From: Macrostomum lignano
Lineage: Eukaryota
Length of the DNA: 64,000 bases
Assembly (NCBI GenBank): GCA_002269645.1
Contig: NIVC01001680.1
Span: 186,001-250,000 of the forward strand
Reading direction: 5' to 3'
Shown: positions 1-64,000 of the stretch, piece by piece
How the letters are laid out: the number at the start of each line of letters is the position of its first letter
Position numbering within the stretch: the stretch's first letter is position 1
Notes under the pieces: model-generated
The model's input: the letters and a program-made list of their open reading frames with translations, nothing else
Databases searched by the model: none
Told to the model about the DNA's origin: nothing
Position numbers and translations under genes: made by a program

Positions 1-1786
1 CTATTTGCCTCTGGCAGCCGCAGACTCCCCCACGCTGTCTCGCAAGTCGACCCAGGGGTACTCGTCCCCGCGTGTGTTCAAGGCAGACCCTAGGGCTGCT
101 GGACAGACTGGGCTCCGGCGCTGGGGACCCATCCAGTGGCTTTTGCTGAACTTGGGTATGTGGGTCTGGCTTGCCAGCCTGCAGGCCGTGGTACTGCTTA
201 AACATACCCCCAAATGCCTAAGGTGTTTGACCGTGCCGATGGGCTGGAAGGCCGGGGGGTTGTCCGGTCGCTAGCGGTCCTTCTCTCTCTTCTCTTCTTT
301 CCTCATTCTTTTGTGACTCAGCTCACTCCTTCCCGCTTTCAGCTATGGCATCCTCTAAAAATCCCGCTTAAGCTGGGACCCCGGCAACTCCGGCCGGTGA
401 TTCTGGAGCCAGCGCCGCCCCACCTGGCACAGATGGGCTTGCCGCCGGCTCGTCTGGCGACAAGCCCACACGCGCACCCGGGCCGACGTGCTCGCAACCA
501 ACGCCACAATGAGCGGCGACGGCGTCAACGGGAAGCTGCAGGCCGGCCACCTGCGGAGGGGGAACCAAGGGAGGGCGAGGCTGCTGTTGGGCCGAAAGGA
601 GCCACAGTGACCCCTGCCCCCAGGATACAACCCCCGCTGGTAAGCCACTCAGCAAACCCGCAACCAGCGCGGCCGGGCCTTCGGGAACCGCCGCAATCAA
701 CAACGCCTCAAAGGTGCAGCTCCAACCGGCGGTCAAGCTCCAACCGGCGGTCATCGTCTTCGGGGAAGAGCAAGACCTCGCTGCCGATGAGCTCGACAGT
801 GTCTGGACTTGGAGCACCATCGATGCTGCGCTCATTGACCAGCTCCTAGCGGGCCGCCCCGTGAGCGTGGTCAAATCTGCCAAGAAAGCTTAAAATCAAC
901 ATTTGATATATTTCTATTCCTAAATTTGCGACTCTTGGACTCTGACTGCCCTCGATTTGCTCACCACCTCCCGGCCCATTTTGATCTGAACTGTACAGTA
1001 AAATTTAATCCTCTATTGTTATTTCGTGCACTGTGCAATTTTATATTTATCCGTATACTGCACTCACCGATAGGAGGAAAACAGACTGCAGGCTGCCGAA
1101 CGAGACGAGAATTCGAGCTAAACGCCCCGGCAAGTGACGAGCACACATTGTTTGAGGAAAGCAAAAGCAGTAAAATGAACACCCAAAAATTTGCTTCAGC
1201 AGAATAAAAACAAGGCAGGTGTACAAAATAGTTAAGACACAAAACTCACTGCACGCGGTAGCTCGAACGAAAAGCGATTGAAACGTTTCATTGACCCGCT
1301 TTCATCCGCGTGAAAAGCTTTCCCTCCAGAAATTAAAATTACTCATTTGAAATATGCTTTAAATTTAAACTTCGAGAGGTGTCCCAGAAGTCGGGGCAAT
1401 TTCTTCATAAAGCACGGGAGGACACGGAATGAAAATGGAATACGAGTAACTGGGCTGCAATTGAAAGTGCGGACGCAGTTTGGAAAATGGAGTTGGGAGA
1501 ATTCCCGGATGAGTTGATCCGTCTGTTAAACGTCTGGAAACAGCTGTCCAAGCGGGAAACTTGCAGCTGCCTACATATTATTGGGTGTCTAACATGGAGA
1601 ACAAGAATTGGAGTTTCACGCCACCAGACTGTACGGATACAGTTATCGATTAGAACTATGATTGGAACACAGTCTGCCATTCACTCGCTTGCCCAGTGCC
1701 GCTAAAGCTATGGAAAATGTGTGCGAATTGGTGAGTGATGTGGGAAGAGAGGCAAGTTGGTGTGCGCAGTTCGACCACGTATTGTT

Positions 1787-3108
1787 TCTAAGCCTCCGTG
1801 TCTTGCTGCAATTGTCTCGGCTGAGCCATAGAATTCTGACATCTAGCCTCCGTGTCTTGCTGCAATTGTCTCGGCTGAGCCATAGAATTCTGACATCTGG
1901 CCTCCGTGTCTTGCTGCAATTGTCTCGGCTGAGCCATAGAATTCTGACATCTGGCCTCCGTGTCTTGCTGCAATTGTCTCGGCTGAGCCATAGAATTCTG
2001 ACATCTTGCCTCCGTGTCTTGCTGCAATTGTCTCGGCTGAGCCATAGAATTCTGACATCTGGCCTCCGTGTCTTGCTGCAATTGTCTCGGCTGAGCCATA
2101 GAATTCTGACATCTGGCCTCCGTGTCTTGCTGCAATTGTCTCGGCTGAGCCATAGAATTCTGACATCTTGCCTCCGTGTCTTGCTGCAATTGTCTCGGCT
2201 GAGCCATAGAATTCTGACATCTTGCCTCCGTGTCTTGCTGCAATTGTCTCGGCTGAGCCATAGAATTCTGACATCTGGCCTCCGTGTCTTGCTGCAATTG
2301 TCTCGGCTGAGCCATAGAATTCTGACATCTTGCCTCCGTGTCTTGCTGCAATTGTCTCGGCTGAGCCATAGAATTCTGACATCTTGCCTCCGTGTCTTGC
2401 TGCAATTGTCTCGGCTGAGCCATAGAATTCTGACATCTGGCCTCCGTGTCTTGCTGCAATTGTCTCGGCTGAGCCATAGAATTCTGACATCTGGCCTCCG
2501 TGTCTTGCTGCAATTGTCTCGGCTGAGCCATAGAATTCTGACATCTGGCCTCCGTGTCTTGCTGCAATTGTCTCGGCTGAGCCATAGAATTCTGACATCT
2601 GGCCTCCGTGTCTTGCTGCAATTGTCTCGGCTGAGTCATAGAATTCTGACATCTGGCCTCCGTGTCTTGCTGCAATTGTCTCGGCTGAGCCATAGAATTC
2701 TGACATCTGGCCTCCGTGTCTTGCTGCAATTGTCTCGGCTGAGCCATAGAATTCTGACATCTTGCCTCCGTGTCTTGCTGCAATTGTCTCGGCTGAGCCA
2801 TAGAATTCTGACATCAGGCCTCCGTGTCTTGCTGCAATTGTCTCGGCGGAGCCATAGAATTCTGACATCTGGCCTCCGTGTCTTGCTGCAATTGTCTCGG
2901 CGGAGCCATAGAATTCTGACATCTGGCCTCCGTGTCTTGCTGCAATTGTCTCGGCTGAGCCATAGAATTCTGACATCTGGCCTCCGTGTCTTGCTGCAAT
3001 TGTCTCGGCGGAGCCATAGAATTCTGACATCTGGCCTCCGTGTCTTGCTGCAATTGTCTCGGCTGAGCCATAGAATTTTGACATCTGGCCTCCGTGTCTT
3101 GCTGCAAT
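1787..3108. repeat. 54-bp tandem array, ~24 copies
   Basis: Unit GGCCTCCGTGTCTTGCTGCAATTGTCTCGGCTGAGCCATAGAATTCTGACATCT; accounts for the 18-aa periodic ORFs in three frames. Confidence 0.97.
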
Positions 3109-3109
3109 T

Positions 3110-4370
3110 CGTTTCTGACCCACAGTCCGTCCTATTCGTTGAATGTAGCGATGTTCTGCACTTGGAAGCTCATGGACAGCAGAGAGAAGTTCCTCGAGGT
3201 CATGAAGTGAGTCACAAACTCGTAATGTTTGGACAATTGCGGTCGGTTACTGATTTTTTTCCTCCAGAACTCCATCTGCAGCGCCATGATGTTGATCGCT
3301 CTCTGAACAGCTTCTCACCAGTCTTCATGAACAGGTGCTCACCAGACTCGATATCCATCTTGATGACCACATTCTTGGTGCCGATGTGCGCTCGAAGCTC
3401 GTCCGCTTTGACAGTGGTCACGAAAATCGTGTCCTCGATTAACTTCGTGGCCTGCCATTTCCAGTCAGCCAATCCGCCTGAGCCGTTTCCAGCGTTGCAA
3501 TTCATGCCGTCAGCGTCCCAACTGATCCGCTTGACTGCCACGTCGTCGCTCTGATGAAGCCCCAGAAGAGCCTCAGCTTGTCGTCAAGCAAGTTCAGCTG
3601 CTTCGCTGACATCTGCAGCCTGACCAGTGTGCGAATGTTTGCATCGATGGCCACCATGGGATACCCGAGCTCTCTGGCCTGCAGGCTGTAGATGCCAAGG
3701 TTGCTGCCGATATCGAGGAACGTCGCAGAGTTTTTCGGAAGCTTCTGTAACAGGTTGATCATCGTCCGAATAGAGTCAGCTTCCCATGCGCCGTTTTTTA
3801 TCAATAGTCCGGAAATCATGTCCTCCTTAACTTGCCGAAGGTGAATATTGGCATTCGGCCGCCGCCCATCGCTCGGGCCACATTGGCCAGAGGAGACCCT
3901 TGTCTGACAATGGTGTACATCTGCTGCGGTAAGTTCCTGTTCAGCTCGCACAGAGGAAACTTGCCCCTGACTAACTGGTAGGCCGGCGTCTCCTGACACA
4001 GCCGGTGCCGCAGGCTGGGGTTCGTGAAGTCGACGTTGTGGAGCTCGTTGAACAGGACAGTTAGGACAGTTCTTGATCATTTCGACATCGCTCAGCGTTG
4101 GCAGCGACTCTGCAGCGGTCAGGCCTTTGTTTTGAATGAGATGTACTTTTGAAGCGGTCAAATTGTTGGGCCTTGTTGGCAGTGACTCTGAAGCTACCAA
4201 ATTTTTTCTCCCAAGCAGTTGCATCTTTGAATGGGTCCAGTTTTGTTACCGAAGTAAATGCGCCACAGTGATATTAGTACACTTTGAATGGGTCCAGTTT
4301 TGTTTCCGAAGTAGATACGCCACAGTGATTAGTACACATTCGCAATGCCAGAAGTACTAAATTTTGGTTA
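3110..4370 (-). pseudogene. FkbM-family (Methyltransf_21-like) SAM-dependent methyltransferase, disrupted
   Basis: FLDIGSNLGIYSL (SAM motif I), VAIDAN, VIKMDIES and ALQMEFW lie in three successive frames. Shifts at ~3550 and ~3295, in-frame TAG near 3133, and a ~57-bp duplication at 4226-4337 that disrupts the N-terminal region. Confidence 0.75.
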
Positions 4371-7300
4371 GTTCTCATTGCATTGACTGTCCTGGAGTGG
4401 AGTTATTGTTGTCTGTCTCAGTTTTCCTTCCTGCCTGTGTCGCAAGCTGCAGTGCGACAACTTAACGCGCAGAATTCGTTGATTTTGGCGGTGAGGTGGA
4501 TTTCAGAGCCAATGCGCATTCAGTGCCTATCTAATTGGTCCAGACGCGGCAACTGAGCAATAGCAAAGTTATATCATAGCAAAGATCTTGCACGTTCTTG
4601 CAGGTACTTGCGCAGCAACTCAAGAAGATAGATAAGATCTAAGAATCAACAAGTCAATGTCTTCTAGGGTGGCCACTTGAAGTGCGAATCGTTAACTGCC
4701 AAAGCAACCGACAGGTCTCTGTGGTGCCGGAACCGTCAGCTCCCCGAAGATGTCAGTTTGCATCTCACTCAAAGGCTGAGACGGCCCGGCCGTCTCGTCG
4801 GTGTGAGCAGCACCGGTGTGAGCATTATTTTATCTGCTTATCAACAATTAAGAGTAAAAATCTTGAATTTTAAGAATTTATTTTATGTTTTTAGCAGAAA
4901 AGAAACAAACAAGAACAACTTTGTTTAACGTGACAGTTAAAAACAGTTTAAATTGTCTTGATTAATTCTCACTTAAATCACACTCGCGCTCGTCGCATGC
5001 TAAAACTGGCCAGCATTCGCCCGGCACGGAACTGGAGCTGGTTTTTCAGTGTTTATAAATTTAGTTAATCCAGGTTAAATCTTAAAACCTATGTTAATGA
5101 CTAGTTGAAAGGACACAAAAATTACTTGACAATTCAAGGCAATACCCAATAAGCCTAAGCTAGCTTAAGGTTAAGTCAATGAGCAGTCTGAGTGGTGCTT
5201 AATTTAGCGCAGACCAGACTATCCGACCGACTAGGCCGTAGCCTTTTCGTAAATCGCATACAAAAGTAAATCCGGTGCAATTTAAGCCATAATAGTTGGA
5301 AAATCGCATTTTATTCCAGTGTTAGGCCTACATTAGGAGTAAGGCTTTCTTCCAACCAATAGACTAGGCCCTAGCCTTGGCGCTATGCCTTGGCTTGCTG
5401 TGCTGTAGACCCCTACCCTACTCTAGTTTTGCACGAGTCTATTGAAAAATACATATACTACAGATAAAAAATTTAGGCCTATAGAGTATAATCAACTGAG
5501 CCTTATACTGGCAGCTATAGATATTAATATAGGCCTACTAAATATTTGATATTCAATAATAACTGGATATTAATATAAAATTTTAATTAAAATAATTAGG
5601 CCTAATAAATAATAGTGTTGATAATAGGCCTAGCCTAGACAAGGGCCTACTTTTCAAATGCAAAGACACAAAATACCAACTTAATAAATCTTGGGCCTAA
5701 CTTTGGCAATAGGCCTATATTTTGTATTTTTTAACCTAGTCAATAAATTGAGCTTGGAATCGGACTAAGGTTTAAAGTAATAATAGGCCTATACAAAAGC
5801 AAATAAGAAATTCTAACTTTTATTAGTTTTATCTTGATAGGTGGATAGGCCTAGTCAAATTATTAATCTGCCTTAAAATTTAATAAGTCATATAAGAGTT
5901 ATATTTTAACATGAGTGGCTATTTTGGATATCCAACTGCTGCAACTGGATTTAGGTAAGTTTCTAGCTTAAATAGCTAATCTTATATATGTGAAATTGGC
6001 ATCTCCTCCCAGCCTAGCCTCCTTTTTTATTAGCAGTTTTGATTTATATTAGCAGTAGTAATGCAACTTACTTTTTGACCAAAAATAATATACCATTTTG
6101 TGGATGGTAGGGTGTAAGCCAAAGAATTCTGGCATACACTTGATTTCCATGGTGTACACTAGCGTACATTTCTTGGCTGTGTATAGTGTGGCATACAGTG
6201 TGGTGTATAGCAACTAGCGTAGAAATTAATATAAAGAATTTTTCCTGCTTTTTCTATATTAAGTTATTTCAAAAACCATTTTTTCTGCTACTATTTTCTC
6301 ATTTACCAATCATTTTATTTTCTGGAATTGTCACAATAATCGCCATGTCGTTATCGATTTTTTGTAGTTTAAATTTAAATTTAAATATTCATTGATTTTT
6401 TAACCATTTTTAAGTAGGTGTACATTTAAAATCTGTTGGCATACATTTAAAATCTGTTGGCATACATTTAAAATCTGTTGGCATACAATTGAAAATTCAA
6501 TAAAAATGTGTCTACAGCATACACAGAAAACTTTTTGCAATATAGATAATATATAAAGAAACCAAGTCCTAAGGCTGAGCAAGTTCAAAAAGCAATATCT
6601 CTTGATAAAAATAAAAATAAGCAGAAACTATATTAGGTATTAATTATTATTAAAAGTTATTCAGTTTAAAAAAGTATTTTTTATTAATTTTTTAGTCTAG
6701 AAAATAGCCTTTATATTAGAAAATTTAGGTATATTTTTGCCCTTGTTGACCATCTTGGTATATACTTGGTAATGGTACATAGAATTTTTAGGTTCAACAT
6801 AGTGTACACAGTTGATTTATAAAAATAGCCTAGTTTAGGTTTAGTGTATATGGTGTAGTTTAATATTATCAAAAGAAAATTCCTTTAATAATAATCAAAA
6901 ACAAAAATAGATAGCAACAATGCAATTTATAAGGAAAATTTATAAGGAACAAAGAATAATAGTTTTTAGCAAAAATAGACATTTTAAAGTTTAATAAGTC
7001 ATATTAAAAAAATCTTTGAAAAGTTGGCATATAAATAATTTTATGCTTAGTATAAGAAATTTTATGTTGGCATAAAATTGAATAACCTAGAATTTTCATT
7101 TTGGTATATGCTTGTCATGATCCAAACTATGAGATTAATTTAATTAAACTACTAACATTAATGCAATACATATAAATTAATACAAAAACTAAAATGCCTT
7201 CTTTGCTTGTTTTAATTTTTGAATTCAAGGTTAAGGCAATAATAGTACTAGTAGTAATGATCAATTTTTAATTTAAAAAGAAAATTTGCATACAAAACCT

Positions 7301-8176
7301 ACTAAAATATATAATACTTCAGATACTTAAGATACTTTAGACTTCAAACACTTTAGACACTTCAATATAAGATAGGGCATGATAAATAATTTTTTATTAA
7401 TGATTATAAATTAAACTTTTCAATTTGTTTGATAATTAGATTAGAATAGTAATTTTTTTATTTTTCAACTATTACTATAAATTGAAAATAATATCAGTTG
7501 TAAACATTGTTCTATGGTCTTATATCTTTTACCACCAAACTTTAGTGGCTTCAAATTAATTTATTGACTCTTTATTAACCACAAGTTAATAGCCAATTTA
7601 AGTAAGGCTGAATGTTTGTATTGCAAGGCACTGTTATCTTATAAGCTTTGCACAATGTTTCAAAGTAAAGTCTGACTAAGCCAAAGCCTTAGTTAATATC
7701 AAACTATAACAAACCATAAATTTATGTTTATCTTCAAAATATCCATTGCCTTTATTAGGGCTAAAGACCCATCATATCTATATGAATAATAAAATAGATT
7801 GAAACTAATTTAATATAAATTTTCAAATAAAATTTAATTGCAAGCTATAACTAGCTGCAAGCTTGAAGTGAAAAGTACAAGTGCAATTCACTTTATAAAT
7901 TCCAGTTTCTTGACAATCACAACTTGAATAAAAAGTTGCAAAATCTGCAGCTGTTCTACAAGTATGAGTTTCAAATAGTTTTTAATTGCAATTGAAAACA
8001 TGGTGCAGATGCCTAGACAGTCTTTTATTAGGCTCAATATGGTTTTATCAGTATATCTGTGATCAAAATAAGAAATGATGCACTTCAGAGTTGATATGCA
8101 TTTATGCATTATATTGTTCGTTTTTTGTATCCTACTAATACTAACAAGCCATATATTGCCCATTTAAATAAACAGT

Positions 8177-15088
<6,912 letters not shown>

Positions 15089-15569
15089 CGCCTGCCTGTC
15101 TGTCTGCCTCCCAGTCCTCAAGGCAATTTGTCAATTTGCTATTTTGCCAAACTTTCTGCTCGATTTAAAATATACTCGTACTTTGCACGATATGTTTTGT
15201 CTTTGTACGTTTTGCTTTCCGGTGGCAGAGCCTTCGGTCGCTCGGCTGCCTGCACATCCGTGTACAGATCTGCAGTACTTGCTATATGCTGCATAAATAG
15301 CCTAGCTCCGGCTTGTCTCCTAATTATATAATTAAGTTCATATTTTTGCTGCTTGTCTCAACAAGTCACTTATCTTGTTTTTGAGACACAATAAAGGCAT
15401 CGGTAATGCATGAATATTGTGCATAAAGTCGCACCAATATGCCGTTACAAGTAAATACAAGTATTATTTTGCTGATTTCACCTGTTGTTTTGTTGACTTT
15501 AATATCTCATTTATCATAATTCTGCTGAAGTGCGATTCCCATCCCAGGGTCGGGTCACCTCGGGTGCTG

Positions 15570-16708
15570 AACTGAGATCCCATCCCAGTGTTAACTAATG
15601 AAGTGAGATCCCATCCCAGTGTTAACTAATGAAGTGAGATCCCATCCCAGTGTTAACTAATGAAGTGAGATCCCATCCCAGTGTTAACTAATGAAGTGAG
15701 ATCCCATCCCAGTGTTAACTAATGAAGTGAGATCCCATCCCAGTGTTAACTAATTAAGTGAGATCCCATCCCCAGTGTTAACTAATGAAGTGAGATCCCA
15801 TCCCCAGTGTTAACTAATGAAGTGAGATCCCATCCCCAATGTTAACTAATGAAGTGAGATCCCATCCCAGTGTTAACTAAGGAAGTGAGGTCCCATCCCC
15901 AGTGTTAACTAATGAAGTGAGGTCCCATCCCCAGTGTTAACTAATGAAGTGAGATCCCATCCCAGTGTTAACTAATGAAGTGAGATCCCATCCCTAGTGT
16001 TAACTAATTAAGTGAGATCACATCCCCAGTATTAAATAGTGAAGTGAGATCACATCCCCAGTGTTAACTAATGAAGTGAGATCCCATCCCCAGTGTTAAC
16101 TAATGAAGTGAGATCCCATCCCCATGTTAACTAATTAAGTGAGATCCCATCCCCAGTGTTAACTAATTAAGTGAGATCCCATCCCTAGTGTTAACTAATT
16201 AAGTGAGATCACATCCCCAGTGTTAACTAATGAAGTGAGATCCCATCCCTAGTGTTAACTAATTAAGTGAGATCACATCCCTAGTGTTAACTAATGAAGT
16301 GAGATCCCATCCCTAGTGTTAACTAATTAAGTGAGATCCCATCCCCAGTATTAAATAGTGAAGTGAGATCACATCCCCAGTGTTAACTAATGAAGTGAGA
16401 TCCCATCCCCAGTGTTAACTAATCAAGTGAGATCCCATCTCCAGTGTTAACTAATCAAGTGAGATCCCATCCCCAGTGTTAACTAATCAAGTGAGATCCC
16501 ATCCCCAGTGTTAACTAATCAAGTGAGATCCCATCCCCAGTGTTAACTAATCAAGTGAGATCCCATCTCCAGTGTTAACTAATGAAGTGAGATCCCATCT
16601 CCAGTGTTAACTAATGAAGTGAGATCCCATCCCTAGTGTTAACTAATGAAGTGAGATCCCATCCCCAGTGTTAACTAATGAAGTGAGATCCCATCTCCAG
16701 TGTTAACT
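15570..16708. repeat. 31-32-bp minisatellite
   Basis: GAAGTGAGATCCCATCCCCAGTGTTAACTAAT tandem copies. Confidence 0.95.
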
Positions 16709-18584
16709 GACTAAACGAGATCTCCGCTTCACAATCAGCTGACTCAAAATGCGTGTTTCAGCTGACAGCCGGGTAAAATGCCAGTCGCCATCTCTCGCTC
16801 TCTGACTCTCAAACTGCGGATCTGTATAGGTGAGTTGGTGTGCATTTATAAGTTTTCATTTCTATTTGGTGTTTAGTCTATGAATAAATGATGTTTATTG
16901 TTTTTACTAGTCGCTATGGTTACCCGTGTGACGACTTACTTGCCCTCTCTGATTTTGTCTGTCAAAAGTGCAGCACTAGTGGCACAAAGACCTGGAATTT
17001 GATTCATTACTGACGTATCAAACTGATTGCATTGACAGGGCCACCCATGGAGTTCGCAGCTGGCCTGCACATACGGATAGCGAATATCGGTGAGTCAAGT
17101 TTGATTGCTCTGTTGCACCTGCGAGTGTTTTTGTGCATTTAAAGTACATGATGCCTATCGTTTACCCGTCGCTATGGCAACCCCAAGTGACGACCAACTT
17201 GCCCTCTCTGACTCAATATATTTTATTAAAATACAAATAAAATACTCTTATATACTACTTGTCTTATTAGTCTGTCCGCTTACATTAACCTTCCAGGCTC
17301 GGTCTTGTAGATCTGTAGCAGTGCTGCAGGAGTTGAACACTTTATAGCTGTAAGTTTCAGCAATGCCTTTTTATGACAAATTTTCCTGAGCTCTGCGATT
17401 TTTATGATGCCTACCGTTTACCCGTCGCTATGGCAACCCCAAGTGACGACCAACTTGCCCTCTCTGATTTTTTGTCCGTTAATAACTGGTCAAGTCTTCA
17501 TTATACGTTTGTTTAAAGTGCATCTGTATTTGATTATCAGCTTCTAATGCACTCTTTCAGAGCCAGTCGTGGGCAGAGGTGGTCGCTCATAACCCACGGA
17601 TTTGTCTGAGTCCCAGTGCGAGCTCAGCTGCTCGATTTTATCCACTATCAATGATGCCTATCGTTTACCCATCGCTATGGCAACCCCAAGTGACGATTAA
17701 CTTGCCCTCTCTGATTTCTTGCTAAAAAATCAAAAGTGAAAGGCTGTGTGATGTACAAAACTGTATTCTTGATTATCTGCTTCCCATTCACCCTTTCAGA
17801 GCCAGCCGTGGGCAGAGGCGGTCGCTCATAACCCACGGATTTTTCTGTGAGTCCCAGTGCGAGCTCAGCTGCTCGATTTTATCCACTATCAATGATGCCT
17901 ATCGTTTACCCGTCGCTATGGCAACCCCAAGTGACGATTAACTTGCCCTCTCTGATTAGAGCTTTATCTCATTGTGTGCATTTGTCTCTTGTGCTGTTGG
18001 AGCTGATTGAAGCAAATTCTTTTATTTCAGGAAGAAAGTCTGCTCTGAGCTCGGTTTGGTGTGAGCAAATTGGCATTGCTGCTCAGGTGAGTCTAATCAG
18101 AATTACTTTACTATAGAATGCTGACTTTTATGCGCAAATGATGTCTATCGTTTACCCGTCGCTATGGCAACCCCAGATGACGATTAACTTGCCCTCTCTG
18201 ATTAGAGCTTCATCTCATTGTGTGCATTTGTCTCTCTTGTGCTGTTGGAGCTGATTGAAGCAAATTCTTTTATTTCAGGAAGAAAGTCTGCTCTGAGCTC
18301 TGTCTGGTGTGAGCAAATTGGCATTGCTGCTCAGGTGAGTCTAATCAGAATTACTTTACTATAGAATGCTGACTTTTATGCGCAAATGATGCCTATCGTT
18401 TACCCGTCGCTATGGCAACCCCAAGTGACGACTAACTTGCCCTCTCTGATTCAATAATTTTCAATAAAATTGTTTAATAGTTTTTTCGTTTCCTATTAAA
18501 TTGTACATTTAGAGCGATGAAGTTTAAGTTTCTATTATCACTTATTATCTCGCCCGAAAATTAGGGTCGGTAATTCAGAGATTA

Positions 18585-19155
18585 AAGGTCGGGAATGCAG
18601 GGATCCAAGGTCGGGAATGCAGGGATCCAAGGTTAAGGAATGCAGGGATCCAAGGTCGGGAATGCAGGGATCCAAGGTCGGGAATGCAGGGATCCAAGGT
18701 TAAGGGATGCAGGGATCCAAGGTTAAGGAATGCAGGGATCCAAGGTCGGGAATGCAGGGATCCAAGGTTAAGGGATGCAGGGATCCAAGGTTAAGGAATG
18801 CAGGGATCCAAGGTCGGGAATGCAGGGATCCAAGGTTAAGGAATGCAGGGATCCAAGGTTAAGGAATGCAGGGATCCAAGGTTAAGGAATGCAGGTATCC
18901 AAGGTTAAGGAATGCAGGGATCCAAGGTTAAGGAATGCAGGTATCCAAGGTTAAGGAATGCAGGGATCCAAGGTTAAGGAATGCAGGGATCCAAGGTTAA
19001 GGAATGCAGAGATCCAAGGTTAAGGAATGCAGAGATCCAAGGTTAAGGAATGCAGGGATCCAAGGTTAAGGAATGCAGGGATCCAAGGTTAAGGAATGCA
19101 GGGATCCAAGGTTAAGGAATGCATGGATCCAATGTCGGGAATGCAGGGATCCAAG
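18585..19155. repeat. 22-23-bp minisatellite in snoRNA-host intron
   Basis: GGAATGCAGGGATCCAAGGTTAA / ..GGTCG; the same array recurs at 20008-20810. Confidence 0.95.
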
Positions 19156-20007
19156 ACCGTGACTGGACATGATTAAACCCACTTACCGGTGATTTCAGCC
19201 CCAGTTGGCTGTGCTCGCAGGTGTTCAGAATCGCCACCTTCAGGACTGCCACAGCCCGCATTTCCGCACCGAAACTCTTGCAGGTGTGTTTGAGCTTTGC
19301 GTTTCTGTGCAACGACCTGACAATGATGCCTATCGTTTACCCGTCGCTATGGCAACCCCAAGTGACGATTAACTTGCCCTCTCTGATTTCTTGCTAAAAA
19401 ATCAAAAGTGAAAGGCTGTGTGATGTACAAAACTGCATTATTGATTATCTGCTTCCCATTCACCCTTTCAGAGCCAGCCGTGGGCAGAGGCGGTCGCTCA
19501 TAACCCACGGATTTTTCTGTGAGTCCCAGTGCGAGCTCAGCTGCTCGATTTTATCCACTATCAATGATGCCTATCGTTTACCCGTCGCTATGGCAACCCC
19601 AAGTGACGATTAACTTGCCCTCTCTGATTAGAGCTTTATCTCATTGTGTGCATTTGTCTCTTGTGCTGTTGGAGCTGATTGAAGCAAATTCTTTTATTTC
19701 AGGAAGAAAGTCTGCTCTGAGCTCTGTCTGGTGTGAGCAAATTGGCATTGCTGCTCAGGTGAGTCTAATCAGAATTACTTTACTATAGAATGCTGACTTT
19801 TATGCGCAAATGATGCCTATCGTTTACCCGTCGCTATGGCAACCCCAAGTGACGACTAACTTGCCCTCTCTGATTCAATAATTTTCAATAAAATTGTTTA
19901 ATAGTTTTTTCGTTTCCTATTAAATTGTACATTTAGAACGATGAATTTTTAGTTTCTATTATCACTTATTATCTCGCCCGAAAATTAGGGTCGGTAATTC
20001 AGAGATT

Positions 20008-20810
20008 AAAGGTCGGGAATGCAGGGATCCAAGGTCGGGAATGCAGGGATCCAAGGTTAAGGGATGCAGGGATCCAATGTTAAGGAATGCAGGGATCCAA
20101 GGTCGGGAATGCAGGGATCCAAGGTTAAGGAATGCAGGGATCCAAGGTTAAGGAATGCAGGGATCCAAGGTTAAGGAATGCAGGGATGCAAGGTTAAGGA
20201 ATGCAGGGATCCAAGGTCGGGAATGCAGGGATCCAAGGTTAAGGAATGCAGGGATCCAAGGTTAAGGAATGCAGGGATCCAAGGTTAAGGAATGCAGGGA
20301 TCCAAGGTTAAGGAATGCAGGGATCCAAGGTTAAGGAATGCAGGGATCCAAGGTTAAGGAATGCAGAGATCCAAGGTCGGGAATGCAGGGATCCAAGGTT
20401 AAGGAATGCAGGGATCCAAGGTTAAGGAATGCAGGTATCCAAGGTTAAGGAATGCAGGGATCCAAGGTTAAGGAATGCAGGGATCCAAGGTTAAGGAATG
20501 CAGAGATCCAAGGTTAAGGAATGCAGGGATCCAAGGTTAAGGAATGCAGAGATCCAAGGTTAAGGAATGCAGGGATCCAAGGTTAAGGAATGCAGAGATC
20601 CAAGGTTAAGGAATGCAGGGATCCAAGGTTAAGGAATGCAGGGATCCAAGGTTAAGGAATGCAGGGATCCAAGGTTAAGGAATGCAGAGATCCAAGGTTA
20701 AGGAATGCAGGGATCCAAGGTTAAGGAATGCAGGGATCCAAGGTTAAGGAATGCAGGGATCCAAGGTTAAGGAATGCATGGATCCAATGTCGGGAATGCA
20801 GGGATCCAAG
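20008..20810. repeat. 22-23-bp minisatellite (second copy, within segmental duplication)
   Basis: Same unit and flanks as 18585-19155. Confidence 0.95.
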
Positions 20811-22074
20811 ACCGTGACTGGACATGATTAAACCCACTTACCGGTGATTTCAGCCCCAGTTGGCTGTGCTCGCAGGTGTTCAGAATCGCCACCTTCAGGA
20901 CTGCCACAGCCCGCATTTCCGCACCGAAACTCTTGCAGGTGTGTTTGAGCTTTGCGTTTCTGTGCAACGACCTGACAATGATGTCTATCGTTTACCCGTC
21001 GCTATGGCAACCCCAAGTGACGATTAACTTGCCCTCTCTGATTTCTTGCTAAAAAATCAAAAGTGAAAGGCTGTGTGATGTACAAAACTGTATTCTTGAT
21101 TATCTGCTTCCCATTCACCCTTTCAGAGCCAGCCGTGGGCAGAGGCGGTCGCTCATAACCCACGGATTTTTCTGTGAGTCCCAGTGCGAGCTCAGCTGCT
21201 CGATTTTATCCACTATCAATGATGCCTATCGTTTACCCGTCGCTATGGCAACCCCAGATGACGATTAACTTGCCCTCTCTGATTAGAGCTTCATCTCATT
21301 GTGTGCATTTGTCTCTCTTGTGCTGTTGGAGCTGATTGAAGCAAATTCTTTTATTTCAGGAAGAAAGTCTGCTCTGAGCTCGGTCTGGTGTGAGCAAATT
21401 GGCATTGCTGCTCAGGTGAGTCTAATCAGAATTACTTTACTATAGAATGCTGACTTTTATGCGCAAATGATGTCTATCGTTTACCCGTCGCTATGGCAAC
21501 CCCAAGTGACGACCAACTTGCCCTCTCTGATTTTTTTTACCCTTTAGTCTTAGAAATTTTTGTTGCAGTTACTTTCGATGCAGCCCTCTTACTGAATTCA
21601 AATTAAATTGATAAAAAAATTACGCATTTCAGCTCCTGGCCGGTCACGTGTAACCTGGAGATGCTGGAATTGGTATTCGCCTCACTTTTTGTAACTGTAT
21701 CGCCTAATCGATCAGCTTGCAGAGTCCAACTTGTACTTGCATGCGTCTTTAAAATATACTCACGCTTTATACCGTTTGGATGAGCAAAGTTTTAACCTTA
21801 AATGTCGAAAAATTCCGTTGTCTTAATTGAGTTTTATTACTTGCGAATAGGTGAGACAGGATAAGCGCTGTGGGATGTGCAATGGGCATGAACACATTAA
21901 CTGTGGTTTAACTTTGTTCGCAGGTAACAAACATGAAAGCAGGATGCGCTGAAGCAAGTGCGATTAAGATCCAAAAGCGTTAGAGGGAATGTACAATGGG
22001 TGTTTCAAAAGTAACGAGAACTTTGTTATAACTTTTGATTGGATAAACGTATGAACCTGAAATTGTCACCCAAC

Positions 22075-22720
22075 AATTTTACACATACGAACAACTAATA
22101 GCTTTTTTAAGCCTTATATAGCTGCACGCGAACGCAACTGTGTAATCGTACATGAAAAATCATGCCTCAAAATTTTAAATTACGATTTTTGTCTATGGCA
22201 AAAGTAACCAAGTTTGAACGCGTTCATCAAGTCAAAAATCCGGCAAAATTTTTCATTTCAGCAATTTCAGCGAGCTCTACAAAGCTGCCATTCATCTGGA
22301 TACCCTTCTCGCAGCGATGCACCAGTTTTGTTAATTTCCTCCTCCCAAAAACTCGACATTTTCGGACCATCCATAGTCTCAGTCGGAAAAAAATTGAGCC
22401 ACTTTCACAGAATATTCTGTGGCCACATCAGTCAGAAATTGCAACTTTAACCAGGAATGCTATGCAGCTAAAAACTGCAAGATTATTCCCAAGCAACTTT
22501 GCCCATAGAAAGCAGAAAGAGTGGGCCCTATGAGAAGTAGCCAAATTTAGCAGCAGAAGTTTAAAAGCCTTCAAATTTTAAACTTTTGATTCTTTTTGCC
22601 ATAGACAAAAATCGTAATCTTCAATCTCGAGGCATGGACTTTCATTTACGATTACACAGTTGCGTGCAGCTATATAAGGCTTAAAATATAAAGCTATTAG
22701 TTGTTGTGTGTAAAATTGTA
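22075..22720. mobile_element. Fold-back/MITE-like element with ~140-bp imperfect inverted arms
   Basis: Arm 22075-22215 (AACAACTAATAGC..GCAACTGTGTAATCGTA..TTACGATTTTTGTCTATGGCAAAA) recurs inverted at 22575-22720. Confidence 0.6.
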
Positions 22721-24149
22721 CACATCTTAATAGCACACGCTAAAATGCATATTATGTCTGCTTTAACACGTCCCCGATGCCACATCGGGTTACGACTATC
22801 GATTGGCGATGGCATTAGATTCACGGGCGTAACTAGCACTACTGATGAAATTGACTGATGCCCTTCGTTTGCTGGTCTCGACTCTCCTTCGGTTCCACGA
22901 TAACTGACTGCAGTGACAATTACATACAGTGTCAAGTACCTGAGCCAGTTGCAGGGGCAACTACCTATTATAATATCGTACTTGCTGCCAATTGTCAAAT
23001 TATGGAAAAAGCTCTATGGCAATAACCTTACAGTCACAGCCCTAGTTAATCACTCACGACTGTAAACTCTACAGTAATATGGTGTAAAAAAGTACGAGGC
23101 TCGTTTAAAAGCATTGTTCTATGGCCAAACCTTATAAAAGCTGTACGAGTATATACTGGTATTACCTTTTGGATAGCTTTTTACAGCCCATTTGAGCCTA
23201 CGCATAATTTTGTGCGACTGACGTTTATTATTGGTTTGTCTCGCAAAATGGCAATGCAAAAGAGAAAGTAAAGAAATATTTTTATTTTCAATCAGCTATT
23301 TTATAGTTTAGAGCATTGGGAGGTGCGCCCAACAAGTCGAGTGAATCACACAATACCCCACTGGCTTAAAGAGCCGGCGGGCTGGGTGCACCCACCCCCA
23401 GCTATGCGGGCCAGGGGAGTCTGAGTACCAATTCACCAGAGATCCCGCTGCGTGCAGGTCTGGCCGCCACAGGTTCAATAAATTTTCCCTTCCTCGCGGC
23501 GGCTTAGTTGCGCAACTTGAGGGTTGAATTGTGAGAAGTCGCAATAAGAGAAAATTTTCATCTCGCTCCTACTTTTTCATTATGATTTTTGAGTTTACCG
23601 TCGAGTGATTAACCCGTCCTTGACTCAGGCCTATTTTGAAGTTGAGAAGAGAGTTAAATTAGGAAGAAATATACAATGTTTGATGTTTGTACCCAGTCCT
23701 TAGTCTATGGTTAAAAGTAGTTTAAATACTTTTTACTCGTACTTAGGAAAATTAATTGTTTAATGCTCTTGGCATCAGTTTCCATTGGTTCTGACAACTG
23801 CCTGCACAGACAACTGCCTGCAGCGTCAACTGCTTGCGGCGGCAGCTGACTGTGGAGACAACCATGACTGCTAGCTGAGCTTGTTCAGCTACTCAGGCGC
23901 AACATCACAGTTATTATTAGTAATTAAAAGAAAATATAAAATACCAAACAGAGAAATAAAAAACAGGTTTTAGAGTTATGAATTCAAAAGTTTTTGTTAC
24001 TACATGTATATATATTTTTATATAACTGTACAGTTCTAAATCGACAAACTATTTGCTACTACTACAGTACATTGGCTCACTTAGTTATTAAATTGAACAA
24101 AAGCAACACTGAGCACACACACAAACAAAGTTGTTGCCGCAGGCTGTTG

Positions 24150-24390
24150 TGCAGGCTGTTTCGCGCAGTCACGCAGCTTTTGGCTTTGATCCGGCAGCTG
24201 TCTTTGATCTGGCGGCTGTCTTTGATTCGGCGGCTGTCTTTGATCTGGCGGCTTCTTTTGATCTGGCGGCTTCTTTTGATCTGGCGGCTGTTTTTTATCT
24301 GTCGGCTGTCTTTGATCTGTCGGCTGTCTTTGATCCGGCGGCGGCCTTTGATCTGGCGGCTTCTTTTGATCTTGTGGATTCTTTTGATCT
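24150..24390 (-). repeat. Inverted copy of the 18-bp DQRQPP-coding repeat
   Basis: Reverse complement of the repeat in 24760-25030; flanked by ~80-bp direct repeats at 24064-24145 and 24392-24475. Confidence 0.85.
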
Positions 24391-24666
24391 GCAGTACATT
24401 GGCTCACTTAGCTATTAACTTGAACAAAAGCAACAGGGAGCTCACACGCACAAACAAAGTTGTTGCCGCAGGCAGTTGTCGTGCTACCGGTTTCATTAAA
24501 TGCTTTATTCTACTCAAAAATGACGATTTCTTCCATAGAATACGGATTCAGATAATTGAAGGAATTAAATAAGTAATTACATTTTATATCAGTAGCTGCT
24601 AAGATCTATGATTTAACCCGGAGATCAAGTCGCTAACTCAAAGCCATCCAGTTGGATTTGCAGGTC

Positions 24667-25245
24667 ATGGCTGACAAAGCCAGGCCCAACAAGGCCAGCA
24701 AGCAGACCATGCTAGCGAGCTCTGGCAAAAGCAAGGCTGGCGCCAGTGCAAAGCAGCCGCTAGATCAACGACAGCCGCCGGATCAAAGACAGCCGGCAGA
24801 TAAAAAACAGCCGCCAGATCAAAAGAATCCGCAAGATCAAAAGAAGCCGCCAGATCAAAGACAGCCGGCAGATAAAAAACAGCCGCCAGATCAAAAGAAT
24901 CCGCAAGATCAAAAGAAGCCGCCAGATCAAAGGCAGCCGCCGGATCAAAGACAGCCGACAGATCAAAGACAGCCGCCAGATAAAAAACAGCCGCCAGATC
25001 AAAAGAAGCCGCCAGATCAAAGCCAAAGGCAGCCGCCGAAGTTTCAACCGCCGAAAGCGGACCGCCGGGAGGACATGGCGAAGTTTGGCCAGGTGAAGCT
25101 GAACCCGTCGAGGCCGTTCCAGGACTCGCGCACCTTCAGCAGCCGCCTGCACAGGGAAGGCTTCACTCCGTACGGCTGGATCCTGCCGTGCACCCTGTTC
25201 ACCCCCGGAGAGGCACCGCTCAAATATTACGAGATCTTCGACTGA
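24667..25245 (+). CDS. Unknown protein with D-Q-(K/R)-(Q/K)-P-P hexapeptide repeats
   Basis: ATG follows TTTGCAG (acceptor-like); GC-rich codons and a non-repetitive C-terminus (SRLHREGFTPYGW..YYEIFD). No family recognised. Confidence 0.55.
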   Translation: MADKARPNKASKQTMLASSGKSKAGASAKQPLDQRQPPDQRQPADKKQPPDQKNPQDQKKPPDQRQPADKKQPPDQKNPQDQKKPPDQRQPPDQRQPTDQRQPPDKKQPPDQKKPPDQSQRQPPKFQPPKADRREDMAKFGQVKLNPSRPFQDSRTFSSRLHREGFTPYGWILPCTLFTPGEAPLKYYEIFD

Positions 25246-25791
25246 GCCGCTTCATCAGCTGGGCTCCTCAGCGTCTATGCATGCATGCGCACGACCCATG
25301 CCAGCATCTTTGACACGTTTGAAAGTATTGCAATATTAAACGTTCAATATTAAGTATAGCTTTTATAAATTTGACAATTGCTTTCGGAAACAGTTTGGCT
25401 GCTTGCAAATTACAATGTAAATGGCCGCTGACGATTACAATTCTGCCTTGATATTAGATGCATGTACTTTATATGTGGTTTATTTGTGCTGAAGTGTTCG
25501 TTTGCCGCTATATCAGTAGTATAGTTGGGTATCTGTTCGAAAGAAATGAAAAACATATTCATTCATAGTTGACTCAATTTTTATATTAACAATAACTTAG
25601 TTTTTATCTGATGACTCGTGTATTCGAGACACGCGCAGCAGGGTTAGCAAATAAGTTTTTTATCACAAAACAAACTTGAAGATGATTGCTAATCCTGAAT
25701 TCTGTTGTCTATTAGTTATGAGTGTAATAAATTTGATACAAAATAGACATCCTAGTTTGGCGTGTTCCCTAAGACAGTTTTCTATGGCAAG

Positions 25792-26151
25792 TTAAAAGCC
25801 AGCCCGCCACACCGCCATGACGTAGGGCCCGATGGAAAAATTGGCGAAGCTGCCCTTCTCGTGGATCACCTGGCTGGATTTGGGAAGAGCGGTATTGGAG
25901 CAATGAATTTGAGGCTTGTCATTGAGGTAATTTGCCAGTGGGTGAGCTCAGTGCCCGGACTCTCACCAGGAGTAGCTGCGCCCGATCACCACCTGCCAGC
26001 CGCTGCCCAGGCTGCTGTCCAGGCGCTGCTTGACAGCGCGGGCCATGATTTCGTGGTTGTCCTGATTCTCGGCTGCCACTGTGCTGATCACCCCCTGGAG
26101 GCTGCGGCGCACTTCGTCGCTGATGTCACCCTTGACGAAAGTGAGACTCAT
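25792..26151 (-). CDS. Dynein light chain type 1 (LC8-like), 2 exons, 88 aa
   Basis: Exons 25967-26151 and 25792-25873 splice (GT-AG) to ..AVKQRLDSSLGSGWQVVIGRSYSCQVIHEKGSFANFSIGPYVMAVWRAGF, matching the LC8 pattern and size. Confidence 0.85.
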
Positions 26152-26559
26152 GCTCGCTGCTGGGCTTTGAGCTCCGAGATGTGAACTGTTTTGCTGGACG
26201 CTTGCTCTCTGCGGCTGCGTTTTATGCACAGATCGATCCGCCAGGGGCTCTGGGGCGCCGCGGGTCCACTCGGTGCAGTCAGTCAGCCGCTTAGCTTCGC
26301 TTTCCTCAGCGTCTGCAGGAGTTTAGCTACAGCCAAGCGGCCAATGCCTGCGCCCGCGAGCCCCCCGGGCGTTGTGTATCCATTGTGCCATTGTGTCTGA
26401 GCTTGTTTGCATAAATTAAGTGCAACTGAGGCCAGATGCAAGGGTCAGTGCGGTCAGTCTGGATAAGTTCTGAGTTGTGAGAGCCGTCTGGGGCGCGCGG
26501 CGGCTGCTGTCCCTGAGCAGTCCAGACTGCTCGATCGGGTTTACGCGGGTGCACAGAAT

Positions 26560-26890
26560 TAAAACTCACCGCGACGCCCTCCGCATCATCCTTCCAAAGG
26601 ATATCACCAAGCCGCTAGTACGAGTACAAGGCAACTTCGAGCTCTGGTGCTTCACTCGCATCGTCATGGGCGCCTCCCCCAACCCGTGGATTCTCCTGGC
26701 GCTCCTCCACAAGATCTGCTTGGACGCAATTAACTCTGGAGATTCCGACCTCACCCGACCCGAGCTCGAGCGCATCATCGGCGGCCTCTACGTCGACAAC
26801 CTTGTCATCGGCGCTGACACCAAGGAAGATGATGCCCGTCCCGTCTGCCGGCTTGGCTTCCGGCCCGGAATTATTGTTGCACCTGACTAA
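26560..26890 (+). mobile_element. BEL/Pao LTR-retrotransposon reverse transcriptase fragment
   Basis: HRDALRII..FTRIVMGASPNPWIL..LYVDNLVIGADTKE resembles Pao RT motifs (DRDxLRF, FxRxPFG, YVDD). Confidence 0.7.
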
Positions 26891-29800
26891 ACATTTTACC
26901 GTTTCCACGAACTAAAATCAATGCGCAAATACTCGCTATTTAATCATTCTACTGTTTTTGCCGTTCAAAATCGACTCTATCCATCGTTACCTGTTGGCCC
27001 CCCGAGCCTGTCGGATTTCCATCCTCCAAATATTTGTACTTTCTATTACCTTGTACTTTTCAGTTAGCCGTCTCCCTTTGTCTACCATGTCTTTCCCACA
27101 GACTATCGTAACCGTTCATTTACCACAGACAATTCGGCTGGCCTGTTCGTTATTGTTAGTATAAATACAACTTCAACCCGCGGCTTAGGCCCTTCACTTC
27201 TTCTTTCCCCTCCTTCCTTTCTGCACCACTAATCACATATTGTTAGTTGTTAGTTTATTGTCTATTCGACAATAGTAATGTTATAAATTAGTATAGAACT
27301 TAGCCTAGGTGAGAGAACGGAGAGAAATTCCCAAACTAGCCTACTGATAGTAGGGGAAAAGCGCATCGAAGCAAAAAGTGCGGTTCTAAGATTGAAAAAA
27401 GGTGCGTCCTCATCACTCTCTACACTGCGGGTTGTGAATTGAGACCCATCAGCTCCCGTGAGGGACAGTGCATGGGCAGTCGATCGAGGCCTCTCTTAAG
27501 TTTTTGGCTCTTGTACTGATCTTCTGCAATGGTATCTTACTGGAAACTGCGAGCTAAGATAAACTTCGAATAAAACGTGTCTGTCTTGGCAATCATGGGA
27601 GCCAATTCGAACCTACATGTAGTTCTGCAGGCCAGCATTGAAGAGGACGGAAGATAAACATAATTTACAGGCTAGAAATATTTGTGCAATCAGGATAAAC
27701 AGGCCAATTAACTGAAGTTTATAAAGTTTTTTCACCTTTCCAAACTGTTAAAAAGTTTGCACCGGCTGGGCCAGACACTGTAAGCGATGCGGGCATTGCG
27801 GAAATTGCATGTTATACAGAGGCTTTTGCCTGCTGACTTACGAACTCCTGTGAATTGTACGTGTGAGAGCGTGTGCATGCATTGATACCCATTTTCTATA
27901 TAAATACATGTATATCAGTATATCAGAGTCGCGTTAAAGCCATAATATGATGTTACGGCAGTAAACGCGAAATGGAAGTTATAATGAATAAACACACGAT
28001 ACTAAATACACTCGATAGTTCACTTAGGCTATCAAAACTACTTTCTGTTCGGTAGTAAATATGAGCGTATAAAAAAGCAACATTTATTTATTCAACTACT
28101 GTAACTCCACTAGTGTATTTTTATCCACTTGCCCAGCCCAGTCTGACCATATAGCTACCGTCGATAAAATCTTTGGAAACAGCAAAGTTTCACTCGCGTG
28201 ATTGTCATTTTCTCCGAATATCAAGACACAAAATATAAACAGCAAATGTCACTGGGGCAGAGAATATAGCAATTGCCAAGTTGGCACATAATTATAATAA
28301 CCATCAAGGGTATTTAGTATCTGTGATAGCGTAGTATATTTCATTCCGAATGTATCACAGTGTATCTGCTGTAGGTTGAGCACAGCAAACTTAAAAGTAC
28401 CTAATTGATCTGATGCATGACCCGTGCTAGCAGACACTACTCTGACTTGGACTACTGTGTTATTTGCAATGCATTTTCATGTGCTTCGCTAGGGCCTGCA
28501 AGAGCAAAGTTGCAGGTGGGGTCTGCGATTTATCTGTCCAGCTCTCCAACCAACGCATGCAGTTCACACTGAGAAACTATAAGCGAAAGCGAAAACTTGA
28601 ATAGTTAATCTACGTACATGTAGTTCGCATATGCATTCAGCAGGCTCATCGGCACCTTGCGCTTTTATGATTCAGTTCGGCTCTGGCAGTCCCCAGATAT
28701 CGCATGGACAAATTTTGCTGGCAATTCGCATGGGCCAGCTTGATATTCTGTTTTGGCATCGGTCGGGGGTCGCTGGGTCAGATAAGACCTGCTACATGTA
28801 CATGTACATTATTATTATAACCCGTTTGCTCTGTGACGCGCACAACCATTTCGCTATATAACATGTACCCGCACTGGGCAAGCTCTTCAGAATGCCCTAA
28901 CCATTGAAGATCAATATGGAGTAAGCAAATGTTTTGTCTTACATGTTCTGTAGAAGAGCTAATTGCTTCACATTTTGCAACCTCGATGGGAAGTTAACCG
29001 AATCTACATGGCTGGTGCAGAATGCTGGTTTTTTGTTATTTTTTCCAATACAGAATTTATATCAATGTGGTAACATTTAAACACCCAGATCGAATGTATA
29101 GACATCTCATCGCAGCGAGTCACGTTTAACCTTCAACTGCTTCAATACAATATGGCTGACTAGGTAGCTTCACTTATTGTATAACTTTCATGGCTTTTCA
29201 CGGAAAGAGTCGACGTACAGTACACAGATCTGTGCAAGCTTAGTACATCAGTGCTGTGATTTGATAGCGGTGTTATGCAAGCTGCACCATCATGTACTTT
29301 ATAATCTGGCCCTCAATTGATAGATACGGGTTTGAGCATAAAGATCCCCCAGGTCAGGAGGCTTATGTACGAGTACGAGCTATATGTGCACGCGGGACAC
29401 TTGGCAGAGGTTTTTAGATGGCGCCAGGTGACCCCAGCCGAAGGGTGTGGCCGCCACTGAAGGTGTTCAACCGGACGCGATTCGAGTCTGCCAGTCAGCA
29501 GTCCAGGCGCTTCTATGACATGTGCACCTACACCGACAACCTCAAGGTCGACCTGTTTCTGTGCTTTGCTATGTTTTGAATTGTTTTGATCGATTCAGTG
29601 TGCAGTGTGACCAGCTCTAGGCCAGCCGGCCTCAATGCACAATTAGGACAATAACGAAGCTGAGGTTTGAGGGCCGAGCCAGCAACCTGCTATAAATTAA
29701 ACGCGTGCCACACAGAAGCCTCGCCCAGCAAATGCTTTGGGGGTGGCCCGGGAGTTGAAGGTTGCCTAAATGTAGCTCGTAACTAAACGGCAACAGAGAG

Positions 29801-31976
29801 AAACTGCTCAAGCGCTAACCCTACCCGCTGAAACCATATCGAGATTTATTAAATGCCTTGCATTGTACCTATGCGTTCTCGTAACTACATGTACATGATC
29901 TTTGAGTTTACGTCCTACCCTGTTACTACAGTGGTCCTTGACTCGTACATACATGTACACGCGGGAAAGAGCGCCGATTATGATAATGTGATGATTGCTT
30001 GCACAAATTTTATAATACTGTACATATGTTGTAATTAAAGCATTACTCTCTCGTCCATCAAGTGAAGAGAAAGAATTACAAGAAACAGAAAACACAAAAA
30101 GAAAAGAAGAAAGCAAAAAAGGTAGTACGAGGGTAGCGGTTAAGGTAGGAGAGAACTAAGCCCCTCGGCAGGTGTAAATGGAAGAGATTGCGCCAGGGAC
30201 TACTCAGTATTCGGGACGGGAAACTAAAAAAGTTGGAGGCCGATATATTAATAATTTAGTCTTGAAAAGCATTACTTATAGATAGGTTTTACCAGTTGTA
30301 GTCAGTGAGTTTGCGTCTGTGGTAAAAACATATCTAAGAAATCCAAGAAATCCAAGACTAAGTTATAAATTAAATACATCGGCCTCCAGCTTCGTAATTT
30401 CCCGTCCCTAGTTATTGAGTAGTCCCAGTTGAATTGCGGATGTTTGAGAGCGTGTGTGTAATGGGTGGCATGCCCGCGCACAGTTGATCCGTGCGCCTGT
30501 ACACTCAACAACATGTCAAAGCTTCAACCCAAAATCCAATGATGTTAAAGCCCCTAAGTGATGCTTCGGTTCTCGTCTCAACTGTGGGTGGTGCAATTCG
30601 CATCACAAGGCCCTAAAACATGTACATGTAGCTCAGGCTGCATGGTGAGGAGAGTGGAGTTTATGGCTGGAGCTGGATAATGCCGCCATGTACATGTAAT
30701 TGTCAATCACAGGTTTCTGGGTGGAAACTTTAACATGTTGCTGAGTGCATGTGCTCAGGTGTCAGCGGAATAGCCATGACCGAGTCTTAGTTATATACCG
30801 CCCCTACGGGCACCTTACCGGCGAGGACAAGCTGGCACTTGGCTTTTCGTCGACTACCTTCTGGCTGATGCTGGCGGTGTTACGTTCGCGCCCAGACCCT
30901 GAAACGCCCTGTGATCGACGTTGTCCTTGCCTCTCTTGACTGGCTTAACAGCGTATTTTGTTGTTGCCTTACCGCTGGTCACCGGATGTTGCCAAAGGCG
31001 TTGCGGCAGGCTGCCCCTCAAACCCTCTTGCAAATATAATTTTATATGTAATGCATTTGCATTTGGTTGCTGTACCGGATGTGTGTAAGCAACTTTCGAT
31101 TTAGATCGAGTTTTTACGCGAGTGTTGCTTCAGAGTTGAATACAATTTTCTTTATAATCTCTAGATTGAATGGCGTGTGACTGAATGATTTGACAGCGAA
31201 TCAAAGCACTAAACAGCAATGGTTTAATCTATTAAAGAATCAAACTGGATTATTGAAGGCCGGTGCAGTATATTGAAGGTATTTGGCTTTGGTGCAGATC
31301 GGACAGAAAATAGGGGTTGAGCAAGTACATGATCAATAACATGCCTACAGACACAGCAATTGAAAATAATTGGTTATTAGTTGTTTTCTTTTCGGCTAAA
31401 TTTCATCGTACCTAAAAGCAGATGCGGCGGGACTCTGGCAGAGCAGCGTCCTGTCTCAACTGTCGGAATAAATATGTTAGAAGTGAGCTGGTTAATGTAA
31501 AACAATTATTGGAAACTTTGCCATAACCTCCAGCATAGAATAGTCTGCTCATACAGGTACCTTAAGGAACCGGGCAGGGGAAACGTGGCAATTAGAAGAA
31601 ATTGATACAGCGTAAATAGATTATGAACAATCGTCAGTCGAGTTTAAGCATGCCGAATCGATGTGAAAATTCCGTAAAAGAACAATATGCTGACAAAAAT
31701 CGTTTCGTTTTCAACTTGTGGCACAATAAGAACTGGATTTAAAGTTGAAATATTAAGTACTGTTTGTTACAAAATTCTGAATATTAATAGCTTGTATATA
31801 GTCTGAACGACAGGCCAATATAAGACGGTTCAGGATTACCAAAACGTTACGAATTTGTTTAACTAAGCAATATCCGAAAAACGGAGTTGTGATTTCTTCT
31901 GAGTTCTTTTGTACCGCTGCTATTAATTAAGACAGAATCAGCGGAGCTTGAATATAACCATGTCACCAGTTGAGTT

Positions 31977-34131
31977 TCACGGCTGCGACAAGCCGGCGCC
32001 GATGACGCACTTGCCGTTGGCGGCGCAGGCGAATCCGCGGGGGCAGCAGTGGGAGCCGCCGGAACAACAAACGCCCTAAAGGTTGAGAAACGATTATAAT
32101 ACAATATCAGATACCAGTAGTTTTGAAACATTACTCTATATAAGCTACCAAGGAACTTACGTCAGAATGGCTGCAACACTTGGGACTGCCGGAGTCAGTA
32201 ATGCAGCAAGTAGACTTGCTGCCGCAGTTAAGGCCCGCAGCGCAAGCCACCAAGCGCCTCTGTGCACCGAACATAGAAAAGTGAGCTGAGCCAGCAGACT
32301 GTGATGGATAATCAGCTGAGCGAGCAGGCTCAGTAGTGGCCACTTGGTCAACCTCCGACACAGGAGCCATGCACTGGTACGTCTTTGGGTCGCACACAAG
32401 GCCGTACTTGCAGCACAGCACTGAGCCGGAGTAGAACGTGCAACAGCTGGACAACTTAGCACGGCTAGCAATGGAACCCGACTTGGAGCAGGTACCAGCA
32501 GACACATCGCACTTGTAGCCGTTGGGACAGCAGTGGACTCCGTCACTGCAGCATGTGGCCTTCTCCAATGGACAGCAGCCATACTGACCTGACTGAAGCT
32601 TGCAGCACGTCGATCCGTCTGGGCACTGGCTTTGACCGTCGGGGCACACTACGGCGTCGGTCTTGGTCTTGGTCTTGGTGAGAGCGTGGACAATGCCTCC
32701 TTTGGAGCAGGTACCAGCAGACACATCGCACTTGTAGCCGTTGGGGCAGCAGTGGACTCCGTCACTGCAGCATGTGGCCTTCTCCAATGGACAGCAGCCA
32801 TACTGACCTGACTGAAGCTTGCAGCACGTCGATCCGTCTGGGCACTGGCTCTGACCGTCGGGGCACACTACGGCGTCGGTCTTGGTCTTGGTCTTGGTGA
32901 GAGCGTGGACAATGCCTCCTTTGGAGCAGGTACCAGCAGACACATCGCACTTGTAGCCATTGGGACAACAGTGGACTCCGTCACTGCAGCATGTGGCCTT
33001 CTCCAATGGACAGCAGCCATACTGACCTGACTGAAGCTTGCAGCACGTCGATCCGTCTGGGCACTGGCTCTGACCGTCGGGGCACACTACGGCGTCGGTC
33101 TTGGTCTTGGTCTTGGTGAGAGCGTGGACAATGCCTCCTTTGGAGCAGGTACCAGCAGACACATCGCACTTGTAGCCATTGGGACAACAGTGGACTCCGT
33201 CCCTGCAGCATGTGGCCTTCTCCAATGGACAGCAGCCATACTGACCTGACTGAAGCTTGCAGCACGTCGATCCGTCTGGGCACTGGCTCTGACCGTCGGG
33301 GCACACTACGGCGTCGGTCTTGGTCTTGGTCTTGGTGAGAGCGTGGACAATGCCTCCTTTGGAGCAGGTACCAGCAGACACATCGCACTTGTAGCCATTG
33401 GGACAACAGTGGACTCCGTCACTGCAGCATGTGGCCTTCTCCAATGGACAGCAGCCATACTGACCTGACTGAAGCTTGCAGCACGTCGATCCGTCTGGGC
33501 ACTGGCTCTGACCGTCGGGGCACACTACGGCGTCGGTCTTGGTCTTGGTCTTGGTGAGAGCGTGGACAATGCCTCCTTTGGAGCAGGTACCAGCAGACAC
33601 ATCGCACTTGTAGCCATTGGGACAACAGTGGACTCCGTCCCTGCAGCATGTGGCCTTCTCCAATGGACAGCAGCCATACTGACCTGACTGAAGCTTGCAG
33701 CACGTCGATCCGTCTGGGCACTGACTCTGACTGTCGGGGCACACTACGGCGTTGACCTCTTTGTCTTGCTTAACTATGCAAGTTCCATCTTTAATATTGC
33801 ATTGGTGTCCGAATGGGCAGCAAGTTAATTTATCAACACAGCAGGTTCCATTTTTGTATGGACAACAGCCTTCTTGCCCGGTGCTTAGAGAACACTTGCT
33901 CTCTCCGTTAGAACATCTATTACTGTGTGAAGTCGATGACTTCAGTGTTGGTAGTTGCAATGGTTGAGATCTTTTGATGGCAGGGATCTTTTTAAAGATC
34001 GGGATCGTGTCAGGCAATTCGTCATCAAAAAGAGGTCGTCGAATTGGTTTGTAGAGAAGGTCATGGGAAAGAACTTCGCTAGTAGCAAGAACACTTGCAA
34101 AAAGAAGTGAAAGAAGAAGACGACCGGGCAT
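31977..34131 (-). CDS. GRN: Progranulin / granulin precursor
   Basis: Signal peptide MPGRLLLSLLFASVLA; six 73-aa units CPDGQSQCPDGSTCC..GCCP..TCC..HCCP..C..C. Exon 32161-34131 plus last exon 31977-32075 (GVCCSGGSHCCPRGFAC). Confidence 0.92.
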
Positions 34132-35259
34132 GGTAGCCCTTAAAATCGAATTTTCAAAAAAGGGATCAAATAAAAATAAAAATACGAGTAGCTTGTGCAG
34201 ACGACAGGCGACTTCTTTTTTGTGTCTTTTAACGCACAATTACAAATAAGATTTTATCATGTAGATACATCTTGAATTCAACCTAAACACCCATTTTGAA
34301 TTAACGCAATTAGAAACTGGGATTATTAACAAAATTTTGTTGTCAGCAACCTAAGTTTATTTTTAGTAAAATTTGAAAGTTTTTACGCATGATTTTTTTA
34401 ATTTATAATTTTTTCATTAAAGACAGCACTAGATAAACATGTATTTCTGGCTATGATATTATTGTCGTTAGCAGCATGATGCCACATAGTGGTTAGGTGG
34501 AGGTTTGTATCAATTTCAATTAGGTATTTTAATTCTGCGTCATAAAACTTTATCCATTTTAGCTATACTTCTATACTAATTCTACGTCCTAATAAACGCT
34601 AAGAAGTAAGAATCAGTTGAAAAATGAGACAGTAATTTAAATAACTGTACTGTTCTGCAGGATAGGGTCCAATGTTCTGACTTATGCCTACTAAAGCCAA
34701 ACCCAAACCAAAAGCTAAAGCTTAACGCCTTGATTTATGTTTACAAAGTTTTTTGTTTTTTTAAATAATTATTATTTTGACATGTCATAATTTATAATTA
34801 GTAAGATAAAATTCAGAATTTAAGACACTTGTAATTGTAAATGCAGAGAGGCGTTATTTTATTTAAAACAGCTAGCAGAGCAGAGAGAAGTAACAAATCT
34901 AAGCCTAAGGTGGTGGTGGTGGTTTGCTTGTATGATATGGCATATGGTATGGTAGGCCACTAGGCCTATAGAATATAGAATAGACACTTATTTGGACTAT
35001 CAATATGTGAATGTGCAGAAATTTCCTTTCAAAAATTCCAGAAAAATTTATCATCATAGCCTATAGCCTAGGCCTACATATACCTGTACTGTAGGCCTAG
35101 CTGTAGGCATTCCTTTAATCTAAATATACTAAATCTCTAAGGTTTGTATGCTTGAATGTCCATAACACTCTAGAGCTTGCAATTTAACACTAGGTCTATA
35201 ATAGGCCCTATACTTATCTTGACCTAGGGCCTAGTCATTGAAATTAGTTGGACCTAGGC

Positions 35260-35656
35260 TAGAGGTCGGACGGGATCCCGATCCCGATCCCAAAATCTTG
35301 GGATCCCGAGGAAAATTGAATTCCCACGGGACCAGAATCCCGACCCTAAAAAACTTGAGATTCGGGAACAGGTCTTTTGATTAATAATTTACAGAATTAG
35401 TGATTACTTGTAGGTATTTTGCTTTAACTTGTACTTGTTAAATATTTACTTTGTTGGTTACAAAACTTCATATCAATTTTGTTGTGTTTTACTTCTTGAT
35501 CTTGATAATCTTTTCTCAACTTTGTTTAACTTTACATGGACAATACACTAAAAGACCTGATCCTGATTCCCGAATCCCGATCCCGATCCCGATCCTGAGA
35601 AAAAATTATTCTCAATCCCAATCCCGCCCGAAGATTTCAATCCCGTCCAACCTCTA
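35260..35656. mobile_element. hAT-family MITE (397 bp)
   Basis: TIRs TAGAGGTCGGACGGGAT / ATCCCGTCCAACCTCTA and a perfect 8-bp TSD ACCTAGGC (35252-35259, 35657-35664). Confidence 0.85.
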
Positions 35657-37797
35657 ACCTAGGCCCTAAGAATTCTAGGCATAAAATATGATAGACCCAT
35701 TAATCATTACATTATTTATCTGGCTAACCAACATGGCCTACCTGCCTTACTCTTATTTTTTAGATCCTATTACTAGATTAAATTCATAGCTGACCTTATT
35801 AGCTTATAGCTATGGCTTAAGCCCTATATTGAGCCATAGCAATGATAATAGATAGGCCTAGAGGCCTATGACTTGACTCAAGATATATTATAGGCTATAA
35901 TAATAATGTAAGTAGACCTTTTTACTTATTAGAGTCTAACCAAGATTAGATTTTTGTTTTTGAGCAAGATCAATCAAATAAAAAATTTGAGATAAAAAAT
36001 CAATCAATCAAGAATTAGGCCTAGAGATCAAGCTGCAATTGTGAATTTATATAGGAAGAATAAGTAGGCCTACTTACTTAGATAAGTCATAAAATTTAGC
36101 CTAGGCCCTGGCTATAGTATAAATATAAATATAATGTCTTTGTTATCTTTATTATATTTTAGTCATTACTTAGCAGCCATAGTCTATTGCTCTAGCAATA
36201 GTAGCCTTTGGTTCTTAGTGGCTCAAGGTCCTACAAGAAATGTTGGCCTAGCAAGGTGCCAAGTGCCAATAGAGTCTCAACACTGTCAACTATATCTATC
36301 TATAGCCACATTGTAGAAAAATGCTTCAAAGCTAGCCAAAAAAGTTGCATCTTTAGTGTTGGCCATTGGCTATCTAGCCAAGTTGCTATCCTAGCTCAAC
36401 TTGCTCACAGGCTATGCTCAGACTATTGCAACTTGACTTTCAATGCTAGTGGGGTCTAGTTTCCTATGCATAAAAATATGTTTGCAGCTAGTTAGCAGCA
36501 ACTATTTCAAGGCTACATTTAGTTCAGGCATATGCAAAGCCAAAGCCTCTTGCCTAGAGCTCAAAGGTATCATCCATTCTATAATAGATGATATCTCTAT
36601 TAGCTTCATCTATTAGCTTATAATATAATTATATAGGTCTATTTTATTATTTATACTTATAATTTATTTTAACTTTAACTTTAGGTTAGGTTTTTATTTG
36701 CTAATATTAATAGTCTTAAGTGTATAATACTAGCTTAAGCTAGTTAAATAATATCTTAGCCCAAGTGTGCCTCATTAGTCAGTATATTTTGGGTTCAATA
36801 AAGTTAGGCTTTATAGTTCATTGCTACTAAGATTTGACTAAATAAGCTGATATGAGAATGGCCATAGGGCTTAACATAGGGCTTAATATCTATTTGTAAT
36901 TGTTCTAAGCAATGTTAGGTGCTTTACTTATTATTTGTTACTATAGTGGTAATAATCATTACTTTTGAATTACTTTTTCTATGTCCTATTACCATTACTT
37001 ATAACTTTTACCCCTAGACTATCATTTCTAATAATGAAATCAAATAAAATACACAGTATGCAAACACATGTTCAAATTAAATAAAAGAATTTTGATATTG
37101 AAAAATGCTTGAAAAAAACAATGAAAGTGAGGCTTCAATCCATCCAATCTTTGCCCTCTACTTTTTCCAATCCCTCCTCACCCAGCCCAACTCTGCATTG
37201 CGTGGTGCAAGTTGCATGACTCAAAAGTCAATACTGAGCTGGAATTTTCTGCACACCCTCAAATATGGCAACTTTTTAATGTTGTTGAGTATACATCATT
37301 TTATTTAAAATGATTAAGTTTCTATCATAGTCATATGCTCATAGTAGTAGTAGTGTAGTAGTTAATAGTAGTAGTATAATCATAAAGATAGAATCTTTTG
37401 ATGTTATTTTGGTTTTTGTTTTTGTTTTATATAGACACTTGTGGTTGGCCAGGTGATAGATGCTGGTTGAAAGACACTGCTCACTGGGGCAAAGGGTGGC
37501 CACTTTTTAATGTTGCTGAGTATAGTTTAACACCAATGTTTTGGATTACTTGATTTTTTAGGTTATCATGAAATTCACAAACATGCAGGCAGACCCTTAA
37601 GGTACAGAGAATGTTCATGCAATTAGAAACTCAGAGCTGTTATACAACCTATGTGACTGTGTATTGAATGAGTATGAGCCTGCAGCATATCTCCATGCTT
37701 GCATGTGATCAGGGGTCAGTGCAATTGGCGCTTACCCACCCCAGTTCCAAGTCCCACCCCATTTCGCCTTGCCAGCCGGGCCTCACTCCGATCCAGC

Positions 37798-40744
37798 TGG
37801 ACCATCGGCGGCCGGCGCAGCCCTGCCTGTACACCGGCGGTCTGTCGGCCCGGCAGCTGGGCGACCTGGACGACCTGGCCAACTCGATGGTGGTTGACGC
37901 CTACCTGGACATCGACAGTCACAAAATGTCCGACAGATTCCGCAGCTCCCGCCATCTGAGGCGCTACTGGCGCAAAGTGATCGAGCGGTTCTGCTGCGAC
38001 ACCGACTACGACGCCGCCTACCACAGCCTGGTGTTCGGGGATCCCATCAGCGGCCAGAAATGCTGTCTGGACGAGGCTGCTCAGCGGGATCCCAACCTCC
38101 GGCTGCACCTGTTCCGCTATTTGCACCTGTTTGACCCCCGGTCCGGGGTGCAGATCCAGCGGTGCGACCGGTGAGTCTAATAAGAGTTGGCCTCAGAATT
38201 TGGGATAAAAATCGCAGATTTCCCACTTTGGGTATTGATATGGCAGCGGTGTCCAATTGGAAGAACAGAGTGATAGAAACTTTCTAATTATGGGATCATA
38301 ATGACAGAAATTTCCCAATTTCGGGGATCAAAATTCCCAATTTAGGGGATCAAAGTGACAGAAATTTCCCAATTTAGGGGATCAAAGTGACAGAAATCTC
38401 CCAATTTAGGGGATCAAGGTGACAGAAATTTCCCAATTTAGGGGATCAAAGTGACAGAAATCTCCCAATTTAGGGGATCAAGGTGACAGATCTCCCAAAT
38501 TTAGGGGACCAAAGTGACAGAAATCTCCCAATTTAGGGGATCAAAGTGACAGAAATCTCCCAATTTAGGGGATCAAAGTGACAAATTTAAAAATTTAGGG
38601 GATCAAAGTGACAGAAATCTCCCAAATTTAGGGGATCAAAGTGACAGAAATTTCCCAATTTAGGGGATCAAAGTGACAGAAATCTCCCAAATTTAGGGGA
38701 TCAAAGTGACAGAAATCTCCCAAATTTAAGGGATCAAAGTGACAGAAATCTCCCAAATATAAATCTCCCCGCCAGCTACCGCCATGAGCAGGGCATGGGC
38801 GCTCGCATCGTGTCCACCCGAGACTGGCAGGCGGGCGAGTCCGTCTCTATGCTGATTGGCTGCGCGGCCGAGCTCACGCCTGACGAGGAGCTGCACTACC
38901 TGCGCCCGGGCGTTAACGATTTCTCAGTGATCTACTCGAGCAGGCGGCAGCGCTCGCAGCTGTGGCTGGGCCCTGCCGCCTACATCAACCACGACTGCGA
39001 GCCCAACGTGGAGCTGGCGCTGCAGCCCGCGACAGGCAGCGGCGCCGCGTTGCACTTCTACAGAACCATCCGGCCGATCAAGCGGGGCCAGGAGGTGCTG
39101 CTGTACTACGGACCCGACTTCTTCGGCCCCGGCAACTGTCAGGTGAGCGAATGGCTGTCCGTGGGATCCAGAGAGATACTGAATTCTCGAAGAAGCTTGA
39201 CCCATTTTTGAAGGATCTGGAGTGCAGCTTGACCCATCCTTGACGGATCTGGAGTGCAGCTTGAACCTCCTTGAAGGATCTGGAGTGCAGCTTGAACCTC
39301 CTTGAAGGATCTGGAGTGCAGCTTGAACCTCCCCTAAAGGATCTGGAGTGCAGCTTGACCCTCCCCTGAAGGATCTGGAGTGCAGCTTGACCCTCCCCTA
39401 AAGGATCTGGAGTGCAGCTTGAACCTCCCTGAAGGATCTGGAGTGCAGCTTGACCCTCCCCTGAAGGATCTGGAGTGCAGCTTGACCCTCCCTGAAGGAT
39501 CTGGAGTGCAGCTTGACCCTCCCTGAAGGATCTGGAGTGCAGCTTGAACCTCCCTGAAGGATCTGGAGTGCAGCTTGACCCTCCCCTAAAGGATCTGGAG
39601 TGCAGCTTGACCCTCCCCTGAAGGATCTGGAGTGCAGCTTGACCCTCCCTGAAGGATCTGGAGTGCAGCTTGAACCTCCCTGAAGGATCTGGAGTGCAGC
39701 TTGAACCTCCCTGAAGGATCTGGAGTGCAGCTTGACCCTCCCCTGAAGGATCTGGAGTGCAGCTTGACCCTCCCCTGAAGGATCTGGAGTGCAGCTTGAC
39801 CCTCCCTGAAGGATCTGGAGTGCAGCTTGACCCTCCCTGAAGGATCTGGAGTGCAGCTTGACCCTCCCCTGAAGGATCTGGAGTGCAGCTTGACCCTCCC
39901 CTGAAATATCTGGAGTGCAGCTTGACCCATCCTTGACGGATCTGGAGTGCAGCTTGACCCTCCCCTGAAGGATCTGGAGTGCAGCTTGACCCTCCCTGAA
40001 GGATCTGGAGTGCAGCTTGACCCTCCCCTGAAGGATCTGGAGTGCAGCTTGACCCTCCCCTAAAGGATCTGGAGTGCAGCTTGACCCTCCCCTGAAGGAT
40101 CTGGAGTGCAGCTTGACCCTCCCCTGAAGGATCTGGAGTGCAGCTTGACCCTCCCCTAAAGGATCTGGAGTGCAGCTTGACCCTCCCCTAAAGGATCTGG
40201 AGTGCAGCTTGACCCTCCCCTGAAGGATCTGGAGTGCAGCTTGGCTTGAGAAGTCTCATCCGCTTCCCCCGCCTCCCTGCAGTGCGAGTGCGAAACCTGC
40301 GAGCTGCGGGGCAGCGGCGCCTTCGCCCGACCAGCCGCGGCTGCCAGCAAGCCAGCACCCCCGTCTGCCTCGCCGCCCTTGGCGCCGACTTGTTCGCCCG
40401 CTGCGGTGCTGCCCGTGCCGCCGGCGTCGCTGCCGCAGTCGGCAGCTCCGGTAGCGAGTCACCAACAGTGCTTAAACGGCAGCGCCGCAACCGCTGCTGA
40501 AGCGCCGCGCCGGCGCTCGTCCTACTCGCTGAGGGACACGGCCGTCCGCCTGAGCAGTCGGCGCCGGTTCAATGGCTCCGCCACCCTTGGCGCCGACGAT
40601 CCGCAGGCGCTGCGGAAGCCGAAGCTGGCCGCTTCGTCGGCATCCGCAAAGGCGGCTTCGACAGAAAAAGCGGCGTCGTTGGCGGCAGCGGCGCGACACC
40701 GGCGGCACCAGGCTCGGGCAATGAAGAAGTCCGGCGGACTTTGA
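37798..40744 (+). CDS. Suv4-20: Histone H4K20 methyltransferase Suv4-20 (KMT5B/C-like), spliced; start uncertain
   Basis: Exons ~37798-38170, 38776-39142, 40283-40744; [58 protein letters not shown] post-SET. Confidence 0.9.
38305..38758. repeat. ~32-bp intronic minisatellite
   Basis: GGGGATCAAAGTGACAGAAATCTCCCAATTTA variants. Confidence 0.92.
39190..40242. repeat. 31-32-bp intronic minisatellite
   Basis: GAAGGATCTGGAGTGCAGCTTGACCCTCCCCT tandem copies. Confidence 0.95.
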
Positions 40745-40879
40745 GATCACAGCAACGGATTGTTTGCATGAAACTCGATGCAGTTATTGTAATAGGCAGC
40801 ATAGCAACTGGATTTATTGGGGAATTATTTCAATATAAACAAATTTAGAATGGCAAAAATTTAAGCTTTGTTGTCGCAT

Positions 40880-41145
40880 AGCTAGATTTGGCTTAGCAAC
40901 AGCATCGCAACAATCTAGATTTTGGCTTAGCAACAGCATAGCAACAAGCTAGATTTTGGCTTAGCAACAGCATAGCAACAAGCTAGAACAAGCTAGATTT
41001 TGGCTTAGCAACAAGCTAGAACAAGCTAGATTTTGGCTTAGCAACAGCATAGCAACAAGCTAGATTTTGGCTTAGCAACAGCATAGCAACAAGCTAGATT
41101 TTGGCTTAGCAACAGCGTAGCAACAAGCTAGATTTTGCTTAGCAA
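40880..41145. repeat. 34-bp minisatellite
   Basis: TTTTGGCTTAGCAACAGCATAGCAACAAGCTAGA copies. Confidence 0.9.
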
Positions 41146-41889
41146 CTGCCGACAGTTTCAGGGCATCAGTGATCAAATTTTATTTCTTTATTCATATTTG
41201 ATGGATAAAGTTATGTACCAATTCTTGTTTGCCAGTAGTGCGTTCTTTTTACTATGGAGTTTTGACAGTTTACGGTCAGGAACTGAATACCGTAGCTGAT
41301 TAGCAAATATTTTATAGCCTTTCTATGGCCAGTCAGCCTGTCTATATCAATTTAAATTAAGAGATCCAGGCCAGTTGAAGTCCTTGGCTAAGATAGTACT
41401 CCTTGTTGGTGCCAAGTCGCGCGCAGTCCGTGTCAATGGATTGAAGACCCCCAGAGCTGGCATAACTTTCTGCTGTAGATTTCAGGTGAACATGCCGAGT
41501 TATACGCTCTCACATGCTACTTACAGTAATGCTTATTATTGCAAACTCTGATTATACAATATTAGTAAACACTGCGATATTCGCGTCTGTACCATAATAA
41601 TGCAGCTTAGAAATATACAAAAGATTTTCTCTGAGAGGATTCAAAGCTTGAGCAACTCGCTGCCTTGTTCGCAAGAGTGAATTTATTTGTTGAAAGCGCC
41701 AGGATGAGTGAATCAGTTTTAACAGAGGGCAAATAGCTCGTATCATGCAAATTTATTTGGGATACTAAATTTGGCACTGTGTATCCAGGCTACGCTGCAA
41801 ATCGATCAATTTTACCTGTCAAAAAGCGCATCAGATTTCAGTCCCGGCCAACTGGAGCTACAGGAGTTGAAATTGAAAAATATCGAGAG

Positions 41890-42143
41890 AAGTTACTTCA
41901 TTAACTGATTACACCTGCCCTAATAGTGCAATCTGAAGGCTGCGTACGGCTGTTCAGTGCAACGACTGGGGGGTCGCCACACACCTTCAATTACCTGTGC
42001 TAATGCCTGCATTATACAGCTGCGTGAACTGAAGCAATGCAGAGTTATTTGTGTCTTGCTCATGGACACAAATTGTTCCATTGGGATCGGGAATCGAACC
42101 CCCGACCTTCAAGTCCTGAGTACGACGCTCTGACCACTGGGCT
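41890..42143 (-). mobile_element. tRNA-derived CORE-SINE
   Basis: Minus strand: CAGTGGTCAGAGCG (A-box-like), GGTTCGATTCC (B box), then TGTGTCCATGAGCAAGACAC (CORE-like). Confidence 0.65.
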
Positions 42144-42271
42144 TGTGTTCACAGCTGGAACTGGAATCCAATGCGTTTTTTGACAGGTAAATCTCAAGTC
42201 TAAAAATTATCTTAAAACTATCGACTATCGACGAGATTGCAGTGCAAGCGTATTTAAAGTACTGGCAAATT

Positions 42272-43493
42272 CTAGCCGGTCTGGATTCTCCCAGCATCCT
42301 CTCCTCCATCATCATCGGTCAATTCTTCCTCGCCGTCGAGCAGCCGCTGCTGCTCCTCAGCTGCAGTTGCCGAGGCCCAGGGCTGCACCTGGGCGGAGCC
42401 GAAAGCCAGGTAGCCGAGGCAGCCGGCCAGCACGATGCCGGCGCTCAGGTAGAACACCTTCAGCCAGTTGGAGCGCACGCTGGCGTGGTTGGTGAAGCCG
42501 CCGACGATCACGGGGGCCACCATGCCCGGCACGGTTGCCAGGGTGTTGCTAAGGCCGTGCAGGGTGCCGGCGTAGCGCGGCGCCAGGTCCAGCTGGTTCG
42601 GCCCGAAGCCGCTGACGATGAAGCCGGACAGGCCGACCGCGGCCGTCAGCACGGCGATGGCCGGGCCGCGGCGGCAGCCCAGGTGGCCGACCAGGGCGAT
42701 GCCGGCCGCGCCGCCGACCGCGCCCAGCGCGATGCTCAGCTTGCGAATGGCCGTCACCCCCAGCCAGCCGCGGCTGCGGGCGGCGTCGGCCAGGAGAGCC
42801 GTCAGGTTGGAGGTCGCCCACAGGACGAGGTAGGGCAGGGCGGAGACCAGGCCGTCCTGCGGGGCGCGGATGCCGACGATGTGGAGGGTCCCTGTGCTGG
42901 GCGTGTGCACTTTTGGCGCCCTTTATTTCACACTGGTTTTTAAGCCCTCGCCTGTTTTAACGCGCTCACACCTGTTTTGGCACACCTTACACCTGTTTTG
43001 GCACCCCTTACACCTGTTTTGGCACCCCTTACACCTGTTTTGGCACCCCTTACACCTGTTTTGGCACCCTCACACCTGTGTTGGCACCCTCACACCTCTT
43101 TTGGCACCCCTTACACCTGTTTTGGCACCCTCACACCTGTTTTGGCACCCTCACACCTGTTTTGGACCCCTCACACCTGTTTTGACACCCCTCACGCCCT
43201 CACGAATTGACAATATGACCTGTCTTTAAGCTTTCCGTGTAAAACTCCTGTTTGCTCCGGTTTTCTGTCACTACCTTTTGATTGCTTTCCGGTAAATGAC
43301 AGACAGACTGCAAACGTTCGGTGCATTCGTGACTCACCTCGGTCAGCGGTATGCTCAGAACATCGGCAAAGAAGGCGGGCAGACAGGTCAGCAGGGTGTA
43401 GAACTGCCAGTTGTAGGCCATGTGCATGCCGATCATGCTCAGCACCGGTCCTGAGGTCAGCATCGCCTTCAGCGGCACCGCGGCAAATCCGCG
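42272..43493 (-). CDS. SLC17 (sialin-like) MFS anion transporter, last two exons only
   Basis: Exons 43338-43493 (VPLKAMLTSGPV..YNWQFYTLLTCLPAFFADVL) and 42272-42856 (NQLDLAPRYAGTLHGLSNTLATVPGMVAPVIVG). Confidence 0.85.
42965..43190. repeat. 21-22-bp intronic minisatellite
   Basis: TTACACCTGTTTTGGCACCCC copies. Confidence 0.9.
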
Positions 43494-43593
43494 CTAGGAA
43501 TGGCAATTGAAATGATTTTTGCATTTAAAGATTGTCTACTTGTAGTAAGAGTTAAGCTCATAAATTTAGGCATAAAATAAAACTTGATTCTAA

Positions 43594-44487
<894 letters not shown>

Positions 44488-44495
44488 AACAAAAA

Positions 44496-44906
44496 ATGAC
44501 ACACGTTACACATGTGCAAAATATAAATGAGTATCAGGTAGGAGATCCAATTGAATACCGAGGTGAGGGACTTTTTGATTTGGTTGGAACAGCAGCAAAT
44601 TTTGTTAAAGACAATATGGGGCTTATAGGACAAGCTGGCTCTGCAGCAGGCTCTATAACAAATGCTGTAAAAGGAGGAATTGAAGCAGCTAGAGCGGCAG
44701 AAGAACTAAAGAAATTGAGAGATTTTAACGATACCCTCTCACAGATAAAAGCAATAAAAGATTTGAAATTAGCACAGGAAGCAACCCAAGCCGCACAACC
44801 AACAGAAACCCCCACGAAAAGCGCACCAATAAGTAATAAAGATATTCAGGATTTTAATAAAATGTTAAATACTATTAAAGGTGGAAAAGGATTAAAGAAA
44901 TTTTAA
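44496..44906 (+). CDS. Small putative virion core/membrane-active protein
   Basis: 136 aa with GEGLFDLV amphipathic segment and GGKG motif; function inferred only. Confidence 0.6.
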   Translation: MTHVTHVQNINEYQVGDPIEYRGEGLFDLVGTAANFVKDNMGLIGQAGSAAGSITNAVKGGIEAARAAEELKKLRDFNDTLSQIKAIKDLKLAQEATQAAQPTETPTKSAPISNKDIQDFNKMLNTIKGGKGLKKF

Positions 44907-44916
44907 CAATATAAAA

Positions 44917-45912
44917 ATGGGCTCAGTTAATGATGATGAAAACCGGTTATATTTTATAGGAGAAATTGTAGATACCTTAAATCTTGATGATAATAAGCAA
45001 ACCCACACAATGTTAAAAAGATTGGATCGATTAGGTAAAAAGTTTGACTACGACATCGATACATTTAAACTCGCAGCAAAATATGCACAAGAAGGAAGGC
45101 CAATATCCTTTAAGAATCGCGGCAGAAATTATAGGTTAACCGACTCCGATGTGAAATTTTTAATGGAGACTCACACTAAAAAGGACGGCGGATTACTACC
45201 CATTCTACCGCTTCTTTTAGGACTTGGCGCAGCTGGAGCAGTCGGTTTAGCCGGAAAAAGAATTCATGATAATGTAAAACAGCTAGGAGAGTTAAGAGCG
45301 AAACAGGGGGGAATCTTGCCCCTTGCAGCTTTGCTCCCAATAATTTTTGCAGGAATTGGAGCAGCTGGAGGAGTTGCTGGCGGAGCAGCTGGAATTGCAA
45401 AAGCAGTAAATGACAAAAAAGCTGCGGACGAAAAAGCTAAAAGAGAGGCCGAATTTCAAAGACAGCAAATAACGCAGGACGCACAATTTAAACAGAAACT
45501 TATTGATACCATTAATAGTAGTTCAGCAACAGCAGAGCAAAAAAGAAATGCAGAAGCTAGGTTATCAGCTGGAAAAGGTTTACTCTTGCAAGGATCAAAT
45601 CATGGCAATGGTTTACTTTTACAAGGAACAACCCAAGGAAGCGGAGTTGTCGCAGATAAATTACATGAATTTGGTCAAACTTTAGAAAAAACGGGTGAGA
45701 AAGCTAAAGGATTTTTTGACAATATTGGGGCTAATTTTAGGCCAGCAGTTCAGAAGATTTTTACTAAATTAGGAAAAGATTTTAACATAATTGAAAAGCA
45801 TGATGGAAGCGGATTATATCTCGAAATGAGACCAAAAGCAGGTTCAGGAATTTTCTTAAATTCAAACGTTATGGGCAATGGATTGCTGTTACCAAAAGCA
45901 GATCTCGAATAG
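44917..45912 (+). CDS. Core protein with adenovirus pX(mu)-like GG-[IL]LP hydrophobic motifs and GxG-L repeats
   Basis: KDGGLLPILPLLLGLG, KQGGILPLAALLPIIFAGIGA; GKGLLL, GNGLLL, GSGLYL, GSGIFL, GNGLLL. Confidence 0.65.
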   Translation: MGSVNDDENRLYFIGEIVDTLNLDDNKQTHTMLKRLDRLGKKFDYDIDTFKLAAKYAQEGRPISFKNRGRNYRLTDSDVKFLMETHTKKDGGLLPILPLLLGLGAAGAVGLAGKRIHDNVKQLGELRAKQGGILPLAALLPIIFAGIGAAGGVAGGAAGIAKAVNDKKAADEKAKREAEFQRQQITQDAQFKQKLIDTINSSSATAEQKRNAEARLSAGKGLLLQGSNHGNGLLLQGTTQGSGVVADKLHEFGQTLEKTGEKAKGFFDNIGANFRPAVQKIFTKLGKDFNIIEKHDGSGLYLEMRPKAGSGIFLNSNVMGNGLLLPKADLE

Positions 45913-45995
45913 GCTCCTGGGGGAGGGTCTGGACACCAAAAACGCAAAATTAAAAAATCAATAATTCAAACATTATATAAATTATATTCTATAAA

Positions 45996-48900
45996 ATGGA
46001 ACAAAGATTGACCCCAGATCAGATTCGACAACTTCTTGCAAATGAGCGCCAACAGTTCAATCGATTACAAAGACAGATTGAACAAATTGAACAGCGCCAA
46101 AGACAACAACGCCGCCAAAGAGCAAGAGAAAGACAGAGAGAAAGGCAGAGAGAAAGAGAAATACAAGACCAACAAATAAATGCATTAGCAAATAATATAA
46201 GGGCAGAATATGAAATGAAGCGATTAATAGAAAAGGCTGAATATGAAAAAAGAATAGCAGAATTAGAAAAAAACCAAAAGAAACCCACACGTCGGAAACC
46301 TCGGAATAAATCGGATGAAAAACCATTAGATGAGTTTATTAGGGTTTATCGATTTGAACCAATGCAGAATGTCCTAGATTTTATTGAAACCCAGCTTTCA
46401 AACGGATATGCTGTTGAAATTACTAATGCGAGGGTACAATATTTTTATAATAAAACCGGAGATGATCGTGAAGAGATTAATCAATACTTAGCAACATTTT
46501 ATAATATAAGCCAATTTCAAGCTTGGTTTAAGCATTTGGTAGAAAATTACGACATGAATTTAAGTGTGTTTTCTGGAAGACTTAAAATGACACCAAACGA
46601 AATTACACTTAAACACGAAAGGTCAAAGCAGGGTATGGGAACAAATGTCATGTGTGAAATTGTAGAGTATAAAGATGAGTACTGTTACATACCTAGTGAT
46701 GGAAATTGTTTCTACAAGTGTGTTCAGTTTATTTATGGTGATAAAGCCCCATCCAAAGACGAATATGGTGCTTGGTTGTTCGACTCAAGAACCCAAAGAG
46801 GTTTAATGACAAATTCAAGAATTGGAAGATTCAACGAATATTTTAATCTTAATATAGGGCTGTACAACACCAAAAATCGTGGCATTGAACCAAAGTTTCA
46901 AAGAGGGATTCACCACGATTGGTTATTAATAAATTATTTCCACACACCCGATTACCACATTGGGCATTATTGTCTTATATCAAATAAACAACGAGGAATC
47001 GCCCTCGAACGGATAAAAGACAATTATAAAGTTGTATATAAAAACCCAACGCTCGAAAATGTTAAGGAGCTAAAAATGTTCAACACACCCACAAACCCCA
47101 ATAAATCAAACGTATATATATTTGATTTTGAAACATATTTAAATTATAATCAACAAGCATGTCCGTATGCGGTTGGTCTTTTAAACTATAACGACTTTTC
47201 TAATAAGTGTAATGAAACCCCAGAGACAATAAAGAAACTAACTAAGATCTTGATATCAGATCGCGGTTGTGATTTTCAAACAGATGGAGATAAGGTTGAT
47301 CGTACCGAAGGTTCGCGGCCTAAGACCGATTGTGTTAGAAAAATGTTTAAATACCTTGGTACAGTTAGGTCAAAAAAGATTGTTTTGATCGCGCATAACT
47401 CATCCCGCTTTGATTCATACATACCACTATTTTGTAATATAAAACCAATTAAAATTCTCAAAACCCCAAGAGGAATATTATCAATAACTTTTGTAAACGA
47501 TTACGCGTCAAAAGAGGTTAGTGCATTTATAAACAAAGATAAGAAGAAGAATCATAAGGATTCGAAACAAACCATTACGATGCTTTGTTCATATCAACAC
47601 GCATCAATGAGTTTAAAAAAGTTTTGCTCATCAATGACAATTAGAGAGGATTTGCGAAAGACCTCAATGGTTCACGACATTACCGAACACGACTATTTAG
47701 AGCGCATGGACGAATGGTATGAATATTTACAATTTGATCTTATTTCTTTATGCGCCTGTATTCATAAGTATAATGAAATAGCATATGAAATTGGAGGAAT
47801 GACAATGTTCGATACTCTTACCTGTTCAAGTTTAACATTAAAATGTTGGTTTAAAGATTTTGTTAGAGTTGAAGACAAAATGAAACAATATCTAAAGACA
47901 GAAGAAAAAACTAATTACATTAAAAAAGTTGAAGAAATAATATCTCCGTTGAAAATAGAGGATTATTTTGACTTAAGCAAACTTGAAAAAGCAAAATACC
48001 AAACACTATTAAGAAAAGAATTTTCAGTTCACTCTCATACCAATCCTTATATACGAAGGTTTATGCGGGACGCAGTCAAAGGAGGCAGGGTATTTGCACT
48101 AATAAATAAATATGAAAGCGACTGTTTTCAAACAATTGTAGACGTTGTAAAAGCCCATTTAAAAACACCAACAAGCGACCCATGCGAGGTTATATCAACT
48201 TATCTCAAAAGCGATATGGAAGAAAAAAAGAAAATCGCAATTAAATTAAAAAACAATTGGGTACCGTATCAGATTGTTTAATGAATTTTGATGGAGTTTC
48301 GTTGTACCCATCTGCCATGTCTGATAAGGATAGTGAATATCCAAGAGCAGAAACAGCAAGAGTTTTTGATATAAGCGAGGAAAAAGATTTCTTGGCACAA
48401 TTTAATTCACAAACCTTTCGACCAAAAACAGCGGTTTTAAAGATTATGTATGAGAATCCTAACACCGTTTTTCTTCAACATCTCCCATCGAAAGATAAAG
48501 AGAAATTTTATAATCCGGAAACAAAAGCAAACGAAACAAAAACATTAAATAGGTTTAGAAACGGAAAAGTAATTGACACCTTATGTTCCGTAGATATACA
48601 AGAAATTGTAAGAATGGGTGGAAAAATATTAAAGATATATAGTGGAATTGTATATGAAAAAAATTACGATTTCTCTCCGTTTCAGAATTATATTACAAAT
48701 CTTTTTGAAATGAGAAAAGTATTTAAAAAAGAAAATAACGAGGCAGGTTCTGAATTGGTAAAAACACTATTAAATTCATTATATGGCAAAACAGTTCAAA
48801 GAGACATTACTTTCACAACACATCTCTGGAATTTGCAAACATTAAAAACCGAATACGATGACACAATCAAATCATATGAGAAAATATGTGACGATTTATA

Positions 48901-49615
48901 TTATGTTGAAAAAAATAAAGACACGCAAGAATATGTAGATGAGGAAGAGGAAAGTCCTATAACAAGCCTTTGTCCAGCACAATTAGGAATATTTATCTTA
49001 GCTCATTCAAGAAGGATCATGAATAATTTTATTACCTCTATAGAGGGCTCAAAGACTCCAGAAATTTATTACGGCGATACAGATTCGTTATATATACATA
49101 AAAAACATTGGGACACATTAAATAAAAACGGGCATGTTGGAAATAACTTAAGTCAAGGAAAAAATGATTATGGAGAGGGTGGAATTATATTCGGTTATTT
49201 TATCGCTCCTAAAATTAAATATTGTCTTTTATTGAAAGACGATTTTATTATGGAAGAGAAAAAAACATTTAAAGGATGTGCAAACGATAAGATTAATTTT
49301 GCATCGTTTAAAACTTTATATGATGGACAGTCAATAAAAGTAAATAATAATGCTCCGTGGAAACGATCATTTGAAGGTGGTATAACAATTCCTCAAAGCG
49401 GATCAACAATATCAAAAACATATACCTCTACGATAAACACATTTAAAAGAGAAAAACCGGATAAAAACGGAGTTATGAAACCATTCTTTAAAAACTATTT
49501 TGATGACAAACCACAGCATGAACATTCAATTGAATATTATAACAGTTTACTATTTGACGTTGACTATAATTGTTTTGAGTTCGATATTGATGAATTAGCA
49601 CTTGAAAAAAACTAA
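45996..49615 (+). CDS. polB: Protein-primed DNA polymerase B (one frameshift at ~48250)
   Basis: FDFET (ExoI), AHNSSRFD (ExoII), YLQFD (ExoIII), KGGR, DGVSLYPSAM, KTLLNSLYGK, YGDTDS. Confidence 0.95.
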
Positions 49616-49861
49616 AGCATGTAATTGTTTAAGCATAATATCCATTTCGATTTCATATAATATTGAAGGCCAATTTTCCTCGCAGTCGTCAGGGTAACTT
49701 AAACAATCCTTTATTTTTTTCCTAAGTTTTTTTATTTTTCTAACCAATCTATCTATTTCAATTTCAATTACTATTTCAGCATAATTAATTGCAGATTTAA
49801 TAAAACGTTTTCTTTTATCCATTTTCATATCGGATGGGAAACATATCGTCCCCATACTCAT
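49595..49861 (-). CDS. Hypothetical protein
   Basis: 88-aa ORF packed against the polB end; no motif recognised. Confidence 0.45.
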   Translation of the reverse strand: MSMGTICFPSDMKMDKRKRFIKSAINYAEIVIEIEIDRLVRKIKKLRKKIKDCLSYPDDCEENWPSILYEIEMDIMLKQLHALVFFKC

Positions 49862-49953
49862 GATATTTCTGAGATATAATTATATTTATTTTTTTATTAA
49901 TATCATTAAGTTCACGCTCTTTAGTGATAAGGATTTTTATTGTCTCCATTTTC

Positions 49954-50301
49954 TTATAAAAAATTTAAACTTATTCGGGGGTCATCCTCCCAAACAGCCG
50001 CCAATTTTACAGTCCTATCACTCTTTTTATTATTTGTTTGTTTTAGTTTAAATTGCAATCCACCCTCGTTGCAGTATTTCATAACAAACGCTTTAGGTTT
50101 ATTAATAACTAAAACAGGAAAATTTTTAACATCATCTCCGCTTAGACATAAAATTTTTTGCCCATCTAATTGTAAAAATATTGATTGAAGCCCAATAAAT
50201 TTAACCTGTCTCAAACATATAATATTATATTCTTTATTCTCCAACATATTGGGTGTGAGATAATTAATCACATTAGAATCGGTTTTGAACCAGCTCTCCA
50301 T
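49954..50301 (-). CDS. Hypothetical protein (probable start MESWFK)
   Basis: Normal composition within the packed viral gene array. Confidence 0.5.
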   Translation of the reverse strand: MESWFKTDSNVINYLTPNMLENKEYNIICLRQVKFIGLQSIFLQLDGQKILCLSGDDVKNFPVLVINKPKAFVMKYCNEGGLQFKLKQTNNKKSDRTVKLAAVWEDDPRISLNFL

Positions 50302-50328
50302 TTTTAATCTAAAAAAATAACAAAAAAA

Positions 50329-50841
50329 ATGAAAGACATTTATGTTTGTAATAAATGTAATGTGACTATGCACAGAGGGCAAACAGCAAACGGAGATATA
50401 TATCATATGTGTTATTCATGTTCTAAAATATATCAATTTGAAAAAACAAAAAAGATTGAAAACTCATATTACTATTTTAAAAACACAATTTTAAGAAATC
50501 TTACAAGAGACATTTCTGATCCAATTTTAATTCCCGGAAATAATGTTTATTTATATAATAACTTTTTCCATTTAAATAAAGGAAAGGGATTAAGTTCGAA
50601 AGACTCCGAAAGGATTTTAATTTTAGTTGGATATTATTTCAATTTTCTTATTCGAGAGAATACAAAGTTTATAAGGATAGGTAACATACCTAACGAAATG
50701 TTACTGAAAAAGTCATTGGAATTTTTATGTATTGATAAAAAATTTAAACCTAGGATCAGAAGAGAGTTACCACTTTGGGAAGAATATATAACATATGCAT
50801 TAAATAAATTAAACAACATTAAGTTCTACCGCACTTCCTGA
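50329..50841 (+). CDS. Zn-ribbon-containing hypothetical protein
   Basis: CNKC..CYSC near the N-terminus. Confidence 0.55.
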   Translation: MKDIYVCNKCNVTMHRGQTANGDIYHMCYSCSKIYQFEKTKKIENSYYYFKNTILRNLTRDISDPILIPGNNVYLYNNFFHLNKGKGLSSKDSERILILVGYYFNFLIRENTKFIRIGNIPNEMLLKKSLEFLCIDKKFKPRIRRELPLWEEYITYALNKLNNIKFYRTS

Positions 50842-51465
50842 CCGTGGGCTTTGTGCCCCAGTAGCAATAGTTTCAGGTTCGTAAATACCTAATGTTTCTA
50901 TAGGTGGAGCTTTGGGTTTGTCCAAACGTAATTCTTTTAATTCCATATCGGTAAAAGTTTCAACATCTAAAATTCTATTTCTATCTTTTAAATATTTTTC
51001 ATATAATTCAACCGCGGTTGATAATTCATGAATCGTTATCTCTCCGTCATCCAATATTTTTTGCACATATAAATATAATTGATTTTTATATTGTTTTGCA
51101 ACATCTCTTAAAGATTTATATTTTTCCTTTCTTTTTTTAAGATATAATTTAATTGCTAAAAGTATTGATAAGTTCCTGATCAATTCAAAACCTGATATTG
51201 AGCCAATTGAAATACCTAAAAATAATTGAGATAAATTAAGAGTTGGAATAGATTGTAAAATACCTAAAACGATTACACATAACATTGATAAGCTTCCAAA
51301 TCCAATATTGAAAAAGTCCATATTTCTTATATGGTTTGAAACTCTTCTTACTTTTTTAGCATATAAATCATAATCATAGTTAATACGATCAACATTACTT
51401 AACATCTGACCTTTACGTTGGTTGAACCGGTCGCGTTCCCATTTATCTGCTTCAGATACCGACAT
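50809..51465 (-). CDS. Two-TM-helix protein of the type common in Polintons
   Basis: Two hydrophobic segments followed by KEKYKSLRDVA..QKILDDGEITIHEL (cf. SKALxDxxISxxEF pattern). Confidence 0.55.
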   Translation of the reverse strand: MSVSEADKWERDRFNQRKGQMLSNVDRINYDYDLYAKKVRRVSNHIRNMDFFNIGFGSLSMLCVIVLGILQSIPTLNLSQLFLGISIGSISGFELIRNLSILLAIKLYLKKRKEKYKSLRDVAKQYKNQLYLYVQKILDDGEITIHELSTAVELYEKYLKDRNRILDVETFTDMELKELRLDKPKAPPIETLGIYEPETIATGAQSPRSGSAVELNVV

Positions 51466-51794
51466 TCTCGTCTATTTTTAATAGCACCAAAATGAATTCC
51501 CCGCGCTCTTTGGGGATTTGTCCCGAGCTCAATAGGTATTGTATTGGAGTGATTCTTTCTTTTTTCTCCCATTTAAATCCTATTTTCCAAAACTCTTGAA
51601 GTATAATATGATTTTTTAATAACTTAATTAATTCTTGAAGCTTCTTATTATCCTGAACATTTACAGTACTAAATAAAAATTTGGTATGAGATTTGAATGT
51701 TTTTATATTTGATTCTTGTTTAGGAATAGGAATAATAACATTATTTTGCCGCATCGATGGAGTTCTACTAAAAGCCATTTTATATAGAAATATT

Positions 51795-53838
51795 TTATAT
51801 TTGAGTAGGAGGTTTTTCCAAATAAGCAGTAGAGGGAAAAACATAACCAAACGACGTACTACCACATACAACTGCACCACGAATAAAATGTGCAGCATCC
51901 GCTCCACCAGTTCGAGCACCAAAACCCATAAGGGTTCCAGATTTATCTAAAGTTCCCCAAGTTCCACTATCATATGTGAAAACGTTCTGTCCAATGAGGG
52001 TAAAAGAATCACCAGCAACATTGTATGACTGTAATCGGTACCAAACCCTTTGATTTAAAATATTAACTTCAAATAAATGCCAATTGCCGTTATCAATATT
52101 AGCATAGGCTACAGTTTGATCTGCGCCAGTATTAACATCCGCGCGGCTTGATCCGTCTGATTTTTTATTACTCCAAACAACTCCAAACCTATCAGTCCAC
52201 TCACTAGCAAACACTATCAATCCGGCGTCGGTTGATAATCCAGTTCCAAATTCCGATGTTGGACGTTGGTGACAGTATGCATAAAACCAAACCGCATCTG
52301 CACCATCTCCTGTAGCATTAGCAACTCGGAAAAAGAAAGACGCAGATATATTTTGAAAATGTGTGAAATTGAATTGTAAAGCACCACTTACTCCAGAGTT
52401 TCACGAGTAATTCTAGCGCCGTTTTGATAATCGATATAAGAAGCATCGCTAATTAAAGAACCGACTGGATATATATCTCCGGCGGTTGTTGGATTTTGAT
52501 ATCCAGACCAATTGCAAATTACTGGTTCGAACAAGGCCGCATCAATAGCAGGTATTCCATCCAATTTATTTTTATCGCTTCCAGACATTCTACCATTTGA
52601 TGTTGGAGTAGCTAGCTGATCTACGTACGCTCGCGGAACTGCAGAAAGTATTTGAGTTGGCCAATTAAGATCTTGAATTTCAACACGGTGTTCAAATAAT
52701 TGTATTTGACGAACCTCGATAGGTTGTGTACCGGTACCACCAGTTGGGAAGAATACGCTATAATATTTCCAAAAATTAGTCGTTAAATTAGATAGAGCAA
52801 ATGATGTTGCTTGAACTGGTGATCCCGACGTAGTTAATGTTGTCCATGAATCGGTAGCAACATTTTTTGCGCGAACCGACCACCCCGAGGGTATCTCAAT
52901 TGTTTCACTGCCTGTAATTCTTAATTCAAATATTCTTCTATTATAACCTAAAAATTCAAATTGAATTTCCATATTGGTTGTGGTTCCGGTATTTGGTGAC
53001 CATTGTGTCGCAAGGCTTCCATCTCCAACTCGAAAAGCTGTGTTGCCATTTTCAGATGCTGTAAGAACAACATCAGGATTTGAAGTATTTGATGTAAGCG
53101 GCGTGGTAAAAATATCGGCGTCGGTTGCATTAGCTCGCTCGTTTACTTGGCCTAGAGTTATCGAGTCTGCGTTCTCTGTTCCAAATAATAAATTTGTTAA
53201 TTTAAAATTATTCATATTAATATTTCCACTACGAGTGGCAACTTGATTATCGACATAGTTCTTATCAACCACTGAATCACTAGTTGTAATTGAAACATTT
53301 ATAATTCGGTTGTTGCTCATATCTAGGTTTCCGGTTGCGGTGGTTTGAACATAACGTGAATCAGAATCAGTTCGAGAATAAGAATCAGTTACATCTCTTT
53401 TTAAATTTAATCCATTATCAACTTCGGTTTTGGTATAAGAATCGGCTACGTTCCGTTTCAAATTTAATGAATTATCAACTTCGGTTTTGGTATAAGAATC
53501 GGCTGTATTGCGTTTTAAATTTAATGAATTATCAACTTCGGTTTTGGTATAGGAATCGGCTGTATTGCGTTTTAAATTTAATGAATTATCAACTTCGGTT
53601 TTGGTATAGGAATCGGCTACGTTCCGTTTCAGATTTAGTGAATCATCTATTTGAGTTTTGTATAGGAATCTGCAACATTTCTTTTTAAATTTAGTTTAGT
53701 ATCAACTTCACTTTTTTTATAACCTTCATCTTCATTAATATATCGATTATCTCCAAATGTAACACTTATTCCACCAGATGTGCCACCACCACCACTACTT
53801 GTTGTTCCGTTCCATGAGGGTGTTCCAGAAAATAACAT
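51795..53838 (-). CDS. Fibre/tail-fibre-like adhesin (two frameshifts, ~680 aa restored)
   Basis: 19-aa repeats DSYTKTEVDNSLNLKRNVA; GNLDMSNNRIINV..KNYVD stalk motifs; discoidin-like block; ATPTSNGRMSGSDKNKLDGI; C-terminal ConA/LamG-like block (DNGNWHLFEV). Confidence 0.7.
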
Positions 53839-53848
53839 TTTTTACTGT

Positions 53849-54310
53849 CTATTTTATAGAGTCTAAAATCGTGCCATCGGCACGCATGCTTTGCATGATA
53901 CTAAATCTTCGGGTTTCCTTCGAGTTATTAATTTTATATAAAAAATACAACGCCGCTTGCCCGCAATAACTTTTATCAAATGTTTGAAATTGTTCGTGAT
54001 GATCTCCACATAAACGATTTTTAGTATGATTAAATTTGTCTTTTATTTCCTGTAACGGAGGAAGCGCGTATGAATCAAAAAAATAAACAAGTTTTGGTTT
54101 TGAATAAACTGCTGACCAATGAACACCGTTTTCTTTTGTTGTTTCAATATTAACAATGAAAGATCCATATTGTGGTAAGTCTTTGATCTCATCTCGCATA
54201 ACACATCTGAATGGTTTTATTTTTAACTGCCTCGCCCAATTTGTTAATTCGATATTGCTTGTTGTGTCCGTTCCATATCTTTGTTTAAAATCATCCCACG
54301 TCATGGTCAT
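53849..54310 (-). CDS. Adenain-like (C5) cysteine maturation protease
   Basis: NGVHWSAV (His), FFDSY (Asp), QTFDKSYCG (Gln/Cys). Confidence 0.92.
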   Translation of the reverse strand: MTMTWDDFKQRYGTDTTSNIELTNWARQLKIKPFRCVMRDEIKDLPQYGSFIVNIETTKENGVHWSAVYSKPKLVYFFDSYALPPLQEIKDKFNHTKNRLCGDHHEQFQTFDKSYCGQAALYFLYKINNSKETRRFSIMQSMRADGTILDSIK

Positions 54311-54531
54311 TTTATGTTCCTGAAAAACTCTTGGTTTTAGTTAGTTTCGTAGGTGTGGGTTTTAACAATTCCTTTCTTATTTTATCAGCTTGTAACTGCC
54401 TTAATTTTGCTAGTTCTAGTTCGTAATTATCTTCAGCTTTTTTAACTTTTTCTGATTGTTTTTTTATTAAATTATTATTATTATCGTGCTTTGCACGCGA
54501 ACATGTTGTTCGATTACCCATTTTTACAGTA

Positions 54532-55317
54532 CTAAACCTGTTTTATACGTAAAATTATTGTTATTGACTGCCCACCAAAACTTATTAATCTATCGCTTTC
54601 ATCTACAATCCTAATATAAATTGATTGAACATTATATTGATTTAATGGGTAATATATTGGGGTTTGGGGTGCAACAATCATTTTCTCTCCAATTGGAACA
54701 GCAAGAAATGGGATTGAATAAATAATTCCACGTTGAACCAAAACTCCGTTATCGTCTGTTATATAACCACCGTTTGAAATGTCGGTTGTTATATTAATTG
54801 TATTTACTCCACCCTCTATATTTCCAACTGTATCACCGGTGCTTGATGTGGTAACTATTCGGGAATTAAATCCAAGTATGGTTCTGAGTGAATTTGCAAT
54901 TGTGAAATCAACCTGATATCCGGATCCTAGTGATAGTGTGAATCTGCCAGACGGTAAATCAACACCTATAACAATTGCTCCTGCTACCCAATCACCATTA
55001 GTTGTTAATTCTCCTTCTATATAAGCATTCAAATCAGTATAGCTATACGCTCCTGGGTTAACGCTAAATGTTGTCCAATTGGCTCCGGAATCTTTAGAAT
55101 ATCTAAATTGATTATTTGTTGCATTAATTAATTGAGGCATGTTGAAAACCGAAAATAGTATTAAACCTATTTGATAACTTAGGCTTTGATCAAGTTGTAA
55201 TGGATCGCGCAATTGAATCCGTTGCTCGCTGGTTGTCATTATAAACTGTAATGTTGTACTAAATTTTGAATTAGTTCGATCTACCAATTGTTTTATAGTA
55301 TTTAAATTTGTAGTCAT
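54532..55317 (-). CDS. Minor capsid protein (penton, single jelly roll)
   Basis: INATNNQFRY, PGAYSYTDLN, LRTILGF, PIYYPL..IRIVDESDRLISFGG..IILRI are typical of Polinton pentons. Confidence 0.85.
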   Translation of the reverse strand: MTTNLNTIKQLVDRTNSKFSTTLQFIMTTSEQRIQLRDPLQLDQSLSYQIGLILFSVFNMPQLINATNNQFRYSKDSGANWTTFSVNPGAYSYTDLNAYIEGELTTNGDWVAGAIVIGVDLPSGRFTLSLGSGYQVDFTIANSLRTILGFNSRIVTTSSTGDTVGNIEGGVNTINITTDISNGGYITDDNGVLVQRGIIYSIPFLAVPIGEKMIVAPQTPIYYPLNQYNVQSIYIRIVDESDRLISFGGQSITIILRIKQV

Positions 55318-55414
55318 TTTTATAGTGGGAAATTAATGGACGAAGTCCGCGTTCCGAAGGAACGATCGAACGAAGTTCGCGACCCTATGGGCGATCGTAC
55401 CGAAGGTACGCGTG

Positions 55415-56213
55415 CTATGCACGATCCTCTTCTTCCTCATTATCTTCTTTTATCAAATTTGTTAAAATTCTATGTTTCCTTTCTAACCTCGGATTGATAT
55501 AAATATGTTTGTATTGGCTATCATCCCAAATTTTTTTACACATACTTTTAAATGGTTTTGCATCCAATCCGGGATTAAATCTAGCGTGTATATTTTGTAA
55601 ATCATAGTTATCTAAATCAAACATTACACAACAACTTGCATTCTTTTTTATAATCGATTCTAATTCTCTAAAGGATTGAGTAAGATAAAAAGCTCCAATT
55701 CCATCTCCTCTACCACTAACAAAAATTTCCTTTTGCAATTCTTGATCACCGTCATTAATACAATCATCAAAAATAATTAGTGTTTTATCATGTTTTGGAA
55801 TTTGATCATAGGCTAATCGGGTTGATACTCTAACAGTTGGGGCTCGATCGGACGAAGTCCGCGACCCTTCGGGGCGATCGGTGATGTTTTCTGGCTGTTG
55901 TGCCATTGTTTTACATAAATCCTCAATGTCTGCTAGATTAAATCGCGGTTCGTCATCATCCTCATATTGCTCATATGCTCTTAACATTCTAAACAAGACA
56001 TCTTTTTTTAATTTGTTTTTTAATCCATGTTTAAGAAATTCATAATATTTTATTCTAGGTTTTAGTATAAATTATTAAATTATTATAGTCTAGCATTCCA
56101 TCGGTTGTTAACAGGTCATAAACAAAGTGTGTTTTTCCTTTACCTGATCCTCCGATTACTAAACAAAGAAAAGGATCATTTGGAAATATTTTATTGTGTT
56201 TTGCCTTTACCAT
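55415..56213 (-). CDS. A32/FtsK-like packaging ATPase (frameshift at ~56065)
   Basis: MVKAKHNKIFPNDPFLCLVIGGSGKGKT (Walker A), LIIFDDC (Walker B), GRGDGIGAFYLTQS. Confidence 0.9.
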
Positions 56214-57731
56214 TTTTAAAGAAATAATTTAAATAGGCGCGACGGTCGGAGACCTGCGACACTAAAGTGGCGTCCCGAACAATCGTGCCATCAGCTTTAG
56301 CAATTGACATATATTCCTCTAGAAACAATACGTGGGCGTCAAGTGCCTGATTACCGGTTTTATTAATCTCTAACATATAATTAAGTCCAATATTGGCTAC
56401 GTTTTCTTTCTGTGCCGTTAGATCATAAACAACCACTGGATGAATGTTTAGAAACTCTGTGGGTGTGTACTGAGGGACGGCATACGCTTCATTTTTAGGC
56501 ATAATCTTGATAATATTTTATAAAATCATTAACATTATTATTTGCTATATTTAAATTTAGGGGGTCTTTAACCGGATAATATTGATCATCAACCTGCAGG
56601 CGGATATTCTGAACATTAAACTCGTTAATAGCTGCAGCCGCATTGTCTGTTGCGGTGGCTGCTTGTTCTGCTATGGCACCGGATTGAAGCCAATATAAAT
56701 CCCCATTTGCTCTTTTACTCCTTCTATTTGTTATCTTAAACCAAACAAAAATATATCTCACCCGACGTTTTGATGTCAGTATTTGCCACTGGAATGAATC
56801 CTGGTTATTATTAATGGTTCGCATAAAATGTCGACGATTCAAATAAAATATTTCCTGATCATGCGTTAACTGATTATCGATGTGTTTTAAAAGTGGGGCT
56901 GTTACCTCAATAGTTGGTACGACTAATTGAATTGAATCTATACGAACTGCTATATCGGTTGAAATTGAGGTTCCATAAAGTATCCTAGGCTGATATCCAC
57001 CAGATATTTGCAACTGTATCCCAAATTTTAATCCTTTCCATACCCGATTTGGTGAGAAAAACCCAAATAGTGGAAAGATTGAAAAGTCCTGCTCATATGC
57101 TGTTGCTGTGGTTAAAACCGCGACTGGGAATTTATTCTGACGATCTATAAAACCAGTATTAATATCTTTTGTATTAGTCATAGTGGTTACAACTGGAACT
57201 ATGTTTGTATTAAGGTAAACAATTAGCGCTGCAGTATCTGCACCGGCTGCGTTTTGTACATTAGGGAAAACTACTGCTTGACCGTTACCTTTATCCGGCA
57301 TCCACCCAACATTATCACCAACTTGTTTTGATAAATAAGTATAATTTAAATGTTTCAAAACTCCATTAATCTCTGCGGGGTTTGATGATGTCTCAACCTC
57401 AGCACCATTAACAGTTAGTTGAGCTTGGGAAAAACATTTATAAAACCAATCATTTTCTATTATTATTCCGGATCGATCTGCGATATCTCCGGCTGCAAGA
57501 GCAGTTCCATCATTTCTAGTATACAACCATCTAACGCGGAAAAACATTTTTCATATCCAATATAGTGTTGGTTGCGCCGATGTCAAAAGTTACCGTTCCA
57601 GTAGTAAAGTTATTTGAATTATCACTTGTTGGTAGGGTATAATTTAAATCTCTTGCTCTGACCTCATTAATATACTGTCGGTGCTTTTTGAAATGAAATT
57701 TATCACTCCACATAGTTTTTGTTTCAGCCAT
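56191..57731 (-). CDS. Double-jelly-roll major capsid protein (two frameshifts)
   Basis: Three consecutive ORFs (57531-57731, 56495-57547, 56191-56502) total ~510 aa; FSQAQLTVNGAEVE, RVRYIFVWF, LQVDDQYYP, HPVVVYDLTAQKE. Confidence 0.85.
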
Positions 57732-57765
57732 TTTTTTAAGTTAAAAAAGTTTTTTATGTTAAAAA

Positions 57766-58434
57766 ATGAGTCAATTTATGGACGTTGATGGAGAGTTAGC
57801 GATTTATAAAGAGAAGCAAAGATATTCTGATTTTGTTAGAAATTTACAAAAAAGAAAGTTAGGAATACAATTAGCTGGCGAAAGATTTGCTGCTCCTTTT
57901 GTTAATCCTATTACTGGGAAAATTAGTGAACTAGAAAAAACAGATAAAGATCTTCTGGAAAAAATTGCTAAAAATACGAGCCAAAAGAGGATGAAATTTT
58001 GGATGAGCCGCCTGCTTATGAGACTGATCAAGCAATATTTAGAGTTGCAGAAATTAGACGTGAAGAGATTAGGGGTGGAGTTGAACAATATCCGAGATGC
58101 ACCAACTAGTATTGCTGTGACAGATTTAGGTGGTGGTAATTATCGAATTGGTAACGTAGTTAAAGATCGAAATGAACTATATAGAGAATTGGGCGGAGCA
58201 TTTAATATTATTACGAACCCTAGGGTAAAATTTAACCCCGATTTATATACTAGGGATGAATTAATAAGTGCTAGAATTTTTTATGATGAGTTAGGAGGAG
58301 CTGTTAAAAATACCAGCTTGTATAAATGGATTGTTAATTCTATAAATAACAAACCAGCTGTTGGTGATGGATTTAAAACACCGCGAAAACTTGTTTTAGC
58401 TGCTGCGAAAGCTGCTGGACATACTGGAGTTTAA
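57766..58434 (+). CDS. Hypothetical Polinton protein (possibly PZ-like)
   Basis: 222 aa with DLYTRDEL and VGDGF motifs; assignment weak. Confidence 0.45.
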   Translation: MSQFMDVDGELAIYKEKQRYSDFVRNLQKRKLGIQLAGERFAAPFVNPITGKISELEKTDKDLLEKIAKNTSQKRMKFWMSRLLMRLIKQYLELQKLDVKRLGVELNNIRDAPTSIAVTDLGGGNYRIGNVVKDRNELYRELGGAFNIITNPRVKFNPDLYTRDELISARIFYDELGGAVKNTSLYKWIVNSINNKPAVGDGFKTPRKLVLAAAKAAGHTGV

Positions 58435-58461
58435 TTAATTGTTAAATTTATTTTTTATAAA

Positions 58462-59029
58462 ATGGATGAAACAAAAATTTGTACTACGTGTAAAATTGAG
58501 AAACCGATGACTAAAGAATTTTTTTGTTGGAGAAATGACACAAAAAAATTTAAAAATCTTTGTCGATCTTGTGAGAAAGTTAAATGCACTATGTGGAGAA
58601 TAAACAATAAAGATAAATGTAATAAATATGCAAAAAATAAATATCGCACTGATGAAAATTTCAAAAATATTAGTCTAATTAGAGCTAAAATAACTTGGGC
58701 ATTGAGAACTTTTCATGACAAACATTATATCTCATATCTTGGTTGCACAAAAGAATTCTTTTTGATTGGTTAAATTTCACAAGAAATTATTATGTTCCAA
58801 AAAATTATACTGGAAAGTTAGATATTGATCATTTCATTCCCGCTTCTTCATTTATTACAAAGACGATGATCAGATTAAAAAGTCTGAAAATTGGAGAAAT
58901 AAAAGATACTTAACTAGCGTAGATAATAACTATAAAAAAGTTAAACAACCAACAATTGAAGAATTTGCGAAACAATTGGTGCTATCATGTATTTTTAAGG
59001 CTATTAAAAATGAACCAAATAGTGTTTGA
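58462..59029 (+). CDS. Free-standing HNH-type endonuclease (frameshifted)
   Basis: N-terminal CTTC..CRSC, YLGCTKEFF(L)DW, DIDHFIPASSF, ENWRN..LTSVDNNYKK, as in NCLDV/phage HNH proteins. Confidence 0.75.
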
Positions 59030-59720
59030 AGGAGGATTTTTAGACTTACAAAAAGGATTAACAAGCTTACCACCAATCTTTACTACTGGGAGGTATACGG
59101 GTGAGCTACACCTACCATCAATGAACTTCACAGGTTAACCCGTGGCCTGAGTGAGGAAGCAATGTCCTTGCTAGTCACTATTTGTGGCGACATCTCCAAA
59201 TTGCGTGAAACCGTCATACAGCTTCAAGTACCACTTCAAGTGAGAAATCTTTTGAAGGAACAGAGGTAACTCCTCTTCCCAAAGAATAAAAAAGCTTGAA
59301 GACACGGTGGCAATGCGCAGCCAAGCTCCTAAGTATTTTAAATATAAGGAGAAGGTTCAGAGAGCAGACGGAGATGGGCGGTAATTATCGCCGCTTAAGG
59401 TGTGCTCCAGCCTCATTCGAAAGATTGAGGTAAACAGCCGGGGACTAGACTGGATTTAAGATTAAATCCTGACAATACTCCAAAATCTGATTCAATTCAA
59501 TAAATGGGATTGATTGGTTAGCATACTATCACGACTTAGCATATAGAGATGCTGACAAGAACCCGCCGAGGAAGCATTAAGATTAAAACATGAAGCCGAT
59601 CAAAAAATGATTCAAGGATTAGATAACTTGCAGGGATTATCGGTAGGTCAAAATTAACTAGGTGGATGGTTAAAAAGATCTTGCAGTCTAAAGTTAAATT
59701 TGGTTTGGGAATTAATTATA
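59010..59720 (+). CDS. Parvovirus-VP1u-like phospholipase A2 split by a group I intron
   Basis: Exon 1 59010-59135 ends ELHLPSMNFTG; exon 2 from 59438 reads PGTRLDLRL..(P)INGIDWLAYYHDLAY..KHEADQKM..KFGLG once single-base frameshifts are corrected. Confidence 0.85.
59136..59437 (+). ncRNA. Group I intron ribozyme, subgroup IC1 (302 nt, no ORF)
   Basis: 5' exon ends in U and pairs with IGS GCCTG (59145-49); intron ends in G. P3 CATCTCC 59191-97/GGAGATG 59370-76; P AAATTGCGTGAAA; Q AATGCGCAGCCAAG 59312-25; P7 GAGCA 59362-66/TGCTC 59403-07; P5abc, P6, P8 and P9 all pair. Confidence 0.92.
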
Positions 59721-59745
59721 ATCAACATGGAAATAATTGTGTTGA

Positions 59746-60083
59746 GTGTTTACTATTAAGTGGCGTGGGTTAAGTTCTGATGAGGCAAAGATTCTTCATA
59801 AAGAATATCGAAAACCTAAATTTTATAGAAAAATCATGAACTTCAAAAAGAATGAAATTTGGTATGCTGATTTAATGTCGATGCCGAAAGATCTGGGATA
59901 TAAATATATCTTAACCATATTAGATGGTTTTACTCGATACGCGTGGGCTGTTCCTTTAAATCCAAAAAAGGAGAGGATGTTGCTGCTGCTTTTAGAAGTC
60001 TTGGAGAAAAAGCGAAAGTTTGTGTGTTGACGAAGGAAAAGAATTTTACAATCCTACATGTATAAATTGTATCATTTTGAAAA
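59746..60083 (+). CDS. Retroviral-like (rve) integrase, truncated by the assembly gap
   Basis: ILHKEYRK..EIWYADLMSM..GYKYILTILDGFTRYAWAVPL..VDEGKEFYN. Confidence 0.9.
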
Positions 60084-60835
60084 NNNNNNNNNNNNNNNNN
60101 NNNNNNNNNNNNNNNNNNNNNNNNNNNNNNNNNNNNNNNNNNNNNNNNNNNNNNNNNNNNNNNNNNNNNNNNNNNNNNNNNNNNNNNNNNNNNNNNNNNN
60201 NNNNNNNNNNNNNNNNNNNNNNNNNNNNNNNNNNNNNNNNNNNNNNNNNNNNNNNNNNNNNNNNNNNNNNNNNNNNNNNNNNNNNNNNNNNNNNNNNNNN
60301 NNNNNNNNNNNNNNNNNNNNNNNNNNNNNNNNNNNNNNNNNNNNNNNNNNNNNNNNNNNNNNNNNNNNNNNNNNNNNNNNNNNNNNNNNNNNNNNNNNNN
60401 NNNNNNNNNNNNNNNNNNNNNNNNNNNNNNNNNNNNNNNNNNNNNNNNNNNNNNNNNNNNNNNNNNNNNNNNNNNNNNNNNNNNNNNNNNNNNNNNNNNN
60501 NNNNNNNNNNNNNNNNNNNNNNNNNNNNNNNNNNNNNNNNNNNNNNNNNNNNNNNNNNNNNNNNNNNNNNNNNNNNNNNNNNNNNNNNNNNNNNNNNNNN
60601 NNNNNNNNNNNNNNNNNNNNNNNNNNNNNNNNNNNNNNNNNNNNNNNNNNNNNNNNNNNNNNNNNNNNNNNNNNNNNNNNNNNNNNNNNNNNNNNNNNNN
60701 NNNNNNNNNNNNNNNNNNNNNNNNNNNNNNNNNNNNNNNNNNNNNNNNNNNNNNNNNNNNNNNNNNNNNNNNNNNNNNNNNNNNNNNNNNNNNNNNNNNN
60801 NNNNNNNNNNNNNNNNNNNNNNNNNNNNNNNNNNN
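60084..60835. other. Assembly gap (752 N)
   Basis: Run of N. Confidence 1.
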
Positions 60836-61172
60836 TAATAATTCATTTTTTAAATATTTTTTTCACATAAAAATTTCACTTTCATTCTCTGAATCACTGG
60901 TTTCATATGAACTATTTGTTGATTCGGAATCTGTTGATCTAACCTCCCAATCATCCGAATTTAAATAATCTCCAAGTTGAAATATTAACTCACCCTCTTG
61001 TTCTAATCATACATCTCATCTAGCTCTAATGGATAAAGTTTTAGGTCGTGCTTGTCGTCATATTTTAAATAAACTTCATCAATTATTCCATTCAAAATAT
61101 GTTGTTTTATTATCTCTGCATTTTTAGCAACAGTCTCAAAAGTATCACTAACAGAAAAGGTGTAAACTCGGT

Positions 61173-61495
61173 TCATTTTTTATAACAGAAAAAGACCCTT
61201 CGCGCCTGCGGCGCGTGCGACGGGTTCTAGAAAGTTTGTGTGTGTTGGAGAGAGTTGGAAGCGTTGACGATACAAAATACCCAGCAAACCATTCTCACCA
61301 TTGCAAACAATTTAACCCTTTATCAGTGTGAAATGGCCTGTTTGACCGAAATGAAGCGAGGATGAGCGAAGCGAGTTGAGCGAAGTGAAGACGAGCGAAA
61401 ATGAAGGGAAACAGGCCATTTCACACTGATAAAGGGTTAAATTGTTTGCAATGGTGAGAATGGTTTGCTGGGTATTTTGTATGGTATATACTACT
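61173..61495 (-). repeat. Right TIR containing a perfect 74-bp hairpin stem
   Basis: 61270-61343 is the exact reverse complement of 61409-61482; 65-nt purine-rich loop. Confidence 0.95.
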
Positions 61496-61581
61496 TCGGA
61501 CCTTGACTTAAAAATGCGAAAACCCCGTCTTCTACATTACGTTGAGCTATGCCCTTAACAATAATTGTACCATTCTTTCAG

Positions 61582-63942
61582 AGCCCATCTCTCCAGCGCA
61601 ACCTACCGCAATGCCACCCGCTGGTGGTGGCGGCGGCTCATCAGACGGAAGCGGAATTGGAACTAGCGGTGGATATCCTGCTGAATGTGAGTAATGTATA
61701 TTAAATGCTTACATAATAATATTAGGATTTTTTGTTGAAAAAGTGAATTTGGTTGGATTCTTTACACCAGATCCACTAAATTTGCAACTTTTCTAACGTT
61801 TGATCTTTTGATCTCTATAGCTGCAGATATAAAAAAGTATCATTGAACAATTTAAACTAAAGTTAGGATAAGTTACACGTAATAATTTAAATATTCAAGT
61901 TTATAACAAATTTACTAAACCGTTGAAAACGTTTCCGTGACAATAATTGCTAAAGAGTCAATTAAAATCACTCACTTAGTGACTCTAGCGACTGTGGGGC
62001 GACTACAACTTTTAAAAAACTCAAATCAAACGACTGTGATGCGATCGAGAGGCGACTGATTAGTTATGAGTGCATCACGCAAGTCACGCAGATGCGCTTC
62101 AGACGCAACTCAGTGATTCTACAGCGACTCTGACACGCCCCAGATACGACTCTACGACCCCAGAGTCATTGTAAAAGCGCCCCAGCGTCGCAGACAAAAA
62201 ACGTCTCAAATTGACTCTTAAACGACTTTTTTTGATGACTTTTTGGCGCAAGTGACCCTGGGACGCTTCTTGGCCTGGGTACCGTTTTCACCGGTTAAGC
62301 TTAGTGTGTCAATTGTGGTGGCAGCGGTGGAATTTCTAATATATAAATTGTATCCAAATGCAATCCAGACACAAAAGCGCCAGAAGCACGTCGAGTCGAT
62401 AGTAGCACGGTGGTCAATATCAGCTGGTGGACTCCAAATTCACAATTAATTAAATATTATCGAGTGCAGTACTGCGACACAGCCGCTTTGGTGAAACAGA
62501 CCGCTGGCACTAACGATATCGACTGTCCAGGCGAAATTCGCACCCTAGACGACATGGTACCCGCTACCGCTGGGACTGCGGTTTCCGCGCACGATTCCCG
62601 TCGCAGGTTACACGTTGTTTGGGCCGGCGCCCGACCAGGTAGGGTCTATCAATTTCGTTTAGCCTTTCATCTGGCCGCCATCACTAGTGACCGGTCGGAG
62701 TTCGGGCTCACCGATTGGAGTCGGCCGCCTGTTAGTTTTGCCGATATTGTCGGTCCACCGCCTAAGGTGAGTATCGGTTGCATGACTAATGAACAAGTGA
62801 CAGATAGGAATGAACTTAATGGGAATTGAAAAAGCTAGTTAAGGTGATTGAAACAGTTTATTTAGTCTTAGGATTTTTAGAGACAGACTGTTATGACGCA
62901 GCATCTTGTGGGCTACATGAGGTATACAAGATAACGTTACGGCTCGTACATCTTCATGAAGTCAACTTTATAAACTCCTTGTATTTTTTATCTACTCTTG
63001 ACTTACATGATCAATATGCTTATTTAGTGTAGTAGAGTTAACTTGGTAGATCGTTCAGACTGTCTATAATCTGGCTGTCAAGCATTTTACGATTCAAAAG
63101 CTCCCCTACCACTGCTGTAGAGGAAAAGTACCAGCTAAGTTGTTACATTAGAAAATAAGCTACTACTGCTATTACTTATCTAATGATTTTTAAACATTCA
63201 GATAACCGACGTGCCAAGATTTAGCTCCGACGAGCCGCTTAAGTGGGCCTATGATGCTTCTTCTGACGCGGTCGCAGTCGGTTTCGTAATCTGGGCCAGG
63301 CGTCAGCTGGAGAATGGAACTAATCAGTACACAAAGTACCGAGTGGGTAACGGCTCGGCTAGGCAATACTATTTCTACGATTTGCAGCCGGGATACCAGT
63401 ACACCCTGCGCATGTTTGCCGAATTAGAGTTTAGTGACGGCCGCGCTTCCGGATCTAATGAGGATCGTCTGTTAAGGTCGCCAGACAGCGCCGCGGTCAG
63501 CCTGAAACTTCCTATCGGACTCGATAAATTTCCGAATGGGGACAAAAGAAATAAAAATGATTCCGAATCAAATGCTGGGCCGAAACACAACATGGTGCTT
63601 ATACTGTTGGTTAGCGGCTTAATAGCCCTGCTGGTTCTTCTAGGCTTAGGCCTGCTTGGATTTTGCCTGTTACGGAAATGGCGGACCAAACATCGACGAT
63701 CGGCTTTGCCTAGTAAGTTTAACGATTGCGTATTGTATTAATATTTAATTTAGATGACGAGGCATTTGGCTTTTCATTGCATAAAGTTGTATGGTTAGTT
63801 TACGTTGAGCTAATATTTTATTTAGTAGTGATAATTAAGTGTCAATTTATAGACTTTTTACGTTTAACTTTAATACTTCATTCGTATTAAAATAATTCCA
63901 AAATTCTCGCAGACGACTCGTGGAGTAATAACATTACCTATG
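61582..63942 (+). CDS. Type I membrane receptor with FN3 domains (internal exons only)
   Basis: Exons 61582-61686, 62369-62766 (VNISW..YYRVQY..YQFRL), 63202-63712 (YDLQPGYQYTLRMFA; TM LILLVSGLIALLVLLGLGLLGFCLL then RKWR), 63913-63942. Confidence 0.75.
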
Positions 63943-64000
63943 GTGAGAGCCGTATCAACGGATATACAGTAAAATATTGTTCTCGTATAGATTCCTTAGT

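What the first reader, a model, noticed from the sequence alone, without database searches (positions are those of the whole stretch)
16888..21530. Thirteen copies of one C/D snoRNA, one per intron of a non-coding host gene
Seen in sequence: a 64-nt unit with C, C' and D boxes sits in each intron between tiny non-coding exons. ACTTGCCCTC lies just upstream of CTGA. By the D+5 rule it targets the middle G of 18S GGAGGGCAAG, equivalent to human G601, which SNORD103 guides with the same antisense element (recalled, not searched). Single-family amplification on this scale is unusual for an rRNA-methylation guide and resembles the tandem SNORD115/116-type organisation.
Basis: partly seen in the sequence, partly recalled or inferred. 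Interest (0 to 1): 0.8.

Follow-up and report, generated by a model that had tools for sequence, protein, structure and literature searches.

The report
Flatworm snoRNA array in non-coding host
A flatworm (Macrostomum lignano) locus carries 13 copies of one small nucleolar RNA, one in each intron of an apparently non-coding gene; by sequence it guides methylation of a conserved 18S rRNA base, which is a clean but fairly ordinary, unannotated example of a known gene layout.

Summary
Thirteen 64-65-nt units (16888-21530, + strand) each carry AUGAUG(C/U), (G/A)UGACGA and ACUUGCCCUCU+CUGA. Each unit lies between a consensus splice donor and acceptor. The 13 short exons between them have stops in all frames.

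The window is Macrostomum lignano contig NIVC01001680.1, and no CDS is annotated over the array. The D guide pairs over 11 bp with the universal 18S segment GGAGGGCAAGU. The fifth-nucleotide rule selects the G equivalent to human 18S-G601, the SNORD103 site.

- Ten of the 13 copies come from a recent, roughly 1.65-kb higher-order repeat (96-98% identity).
- The 5' half of copies 2-13 is complementary (10 Watson-Crick + 2 G-U pairs) to 28S GCGGGUAAACGG, in the same register as vertebrate SNORD87 (28S-G3723). However, the box that follows (CGCU) is a poor D' box.

No Rfam family matches the units. Repeating one rRNA guide through the introns of one host gene has precedents in chicken, frog, zebrafish and fly, so the "unusual" claim is overstated.

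Expression, splicing and methylation were not testable here. Verdict: a new member of a known kind, of modest interest.

The parts
16888..16952 (+). snoRNA copy 1 (65 nt), diverged: 79% identical to the others. It keeps the C box, GUCGCUAUGG, the C' box, the D guide and the D box, but its 5' guide region has decayed.
17148..17211 (+). snoRNA copy 2 (64 nt) in intron 2, with unique flanks
17404..17467 (+). snoRNA copy 3 (64 nt) in intron 3. A U->C change turns the G-U pair at the 5' edge of the 28S-complementary stretch into a G-C pair.
17651..17714 (+). snoRNA copy 4, the first unit of higher-order repeat 1. It has a G->A change at unit position 21.
17892..17955 (+). snoRNA copy 5, the consensus sequence. 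C box 17892-17898; 28S-complementary stretch 17902-17913; CGCU 17914-17917; C' box 17931-17937; D guide 17941-17951; D box 17952-17955.
18138..18201 (+). snoRNA copy 6 (C box AUGAUGU; C' box AUGACGA)
18386..18449 (+). snoRNA copy 7, in the 864-nt intron 7 that also holds a 23-bp minisatellite
19323..19386 (+). snoRNA copy 8, the first unit of higher-order repeat 2
19564..19627 (+). snoRNA copy 9
19810..19873 (+). snoRNA copy 10, in the 1095-nt intron 10 that holds a minisatellite
20978..21041 (+). snoRNA copy 11, the first unit of the partial higher-order repeat 3
21219..21282 (+). snoRNA copy 12
21467..21530 (+). snoRNA copy 13, in the last predicted intron
16762..16829 (+). Predicted first exon; its start is unknown. 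A possible acceptor, ..GTTTCAG|, ends at 16761. A pyrimidine-rich tract CTCTCGCTCTCTGACTCTC lies at 16792-16810. The donor is TAG|GTGAGT at 16830.
   Evidence: inferred from sequence only
17039..21415 (+). Twelve predicted internal micro-exons: 17039-17089, 17297-17349, 17561-17603, 17800-17846, 18031-18086, 18279-18334, 19199-19283, 19472-19518, 19703-19758, 20854-20938, 21127-21173, 21360-21415. They range from 43 to 85 nt and fall into three repeated exon types plus unique ones.
21633..21850 (+). Predicted last exon or further exon. The 3' end and poly(A) signal were not identified, and another GT donor at 21851 means the gene may continue.
18592..19155 (+). 23-bp minisatellite (GGAATGCAGGGATCCAAGGTTAA, ~25 copies) inside intron 7
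20016..20810 (+). The same 23-bp minisatellite (~35 copies) inside intron 10
17649..21532 (+). Higher-order tandem repeat of ~1655 bp, with units starting at 17649, 19321 and 20976 (the last is partial), 96-98% identical. It accounts for copies 4-13.

Best explanation
The locus is a tandem array of box C/D snoRNA genes. Each copy sits in its own short spliceosomal intron of a probably non-coding RNA polymerase II host gene in Macrostomum lignano.

Inferred mechanism, by analogy with established intronic snoRNA biogenesis:
- The host pre-RNA is spliced.
- Snu13, Nop56, Nop58 and fibrillarin assemble on the C/D motif of each intronic unit. Most units sit about 75-100 nt upstream of the 3' splice site.
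- The debranched intron is trimmed by exonucleases to a ~64-70-nt snoRNA.
- The spliced exon RNA is a by-product.

Target: the 11 nt before box D (ACUUGCCCUCU) pair with 18S GGAGGGCAAGU. This places the middle G of GGG, equivalent to human 18S-G601 (the SNORD103 site), at the fifth paired position from box D, where fibrillarin would add a 2'-O-methyl group.

A second activity is possible (I put it at about 40%). The 5' half, UCGUUUACCCGU followed by CGCU, would guide methylation of the 28S G before UAAACGG, equivalent to human 28S-G3723 (the SNORD87 site).

The copy number most likely arose by unequal crossing-over in a repeat-prone region, through a ~1.65-kb higher-order repeat. It need not be adaptive.

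Shown here: sequence anatomy, copy number, sharp conservation boundaries, complementarities, splice-site consensus, absence of an ORF.
Inferred: transcription, splicing, snoRNP assembly, methylation.
For: - Repetition: 13 exact guide+D-box matches against 0.1 expected.
- Boxes: the C box, the C' box and the guide plus D box are invariant in all 13 copies, including copy 1, which is otherwise 21% diverged. Variation falls in the 3-nt spacer just 5' of the guide, the last C-box position and the R position of C'.
- Boundaries: unit identity is 94-100% while the flanks of different module types are at the random level. This points to selection, or to concerted evolution limited to the unit. It also argues against shared upstream promoters.
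- 18S target: the 11-bp duplex (-19.7 kcal/mol) is with a segment found exactly in at least 120 metagenomic eukaryotic contigs. It was among the longest (10-nt) Watson-Crick matches in an unbiased scan of five rDNA loci.
- Specificity: across both strands of the whole 64-kb window, only these 13 sites combine a D-box-adjacent conserved-rRNA 10-mer with an upstream C box. There was one other hit, and it lacked a C box.
- Splice sites: 12 of 13 donors are consensus, all acceptors are Py-tract/CAG, and the snoRNA-to-acceptor distance is 75-102 nt in 11 of 13 introns. This fits the ~70-nt optimum cited in PMC1821038.
- Coding potential: the spliced exons have 12-15 stops per frame and a longest ORF of 40 aa. 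No CDS is annotated between window 15088 and 24958. The upstream DZF gene has its own AATAAA.
- Site assignments: SNORD103 -> 18S-G601; SNORD87 -> 28S-G3723, a methylated position.
- D' candidate: 10 Watson-Crick + 2 G-U pairs (-23.2 kcal/mol) with the conserved 28S segment GCGGGUAAACGG. The register (ACCC + 2 nt + box) is the same as in human SNORD87, deduced from the published antisense oligonucleotide. The box spacing is near-symmetric: 15 nt from C to CGCU and 14 nt from C' to D. A conserved chance match of this length arose in 15 of 2000 shuffles.
Against: - No expression, splicing, snoRNP-association or methylation data could be obtained. Exact-protein look-ups in public assemblies found no transcript contig.
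- No Rfam C/D family matches the units.
- There is no conserved terminal stem. The flanks give 0-2 bp next to the boxes.
- The seventh C-box position is C or U, not A.
- The M. lignano rRNA itself was not available, so target presence rests on universal conservation.
- Copies 4-13 are so recent (96-98% repeat identity) that their conservation says little. There are only about five independent lineages.
- Copy number in a long-read assembly of a tandem repeat may be inaccurate.
- Against the D' guide: CGCU matches CUGA at one position of four; copy 1 has lost the complementarity (-6.2 kcal/mol); part of the stretch is sequestered in a predicted internal hairpin; and an overlapping second 28S complementarity (unit 20-30) has no explanation.
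Confidence: 0.78

Rival explanations
1. The micro-exons are not a separate non-coding gene. They are alternative 3'-UTR exons, or a downstream trans-spliced cistron, of the neighbouring DZF-domain protein gene, so the snoRNAs are hosted by a coding gene.
For: The DZF gene ends at 15088 on the same strand, only ~1.7 kb upstream. A good acceptor (GTTTCAG|) ends at 16761, just before the first exon. There is a direct precedent: the fly DmSnR60 a-d copies were first assigned to a non-coding host (dUhg6) and later shown to lie in 3'-UTR introns of the coding gene mfl (PMC1821038).
Against: A canonical AATAAA lies ~300 nt after the DZF stop codon. A 1.1-kb 32-bp satellite separates the two genes. 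Thirteen introns downstream of a stop codon would make the mRNA a strong target for nonsense-mediated decay.
Confidence: 0.1
2. The array is a recently amplified, largely or wholly inactive repeat: snoRNA pseudogenes carried along by a local tandem duplication. The working copy is elsewhere in the genome.
For: Ten of the 13 copies belong to a repeat that is 96-98% identical. The region is full of satellites. There is no terminal stem, and no expression data are available.
Against: Older copies (1, 2, 3) have unrelated flanks yet keep the boxes and an intact D guide. Every copy keeps a consensus intron frame and the typical distance to the acceptor. No copy has a disabling change in the C box, the D box or the D guide.
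Confidence: 0.07
3. Each unit is an independently transcribed snoRNA gene with its own promoter, as in nematodes, plants or trypanosomes. The apparent splice sites are incidental.
For: Independent snoRNA genes and tandem snoRNA arrays exist in several non-vertebrate lineages (general knowledge).
Against: Upstream 60-nt flanks of different module types share no more than random similarity, so there is no common promoter element. A consensus donor lies 39-58 nt upstream of every unit and a Py-tract/CAG acceptor lies downstream of every unit. By chance GT[AG]AGT is expected in about 3% of 60-nt windows.
Confidence: 0.03
4. The array is a SNORD115/116-like orphan or regulatory cluster that acts on mRNAs or on splicing rather than on rRNA.
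For: The layout is the same: tandem modules of a non-coding exon plus an intron holding a snoRNA.
Against: The D guide is perfectly complementary, in the correct register, to a universally conserved rRNA site that is methylated in vertebrates. Orphan clusters are defined by the lack of such a target.
Confidence: 0.02

Closest known systems
SNORD103 (U103 / HBII-251; SNORD85 is an isoform), the vertebrate guide for 18S-Gm601
   Same: The predicted target nucleotide is the same, and the duplex is of similar length (11 nt here; 11 nt in chicken GGgCD15). It is also multi-copy within one host gene in chicken (three PUM1 introns).
   Different: There was no match to any Rfam model. The chicken homologue uses the 5' (D') element, whereas this unit uses the 3' (D) element. 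The vertebrate host is the coding gene PUM1; here the host is an apparently non-coding gene. There is no alignable sequence outside the guide.
SNORD87 (HBII-276), the vertebrate guide for 28S-Gm3723, hosted by a non-coding gene
   Same: The 5' half of copies 2-13 carries CGUUUACCC in the same register before the following box as human SNORD87 (..GCCGUUUACCCAG|CUGA, deduced from the antisense oligonucleotide in PMC10911272). The guide is also a 5' element in chicken. Chicken has three copies in introns 1-3 of a non-coding EST, and Xenopus and zebrafish have four genes each.
   Different: The box after the guide is CGCU, not CUGA. There is no Rfam match. Copy 1 lacks the guide. Here the same RNA would also carry the SNORD103-type guide.
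Non-coding multi-snoRNA host genes (UHG, GAS5 and gas5-like genes; Drosophila Uhg genes)
   Same: Short exons under 100 nt, no meaningful ORF, one snoRNA per intron, and tandem intragenic ('cis') duplication as the growth mechanism.
   Different: Those genes host several different snoRNA families, whereas this one hosts a single family 13 times. A 5'TOP start is only suggested here, by a pyrimidine tract.
SNORD115 / SNORD116 / SNORD113-114 imprinted tandem clusters (and rat Bsr/RBII-36)
   Same: A repeated module of non-coding exon(s) plus an intron holding one C/D snoRNA, amplified in tandem.
   Different: Those clusters are orphans with no rRNA target, are specific to eutherian mammals, are imprinted and have 30-50 copies. 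This unit has a canonical rRNA guide, and only about three to four repeat generations are visible.
Drosophila DmSnR60 a-d in the mfl gene
   Same: [quoted passage not shown]
   Different: There are four copies rather than 13. They have canonical D' boxes. The host proved to be a coding gene.

Membership tests
Box C/D snoRNA (class) | C box RUGAUGA near the 5' end | tested here: met
   AUGAUGC (9 copies) or AUGAUGU (4 copies), a 6/7 match in all 13 copies
Box C/D snoRNA (class) | D box CUGA near the 3' end | tested here: met
   CUGA is invariant in 13/13 copies
Box C/D snoRNA (class) | Antisense element of at least 10 nt ending next to box D, with a plausible target at the fifth paired position | tested here: met
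   An 11-bp duplex (10 Watson-Crick + 1 G-U) with 18S GGAGGGCAAGU that abuts CUGA. The fifth position is the middle G.
Box C/D snoRNA (class) | Terminal 5'/3' stem that closes the C/D kink-turn | tested here: inconclusive
   The flanks offer only 0-2 bp next to the boxes and no conserved external stem
Box C/D snoRNA (class) | Internal C' and D' boxes | tested here: inconclusive
   C' is (G/A)UGACGA, a 5/6 match to the UGAUGA core, and is conserved. No CUGA-like D' box exists; the best-placed candidate is CGCU. An internal hairpin is predicted but shows no covariation.
Box C/D snoRNA (class) | Accumulates as a stable 60-100-nt RNA bound by fibrillarin/Nop56/Nop58/Snu13, and the target is 2'-O-methylated | not testable with these tools
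   No RNA or methylation data for M. lignano were reachable. The literature search found no Macrostomum snoRNA study.
Intronic snoRNA in a non-coding host gene (UHG/GAS5 type) | One snoRNA per intron, about 70-100 nt upstream of the 3' splice site | tested here: met
   13 units in 13 predicted introns; 75-102 nt to the acceptor in 11 of 13
Intronic snoRNA in a non-coding host gene (UHG/GAS5 type) | The spliced exons lack a conserved ORF | tested here: met
   12-15 stops per frame, longest ATG ORF 40 aa. No CDS is annotated in the NCBI record. Conservation across species was not testable.
Intronic snoRNA in a non-coding host gene (UHG/GAS5 type) | 5'-terminal oligopyrimidine (TOP) start, and a transcript that is spliced and polyadenylated | not testable with these tools
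   A pyrimidine-rich tract at 16792-16810 is only suggestive. The transcription start and poly(A) site are unknown.
SNORD103 family (Rfam) | Match to the family covariance model | tested here: not met
   No hit to any snoRNA family on the units at the gathering threshold, or at E<=10 on 16700-21700
SNORD103 family (Rfam) | Guides the 18S position equivalent to human G601 | tested here: met
   Predicted from the guide register. The numbering was checked against a human 18S sequence recalled from memory.
SNORD103 family (Rfam) | The guide lies in the 5' (D') element, as in the chicken homologue GGgCD15 | tested here: not met
   Here the guide precedes box D. Chicken GGgCD15 is listed as '11 nt (5')'.
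SNORD87 family | 5' antisense element complementary to 28S ..GGGUAAACGG.. that places the G before UAAACGG five positions from a D' box | tested here: inconclusive
   The complementarity and register are present in copies 2-13, but the box is CGCU and copy 1 lacks the guide. There is no Rfam hit.
SNORD115/116-type tandem cluster | A tandemly repeated module of exon plus snoRNA-bearing intron | tested here: met
   A higher-order repeat of three to four such modules, present about three times
SNORD115/116-type tandem cluster | Orphan guide: no canonical rRNA or snRNA target | tested here: not met
   Canonical 18S complementarity in the correct register

The most novel reading that the evidence does not exclude
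The unit is a true double guide that joins, in one 64-nt RNA, the specificities of two separate vertebrate families: SNORD87 (28S-Gm3723, through an atypical CGCU D' box) and SNORD103 (18S-Gm601). The chicken snoRNA table lists no yeast or plant counterpart for either site. If the double guide is real, both methylations would date back at least to the bilaterian ancestor. The invariant GUCGCUAUGG segment might in addition provide accessory pairing to a third conserved 28S segment.
Probability: 0.35. Interest if true: 0.4.

Novelty: new member of a known kind. Interest (0 to 1): 0.3.

Why it matters
My literature search found no study of Macrostomum snoRNAs, and this locus is unannotated. The finding gives a concrete, testable rRNA-methylation guide in a regeneration model organism. 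It predicts that the human 18S-G601 site, and possibly 28S-G3723, is methylated in Platyhelminthes, which would push the age of these sites beyond vertebrates. It also shows how a snoRNA host gene grows by module duplication, at an unusually readable stage: old diverged copies next to a fresh higher-order repeat. It does not change the understanding of snoRNA biology.

Tried and rejected
1. Rfam, at gathering thresholds and at permissive E-values, gave no family for the units. It gave only chance-level sR4 and isrC hits, plus an unrelated group I intron elsewhere in the window.

2. I looked for paralogous or allelic M. lignano loci to compare.
- A protein search with the neighbouring DZF exons returned no M. 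lignano entry.
- Exact-protein look-ups returned only the window's own contig or nothing.
- As a result, no cross-locus or cross-species comparison was possible.

3. I looked for transcript evidence through small ORFs of the host RNA. The ORF in the last exon was not on record.

5. The internal hairpin is compatible with all copies but shows no covariation, so it is not established.

6. Retroposition was rejected as the origin of the copies. No A-tails or target-site duplications flank the units, and all lie in the same intron frame.

7. An antisense rRNA pseudogene fragment was rejected, because there are three separate 10-12-nt complementarities rather than one long one.

8. The planarian RiboMeth-seq paper lists too few sites, in its own numbering, to confirm or exclude the two targets. 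The supplements of the Drosophila methylation map are not held.

9. The original U103 paper could not be retrieved.

Full report
**Where the window comes from.** A granulin ORF at 32131-34239 (-) is 91% identical to a Macrostomum lignano protein. Two loci fetched from NCBI assembly GCA_002269645.1, contig NIVC01001680.1, cover part of the window. The first aligns at 100% identity to window 21977-44131. The second spans window 14958-35245 by its record coordinates, which match the first locus. Window coordinate = record coordinate - 186,000. The sequence is therefore nuclear DNA of a free-living flatworm. That annotation has no CDS between a DZF-domain gene ending at 15088 and a 95-aa ORF at 24958.

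**The observation.**
- ACTTGCCCTCTCTGA occurs 13 times, all on the + strand, against 0.1 expected.
- Each occurrence ends a 64-nt unit (65 nt in copy 1) that begins with ATGATG.
- The consensus is AUGAUGC-CUAUCGUUUACCCGU-CGCU-AUGGCAACCCCAA-GUGACGA-UUA-ACUUGCCCUCU-CUGA.
- In the 13-way alignment, ATGATG, TCGCTATGG, TGACGA and ACTTGCCCTCTCTGA never vary.
- The variable positions are the last C-box base (C/U), the R position of the C' box (G/A), two single changes in the 5' half, and above all the 3-nt spacer just 5' of the guide (UUA/CUA/CCA/CUU). This is the pattern expected if the D guide and the boxes are constrained and the spacer is free.
- Copies 2-13 are 94-100% identical. Their 60-nt flanks, when they belong to different module types, are as unlike as random sequence (0.40-0.59 against a null of 0.48 +/- 0.05). 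The conserved block begins and ends sharply at the boxes.
- Copy 1 is only 79% identical. It has lost the 5' half and the loop but keeps every box and the D guide intact.
- No further copy exists in the window.

**Array structure.** A self-comparison shows a ~1655-bp higher-order repeat starting at 17649, 19321 and 20976, 96-98% identical. Each repeat holds three or four modules of micro-exon plus snoRNA-bearing intron, and one intron swollen by a 23-bp minisatellite. Copies 4-13 therefore reflect a very recent local amplification. Only about five lineages are old (copies 1, 2, 3 and the module types inside the repeat). Copy number in such an assembly should be treated with some caution.

**Host gene.**
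- Every unit lies 39-58 nt downstream of a GT donor: GTGAGT nine times, GTAAGT once, GTGTGT twice, and one weak GTCTGAGT.
- Every unit lies upstream of a pyrimidine-tract/CAG acceptor. Eleven of the 13 introns are 184-217 nt long.
- The snoRNA end is 75-102 nt from the acceptor in 11 of 13 introns. This is close to the ~70-nt position reported as optimal for intronic C/D snoRNAs, and a conserved position relative to the 3' splice site was also noted in a fly example (PMC1821038).
- The 12 internal exons are 43-85 nt long. Joined together they have 12-15 stops per frame and no ATG ORF longer than 40 codons.
- The first exon holds a pyrimidine-rich tract that could be a TOP-like start, but the start site is unknown. 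It is preceded by a possible acceptor.
- The upstream DZF gene has its own AATAAA about 300 nt after its stop codon.
- I could not find the 3' end of the host gene.
- All of this is inference from sequence. Attempts to reach transcript contigs failed.

**D guide and its target.** The exact 37-mer GGAGGGCAAGTCTGGTGCCAGCAGCCGCGGTAATTCC was found in at least 120 metagenomic eukaryotic contigs. In an unbiased scan of the whole unit against five full rDNA loci, ACUUGCCCUC/GAGGGCAAGU was among the longest (10-nt) Watson-Crick matches in all five. With a G-U pair next to box D it extends to 11 bp (-19.7 kcal/mol). Counting from box D, the fifth paired base is the middle G of GGG. SNORD103 is listed as the guide of human 18S-G601 (PMC8881200). 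A human 18S sequence that I wrote from memory places that G at 601, with A at 590 and U at 627, which are known methylated positions (this rests on my recall). A scan of both strands of the whole window gives a specificity control: looking for a conserved-rRNA 10-mer abutting CTGA with an upstream C box found the 13 units, plus one hit without a C box.

Unit positions 11-22 (UCGUUUACCCGU) pair with 28S GCGGGUAAACGG by 10 Watson-Crick and 2 G-U pairs (-23.2 kcal/mol). This 28S segment is conserved in every rDNA locus long enough to include it.
- SNORD87 guides human 28S-G3723, a methylated position (PMC3349704; PMC10911272).
- The published anti-SNORD87 oligonucleotide, CAGCUGGGTAAACGGCAAAA, implies a guide ..GCCGUUUACCCAG|CUGA. 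That is ACCC, then two nucleotides, then the box.
- The flatworm unit has ACCC, two nucleotides, then CGCU. If CGCU acts as the D' box, the same G would be methylated.
- In chicken, G3233 (SNORD87) lies 16 nt before A3249 (SNORD46 site), which matches the sequence geometry.
- The spacing is near-symmetric: 15 nt between C and CGCU, and 14 nt between C' and D.
- A shuffled internal region reaches a conserved match of at least 10 nt in 15 of 2000 trials.
- Copy 3 carries a U->C change that turns the terminal G-U pair into a G-C pair.

Against this reading, CGCU matches CUGA at one position only, copy 1 has lost the complementarity (-6.2 kcal/mol), and the 3' end of the stretch lies in a predicted 10-bp internal hairpin. 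I rate the double-guide reading at roughly 35-40%.

**An unexplained third match.** Unit positions 20-30 (CGUCGCUAUGG), invariant even in copy 1, are complementary to a conserved 28S segment (U/C)CAUAGCGACG. No box follows it, and I know of no methylation there. The same bases form the 5' strand of the predicted hairpin, which is compatible with all copies but shows no covariation. This could be chance, a hairpin constraint or accessory pairing.

**Comparison with known families.**
- No Rfam family matches the units, even at E<=10. Membership of SNORD103 or SNORD87 is therefore not shown, only functional analogy.
- The chicken U103 homologue uses its 5' element for this site, whereas this unit uses the 3' element.
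- The layout of one rRNA guide repeated through the introns of one gene has many precedents: chicken U103 x3 in PUM1, chicken SNORD87 x3 in introns 1-3 of a non-coding EST, SNORD87 x4 in Xenopus and zebrafish, and fly DmSnR60 x4.
- Intragenic 'cis-duplication' is described as a main route to snoRNA paralogues.
- The SNORD115/116 analogy holds for the module layout. It fails on the defining orphan status.
- Thirteen copies of one guide is more than in any of the precedents I could cite here, but most are a fresh triplication in a satellite-rich region.

**Verdict.** The locus is a real, well-formed array of box C/D snoRNA genes in an apparently non-coding host. Its predicted target is the flatworm equivalent of human 18S-G601, and it may carry a second, SNORD87-like guide. 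It is unannotated, and my literature search found no Macrostomum snoRNA study. In kind, however, it is ordinary.

Noticed in passing
window 44136-61495: A 17.4-kb AT-rich Maverick/Polinton-type element bounded by ~350-bp terminal inverted repeats (44136-44485 and 61175-61495, 92-95% complementary). Its protein-primed DNA polymerase B is split over two overlapping ORFs (45996-48281 and 48257-49615). An rve-integrase-like motif, seen by eye only, lies near 59850-60060. The element looks partly decayed.
   Followed up: partly
window 59126-59429 (+): An Rfam-significant group I intron (66.6 bits, E 1e-14) interrupts a phospholipase-A2-like ORF inside the Maverick element. Joining ..ACAGGT|CCGGGG.. 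restores the peptide ..HLPSMNFTGPGTRLD... A later YHDLAY motif is in another frame. Group I introns are reported in protist Polinton-like viruses (PMC12220804). One literature search turned up no animal Maverick with such an intron.
   Followed up: partly
window 15568-16708: A 32-bp satellite (TGAAGTGAGATCCCATCCCCAGTGTTAACTAA, ~36 copies, 94% matches) lies directly upstream of the predicted first exon of the snoRNA host gene.
   Followed up: no
window 17800-17846 and its repeats (19472-19518, 21127-21173): The repeated 'A-type' micro-exon contains a 7-bp inverted repeat (CCGTGGG...CCCACGG). It also holds a stretch, GGTCGCTCATAACCC, that resembles the snoRNA segment CGTCGCTATGGCAACCCC. This may be chance or the remnant of an exonised copy (by eye).
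   Followed up: no
window ~22100-22690: A short element with long terminal inverted repeats (MITE-like) lies just downstream of the array (by eye).
   Followed up: no
window 12489-15088 (+) and 32131-34239 (-): The neighbouring genes are a DZF-domain (ILF/ZFR-like) gene, annotated as an 819-aa product ending at 15088, and a multi-repeat granulin gene (seven Granulin domains). The coding and intronic parts of the region carry many minisatellites.
   Followed up: partly
window 18006-18053, 18254-18301, 19678-19725, 21335-21382 (+): Weak, sub-threshold Rfam matches to the archaeal C/D RNA sR4 (14.5-18.5 bits, E 0.7-8.5) span the acceptor of the 'B-type' exon (ATTGAAGC...CTGAGC). They are most likely chance.
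   Followed up: no

Follow-up and report, generated by a model that had tools for sequence, protein, structure and literature searches.

Why does the packaging ATPase gene of a Polinton in the genome of Macrostomum lignano close inside a row of tiny double hairpins, and do such hairpins serve the viral genes around them or only travel among them? We addressed this question in a window of 64,000 nucleotides (assembly GCA_002269645.1, contig NIVC01001680.1, positions 186,001 to 250,000 of the forward strand), which is the whole stretch of DNA analysed here; coordinates are those of the window, and a strand is given where a feature was assigned one. The host Polinton/Maverick spans 44136..61495, with AGTAGT...ACTACT terminal repeats, genes for a protein-primed polymerase (pPolB), an A32-like ATPase and capsid proteins, an rve integrase and an assembly gap at 60084-60836. 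Its classification draws on the terminal inverted repeats, a PF03175 match, a PF04665 match above the cut-off and a PF00665 match just under it, and we take the capsid, penton and protease genes to be such from gene order, size and the usual anatomy of Polintons, not from family matches. The flanks of the element, which contains the gap, hold no matching target duplication. Frame breaks in the window copy split the polymerase (45996-49615), ATPase (55415-56210), capsid (56191-57680) and HNH (58462-59030) genes, which are longer in other copies.

The focal array, at 55336..55425 in the window sequence, comprises three double-hairpin units of 30 bp, each laid out as AT + [CG-X-nnn-X'-CG] + [CG-Y-nnn-Y'-CG]. 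One arm of each unit has 13 nt (five pairs) and the other 15 nt (six pairs), both are capped by a 3-nt loop, and the two adjacent stem-loops are GC-rich against AT-rich surroundings. Arm order along the array is small-large, small-large, large-small, with CG-AT-CG at the joints. The inserted part is a 28-bp double hairpin placed at an AT, which leaves AT on both sides and a net gain of 30 bp. A preliminary description of this locus had recognised a double mini-hairpin of about 30 bp, in agreement with arms of 13 + 15 nt plus AT; the letters that it quoted are present, but the register is AT followed by two CG-bounded arms, and of the triloops that it called fixed only the length (always 3 nt) is constant while the sequence varies. 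Units 1 and 2 of the window array are each one base short relative to contigs of runs X1, X17 and X19, and full 30-bp versions of both also occur in most sister copies; because run contigs and most sister copies are full length, we treat all array units as 30 bp.

Folding with DNA parameters recovered the predicted arms and gave -22.7 kcal/mol for the array (z -3.2). Three of the four stretches tested folded better than shuffles (z -3.0 to -4.9), including single units at 54483 and 53868 (z -4.0 to -4.9), while a unit at 55847 folded no better than shuffles (z -0.6 and -0.7). Loops of the C-GNA-G type are exceptionally stable in DNA, and many unit loops are of this type.

The ATPase stop falls within unit 3 of the array, where the window allele reads TAG in the loop, and about 20 bases further downstream the penton gene begins, much as had been described at the outset. 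This overlap results from insertion at an AT directly before the original stop. Four further units are dispersed singly through the Polinton, again as first described. The unit at 47299..47330, in-frame in the DNA polymerase gene, is older and partly decayed, and is empty in 1/16 copies. The unit at 53868..53899 lies in-frame near the end of a protease-like gene, with empty, single and double alleles, and has one arm bounded by CA/TG instead of CG/CG with pairing kept. Downstream of the penton gene, the unit at 54483..54514 is empty in 6/31 copies; the unit at 55847..55878, in-frame in the packaging ATPase gene, is empty in 8/48.

A second, unrelated hairpin insert at 56238..56275 occupies the end of the major capsid gene and is empty in 1/47 copies, the others being single or double. 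Its family has 33- or 36-bp units with swappable arms of their own and, among the loci examined, was seen only at this gene end; a loose genome pattern for it returned 621 matches against 476 for the control, too loose to inform.

Whether 30-bp units could arise by chance, or occur equally in host DNA, was a question that the preliminary description had proposed to settle by pattern search. A strict finder returned five units in the 15,946 bases of Polinton sequence that the window holds, none in 46,637 host bases and none in 300 dinucleotide shuffles. Across the whole genome the strict pattern had 288 matches against 0 for a reversed-pattern control, and a looser pattern 608 against 167. All of the 47 distinct contexts sampled, which are the first-listed part of the 288 strict matches, lay in or beside Polinton DNA (45 within 150 bp, 2 within 180 bp), in a search whose pattern was built from Polinton copies and which host elements of other shape would escape. 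About 32 unrelated insertion sites were distinguished, most of them flanked by AT...AT.

Three groups of elements contain units: the window lineage, a second lineage with a capsid about 25% identical, and a third family of shortened elements. The second-lineage unit occupies the same position within an intron common to both lineages and may have been carried along by it; the third-family site is independent, and the corresponding site is empty in the second lineage. Pattern scans of IMG/VR gave one partial single-arm match, 0 and 0, with no intact unit, and among 16 matches from a JGI scan at least one stem was always broken (the best had 1+1 mismatches). Searches for related loci that started from the capsid protein were negative in both contig collections, and capsid relatives at 41-51% identity are known only as proteins on short contigs. 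We infer that the unit is probably a selfish, non-autonomous micro-element, confined to Polinton DNA in the contexts sampled and devoid of coding capacity. Such a range is an argument for replication and recombination of these Polintons as free genomes.

Comparison of sister copies showed that the unit is optional wherever a site was examined. The 47 copies of the focal site divided into 9 that are cleanly empty, 4 with short remnants and 34 with 1-4 units; these are allele counts rather than event counts, as copies within one assembly share duplications, alleles and recombination, and the copy searches scored the best 24-40 of 180-337 candidates each, at ~89-99% identity. In the empty copies the ATPase closes at its own stop, and C4890, C1944 and C617 keep a full-length ATPase frame. 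Empty focal joints also occur in contigs of runs X13 and X17. Elsewhere, the intron site is empty in 20/29 copies and the polymerase-end site is filled in 1/16.

Of 70 flank-distinct contexts, 53 have AT at either end of the unit and 17 do not, and many empty sites read a single AT. There are several sites, however, where GT, AA or TT stands in most empty alleles and AT is in the minority, so that the target duplication may not be a strict one; such alleles fit with filling of AT alleles or with later mutation. In a hand tally over 32 sites judged non-homologous, seven of which lack AT on one flank or both, a G stood before the target AT at 24 of 64 strand positions against a background of 17% (p ~1e-4), a bias consistent with short homology to the GATC junction. 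The inter-unit junction CG-AT-CG is itself a target, which would explain the arrays. Inspection of the empty sites by eye revealed no shared palindromic nuclease site that insertion destroys. Mobility of the double-hairpin unit is well supported by these alleles, and we regard the unit as very probably mobile.

The inserted length also preserves reading frames. Among 91 AT-bounded forms, 81 have the 13+15 geometry, 24 of them within gene matches, and none of the nine forms with a length not divisible by three lies inside a gene match. In-frame units occur in PolB1, PolB2, integrase, ATPase, protease and several unnamed genes, and all three frames are represented. Insertion of the unit is accordingly a route by which 10-residue loops can be added to viral enzymes.

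The 37 distinct intact units combine 17 small arms with 24 large ones. The loop-closing pair is C-G in 40 of 41 arms, in a sample where the outer CG pairs were imposed by the search and loci were partly fetched with a pattern requiring this closing pair. The two inner stem pairs vary jointly, with G-C, T-A, A-T and C-G all seen, which bears out the initial observation that stems change yet stay paired; an A-G mismatch recurs in one common arm. Identical stems carry loops in either orientation (GAA/TTC, AAA/TTT, TAT/ATA). Most units are confined to one site and a few identical 28-mers are shared by unrelated sites, while at a single site arms replace one another. An allele series at the protease site illustrates how: a second unit is added beside the first, and the pair then collapses through the central CGCG. 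Template switching in quasi-palindromes is an established process, and these self-complementary arms are comparable; switching within an arm would yield paired changes and flipped loops without selection for function. In the units listed, the A of an asymmetric ACCC...GGGG arm always lies toward the central CGCG.

The same Polintons carry genes for putative DNA-cutting enzymes. A variable nuclease slot at 58462..59030 (+) holds an HNH/endonuclease VII-like gene, its frame split in the window copy, and an Eco47II-like gene in other copies; we consider this slot a candidate source of a helper. The HNH-like gene has a weak PHROG endonuclease VII match (E=0.001) and Atlas HNH neighbours at 0.87-0.89; a homologue search and a PDB sequence search found no match to the protein, and an AlphaFold model of the single protein had a pLDDT of 44. 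The Eco47II-like gene has a Pfam match above the cut-off in L143 and an Atlas value of 0.95, and was located at L143:3400-4075, L154:2555-2990 and L102:1013-1516. It lies inside an intron in the second lineage and stands free just upstream in some window-lineage copies, where it alternates with HNH genes. Hairpin units are found in copies with either nuclease cassette, which counts against a helper from this slot.

The intron in question is a group I intron, at 59136..59437 (+) in the window and also in L154, L108 and L143, which interrupts a PLA2-like domain (PF08398, E=0.012, below the cut-off) located upstream of the integrase frame and holds a 30-bp unit in 9/29 copies, the window copy being empty. 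It matches RF00028 (Rfam) with 66.6 bits in the window and 88-91 bits in the second lineage against a cut-off of 50, and all 28 of the genome candidates scored exceed that cut-off. In many copies the base before the predicted 3' exon is A rather than G. The accessible text of one study places group I introns only in Polinton-like viruses of three protist groups (PMC12220804), and that of another describes nuclear group I introns as known only in rRNA genes (PMC3679873).

The exon ends at the intron, GGT and CC, form GGNCC across a Gly-Pro codon pair. This motif is all but missing: it occurs 0 times against 18.8 expected in the window Polinton and 0 against 10.6 in the second lineage. Copies totalling 480 kb contain it twice, where roughly 423 occurrences would be expected, and Gly-Pro occurs in none of 15 proteins. 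Assuming that the GGNCC specificity of Eco47II extends to the Eco47II-like nuclease here, that enzyme probably cuts GGNCC, and the intron would remove the one site that could not be mutated away. Two further motifs fall below expectation in the window Polinton (44138-60083), CCNGG with 6 against 18.8 and CTNAG with 15 against 35.4; these are perhaps targets of other nuclease variants. Taken as homing-type traits, the exchangeable nuclease slot, the group I intron and the avoidance of GGNCC suggest that free Polintons meet, cut and repair one another, a setting where a hairpin unit could be copied in.

How the unit moves can be modelled from these features. We lean, by little more than an even chance, toward a copy-in that accompanies Polinton replication or repair and that a junction nuclease, as candidate helper, might assist. 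Movement would occur by copying, not by cut-and-paste, during replication of Polintons as free multi-copy DNA. Polymerases of the pPolB class replicate DNA by strand displacement. In a displaced single strand both arms would fold, placing the two ATs next to each other; a pause or a nuclease cut would leave a 3' end in (G)AT, which would pair with the AT at the donor junction; and the strand-displacing pPolB would extend this end by 30 bases before returning to the original template at AT. Such pairing, extension and return would account for the duplication, the G bias and the arrays. Arrays collapsing through the central CGCG would yield new arm pairs, and template switching inside each arm would alter both sides of a stem together and turn loops round. 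Since the 13+15 shape is constant and stem sequence is free, a structure-specific protein may take part; the candidates are HNH/endonuclease VII-like nucleases encoded by these Polintons, namely the gene at 58462 and the similar domain of PolB2. Restriction to Polinton DNA suggests that insertion is coupled to the replication of these elements, and would not be expected of a diffusible transposase acting on chromosomes. In its full form this reading describes a 28-base transposon defined by its shape and not by its sequence, recognised and copied by the Polinton's own polymerase and a junction nuclease, confined to replicating viral genomes, advancing in frame-preserving steps of 30 bases and diversified through interchangeable arms, within animal Polintons in nuclease conflict that also involves a group I intron and a GGNCC-cutting enzyme; we offer the whole of it tentatively, as somewhat short of an even bet.

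Excision and re-insertion would explain several of the same features. Here a nuclease or integrase would cut the folded unit from single-stranded DNA as a nicked or closed dumbbell and join it to AT, by a staggered 2-base cut or by peel-and-paste. Constant geometry with free sequence agrees with such a process, as do the 2-bp duplication and the placement of the folded unit's ends side by side. A dumbbell could reopen on either strand, however, and the ACCC...GGGG arm nonetheless keeps one orientation in the units listed. The scanned open reading frames include no HUH or transposase family, and the Polinton's own ends are AG...CT rather than CG. We consider this route unlikely.

An RNA route, in which the transcript of a double hairpin would be used to patch breaks after reverse transcription or by reverse splicing, appears improbable. 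It has been proposed, in the accessible parts of the reports, for the closest analogues, the Allomyces elements and yeast GC42 (PMC2800124, PMC4478555), and the units do sit in transcribed genes and a group I intron. The scanned Polinton open reading frames include no reverse transcriptase, though, and a host enzyme should seed host DNA too, where none was seen in the sampled contexts; units also occur in both orientations and all three frames.

Equally doubtful is a functional viral cis-signal, such as a terminator, RNA-processing site, origin or packaging signal. The preliminary description had suggested a fixed single-stranded DNA, protein-binding or RNA-processing signal for the neighbouring genes, and many sites are indeed at gene ends or intergenic, many loops are of the stable C-GNA-G type, and the unit is virus-restricted. 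That suggestion is not supported: units are optional at every examined site, missing from copies with intact frames (three of the nine empty focal alleles keep a full-length ATPase frame) and present in the middle of enzyme genes. The bias toward gene ends, moreover, is what survival of neutral insertions predicts. A bacterial promoter and terminator scan found nothing, its model being bacterial and not apt for this host. Recognition of the folded shape by a protein is plausible as a means of spreading, not as a service to genes. Assembly artefact or ordinary tandem slippage, to which variable array lengths and the two single-base differences between window and reads might point, is hardly credible and largely refuted by the allele series, the genome counts and the other runs, as units within an array differ in sequence, single units stand at unrelated sites with clean empty alleles, and filled and empty forms recur in other runs.

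We compared the unit with known systems. A full-text literature search found no such element reported in a Polinton, though subscription journals, repeat databases and supplements might hold one, and the accessible parts of PMC12220804, PMC11296320, PMC8502044, PMC10748475, PMC7813641 and bioRxiv 10.64898/2026.07.28.741278 mention none in a Polinton or other virus. Closest in architecture are the double-hairpin elements (DHEs) of chytrid (Allomyces) and fission-yeast mitochondria, described in excerpts of PMC10085805, PMC4618339 and PMC7218506 as GC-rich, noncoding and optional, with two adjacent stem-loops, and thought to be mobile. As far as those excerpts go, the Polinton unit is likewise a short GC-rich stem-loop pair, noncoding and optional between relatives, a likeness of architecture. 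DHEs are mitochondrial, whereas the unit belongs to Polintons of an animal genome (47/47 sampled contexts in or beside Polinton DNA); the unit also departs from DHEs in its invariant 13+15 geometry and in its many in-frame insertions within genes for enzymes. Allomyces elements also lack flanking duplications in the portion of PMC2800124 available, in contrast to the apparent AT duplication here (53/70 contexts).

Yeast mitochondrial GC clusters such as GC42 are palindromic, with a putative 2-base AG target duplication, tandem arrays, merger and shuffling (PMC4478555, in part). On that partial account they share with the Polinton unit a 2-base duplication, arrays, and merger with shuffling; they differ in residing in a yeast organelle and using AG, whereas the Polinton unit resides in a virus-like element, uses AT and has constant-length capped mini-arms drawn from an interchangeable library. 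Sponge and placozoan mitochondria contain small, proliferating repetitive hairpins, some with 3-nt loops, also in coding genes (excerpts of PMC2800124 and PMC7813641). These are mitochondrial and mostly single, and the descriptions in those excerpts include no fixed double-arm unit or target rule. The movement of mitochondrial double hairpins and GC clusters has been called unresolved in passages of PMC4478555 and PMC2800124. A frame-preserving, virus-confined mobile double hairpin with swappable arms resembles DHEs and GC clusters but lies outside them by location. For the question of how hairpins move it offers a small system: a 17-kb element of ~15 genes for which dozens of alleles have been sequenced, empty sites are clean and the target rule is clear, with a short list of possible helper proteins that can be tested on oligonucleotides.

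Familiar classes of non-autonomous DNA were considered as well. MITEs are defined by terminal inverted repeats of ~10 bp or more and a cognate transposase family; the unit shares only CG ends, the open reading frame scans returned no transposase family, and we do not assign it to this class. Hairpins mobilised by HUH enzymes (REP/RAYT, IS200/IS605) need an HUH/Y1 enzyme in cis or in trans. No HUH/Y1 family was found among the Polinton open reading frames scanned, several of which have no family match. Transposable elements do enter virophages and Polinton-like viruses, with MULE, LINE and Ngaro insertions described in the accessible part of bioRxiv 10.64898/2026.07.28.741278; MITEs and these hyperparasitic elements resemble the Polinton unit as non-autonomous or hyperparasitic DNA inside a viral genome. 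The unit differs from them in being far smaller, with CG ends only and apparently no insertion into host DNA.

Several further observations concern relatives of the host element and the remainder of the window. In L109:41-3445, L147 and L153, the same capsid module is accompanied by an unrelated PolB2-type polymerase with an endonuclease VII-like domain, which replaces PolB1; PolB1 and PolB2 both bear in-frame hairpin units. The HNH domain of a nematode pPolB2 superimposes on PacI according to the available portion of PMC10748475. Short inverted-repeat elements at L110:~930-1214 and L145:~1985-2090 start with AGTAG and end with CTACT, as Polinton termini do, and are possibly miniature non-autonomous derivatives. 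The L145 family (G000 C255, C1205, C1950, C954 and others) is shortened, keeping the terminal repeat, the PLA2 5' exon, the intron start, the nuclease gene and a unit of its own, at a site that the second lineage has empty. Outside the Polinton, at 32131-34131 (-), a host gene contains 219-bp tandem repeats encoding cysteine-rich units, which are presumably granulin-like.

Follow-up and report, generated by a model that had tools for sequence, protein, structure and literature searches.

A group I intron interrupts the PLA2-integrase gene of a Polinton in the genome of Macrostomum lignano. We consider it reasonably probable that the working partner of this intron is an Eco47II-family PD-(D/E)XK nuclease (PD), that the intron provides both immunity and homing, and that the HNH nuclease encoded next to it is a rival tenant of the same gene slot. 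Positions refer to the window, i.e. the whole analyzed stretch of 64,000 nt. The preliminary description of this DNA had suggested that the HNH gene and the intron may form a selfish module that spreads between Polinton copies. A selfish nuclease-plus-intron system at the insertion site is well supported, but a specific HNH-intron module fails once slot contents are compared across copies; the suggested mechanism was about right in kind and probably wrong in partner. Where the data connect a nuclease with the insertion site, it is the Eco47II-like enzyme and not HNH. The relevant features of the window are as follows (a slash within a site or codon pair marks the point of intron insertion).

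44136..61495 (.): Polinton copy of family A, 17.4 kb, with terminal inverted repeats (TIRs) and matches to pPolB and rve
45996..49615 (+): pPolB, by profile match; split over two frames in the window copy
58462..59029 (+): nuclease slot, here a Cys4-zinc-finger HNH gene; ATG at 58462, stop at 59027-59029
59010..59135 (+): exon 1 of the PLA2-rve fusion; ATG at 59010, ends in the Gly codon GGT of the Gly/Pro pair
59100..59135 (+): variable last 12 codons of exon 1; candidate HNH target region, a weak lead
59133..59439 (+): split GGN/CC site; GGT at 59133-59135, CC at 59438-59439, intron between
59136..59437 (+): group I intron of type T1 without an ORF, 302 nt; ends in G in the window copy
59438..60083 (+): exon 2, remaining PLA2 domain and rve integrase; several frame breaks in the window copy, enters the assembly gap

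The window Polinton and its interrupted integrase gene

The element is bounded by terminal inverted repeats at 44136 and 61495 and contains an assembly gap (60084-60835). Besides these repeats, it has the pPolB, rve integrase and A32-like ATPase that define Polintons/Mavericks, the ATPase with a match of only E = 0.014; a Pox_A32 search of the genome gave no match. A 6-bp target-site duplication was not found, the flanks of the gapped window copy agreeing at 4 of 6 positions. The double jelly-roll capsid candidate is the ORF at 56495-57550, assigned by position only and with no fitting Pfam match. Tandem 57-nt repeats (53305-53690) encode the N-terminal part of a 435-aa minus-strand ORF that is fibre-like in appearance. 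Next to the left end of the element, on the minus strand, lie host exons (42272-43524) of what we take to be an SLC17-like transporter, and fibronectin-III-like exons are seen at 62347-63741. The same genome contains at least three more families of pPolB-bearing elements (L333-L346); one type among them (L341-L344) apparently has no capsid genes in the stretches seen.

The host of the element is an animal, as evidenced by Wnt genes in the genome, two of which are located on contigs (C506 and C952) that also bear intron-containing copies. The whole stretch is covered by contigs of four runs from four studies. We rejected a contaminant origin given the Wnt-bearing contigs and runs of seven studies, and an rDNA or organellar intron given the protein-coding viral context.

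In natural intron-less copies the intron-bearing gene is a 424-aa fusion of PLA2 and rve integrase. The fusion is also present in six environmental proteins; no relative emerged when IMG/VR was scanned with the PLA2 region. Since PLA2 and rve form a single ORF, the integrase would be expressed only after ribozyme splicing, or else from an internal start.

The window intron matches Rfam RF00028 (66.6 bits, E = 1e-14) and has the P3-P7 catalytic core. Exon 1 ends in ...NFTG and exon 2 begins with PGT; the frame is open across this junction in natural intron-less copies. P1 (59131-59149) is formed by CAGGUU/GGCCUG and places a U.G pair at the 5' splice site, while P7 pairs 59362-59366 with 59403-59407. 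In a 12-row alignment of the core (36 pairs) 91% of cells are paired and 6 pairs are changed on both sides; none of 500 shuffles scored as high, a figure that is not a probability because the rows are related. The covariation is seen in P3, P4, P7 and P9, and the intron folds better than 99 of 100 shuffles. No ORF of at least 90 aa was found within it, which agrees with the earlier statement that the intron encodes no endonuclease.

Family A carries two intron types at one 5' site, T1 (97 copies) and T2 (23 copies, one with a large insertion). T2 (e.g. L067:1552-1885) shares P2, P2.1 and P5abc with T1 and has a different core, which by its motifs we take to be IE-like. T2 is possibly a chimeric ribozyme. 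None of the G-ending 3' splice sites tested in T2 restores Pro-Gly in frame, and Rfam recognizes neither T2 nor one 333-nt T1 copy. The terminal base, G in nearly all group I introns, is G in the window copy and A in 68 of the 97 T1 introns, which could mean impaired splicing of the latter; group I introns ending in A are known from Coxiella and coral mitochondria. Exon 2 is open after 57/68 A-ending and 25/29 G-ending T1 introns. The A-ending copies (e.g. L008:2199-2501) keep the P9.0 pairing intact, and the G-ending form of the window has an imperfect one. Contigs from four runs of four studies (three of them only guessed to be RNA and possibly DNA) fill all 30 bins of an A-ending copy without a joint and have no bearing on splicing.

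Inserts of about 30 nt that fold into double hairpins occur in frame in pPolB (47282-47340) and the ATPase (55824-55886). Inserts with common words are also present inside the 333-nt intron form (L006) and the family-B intron described below; they are possibly a small palindromic mobile element.

Two nucleases in one slot

To compare slot contents we compiled 126 distinct family-A loci from earlier search returns and 60 fetched stretches, two of which were duplicates. This is a sample and not a census: the best 40 of 207, the best 40 of 54 and the best 150 of 761 candidates were scored, and about ten listed places were left out. Thirty loci were chosen for likeness to the HNH copy of the window, and the copies are not independent, grouping into 68 clusters at 98%. 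Of the 126 loci, 85 have HNH in the slot, 36 have PD, 3 have HNH fragments and 2 are truncated; in no case are both nucleases present. The HNH and PD genes begin alike, in both the upstream context and the first codons, and most open copies also stop at the same position. The ORF is not open in 24/85 HNH and 12/36 PD copies. In two loci (L086 and L184) only an HNH fragment is present, and upstream of it lies a different ORF, acidic and about 155 aa long.

All 36 PD copies carry the intron, which is weak support for their association, as 82 of the 85 HNH copies carry it too. The three intron-less copies, representing two clusters, all hold HNH, with the ORF open in two (L043 and L083), and the exon-1 protein haplotype of L043 is common with intron-bearing HNH copies. 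Nuclease type and intron type are independent (T1:T2 is 66:16 for HNH and 29:7 for PD; Fisher P = 1.0, and P = 0.27 for the 68 clusters), i.e. the two reassort freely over 106 nt. A fixed pairing of HNH and intron, as expected from the preliminary description, is thus not supported: in 36 of 126 loci the intron stands beside the other nuclease, every intron-less copy has HNH and the types are independent. The gene arrangement itself had been described correctly, with the HNH gene overlapping the start of the intron-bearing gene and ending about 110 nt from the insertion site; we measured an overlap of 20 nt with the ATG at 59010 and a distance of 106 nt. A degenerate junction pattern gave 16 matches against 14 for the control, one of them real.

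The HNH frame of the window copy is broken twice, near 58760 and near 58850. These breaks, as well as those in the host gene, may represent decay or long-read error; open forms are found in other copies. The HNH ORF is naturally open in 61 of the 85 sampled HNH copies, and 60 of these 61 keep the DH..N..N motif. Matches to known families are weak for PHROG (endonuclease VII/HNH) and nearly missing for Pfam, while a profile search collected 40,595 clusters at E<=0.001. Among 74 aligned relatives D123, H124 and N147 are invariant and N156 nearly so. The AlphaFold model (pLDDT 95) places these residues in a beta-beta-alpha motif (strands 120-124 and 148-152, helix 153-159) with a His base and Asn ligands. 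The best viral fold matches are Mimivirus L246 (E = 5e-10) and the 'intron encoded endonuclease' of Bodo saltans virus (E = 4e-9). A PDB fold search returned nothing at E<=0.001, the top rows being HNH domains; by sequence, PDB yielded nothing for PD, and for HNH nothing beyond a zinc-finger match to Hpy99I (E = 0.003).

A 17-nt motif of the intron core matches at least 122 IMG/VR stretches, 15 of which contain HNH homologs. In four distinct loci (L193, L254, L238 with its duplicate L305, and L214) of the eight inspected, the homologous ORF lies between capsid exons and runs into the intron core; in L235 and L255 the homologs also lie between pieces of capsid genes. Because its giant-virus homologs lie in capsid-gene introns, HNH can be assigned to a family of intron-borne, homing-type nucleases. 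The major capsid genes of these six loci contain up to three such group I introns, several with HNH in the core region.

The HNH alleles form eight groups that are 49-100% identical, and dN is below dS in all four allele pairs tested. In three of four pairs (drawn from the L003, L020, L067, L078 and L083 ORFs) divergence is greater in the N-terminal half than in the catalytic half, which would fit an exchange of DNA-binding modules. Within exon 1, the window copy and 80 of the 85 HNH copies have Pro-Ser in place of the Pro-Gly (CCWGG) form.

The Eco47II-like nuclease and GGNCC avoidance

A genome-wide Rfam search gave 28 scored matches, and all 15 that were fetched belong to a second Polinton family, B. 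Here the intron occupies the same site before PGT, is about 880 nt long and contains a PD gene, and there is no HNH. The gene is positioned in the P2.1 loop, between inverted arms, and reads on into the core. Both nucleases are absent from 20 intron-less family-B copies. Family B (L348-L351) has another layout, in which PLA2-integrase follows the TIR as first gene and there is an ORF that we assume to be primase-helicase-like. Between the two families the introns are 84-88% identical, compared with 58-63% for the flanking exons and 69% for the integrase part. Structural constraint explains part of this likeness and transfer probably the rest.

Assignment of PD to the Eco47II family comes from Pfam RE_Eco47II, which matches the intronic ORF of family B with E = 6.6e-7 (29.5 bits, over the cut-off of 25.9) and the free-standing ORF of family A with E = 4e-4 (20.6 bits, below the cut-off). 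The D..ExK motif is kept in all 24 open PD ORFs, so that both the profile and the residues of a PD-(D/E)XK nuclease are present. Although an Eco47II homolog has been linked with GGNCC in the part of PMC10305163 that we used, membership of the family does not fix the specificity of PD.

Six of eight environmental PD homologs also read on into an intron core. More distant homologs (about 30% identity), located on giant-virus and metagenome contigs, adjoin a partner ORF, which is a C5 methylase in the one case tested; of 19 such loci, 16 were scanned for a group I intron and none was detected. Scanning metagenomes and viruses with the PD alignment yielded distant relatives only. Pairs of an Eco47II-like nuclease and a C5 methylase, mostly convergent, recur in giant-virus contigs (L314, L323-L332). 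When the PD tree is rooted on the distant homologs, the free-standing form nests among the intronic ones with moderate support only, which weakly favours the direction from intron-encoded to free-standing. The Polinton PD gene differs from a type II restriction-modification system in that the ORF maps show no cognate methylase beside it; genome-wide, PF00145 gives 12 matches, exon-like pieces on contigs outside the listed Polinton places.

The pentanucleotide GGNCC is almost completely missing from the elements concerned. Observed/expected counts are 0/15.5 in the window Polinton, 0/6.8 in a partial PD copy and 0/17.2 in family B with intron. In two intron-less copies they are 1/11.6 (family B) and 1/5.7 (family A, partial), and the sole site is the junction, where GGN/CC, encoding Gly/Pro, is intact in intron-less copies and divided by the intron in the others. 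Four control Polinton copies of other families in the same genome have 18/25, 22/28, 26/31 and 46/40, though these controls are more GC-rich and the element edges in fetched stretches were placed by eye. By this model host DNA, too, shows a mild deficit (85/138.5).

The avoidance is also apparent with no prior choice of motif: among the 512 strand-collapsed 5-mers, GGACC and GGCCC occupy the first two ranks of avoidance, and among gapped dyads GGNCC comes first in families A and B taken separately. Gly-Pro occurs 0 times in the long ORFs against 6.7 and 7.5 expected in families A and B. None of 200 synonymous shuffles was as low in GGNCC as these two families; one control family was slightly low (18 against a mean of 26, 4/200 shuffles as low). 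Among intron-less family-B junctions 17 of 20 have an intact GGNCC and 3 have GGCCA (Pro to Gln), an apparent escape that may represent one lineage. Extra GGNCC sites were found in two intron-less copies, one in L113 and three in L133. The giant-virus restriction-modification loci are uninformative, with 2-4 sites expected in most and 18 against 11 in L314. The avoidance of a five-base site in the Polintons argues against a long (>14 bp) recognition site for PD.

Proposed mechanism, alternatives and known systems

In the mechanism that we propose, the PD nuclease would descend from giant-virus restriction-modification enzymes, would be carried without the methylase and would most likely cut GGNCC. 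The Polintons would have purged GGNCC except where the Gly-Pro codons of PLA2 force one, and the group I intron would split this last site in DNA, yet leave the RNA. During replication the enzyme would cut any GGNCC-containing DNA. Its own genome would escape because the dispensable sites are gone and the ribozyme interrupts the final one, which the PLA2 loop keeps in place. Since GGNCC is purged except at the junction, an intron-less Polinton would be cut once, at the insertion site. After the cut, a co-replicating intron-less relative would disappear or, by homing, be repaired with an intron-bearing copy as template. Homing would proceed in cis in family B, where the gene is in the intron, and collaboratively in family A, where it is free-standing 106 nt upstream. 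A short-site restriction enzyme would have become a homing enzyme because the genome purged its site. The HNH enzyme would represent a second nuclease, of the homing type, which enters and leaves the slot by exchange, possibly with a target of its own in exon 1, and HNH copies would keep the intron mainly as immunity against the GGNCC cutter of their relatives, though lacking the cutter themselves.

As a five-base cutter would shred host DNA if expressed when integrated, the PD gene must be silent there; such silence is our simplest guess as to why host chromosomes are spared. Given the intact GGNCC in 17 of the 20 intron-less family-B copies, any homing is far from complete. The numbers of intron-less copies (0/36 for PD, 3/85 for HNH) fit the model and are too small to count. 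The complete scheme may be worded as methylase-free restriction, in which self is the genome-wide absence of a five-base site, the intron masks the unavoidable one, the same enzyme, inside or beside the intron, drives homing between families, and HNH is a slot rival with a second target in the exon. We would put this scheme as a whole slightly short of an even chance.

It could be that HNH is the enzyme that cleaves the intron-less junction and that it spreads together with the intron by collaborative homing, either alone or as a second enzyme converging on the site. This would suit the slot it shares with the site-tied nuclease, the intron in 82/85 HNH copies, the kept catalytic motif (60/61 open ORFs) with dN < dS in 4/4 allele pairs, and the HNH relatives inside related group I introns of giant-virus capsid genes (L193, L254, L238, L214). 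However, the possibility is made quite improbable by the slot data, in which 3/3 intron-less copies hold HNH, open in L043 and L083, L043 shares its exon-1 haplotype with intron-bearing HNH copies, and nuclease and intron types reassort freely over 106 nt; moreover, family B has the intron without any HNH. A different role for HNH is compatible with our preferred explanation, as it concerns this enzyme only: HNH might home without the intron, cutting the ancestral Pro-Gly (CCWGG) exon 1 about 20 nt upstream of the intron, with carriers protected by recoding of the exon rather than by the intron. CCWGG is kept in 5/85 HNH versus 11/36 PD copies (P = 6e-4; 4/49 versus 7/19 clusters, P = 0.008), amino-acid diversity is 0.27 in the last six codons of exon 1 versus 0-0.18 in other non-overlapped windows, and CCWGG counts are 3/12.7 in the window versus 17/15.1 in the HNH-free family B. 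We nevertheless regard such homing as unlikely, although worth keeping in mind: the CCWGG pattern was found post hoc, shared descent with linkage over 106 nt can be enough to yield the association, the motif persists in two open HNH copies (L083 and L165), and it is present in family A and also low in host DNA (61/92.8).

The data on GGNCC allow two further interpretations. The cutter might be mainly a viral weapon, used during a productive cycle against host DNA or co-infecting elements, with the intron as immunity and homing as a by-product or absent. The five-base site is indeed frequent in host DNA and in other Polinton families, a genome-wide purge implies strong and repeated exposure, and intron endonucleases have been proposed as competition tools for Bodo saltans virus (PMC5871332, in the part used here). 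We find this improbable, because introns far more alike than exons between families A and B point to transfer at the site, and because the PD gene resides inside the intron in family B and environmental relatives. Alternatively, GGNCC could have been purged under the restriction system of a helper giant virus or by mutation bias, leaving the nucleases and the intron as neutral passengers. Eco47II-like restriction-modification pairs do occur in giant-virus contigs and many copies are broken (24/85 HNH and 12/36 PD ORFs are not open), but the purge is complete in the two gene-carrying families and absent in control families of the same genome, the PD gene is located beside or within the intron that interrupts the sole GGNCC still present, and ORFs and catalytic motifs are kept. 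We consider this explanation highly improbable.

The arrangement that we favour, with PD as the partner of the intron, resembles collaborative homing in phages, where, in the text of PMC3984707 consulted, a free-standing nuclease lies beside an ORF-less intron in a conserved motif and a related element has the nuclease inside the intron. Unlike in phages, the element is eukaryotic, virus-like and part of the genome of an animal, its slot is taken by either of two unrelated nucleases, and the site-linked enzyme is a protein of a short-site restriction family. The PD tree weakly favours a change from intron-encoded to free-standing, the reverse of the phage proposal. With intron-encoded, free-standing and intron-less states in one genome, the proposed link between free-standing and intron-encoded homing becomes testable. 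Collaborative homing has also been raised for replicases (bioRxiv 10.64898/2026.10.13.758929, in the portion available to us).

Restriction folds in intron-encoded enzymes have precedents. The site of I-Ssp6803I is about 23 bp. According to the sections of PMC3943268 considered here, this enzyme has a PD-(D/E)XK fold and I-Bth0305I an EDxHD fold, the latter with a site of nearly 60 bp. Unlike these long-site enzymes, uniqueness in the Polintons seems to result from purging a five-base site from a 17-kb genome. If true, a restriction enzyme turned into a homing endonuclease with no gain in specificity, the small viral genome losing the site instead. Type II systems of the Eco47II family (PF09553; giant-virus pairs L314-L332) share the nuclease family at about 30% identity and the predicted GGNCC site; unlike them, the Polinton gene has no adjoining methylase, and self-protection would consist of site avoidance plus the intron. 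If true, the intron has a direct protective job in place of the methylase, and these Polintons recombine and compete as co-replicating viruses.

Protist Polinton-like viruses have ORF-less introns of about 300-370 nt, as well as free-standing HNH and GIY-YIG genes (PMC12220804); in the text of that paper covered here, the introns are in another gene, in protists only, and neither a nuclease nor a target is linked to them. In giant viruses (Bodo saltans virus, PMC5871332, as far as used here; Mimivirus L246) the introns have HNH of the same family and a similar core motif, but there HNH sits inside the intron, whereas the Polinton HNH is free-standing and exchangeable. The literature searched, with subscription journals mostly outside it and supplements excluded (including Tables S11-S12 of PMC12220804), held no report of group I introns in animal Polintons or of the GGNCC arrangement. 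The PLA2 domain has a counterpart in adintovirus PLA2X, a parvovirus VP1-like PLA2 domain in an animal Polinton (PMC8502044, in the part consulted); unlike PLA2X, the domain described here forms a fusion with the rve integrase, and a ribozyme interrupts it. Metazoan group I introns are mainly mitochondrial, with putative cases in rDNA spacers, in the account of PMC8393795 available to us; with the copies analyzed here, clearly more than 100 group I introns are placed in genes for proteins in the genome of an animal.

Follow-up and report, generated by a model that had tools for sequence, protein, structure and literature searches.

The question that this locus raises is why a virus-like transposon in an animal genome carries, within a conserved protein motif, an insert that opens with a stop codon. 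In the window (the whole stretch of 64,000 nucleotides that was analysed), positions 59136-59437 (+) are a group I intron of IC1-like architecture. A covariance-model search matched 59126-59429 (+) to Rfam RF00028 with 66.6 bits (E 2.8e-16; gathering threshold 50), and this is the sole gathering-level Rfam match within the window. The first-pass annotation had described an IC1 group I intron inside a gene of an animal Polinton and had named the Rfam model as a check; the match confirms the intron, and the integration and the host are taken up below. The insert is 302 nt long, starts with an in-frame TAA and ends in an omega-G. Its GC content is 45% versus 31-35% in the flanks, and 99 of 100 shuffled sequences fold less well than the intron region (z -2.59). 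Together with its sibling copies in the genome it forms an ORF-less family that we call family A. A spliceosomal intron was considered and rejected on inspection: splicing from the GT two bases before the 5' site to the terminal AG would not keep the frame, and AG is missing from the ends of most siblings.

All helices from P1 to P9 can be placed on the plus strand of the window intron, in agreement with the full Tetrahymena-like set proposed initially. P1 (59131-59149) pairs exon bases 59131-59135 with a guide at 59145-59149 and has a U.G pair at the 5' splice site; the core of this guide is identical in families A and B. The P1 loop contains the P10 guide, and the pairing of P10 to exon 2 that had been noted is borne out at -7.5 kcal/mol. 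P2 and P2.1 follow (59150-59188); it is in P2.1 that family B, described below, carries a nuclease ORF. The P4-P5-P5abc-P6 scaffold (59202-59351), delimited by placement and covariation, has an A-rich bulge, a GAAA loop L5b and a receptor-like J6a/6b, the names receptor and A-rich bulge being those of the Tetrahymena intron. P7 (59360-59366 with 59403-59408) is assigned by covariation, and its two strands enclose P8 together with the 3' strand of P3 (59360-59408 in all). P7 has the covariant form GAGAGCA/UGCUCC, which retains the G-C pair of the guanosine site as had been claimed; it is unchanged in all 53 distinct family A places, and three of its pairs are exchanged on both sides between families A and B. 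Over 16 distinct cores of these two families (62 pairs), 96.2% of 991 pair cells are standard, versus at most 51% in controls with slid alignments. Both sides have changed in 10 of the 62 pairs (in P3, P4, P5a, P5b, P5c, P6a, P7 and P9), a count that represents few events since most changes separate two lineages and since P8, poorly aligned, was omitted. Insertions among the copies are restricted to intron loops. Subgroup IC1 is defined by P2.1, P5abc, an A-rich bulge, a GAAA loop L5b and its receptor; all of these are present, and IC1-like refers here to these peripheral features, the model searched being the general RF00028 one. Because the intron contains in-frame stops, expression of the gene would require self-splicing, and we infer that it occurs. 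None of the listed runs is RNA by record; joints skipping the intron were absent from the contigs of four runs (two guessed to be RNA and two others), which is uninformative either way.

The gene split by the intron is a PLA2-integrase fusion. Exon 1 (59010-59135, +) comprises 42 codons from Met, and its last codon, the whole Gly codon ending at 59135, belongs to the PLA2 calcium loop; the frame is taken up again at 59438 with Pro, and the intron thus interrupts the Gly|Pro codon pair of the calcium-loop motif. This junction, the one originally proposed, is fixed by P0001, a homologue without the intron that has 72% identity to exon 2, and by intronless alleles of the same genome (L093 and L094). 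The frame does resume at 59438 as had been stated, but in the window copy exon 2 (59438-60083, +) meets a stop after 21 codons, has additional frameshifts and enters a 752-base assembly gap of N (60084-60835). The frameshift represents either decay or an assembly error. As judged from sibling frames and profiles, exon 2 contains the C-terminal half of PLA2 fused to an rve integrase (PF00665, E 1e-6; PF08398, weak), and it is open for 382 codons in 17 of 30 sibling loci. The initial description of a PLA2 gene was thus correct for that domain but not in taking it to stand alone. The fusion is frequent among 120 listed homologues, many of which have both domains precomputed. Since the intron splits the fusion gene, it gates the integrase as well as PLA2. 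Parvovirus-like PLA2 domains are among the features reported for adintoviruses (PMC8502044), and the PLA2 domain of the fusion is a putative enzyme. Both PLA2 halves are under purifying selection in the intron-plus copies (pN/pS 0.04-0.28).

The gene belongs to a 17.4-kb Polinton/Maverick element (44136-61495) with AGTAGT...ACTACT ends, recognised from its terminal inverted repeats and gene content. The left repeat (44136-44490, +) is 84% identical over 357 columns to the right arm with which it pairs (61171-61495, -); the latter harbours an internal 77-nt inverted duplication at 61267-61485, 99% complementary. Profile searches found both a protein-primed PolB and an rve integrase in the element, and the second of the ORFs at the polymerase region (45996-49615, +) matches PF03175 with E 1.4e-16. 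A virion module at 53849-57547 (-), assigned by position and motif, comprises an adenain-like protease, a penton-like protein, a packaging ATPase with weak Pox_A32 and terminase matches, and a putative, split major capsid protein. The protease, penton-like and capsid names were read from translations, that of the capsid by position only; no family or PDB match was obtained for the putative double-jelly-roll capsid protein, and the single-sequence model of a homologue reached a pLDDT of 32.6. A fibre-like ORF at 52388-53461 (-) resembles F5/8-type carbohydrate-binding domains (Atlas score 0.85), which we consider as a lead only.

The intron of the window is one of many in this genome. Family A gave 203 first-look candidates, with 40 scored at 94-100%; copies of the element as a whole are spread over well over 100 contigs. 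The family A intron is present in all 30 loci picked by exon 1 and measures 303 or 333 nt in the siblings. Family B (28 scored loci, 72-91 bits with RF00028) sits at the same junction with introns of 836-895 nt (26 parsed), a canonical P7, omega-G in 26 of 26 and an ORF that runs from P2.1 into the intron core. Family C, with 23 near-full-length matches, has P2, P2.1 and P5abc in common with family A and a different core; RF00028 matched one of its loci below threshold (L097, 42.9 bits) and gave no match in L098, L099 and L102. These four loci look chimeric, with a family A periphery on a core that we take to be IE-like. Their exon 2 appears to start with Ala-Gly-Leu, so that the ligated junction would be without Gly-Pro. 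Three further matches, 74-75% to family C (G000:C2521:124751-124987, C114:209579-209809 and C45:485775-486005), may form a fourth intron family. The survey of related PLA2 genes that the first-pass annotation had suggested also revealed intronless alleles: 31 of 150 scored PLA2 loci span the junction unbroken, and intron-plus and intron-minus alleles thus coexist in one genome. Several copies contain double-hairpin insertions of 30-33 nt (two stems, about -10 to -11 kcal/mol) of several sequence types, in intron loops (L033, L034, L046, L054 and L061) and in coding DNA (L100 and L101, near the exon 1 start). There are 46 matches in the loci, duplicates included, and the main type was not found in the window copy; these insertions look like tiny mobile elements of these Polintons.

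A restriction-type nuclease appears to accompany the introns, in two states. Neither this nuclease nor the purge of its presumed site, described below, had been noticed in the first-pass annotation. The P2.1 ORF of family B matches PF09553 (RE_Eco47II) with 27.3 bits in one copy and 25.2 in another (cut-off 25.9), and an approximately 60% identical homologue is free-standing in some copies of families A and C, where it immediately precedes exon 1. In total, 102 Eco47II-like nuclease matches, pieces included, were found in the genome. The free-standing protein (167 aa) was modelled with a pLDDT of 88.9 and has no extra DNA-binding domain in the model. Its top Foldseek match is EcoO109I (PDB 1wtd; E 5.7e-4, TM 0.62), a modest one at 13-14% identity, and the model points to a PD-(D/E)xK fold with a catalytic-type motif. 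GGNCC has been assigned to Eco47II homologues (PMC10305163), and EcoO109I is reported to cleave RG^GNCCY (PMC3089450). By analogy with these enzymes, the nuclease is expected to cut GGNCC. An Eco47II-like nuclease lies within 1.6 kb at 33 of 119 intron-type loci versus none of the 31 junction-spanning loci, although only three of the latter are near family A in sequence and the like-for-like exclusion is 0 of 3 (p 0.56). No methylase was detected among the element ORFs scanned, with a small doubt left by the 752-base gap and by unassigned ORFs. The distant nuclease homologue P0176 forms a fusion with a C5 cytosine methylase; such a methylase usually acts as the protective partner, and the element is without one.

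Every Gly-Pro codon pair spells GGNCC. This word was a prior prediction, because the nuclease lead preceded the word count. The element contains no GGNCC in 16,608 called bases, versus an order-3 Markov mean of 10.3, and none of 200 simulations gave zero; among 1024 gapped four-letter words it is the most depleted. The unmasked host DNA of the window is hardly depleted (82 observed versus 98.7 expected). The purge extends to the proteins: Gly-Pro is absent from the 4197 residues of the element ORFs, where 7.9 were expected. In each of the four intronless loci that were fetched, the 401-481 bases read contain a single GGNCC, which lies at the intron site. Among outside PLA2-integrases, Gly-Pro outside the loop occurs 0 times versus 25.8 expected in hits 1-30, twice versus 22.9 in hits 31-60 and 24 times versus 36.5 in hits 61-120, counts that come from related sequences and not from independent draws. 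In family B, 3 of 26 loci carry GGNCC in or after the gene. The loop Gly-Pro is replaced by Gly-Ala in the outside homologues P0010, P0014, P0020 and P0026, a possible protein-level escape from the GGNCC site. Other words are also rare in the element, namely CCNGG (6 versus 16 expected), to which no enzyme was assigned, and CANTG (32 versus 53), and only two Pro-Gly occur in the 4197 residues. The PLA2 motif Gly-Pro-Gly yields CCNGG as well as GGNCC, so that there may be a second nuclease.

We consider that the locus probably represents a selfish intron-nuclease system, with a GGNCC cutter, a lineage purged of its site, an intron breaking the one site imposed by a protein, and intronless relatives that are cut and converted. 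The Eco47II-like nuclease would cut GGNCC, and the lineage would have protected itself without a methylase by purging this word, even at the price of losing Gly-Pro from its proteins. The conserved Gly-Pro of the PLA2 loop would be the one site not easily lost; the intron would break it in the DNA, and splicing would restore it in the RNA. Because the intron breaks the loop site only in intron-plus copies, intronless relatives would be cut there, and repair from an intron-plus copy would spread the intron, and unrelated DNA in a co-infection would be cleaved in many places. Inside a purged genome, a five-base cutter could thus act as a site-specific homing endonuclease, and the window copy would be an ORF-less member that keeps its immunity. 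Since the host DNA keeps GGNCC, such a cutter should be toxic in the nucleus, and the model needs nuclease expression to be restricted, for example to virus production. The more complete version of this proposal is that a five-base restriction enzyme was turned into a homing endonuclease and a weapon, with no methylase, with GGNCC and Gly-Pro erased, and with the last site concealed by a ribozyme that actively splices itself, also in an omega-A form that has been successful. We consider this complete version as likely as not.

What could speak against the selfish system is the other gene found in the slot upstream of exon 1. In the window copy this slot (58462-59026, +) holds a broken, free-standing HNH / endonuclease VII-like gene, and elsewhere it holds another HNH-like gene or the Eco47II-like nuclease. 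The HNH-like type is the commoner neighbour (45 of 53 family A places versus 8 for the Eco47II-like type) and could be the homing enzyme. Homing would then be of the ordinary kind, an HNH-like or Eco47II-like protein reading a long site at the junction, and the purge would have been driven by an enzyme from elsewhere, for instance from the restriction system of a giant virus acting as helper. Long recognition sites are described for known homing enzymes, among them those of the PD-(D/E)xK type (PMC3943268), restriction-modification systems are reported to be carried by giant viruses (PMC12220804), and CCNGG is depleted as well as GGNCC. However, the purged word is precisely that predicted from the family and fold of the element's own nuclease, the short protein of 167 aa offers no additional domain for reading a long site, and HNH-like sequence is also present upstream of both intronless family A-type alleles that were read. 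We thus regard ordinary homing as unlikely. Still less likely, in our view, is that the nuclease serves mainly against a helper or competing virus, that the intron only shields the unavoidable Gly-Pro and that homing is incidental, a reading that overlaps with the selfish system and differs in emphasis. The total purge without a methylase among the element ORFs would fit such a weapon. An interference role has been proposed for the introns of Bodo saltans virus (PMC5871332), and the P4-P6 motif of the intron is common in giant-virus contigs. On the other hand, the intron itself has been invaded by the nuclease, a single site is shared by three intron families and chimeras, as is expected of a homing site, and no helper virus was found.

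The first-pass annotation had gone further and proposed that the intron controls the expression of a membrane-penetration enzyme. A domesticated ribozyme regulating the output of PLA2, and of the integrase, would make use of the in-frame stop at the first intron codon, which renders expression splicing-dependent, and an omega-A end could tune splicing down. This proposal is not supported by what was found: the gene encodes the integrase too, intronless alleles with open frames of 431-463 aa coexist in the same genome, and three families of different introns share the site, without any ligand- or condition-sensing element being seen. Because intronless alleles coexist with three intron families at one site, the pattern fits a mobile homing site and not a switch, and we hold regulation to be very improbable. 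The omega position bears on a further alternative, an unspliced, passive fossil, with the integrase made from an internal start or from intronless copies. The terminal omega-G reported initially is correct for the window copy, but 39 of 53 distinct family A places end in A and only 14 in G, with P7 unchanged. Omega-A ends may impair exon ligation; a bacterial omega-A intron, the Coxiella rRNA intron, splices slowly. These ends and the frameshifts of the window copy would suit a fossil. The standard pairing in 96.2% of pair cells, the ten pairs changed on both sides and the confinement of insertions to loops argue against it, as do the pN/pS values of the omega-A copies (0.12 for exon 1, 0.09 for the PLA2 part of exon 2 and 0.11 for the whole of exon 2), an argument weakened by recombination between copies. 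There is very little to recommend a fossil, even less than regulation.

Several observations place the element in animal chromosomes. The genome (764 Mb) contains 86 Wnt matches, and the contigs C506, C952 and C67 carry Wnt genes together with intron-bearing copies; the host is thus an animal. Exact 6-bp target-site duplications flank 7 of the 10 sibling copies with both ends, whereas the window copy matches at 4 of 6 bases. The stretch is present in 20 of 24 listed runs from seven studies of one organism (one run may be the source sample), and the four runs examined cover the intron. The integration into the host, which had been listed among the points to verify, is supported by the Wnt contigs and the exact duplications. 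That the element comes from a contaminating protist or a free virus can practically be dismissed: similar introns are reported from protist Polinton-like viruses (PMC12220804), and the window copy has an N gap and an inexact duplication, but the copies on well over 100 contigs, some of which also carry Wnt genes, the exact duplications of seven sibling pairs and the recurrence in runs of seven studies are against it. The host DNA of the window (1-44135) is rich in minisatellites with units of 18-54 bp, and the left end of the element adjoins an 18-bp array. This DNA also has a granulin-type ORF (32131-34239, -) with seven domains in one frame, built of 219-bp repeats about 98% identical.

Traces of similar introns exist outside this genome. 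Of 157 records of nuclease homologues from elsewhere that were screened, eight end in a translated intron core, and one protein, P0152, reads through the intron core to the same junction, its family being about 47% identical. The outside evidence for the intron rests on such protein tails and heads, because the scans of DNA context gave no intron: those of IMG/VR returned four distant integrase loci, none with an Rfam match, and nothing for the nuclease or P0001, and a metagenome scan returned two loci without an intron. The P4-P6 motif is common in giant-virus contigs and shared with at least 122 IMG/VR stretches, and the receptor-like motif is present in 70 of 80 fetched giant-virus loci. 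The likeness to the giant-virus introns is about 69-86% for core pieces only, and neither Eco47II nor a PLA2-integrase was found nearby in any of the 80 loci. A giant-virus source of the intron is plausible.

The closest known situation is that of protist Polinton-like viruses, in which group I introns have been reported (Rhodomonas lacustris cluster C3, Paulinella and Desmodesmus; PMC12220804). As far as that source describes them, these introns match RF00028, measure about 300-380 nt and interrupt protein genes of integrated Polinton-type elements, as here, but they come from only a few protist groups, the gene concerned is short, unannotated and situated upstream of the capsid gene, and no nuclease was assigned to them. 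The present introns differ by their animal host, the PLA2-integrase gene, the linked nuclease and the purge of its site. The account of Bodo saltans virus and other giant viruses describes introns that lie in conserved motifs of essential viral genes, those with a nuclease occurring next to others without an ORF, and it proposes an interference model (PMC5871332); these are free giant viruses of protists. With the Tetrahymena-type IC1 introns of nuclear rDNA our intron shares P2/P2.1, the P5abc scaffold and the G-C pair in P7; it differs in residing in a protein gene of an animal provirus and in its non-consensus P7 and frequent omega-A. Phages provide a parallel in collaborative homing and composite-intron formation (Zeng 2009; Bonocora and Shub 2009; as summarised in PMC11296320), where a free-standing nuclease stands beside an ORF-less intron and the same nuclease is found inside an intron. 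In the present case a single animal genome contains the two states, and the nuclease is similar to type II restriction enzymes with short sites. Compared with Eco47II and EcoO109I, it has the predicted PD-(D/E)xK fold, catalytic-type motif and GGNCC core, but its gene is intron-borne or intron-adjacent and no partner methylase was found in the element. Group I introns of animals are described as mostly mitochondrial and of subtype IB4, in placozoans, corals and sponges (PMC11835236), whereas those reported here are nuclear, proviral and IC1-like. In the literature searched, with subscription journals sparsely covered, we found no report of group I introns in animal Polintons or of restriction-type intron nucleases.

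According to the part of one review consulted here, nuclear group I introns occur only in rRNA genes of microbial eukaryotes (PMC3679873). Reviews limit nuclear group I introns to microbial rDNA, and those of animals mostly to mitochondria; a family with many copies in a nuclear provirus of an animal thus crosses this boundary, and the function of such introns in animal mRNA becomes testable. The link to the nuclease suggests that homing specificity could arise from a short-site enzyme through genome-wide purging of its site, and it suggests a reason for the presence of introns in unavoidable protein motifs. One nuclease that occurs in a single genome both as a separate gene and within introns would be a snapshot of the formation of a mobile intron. 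That such a nuclease would spare only purged DNA is a hint that these Polintons are still in competition as viruses, perhaps with a partner among the giant viruses. If the more complete version of the proposal holds, the introns would be functional group I introns in the nuclear genome of an animal, located outside rDNA and present in hundreds of copies.
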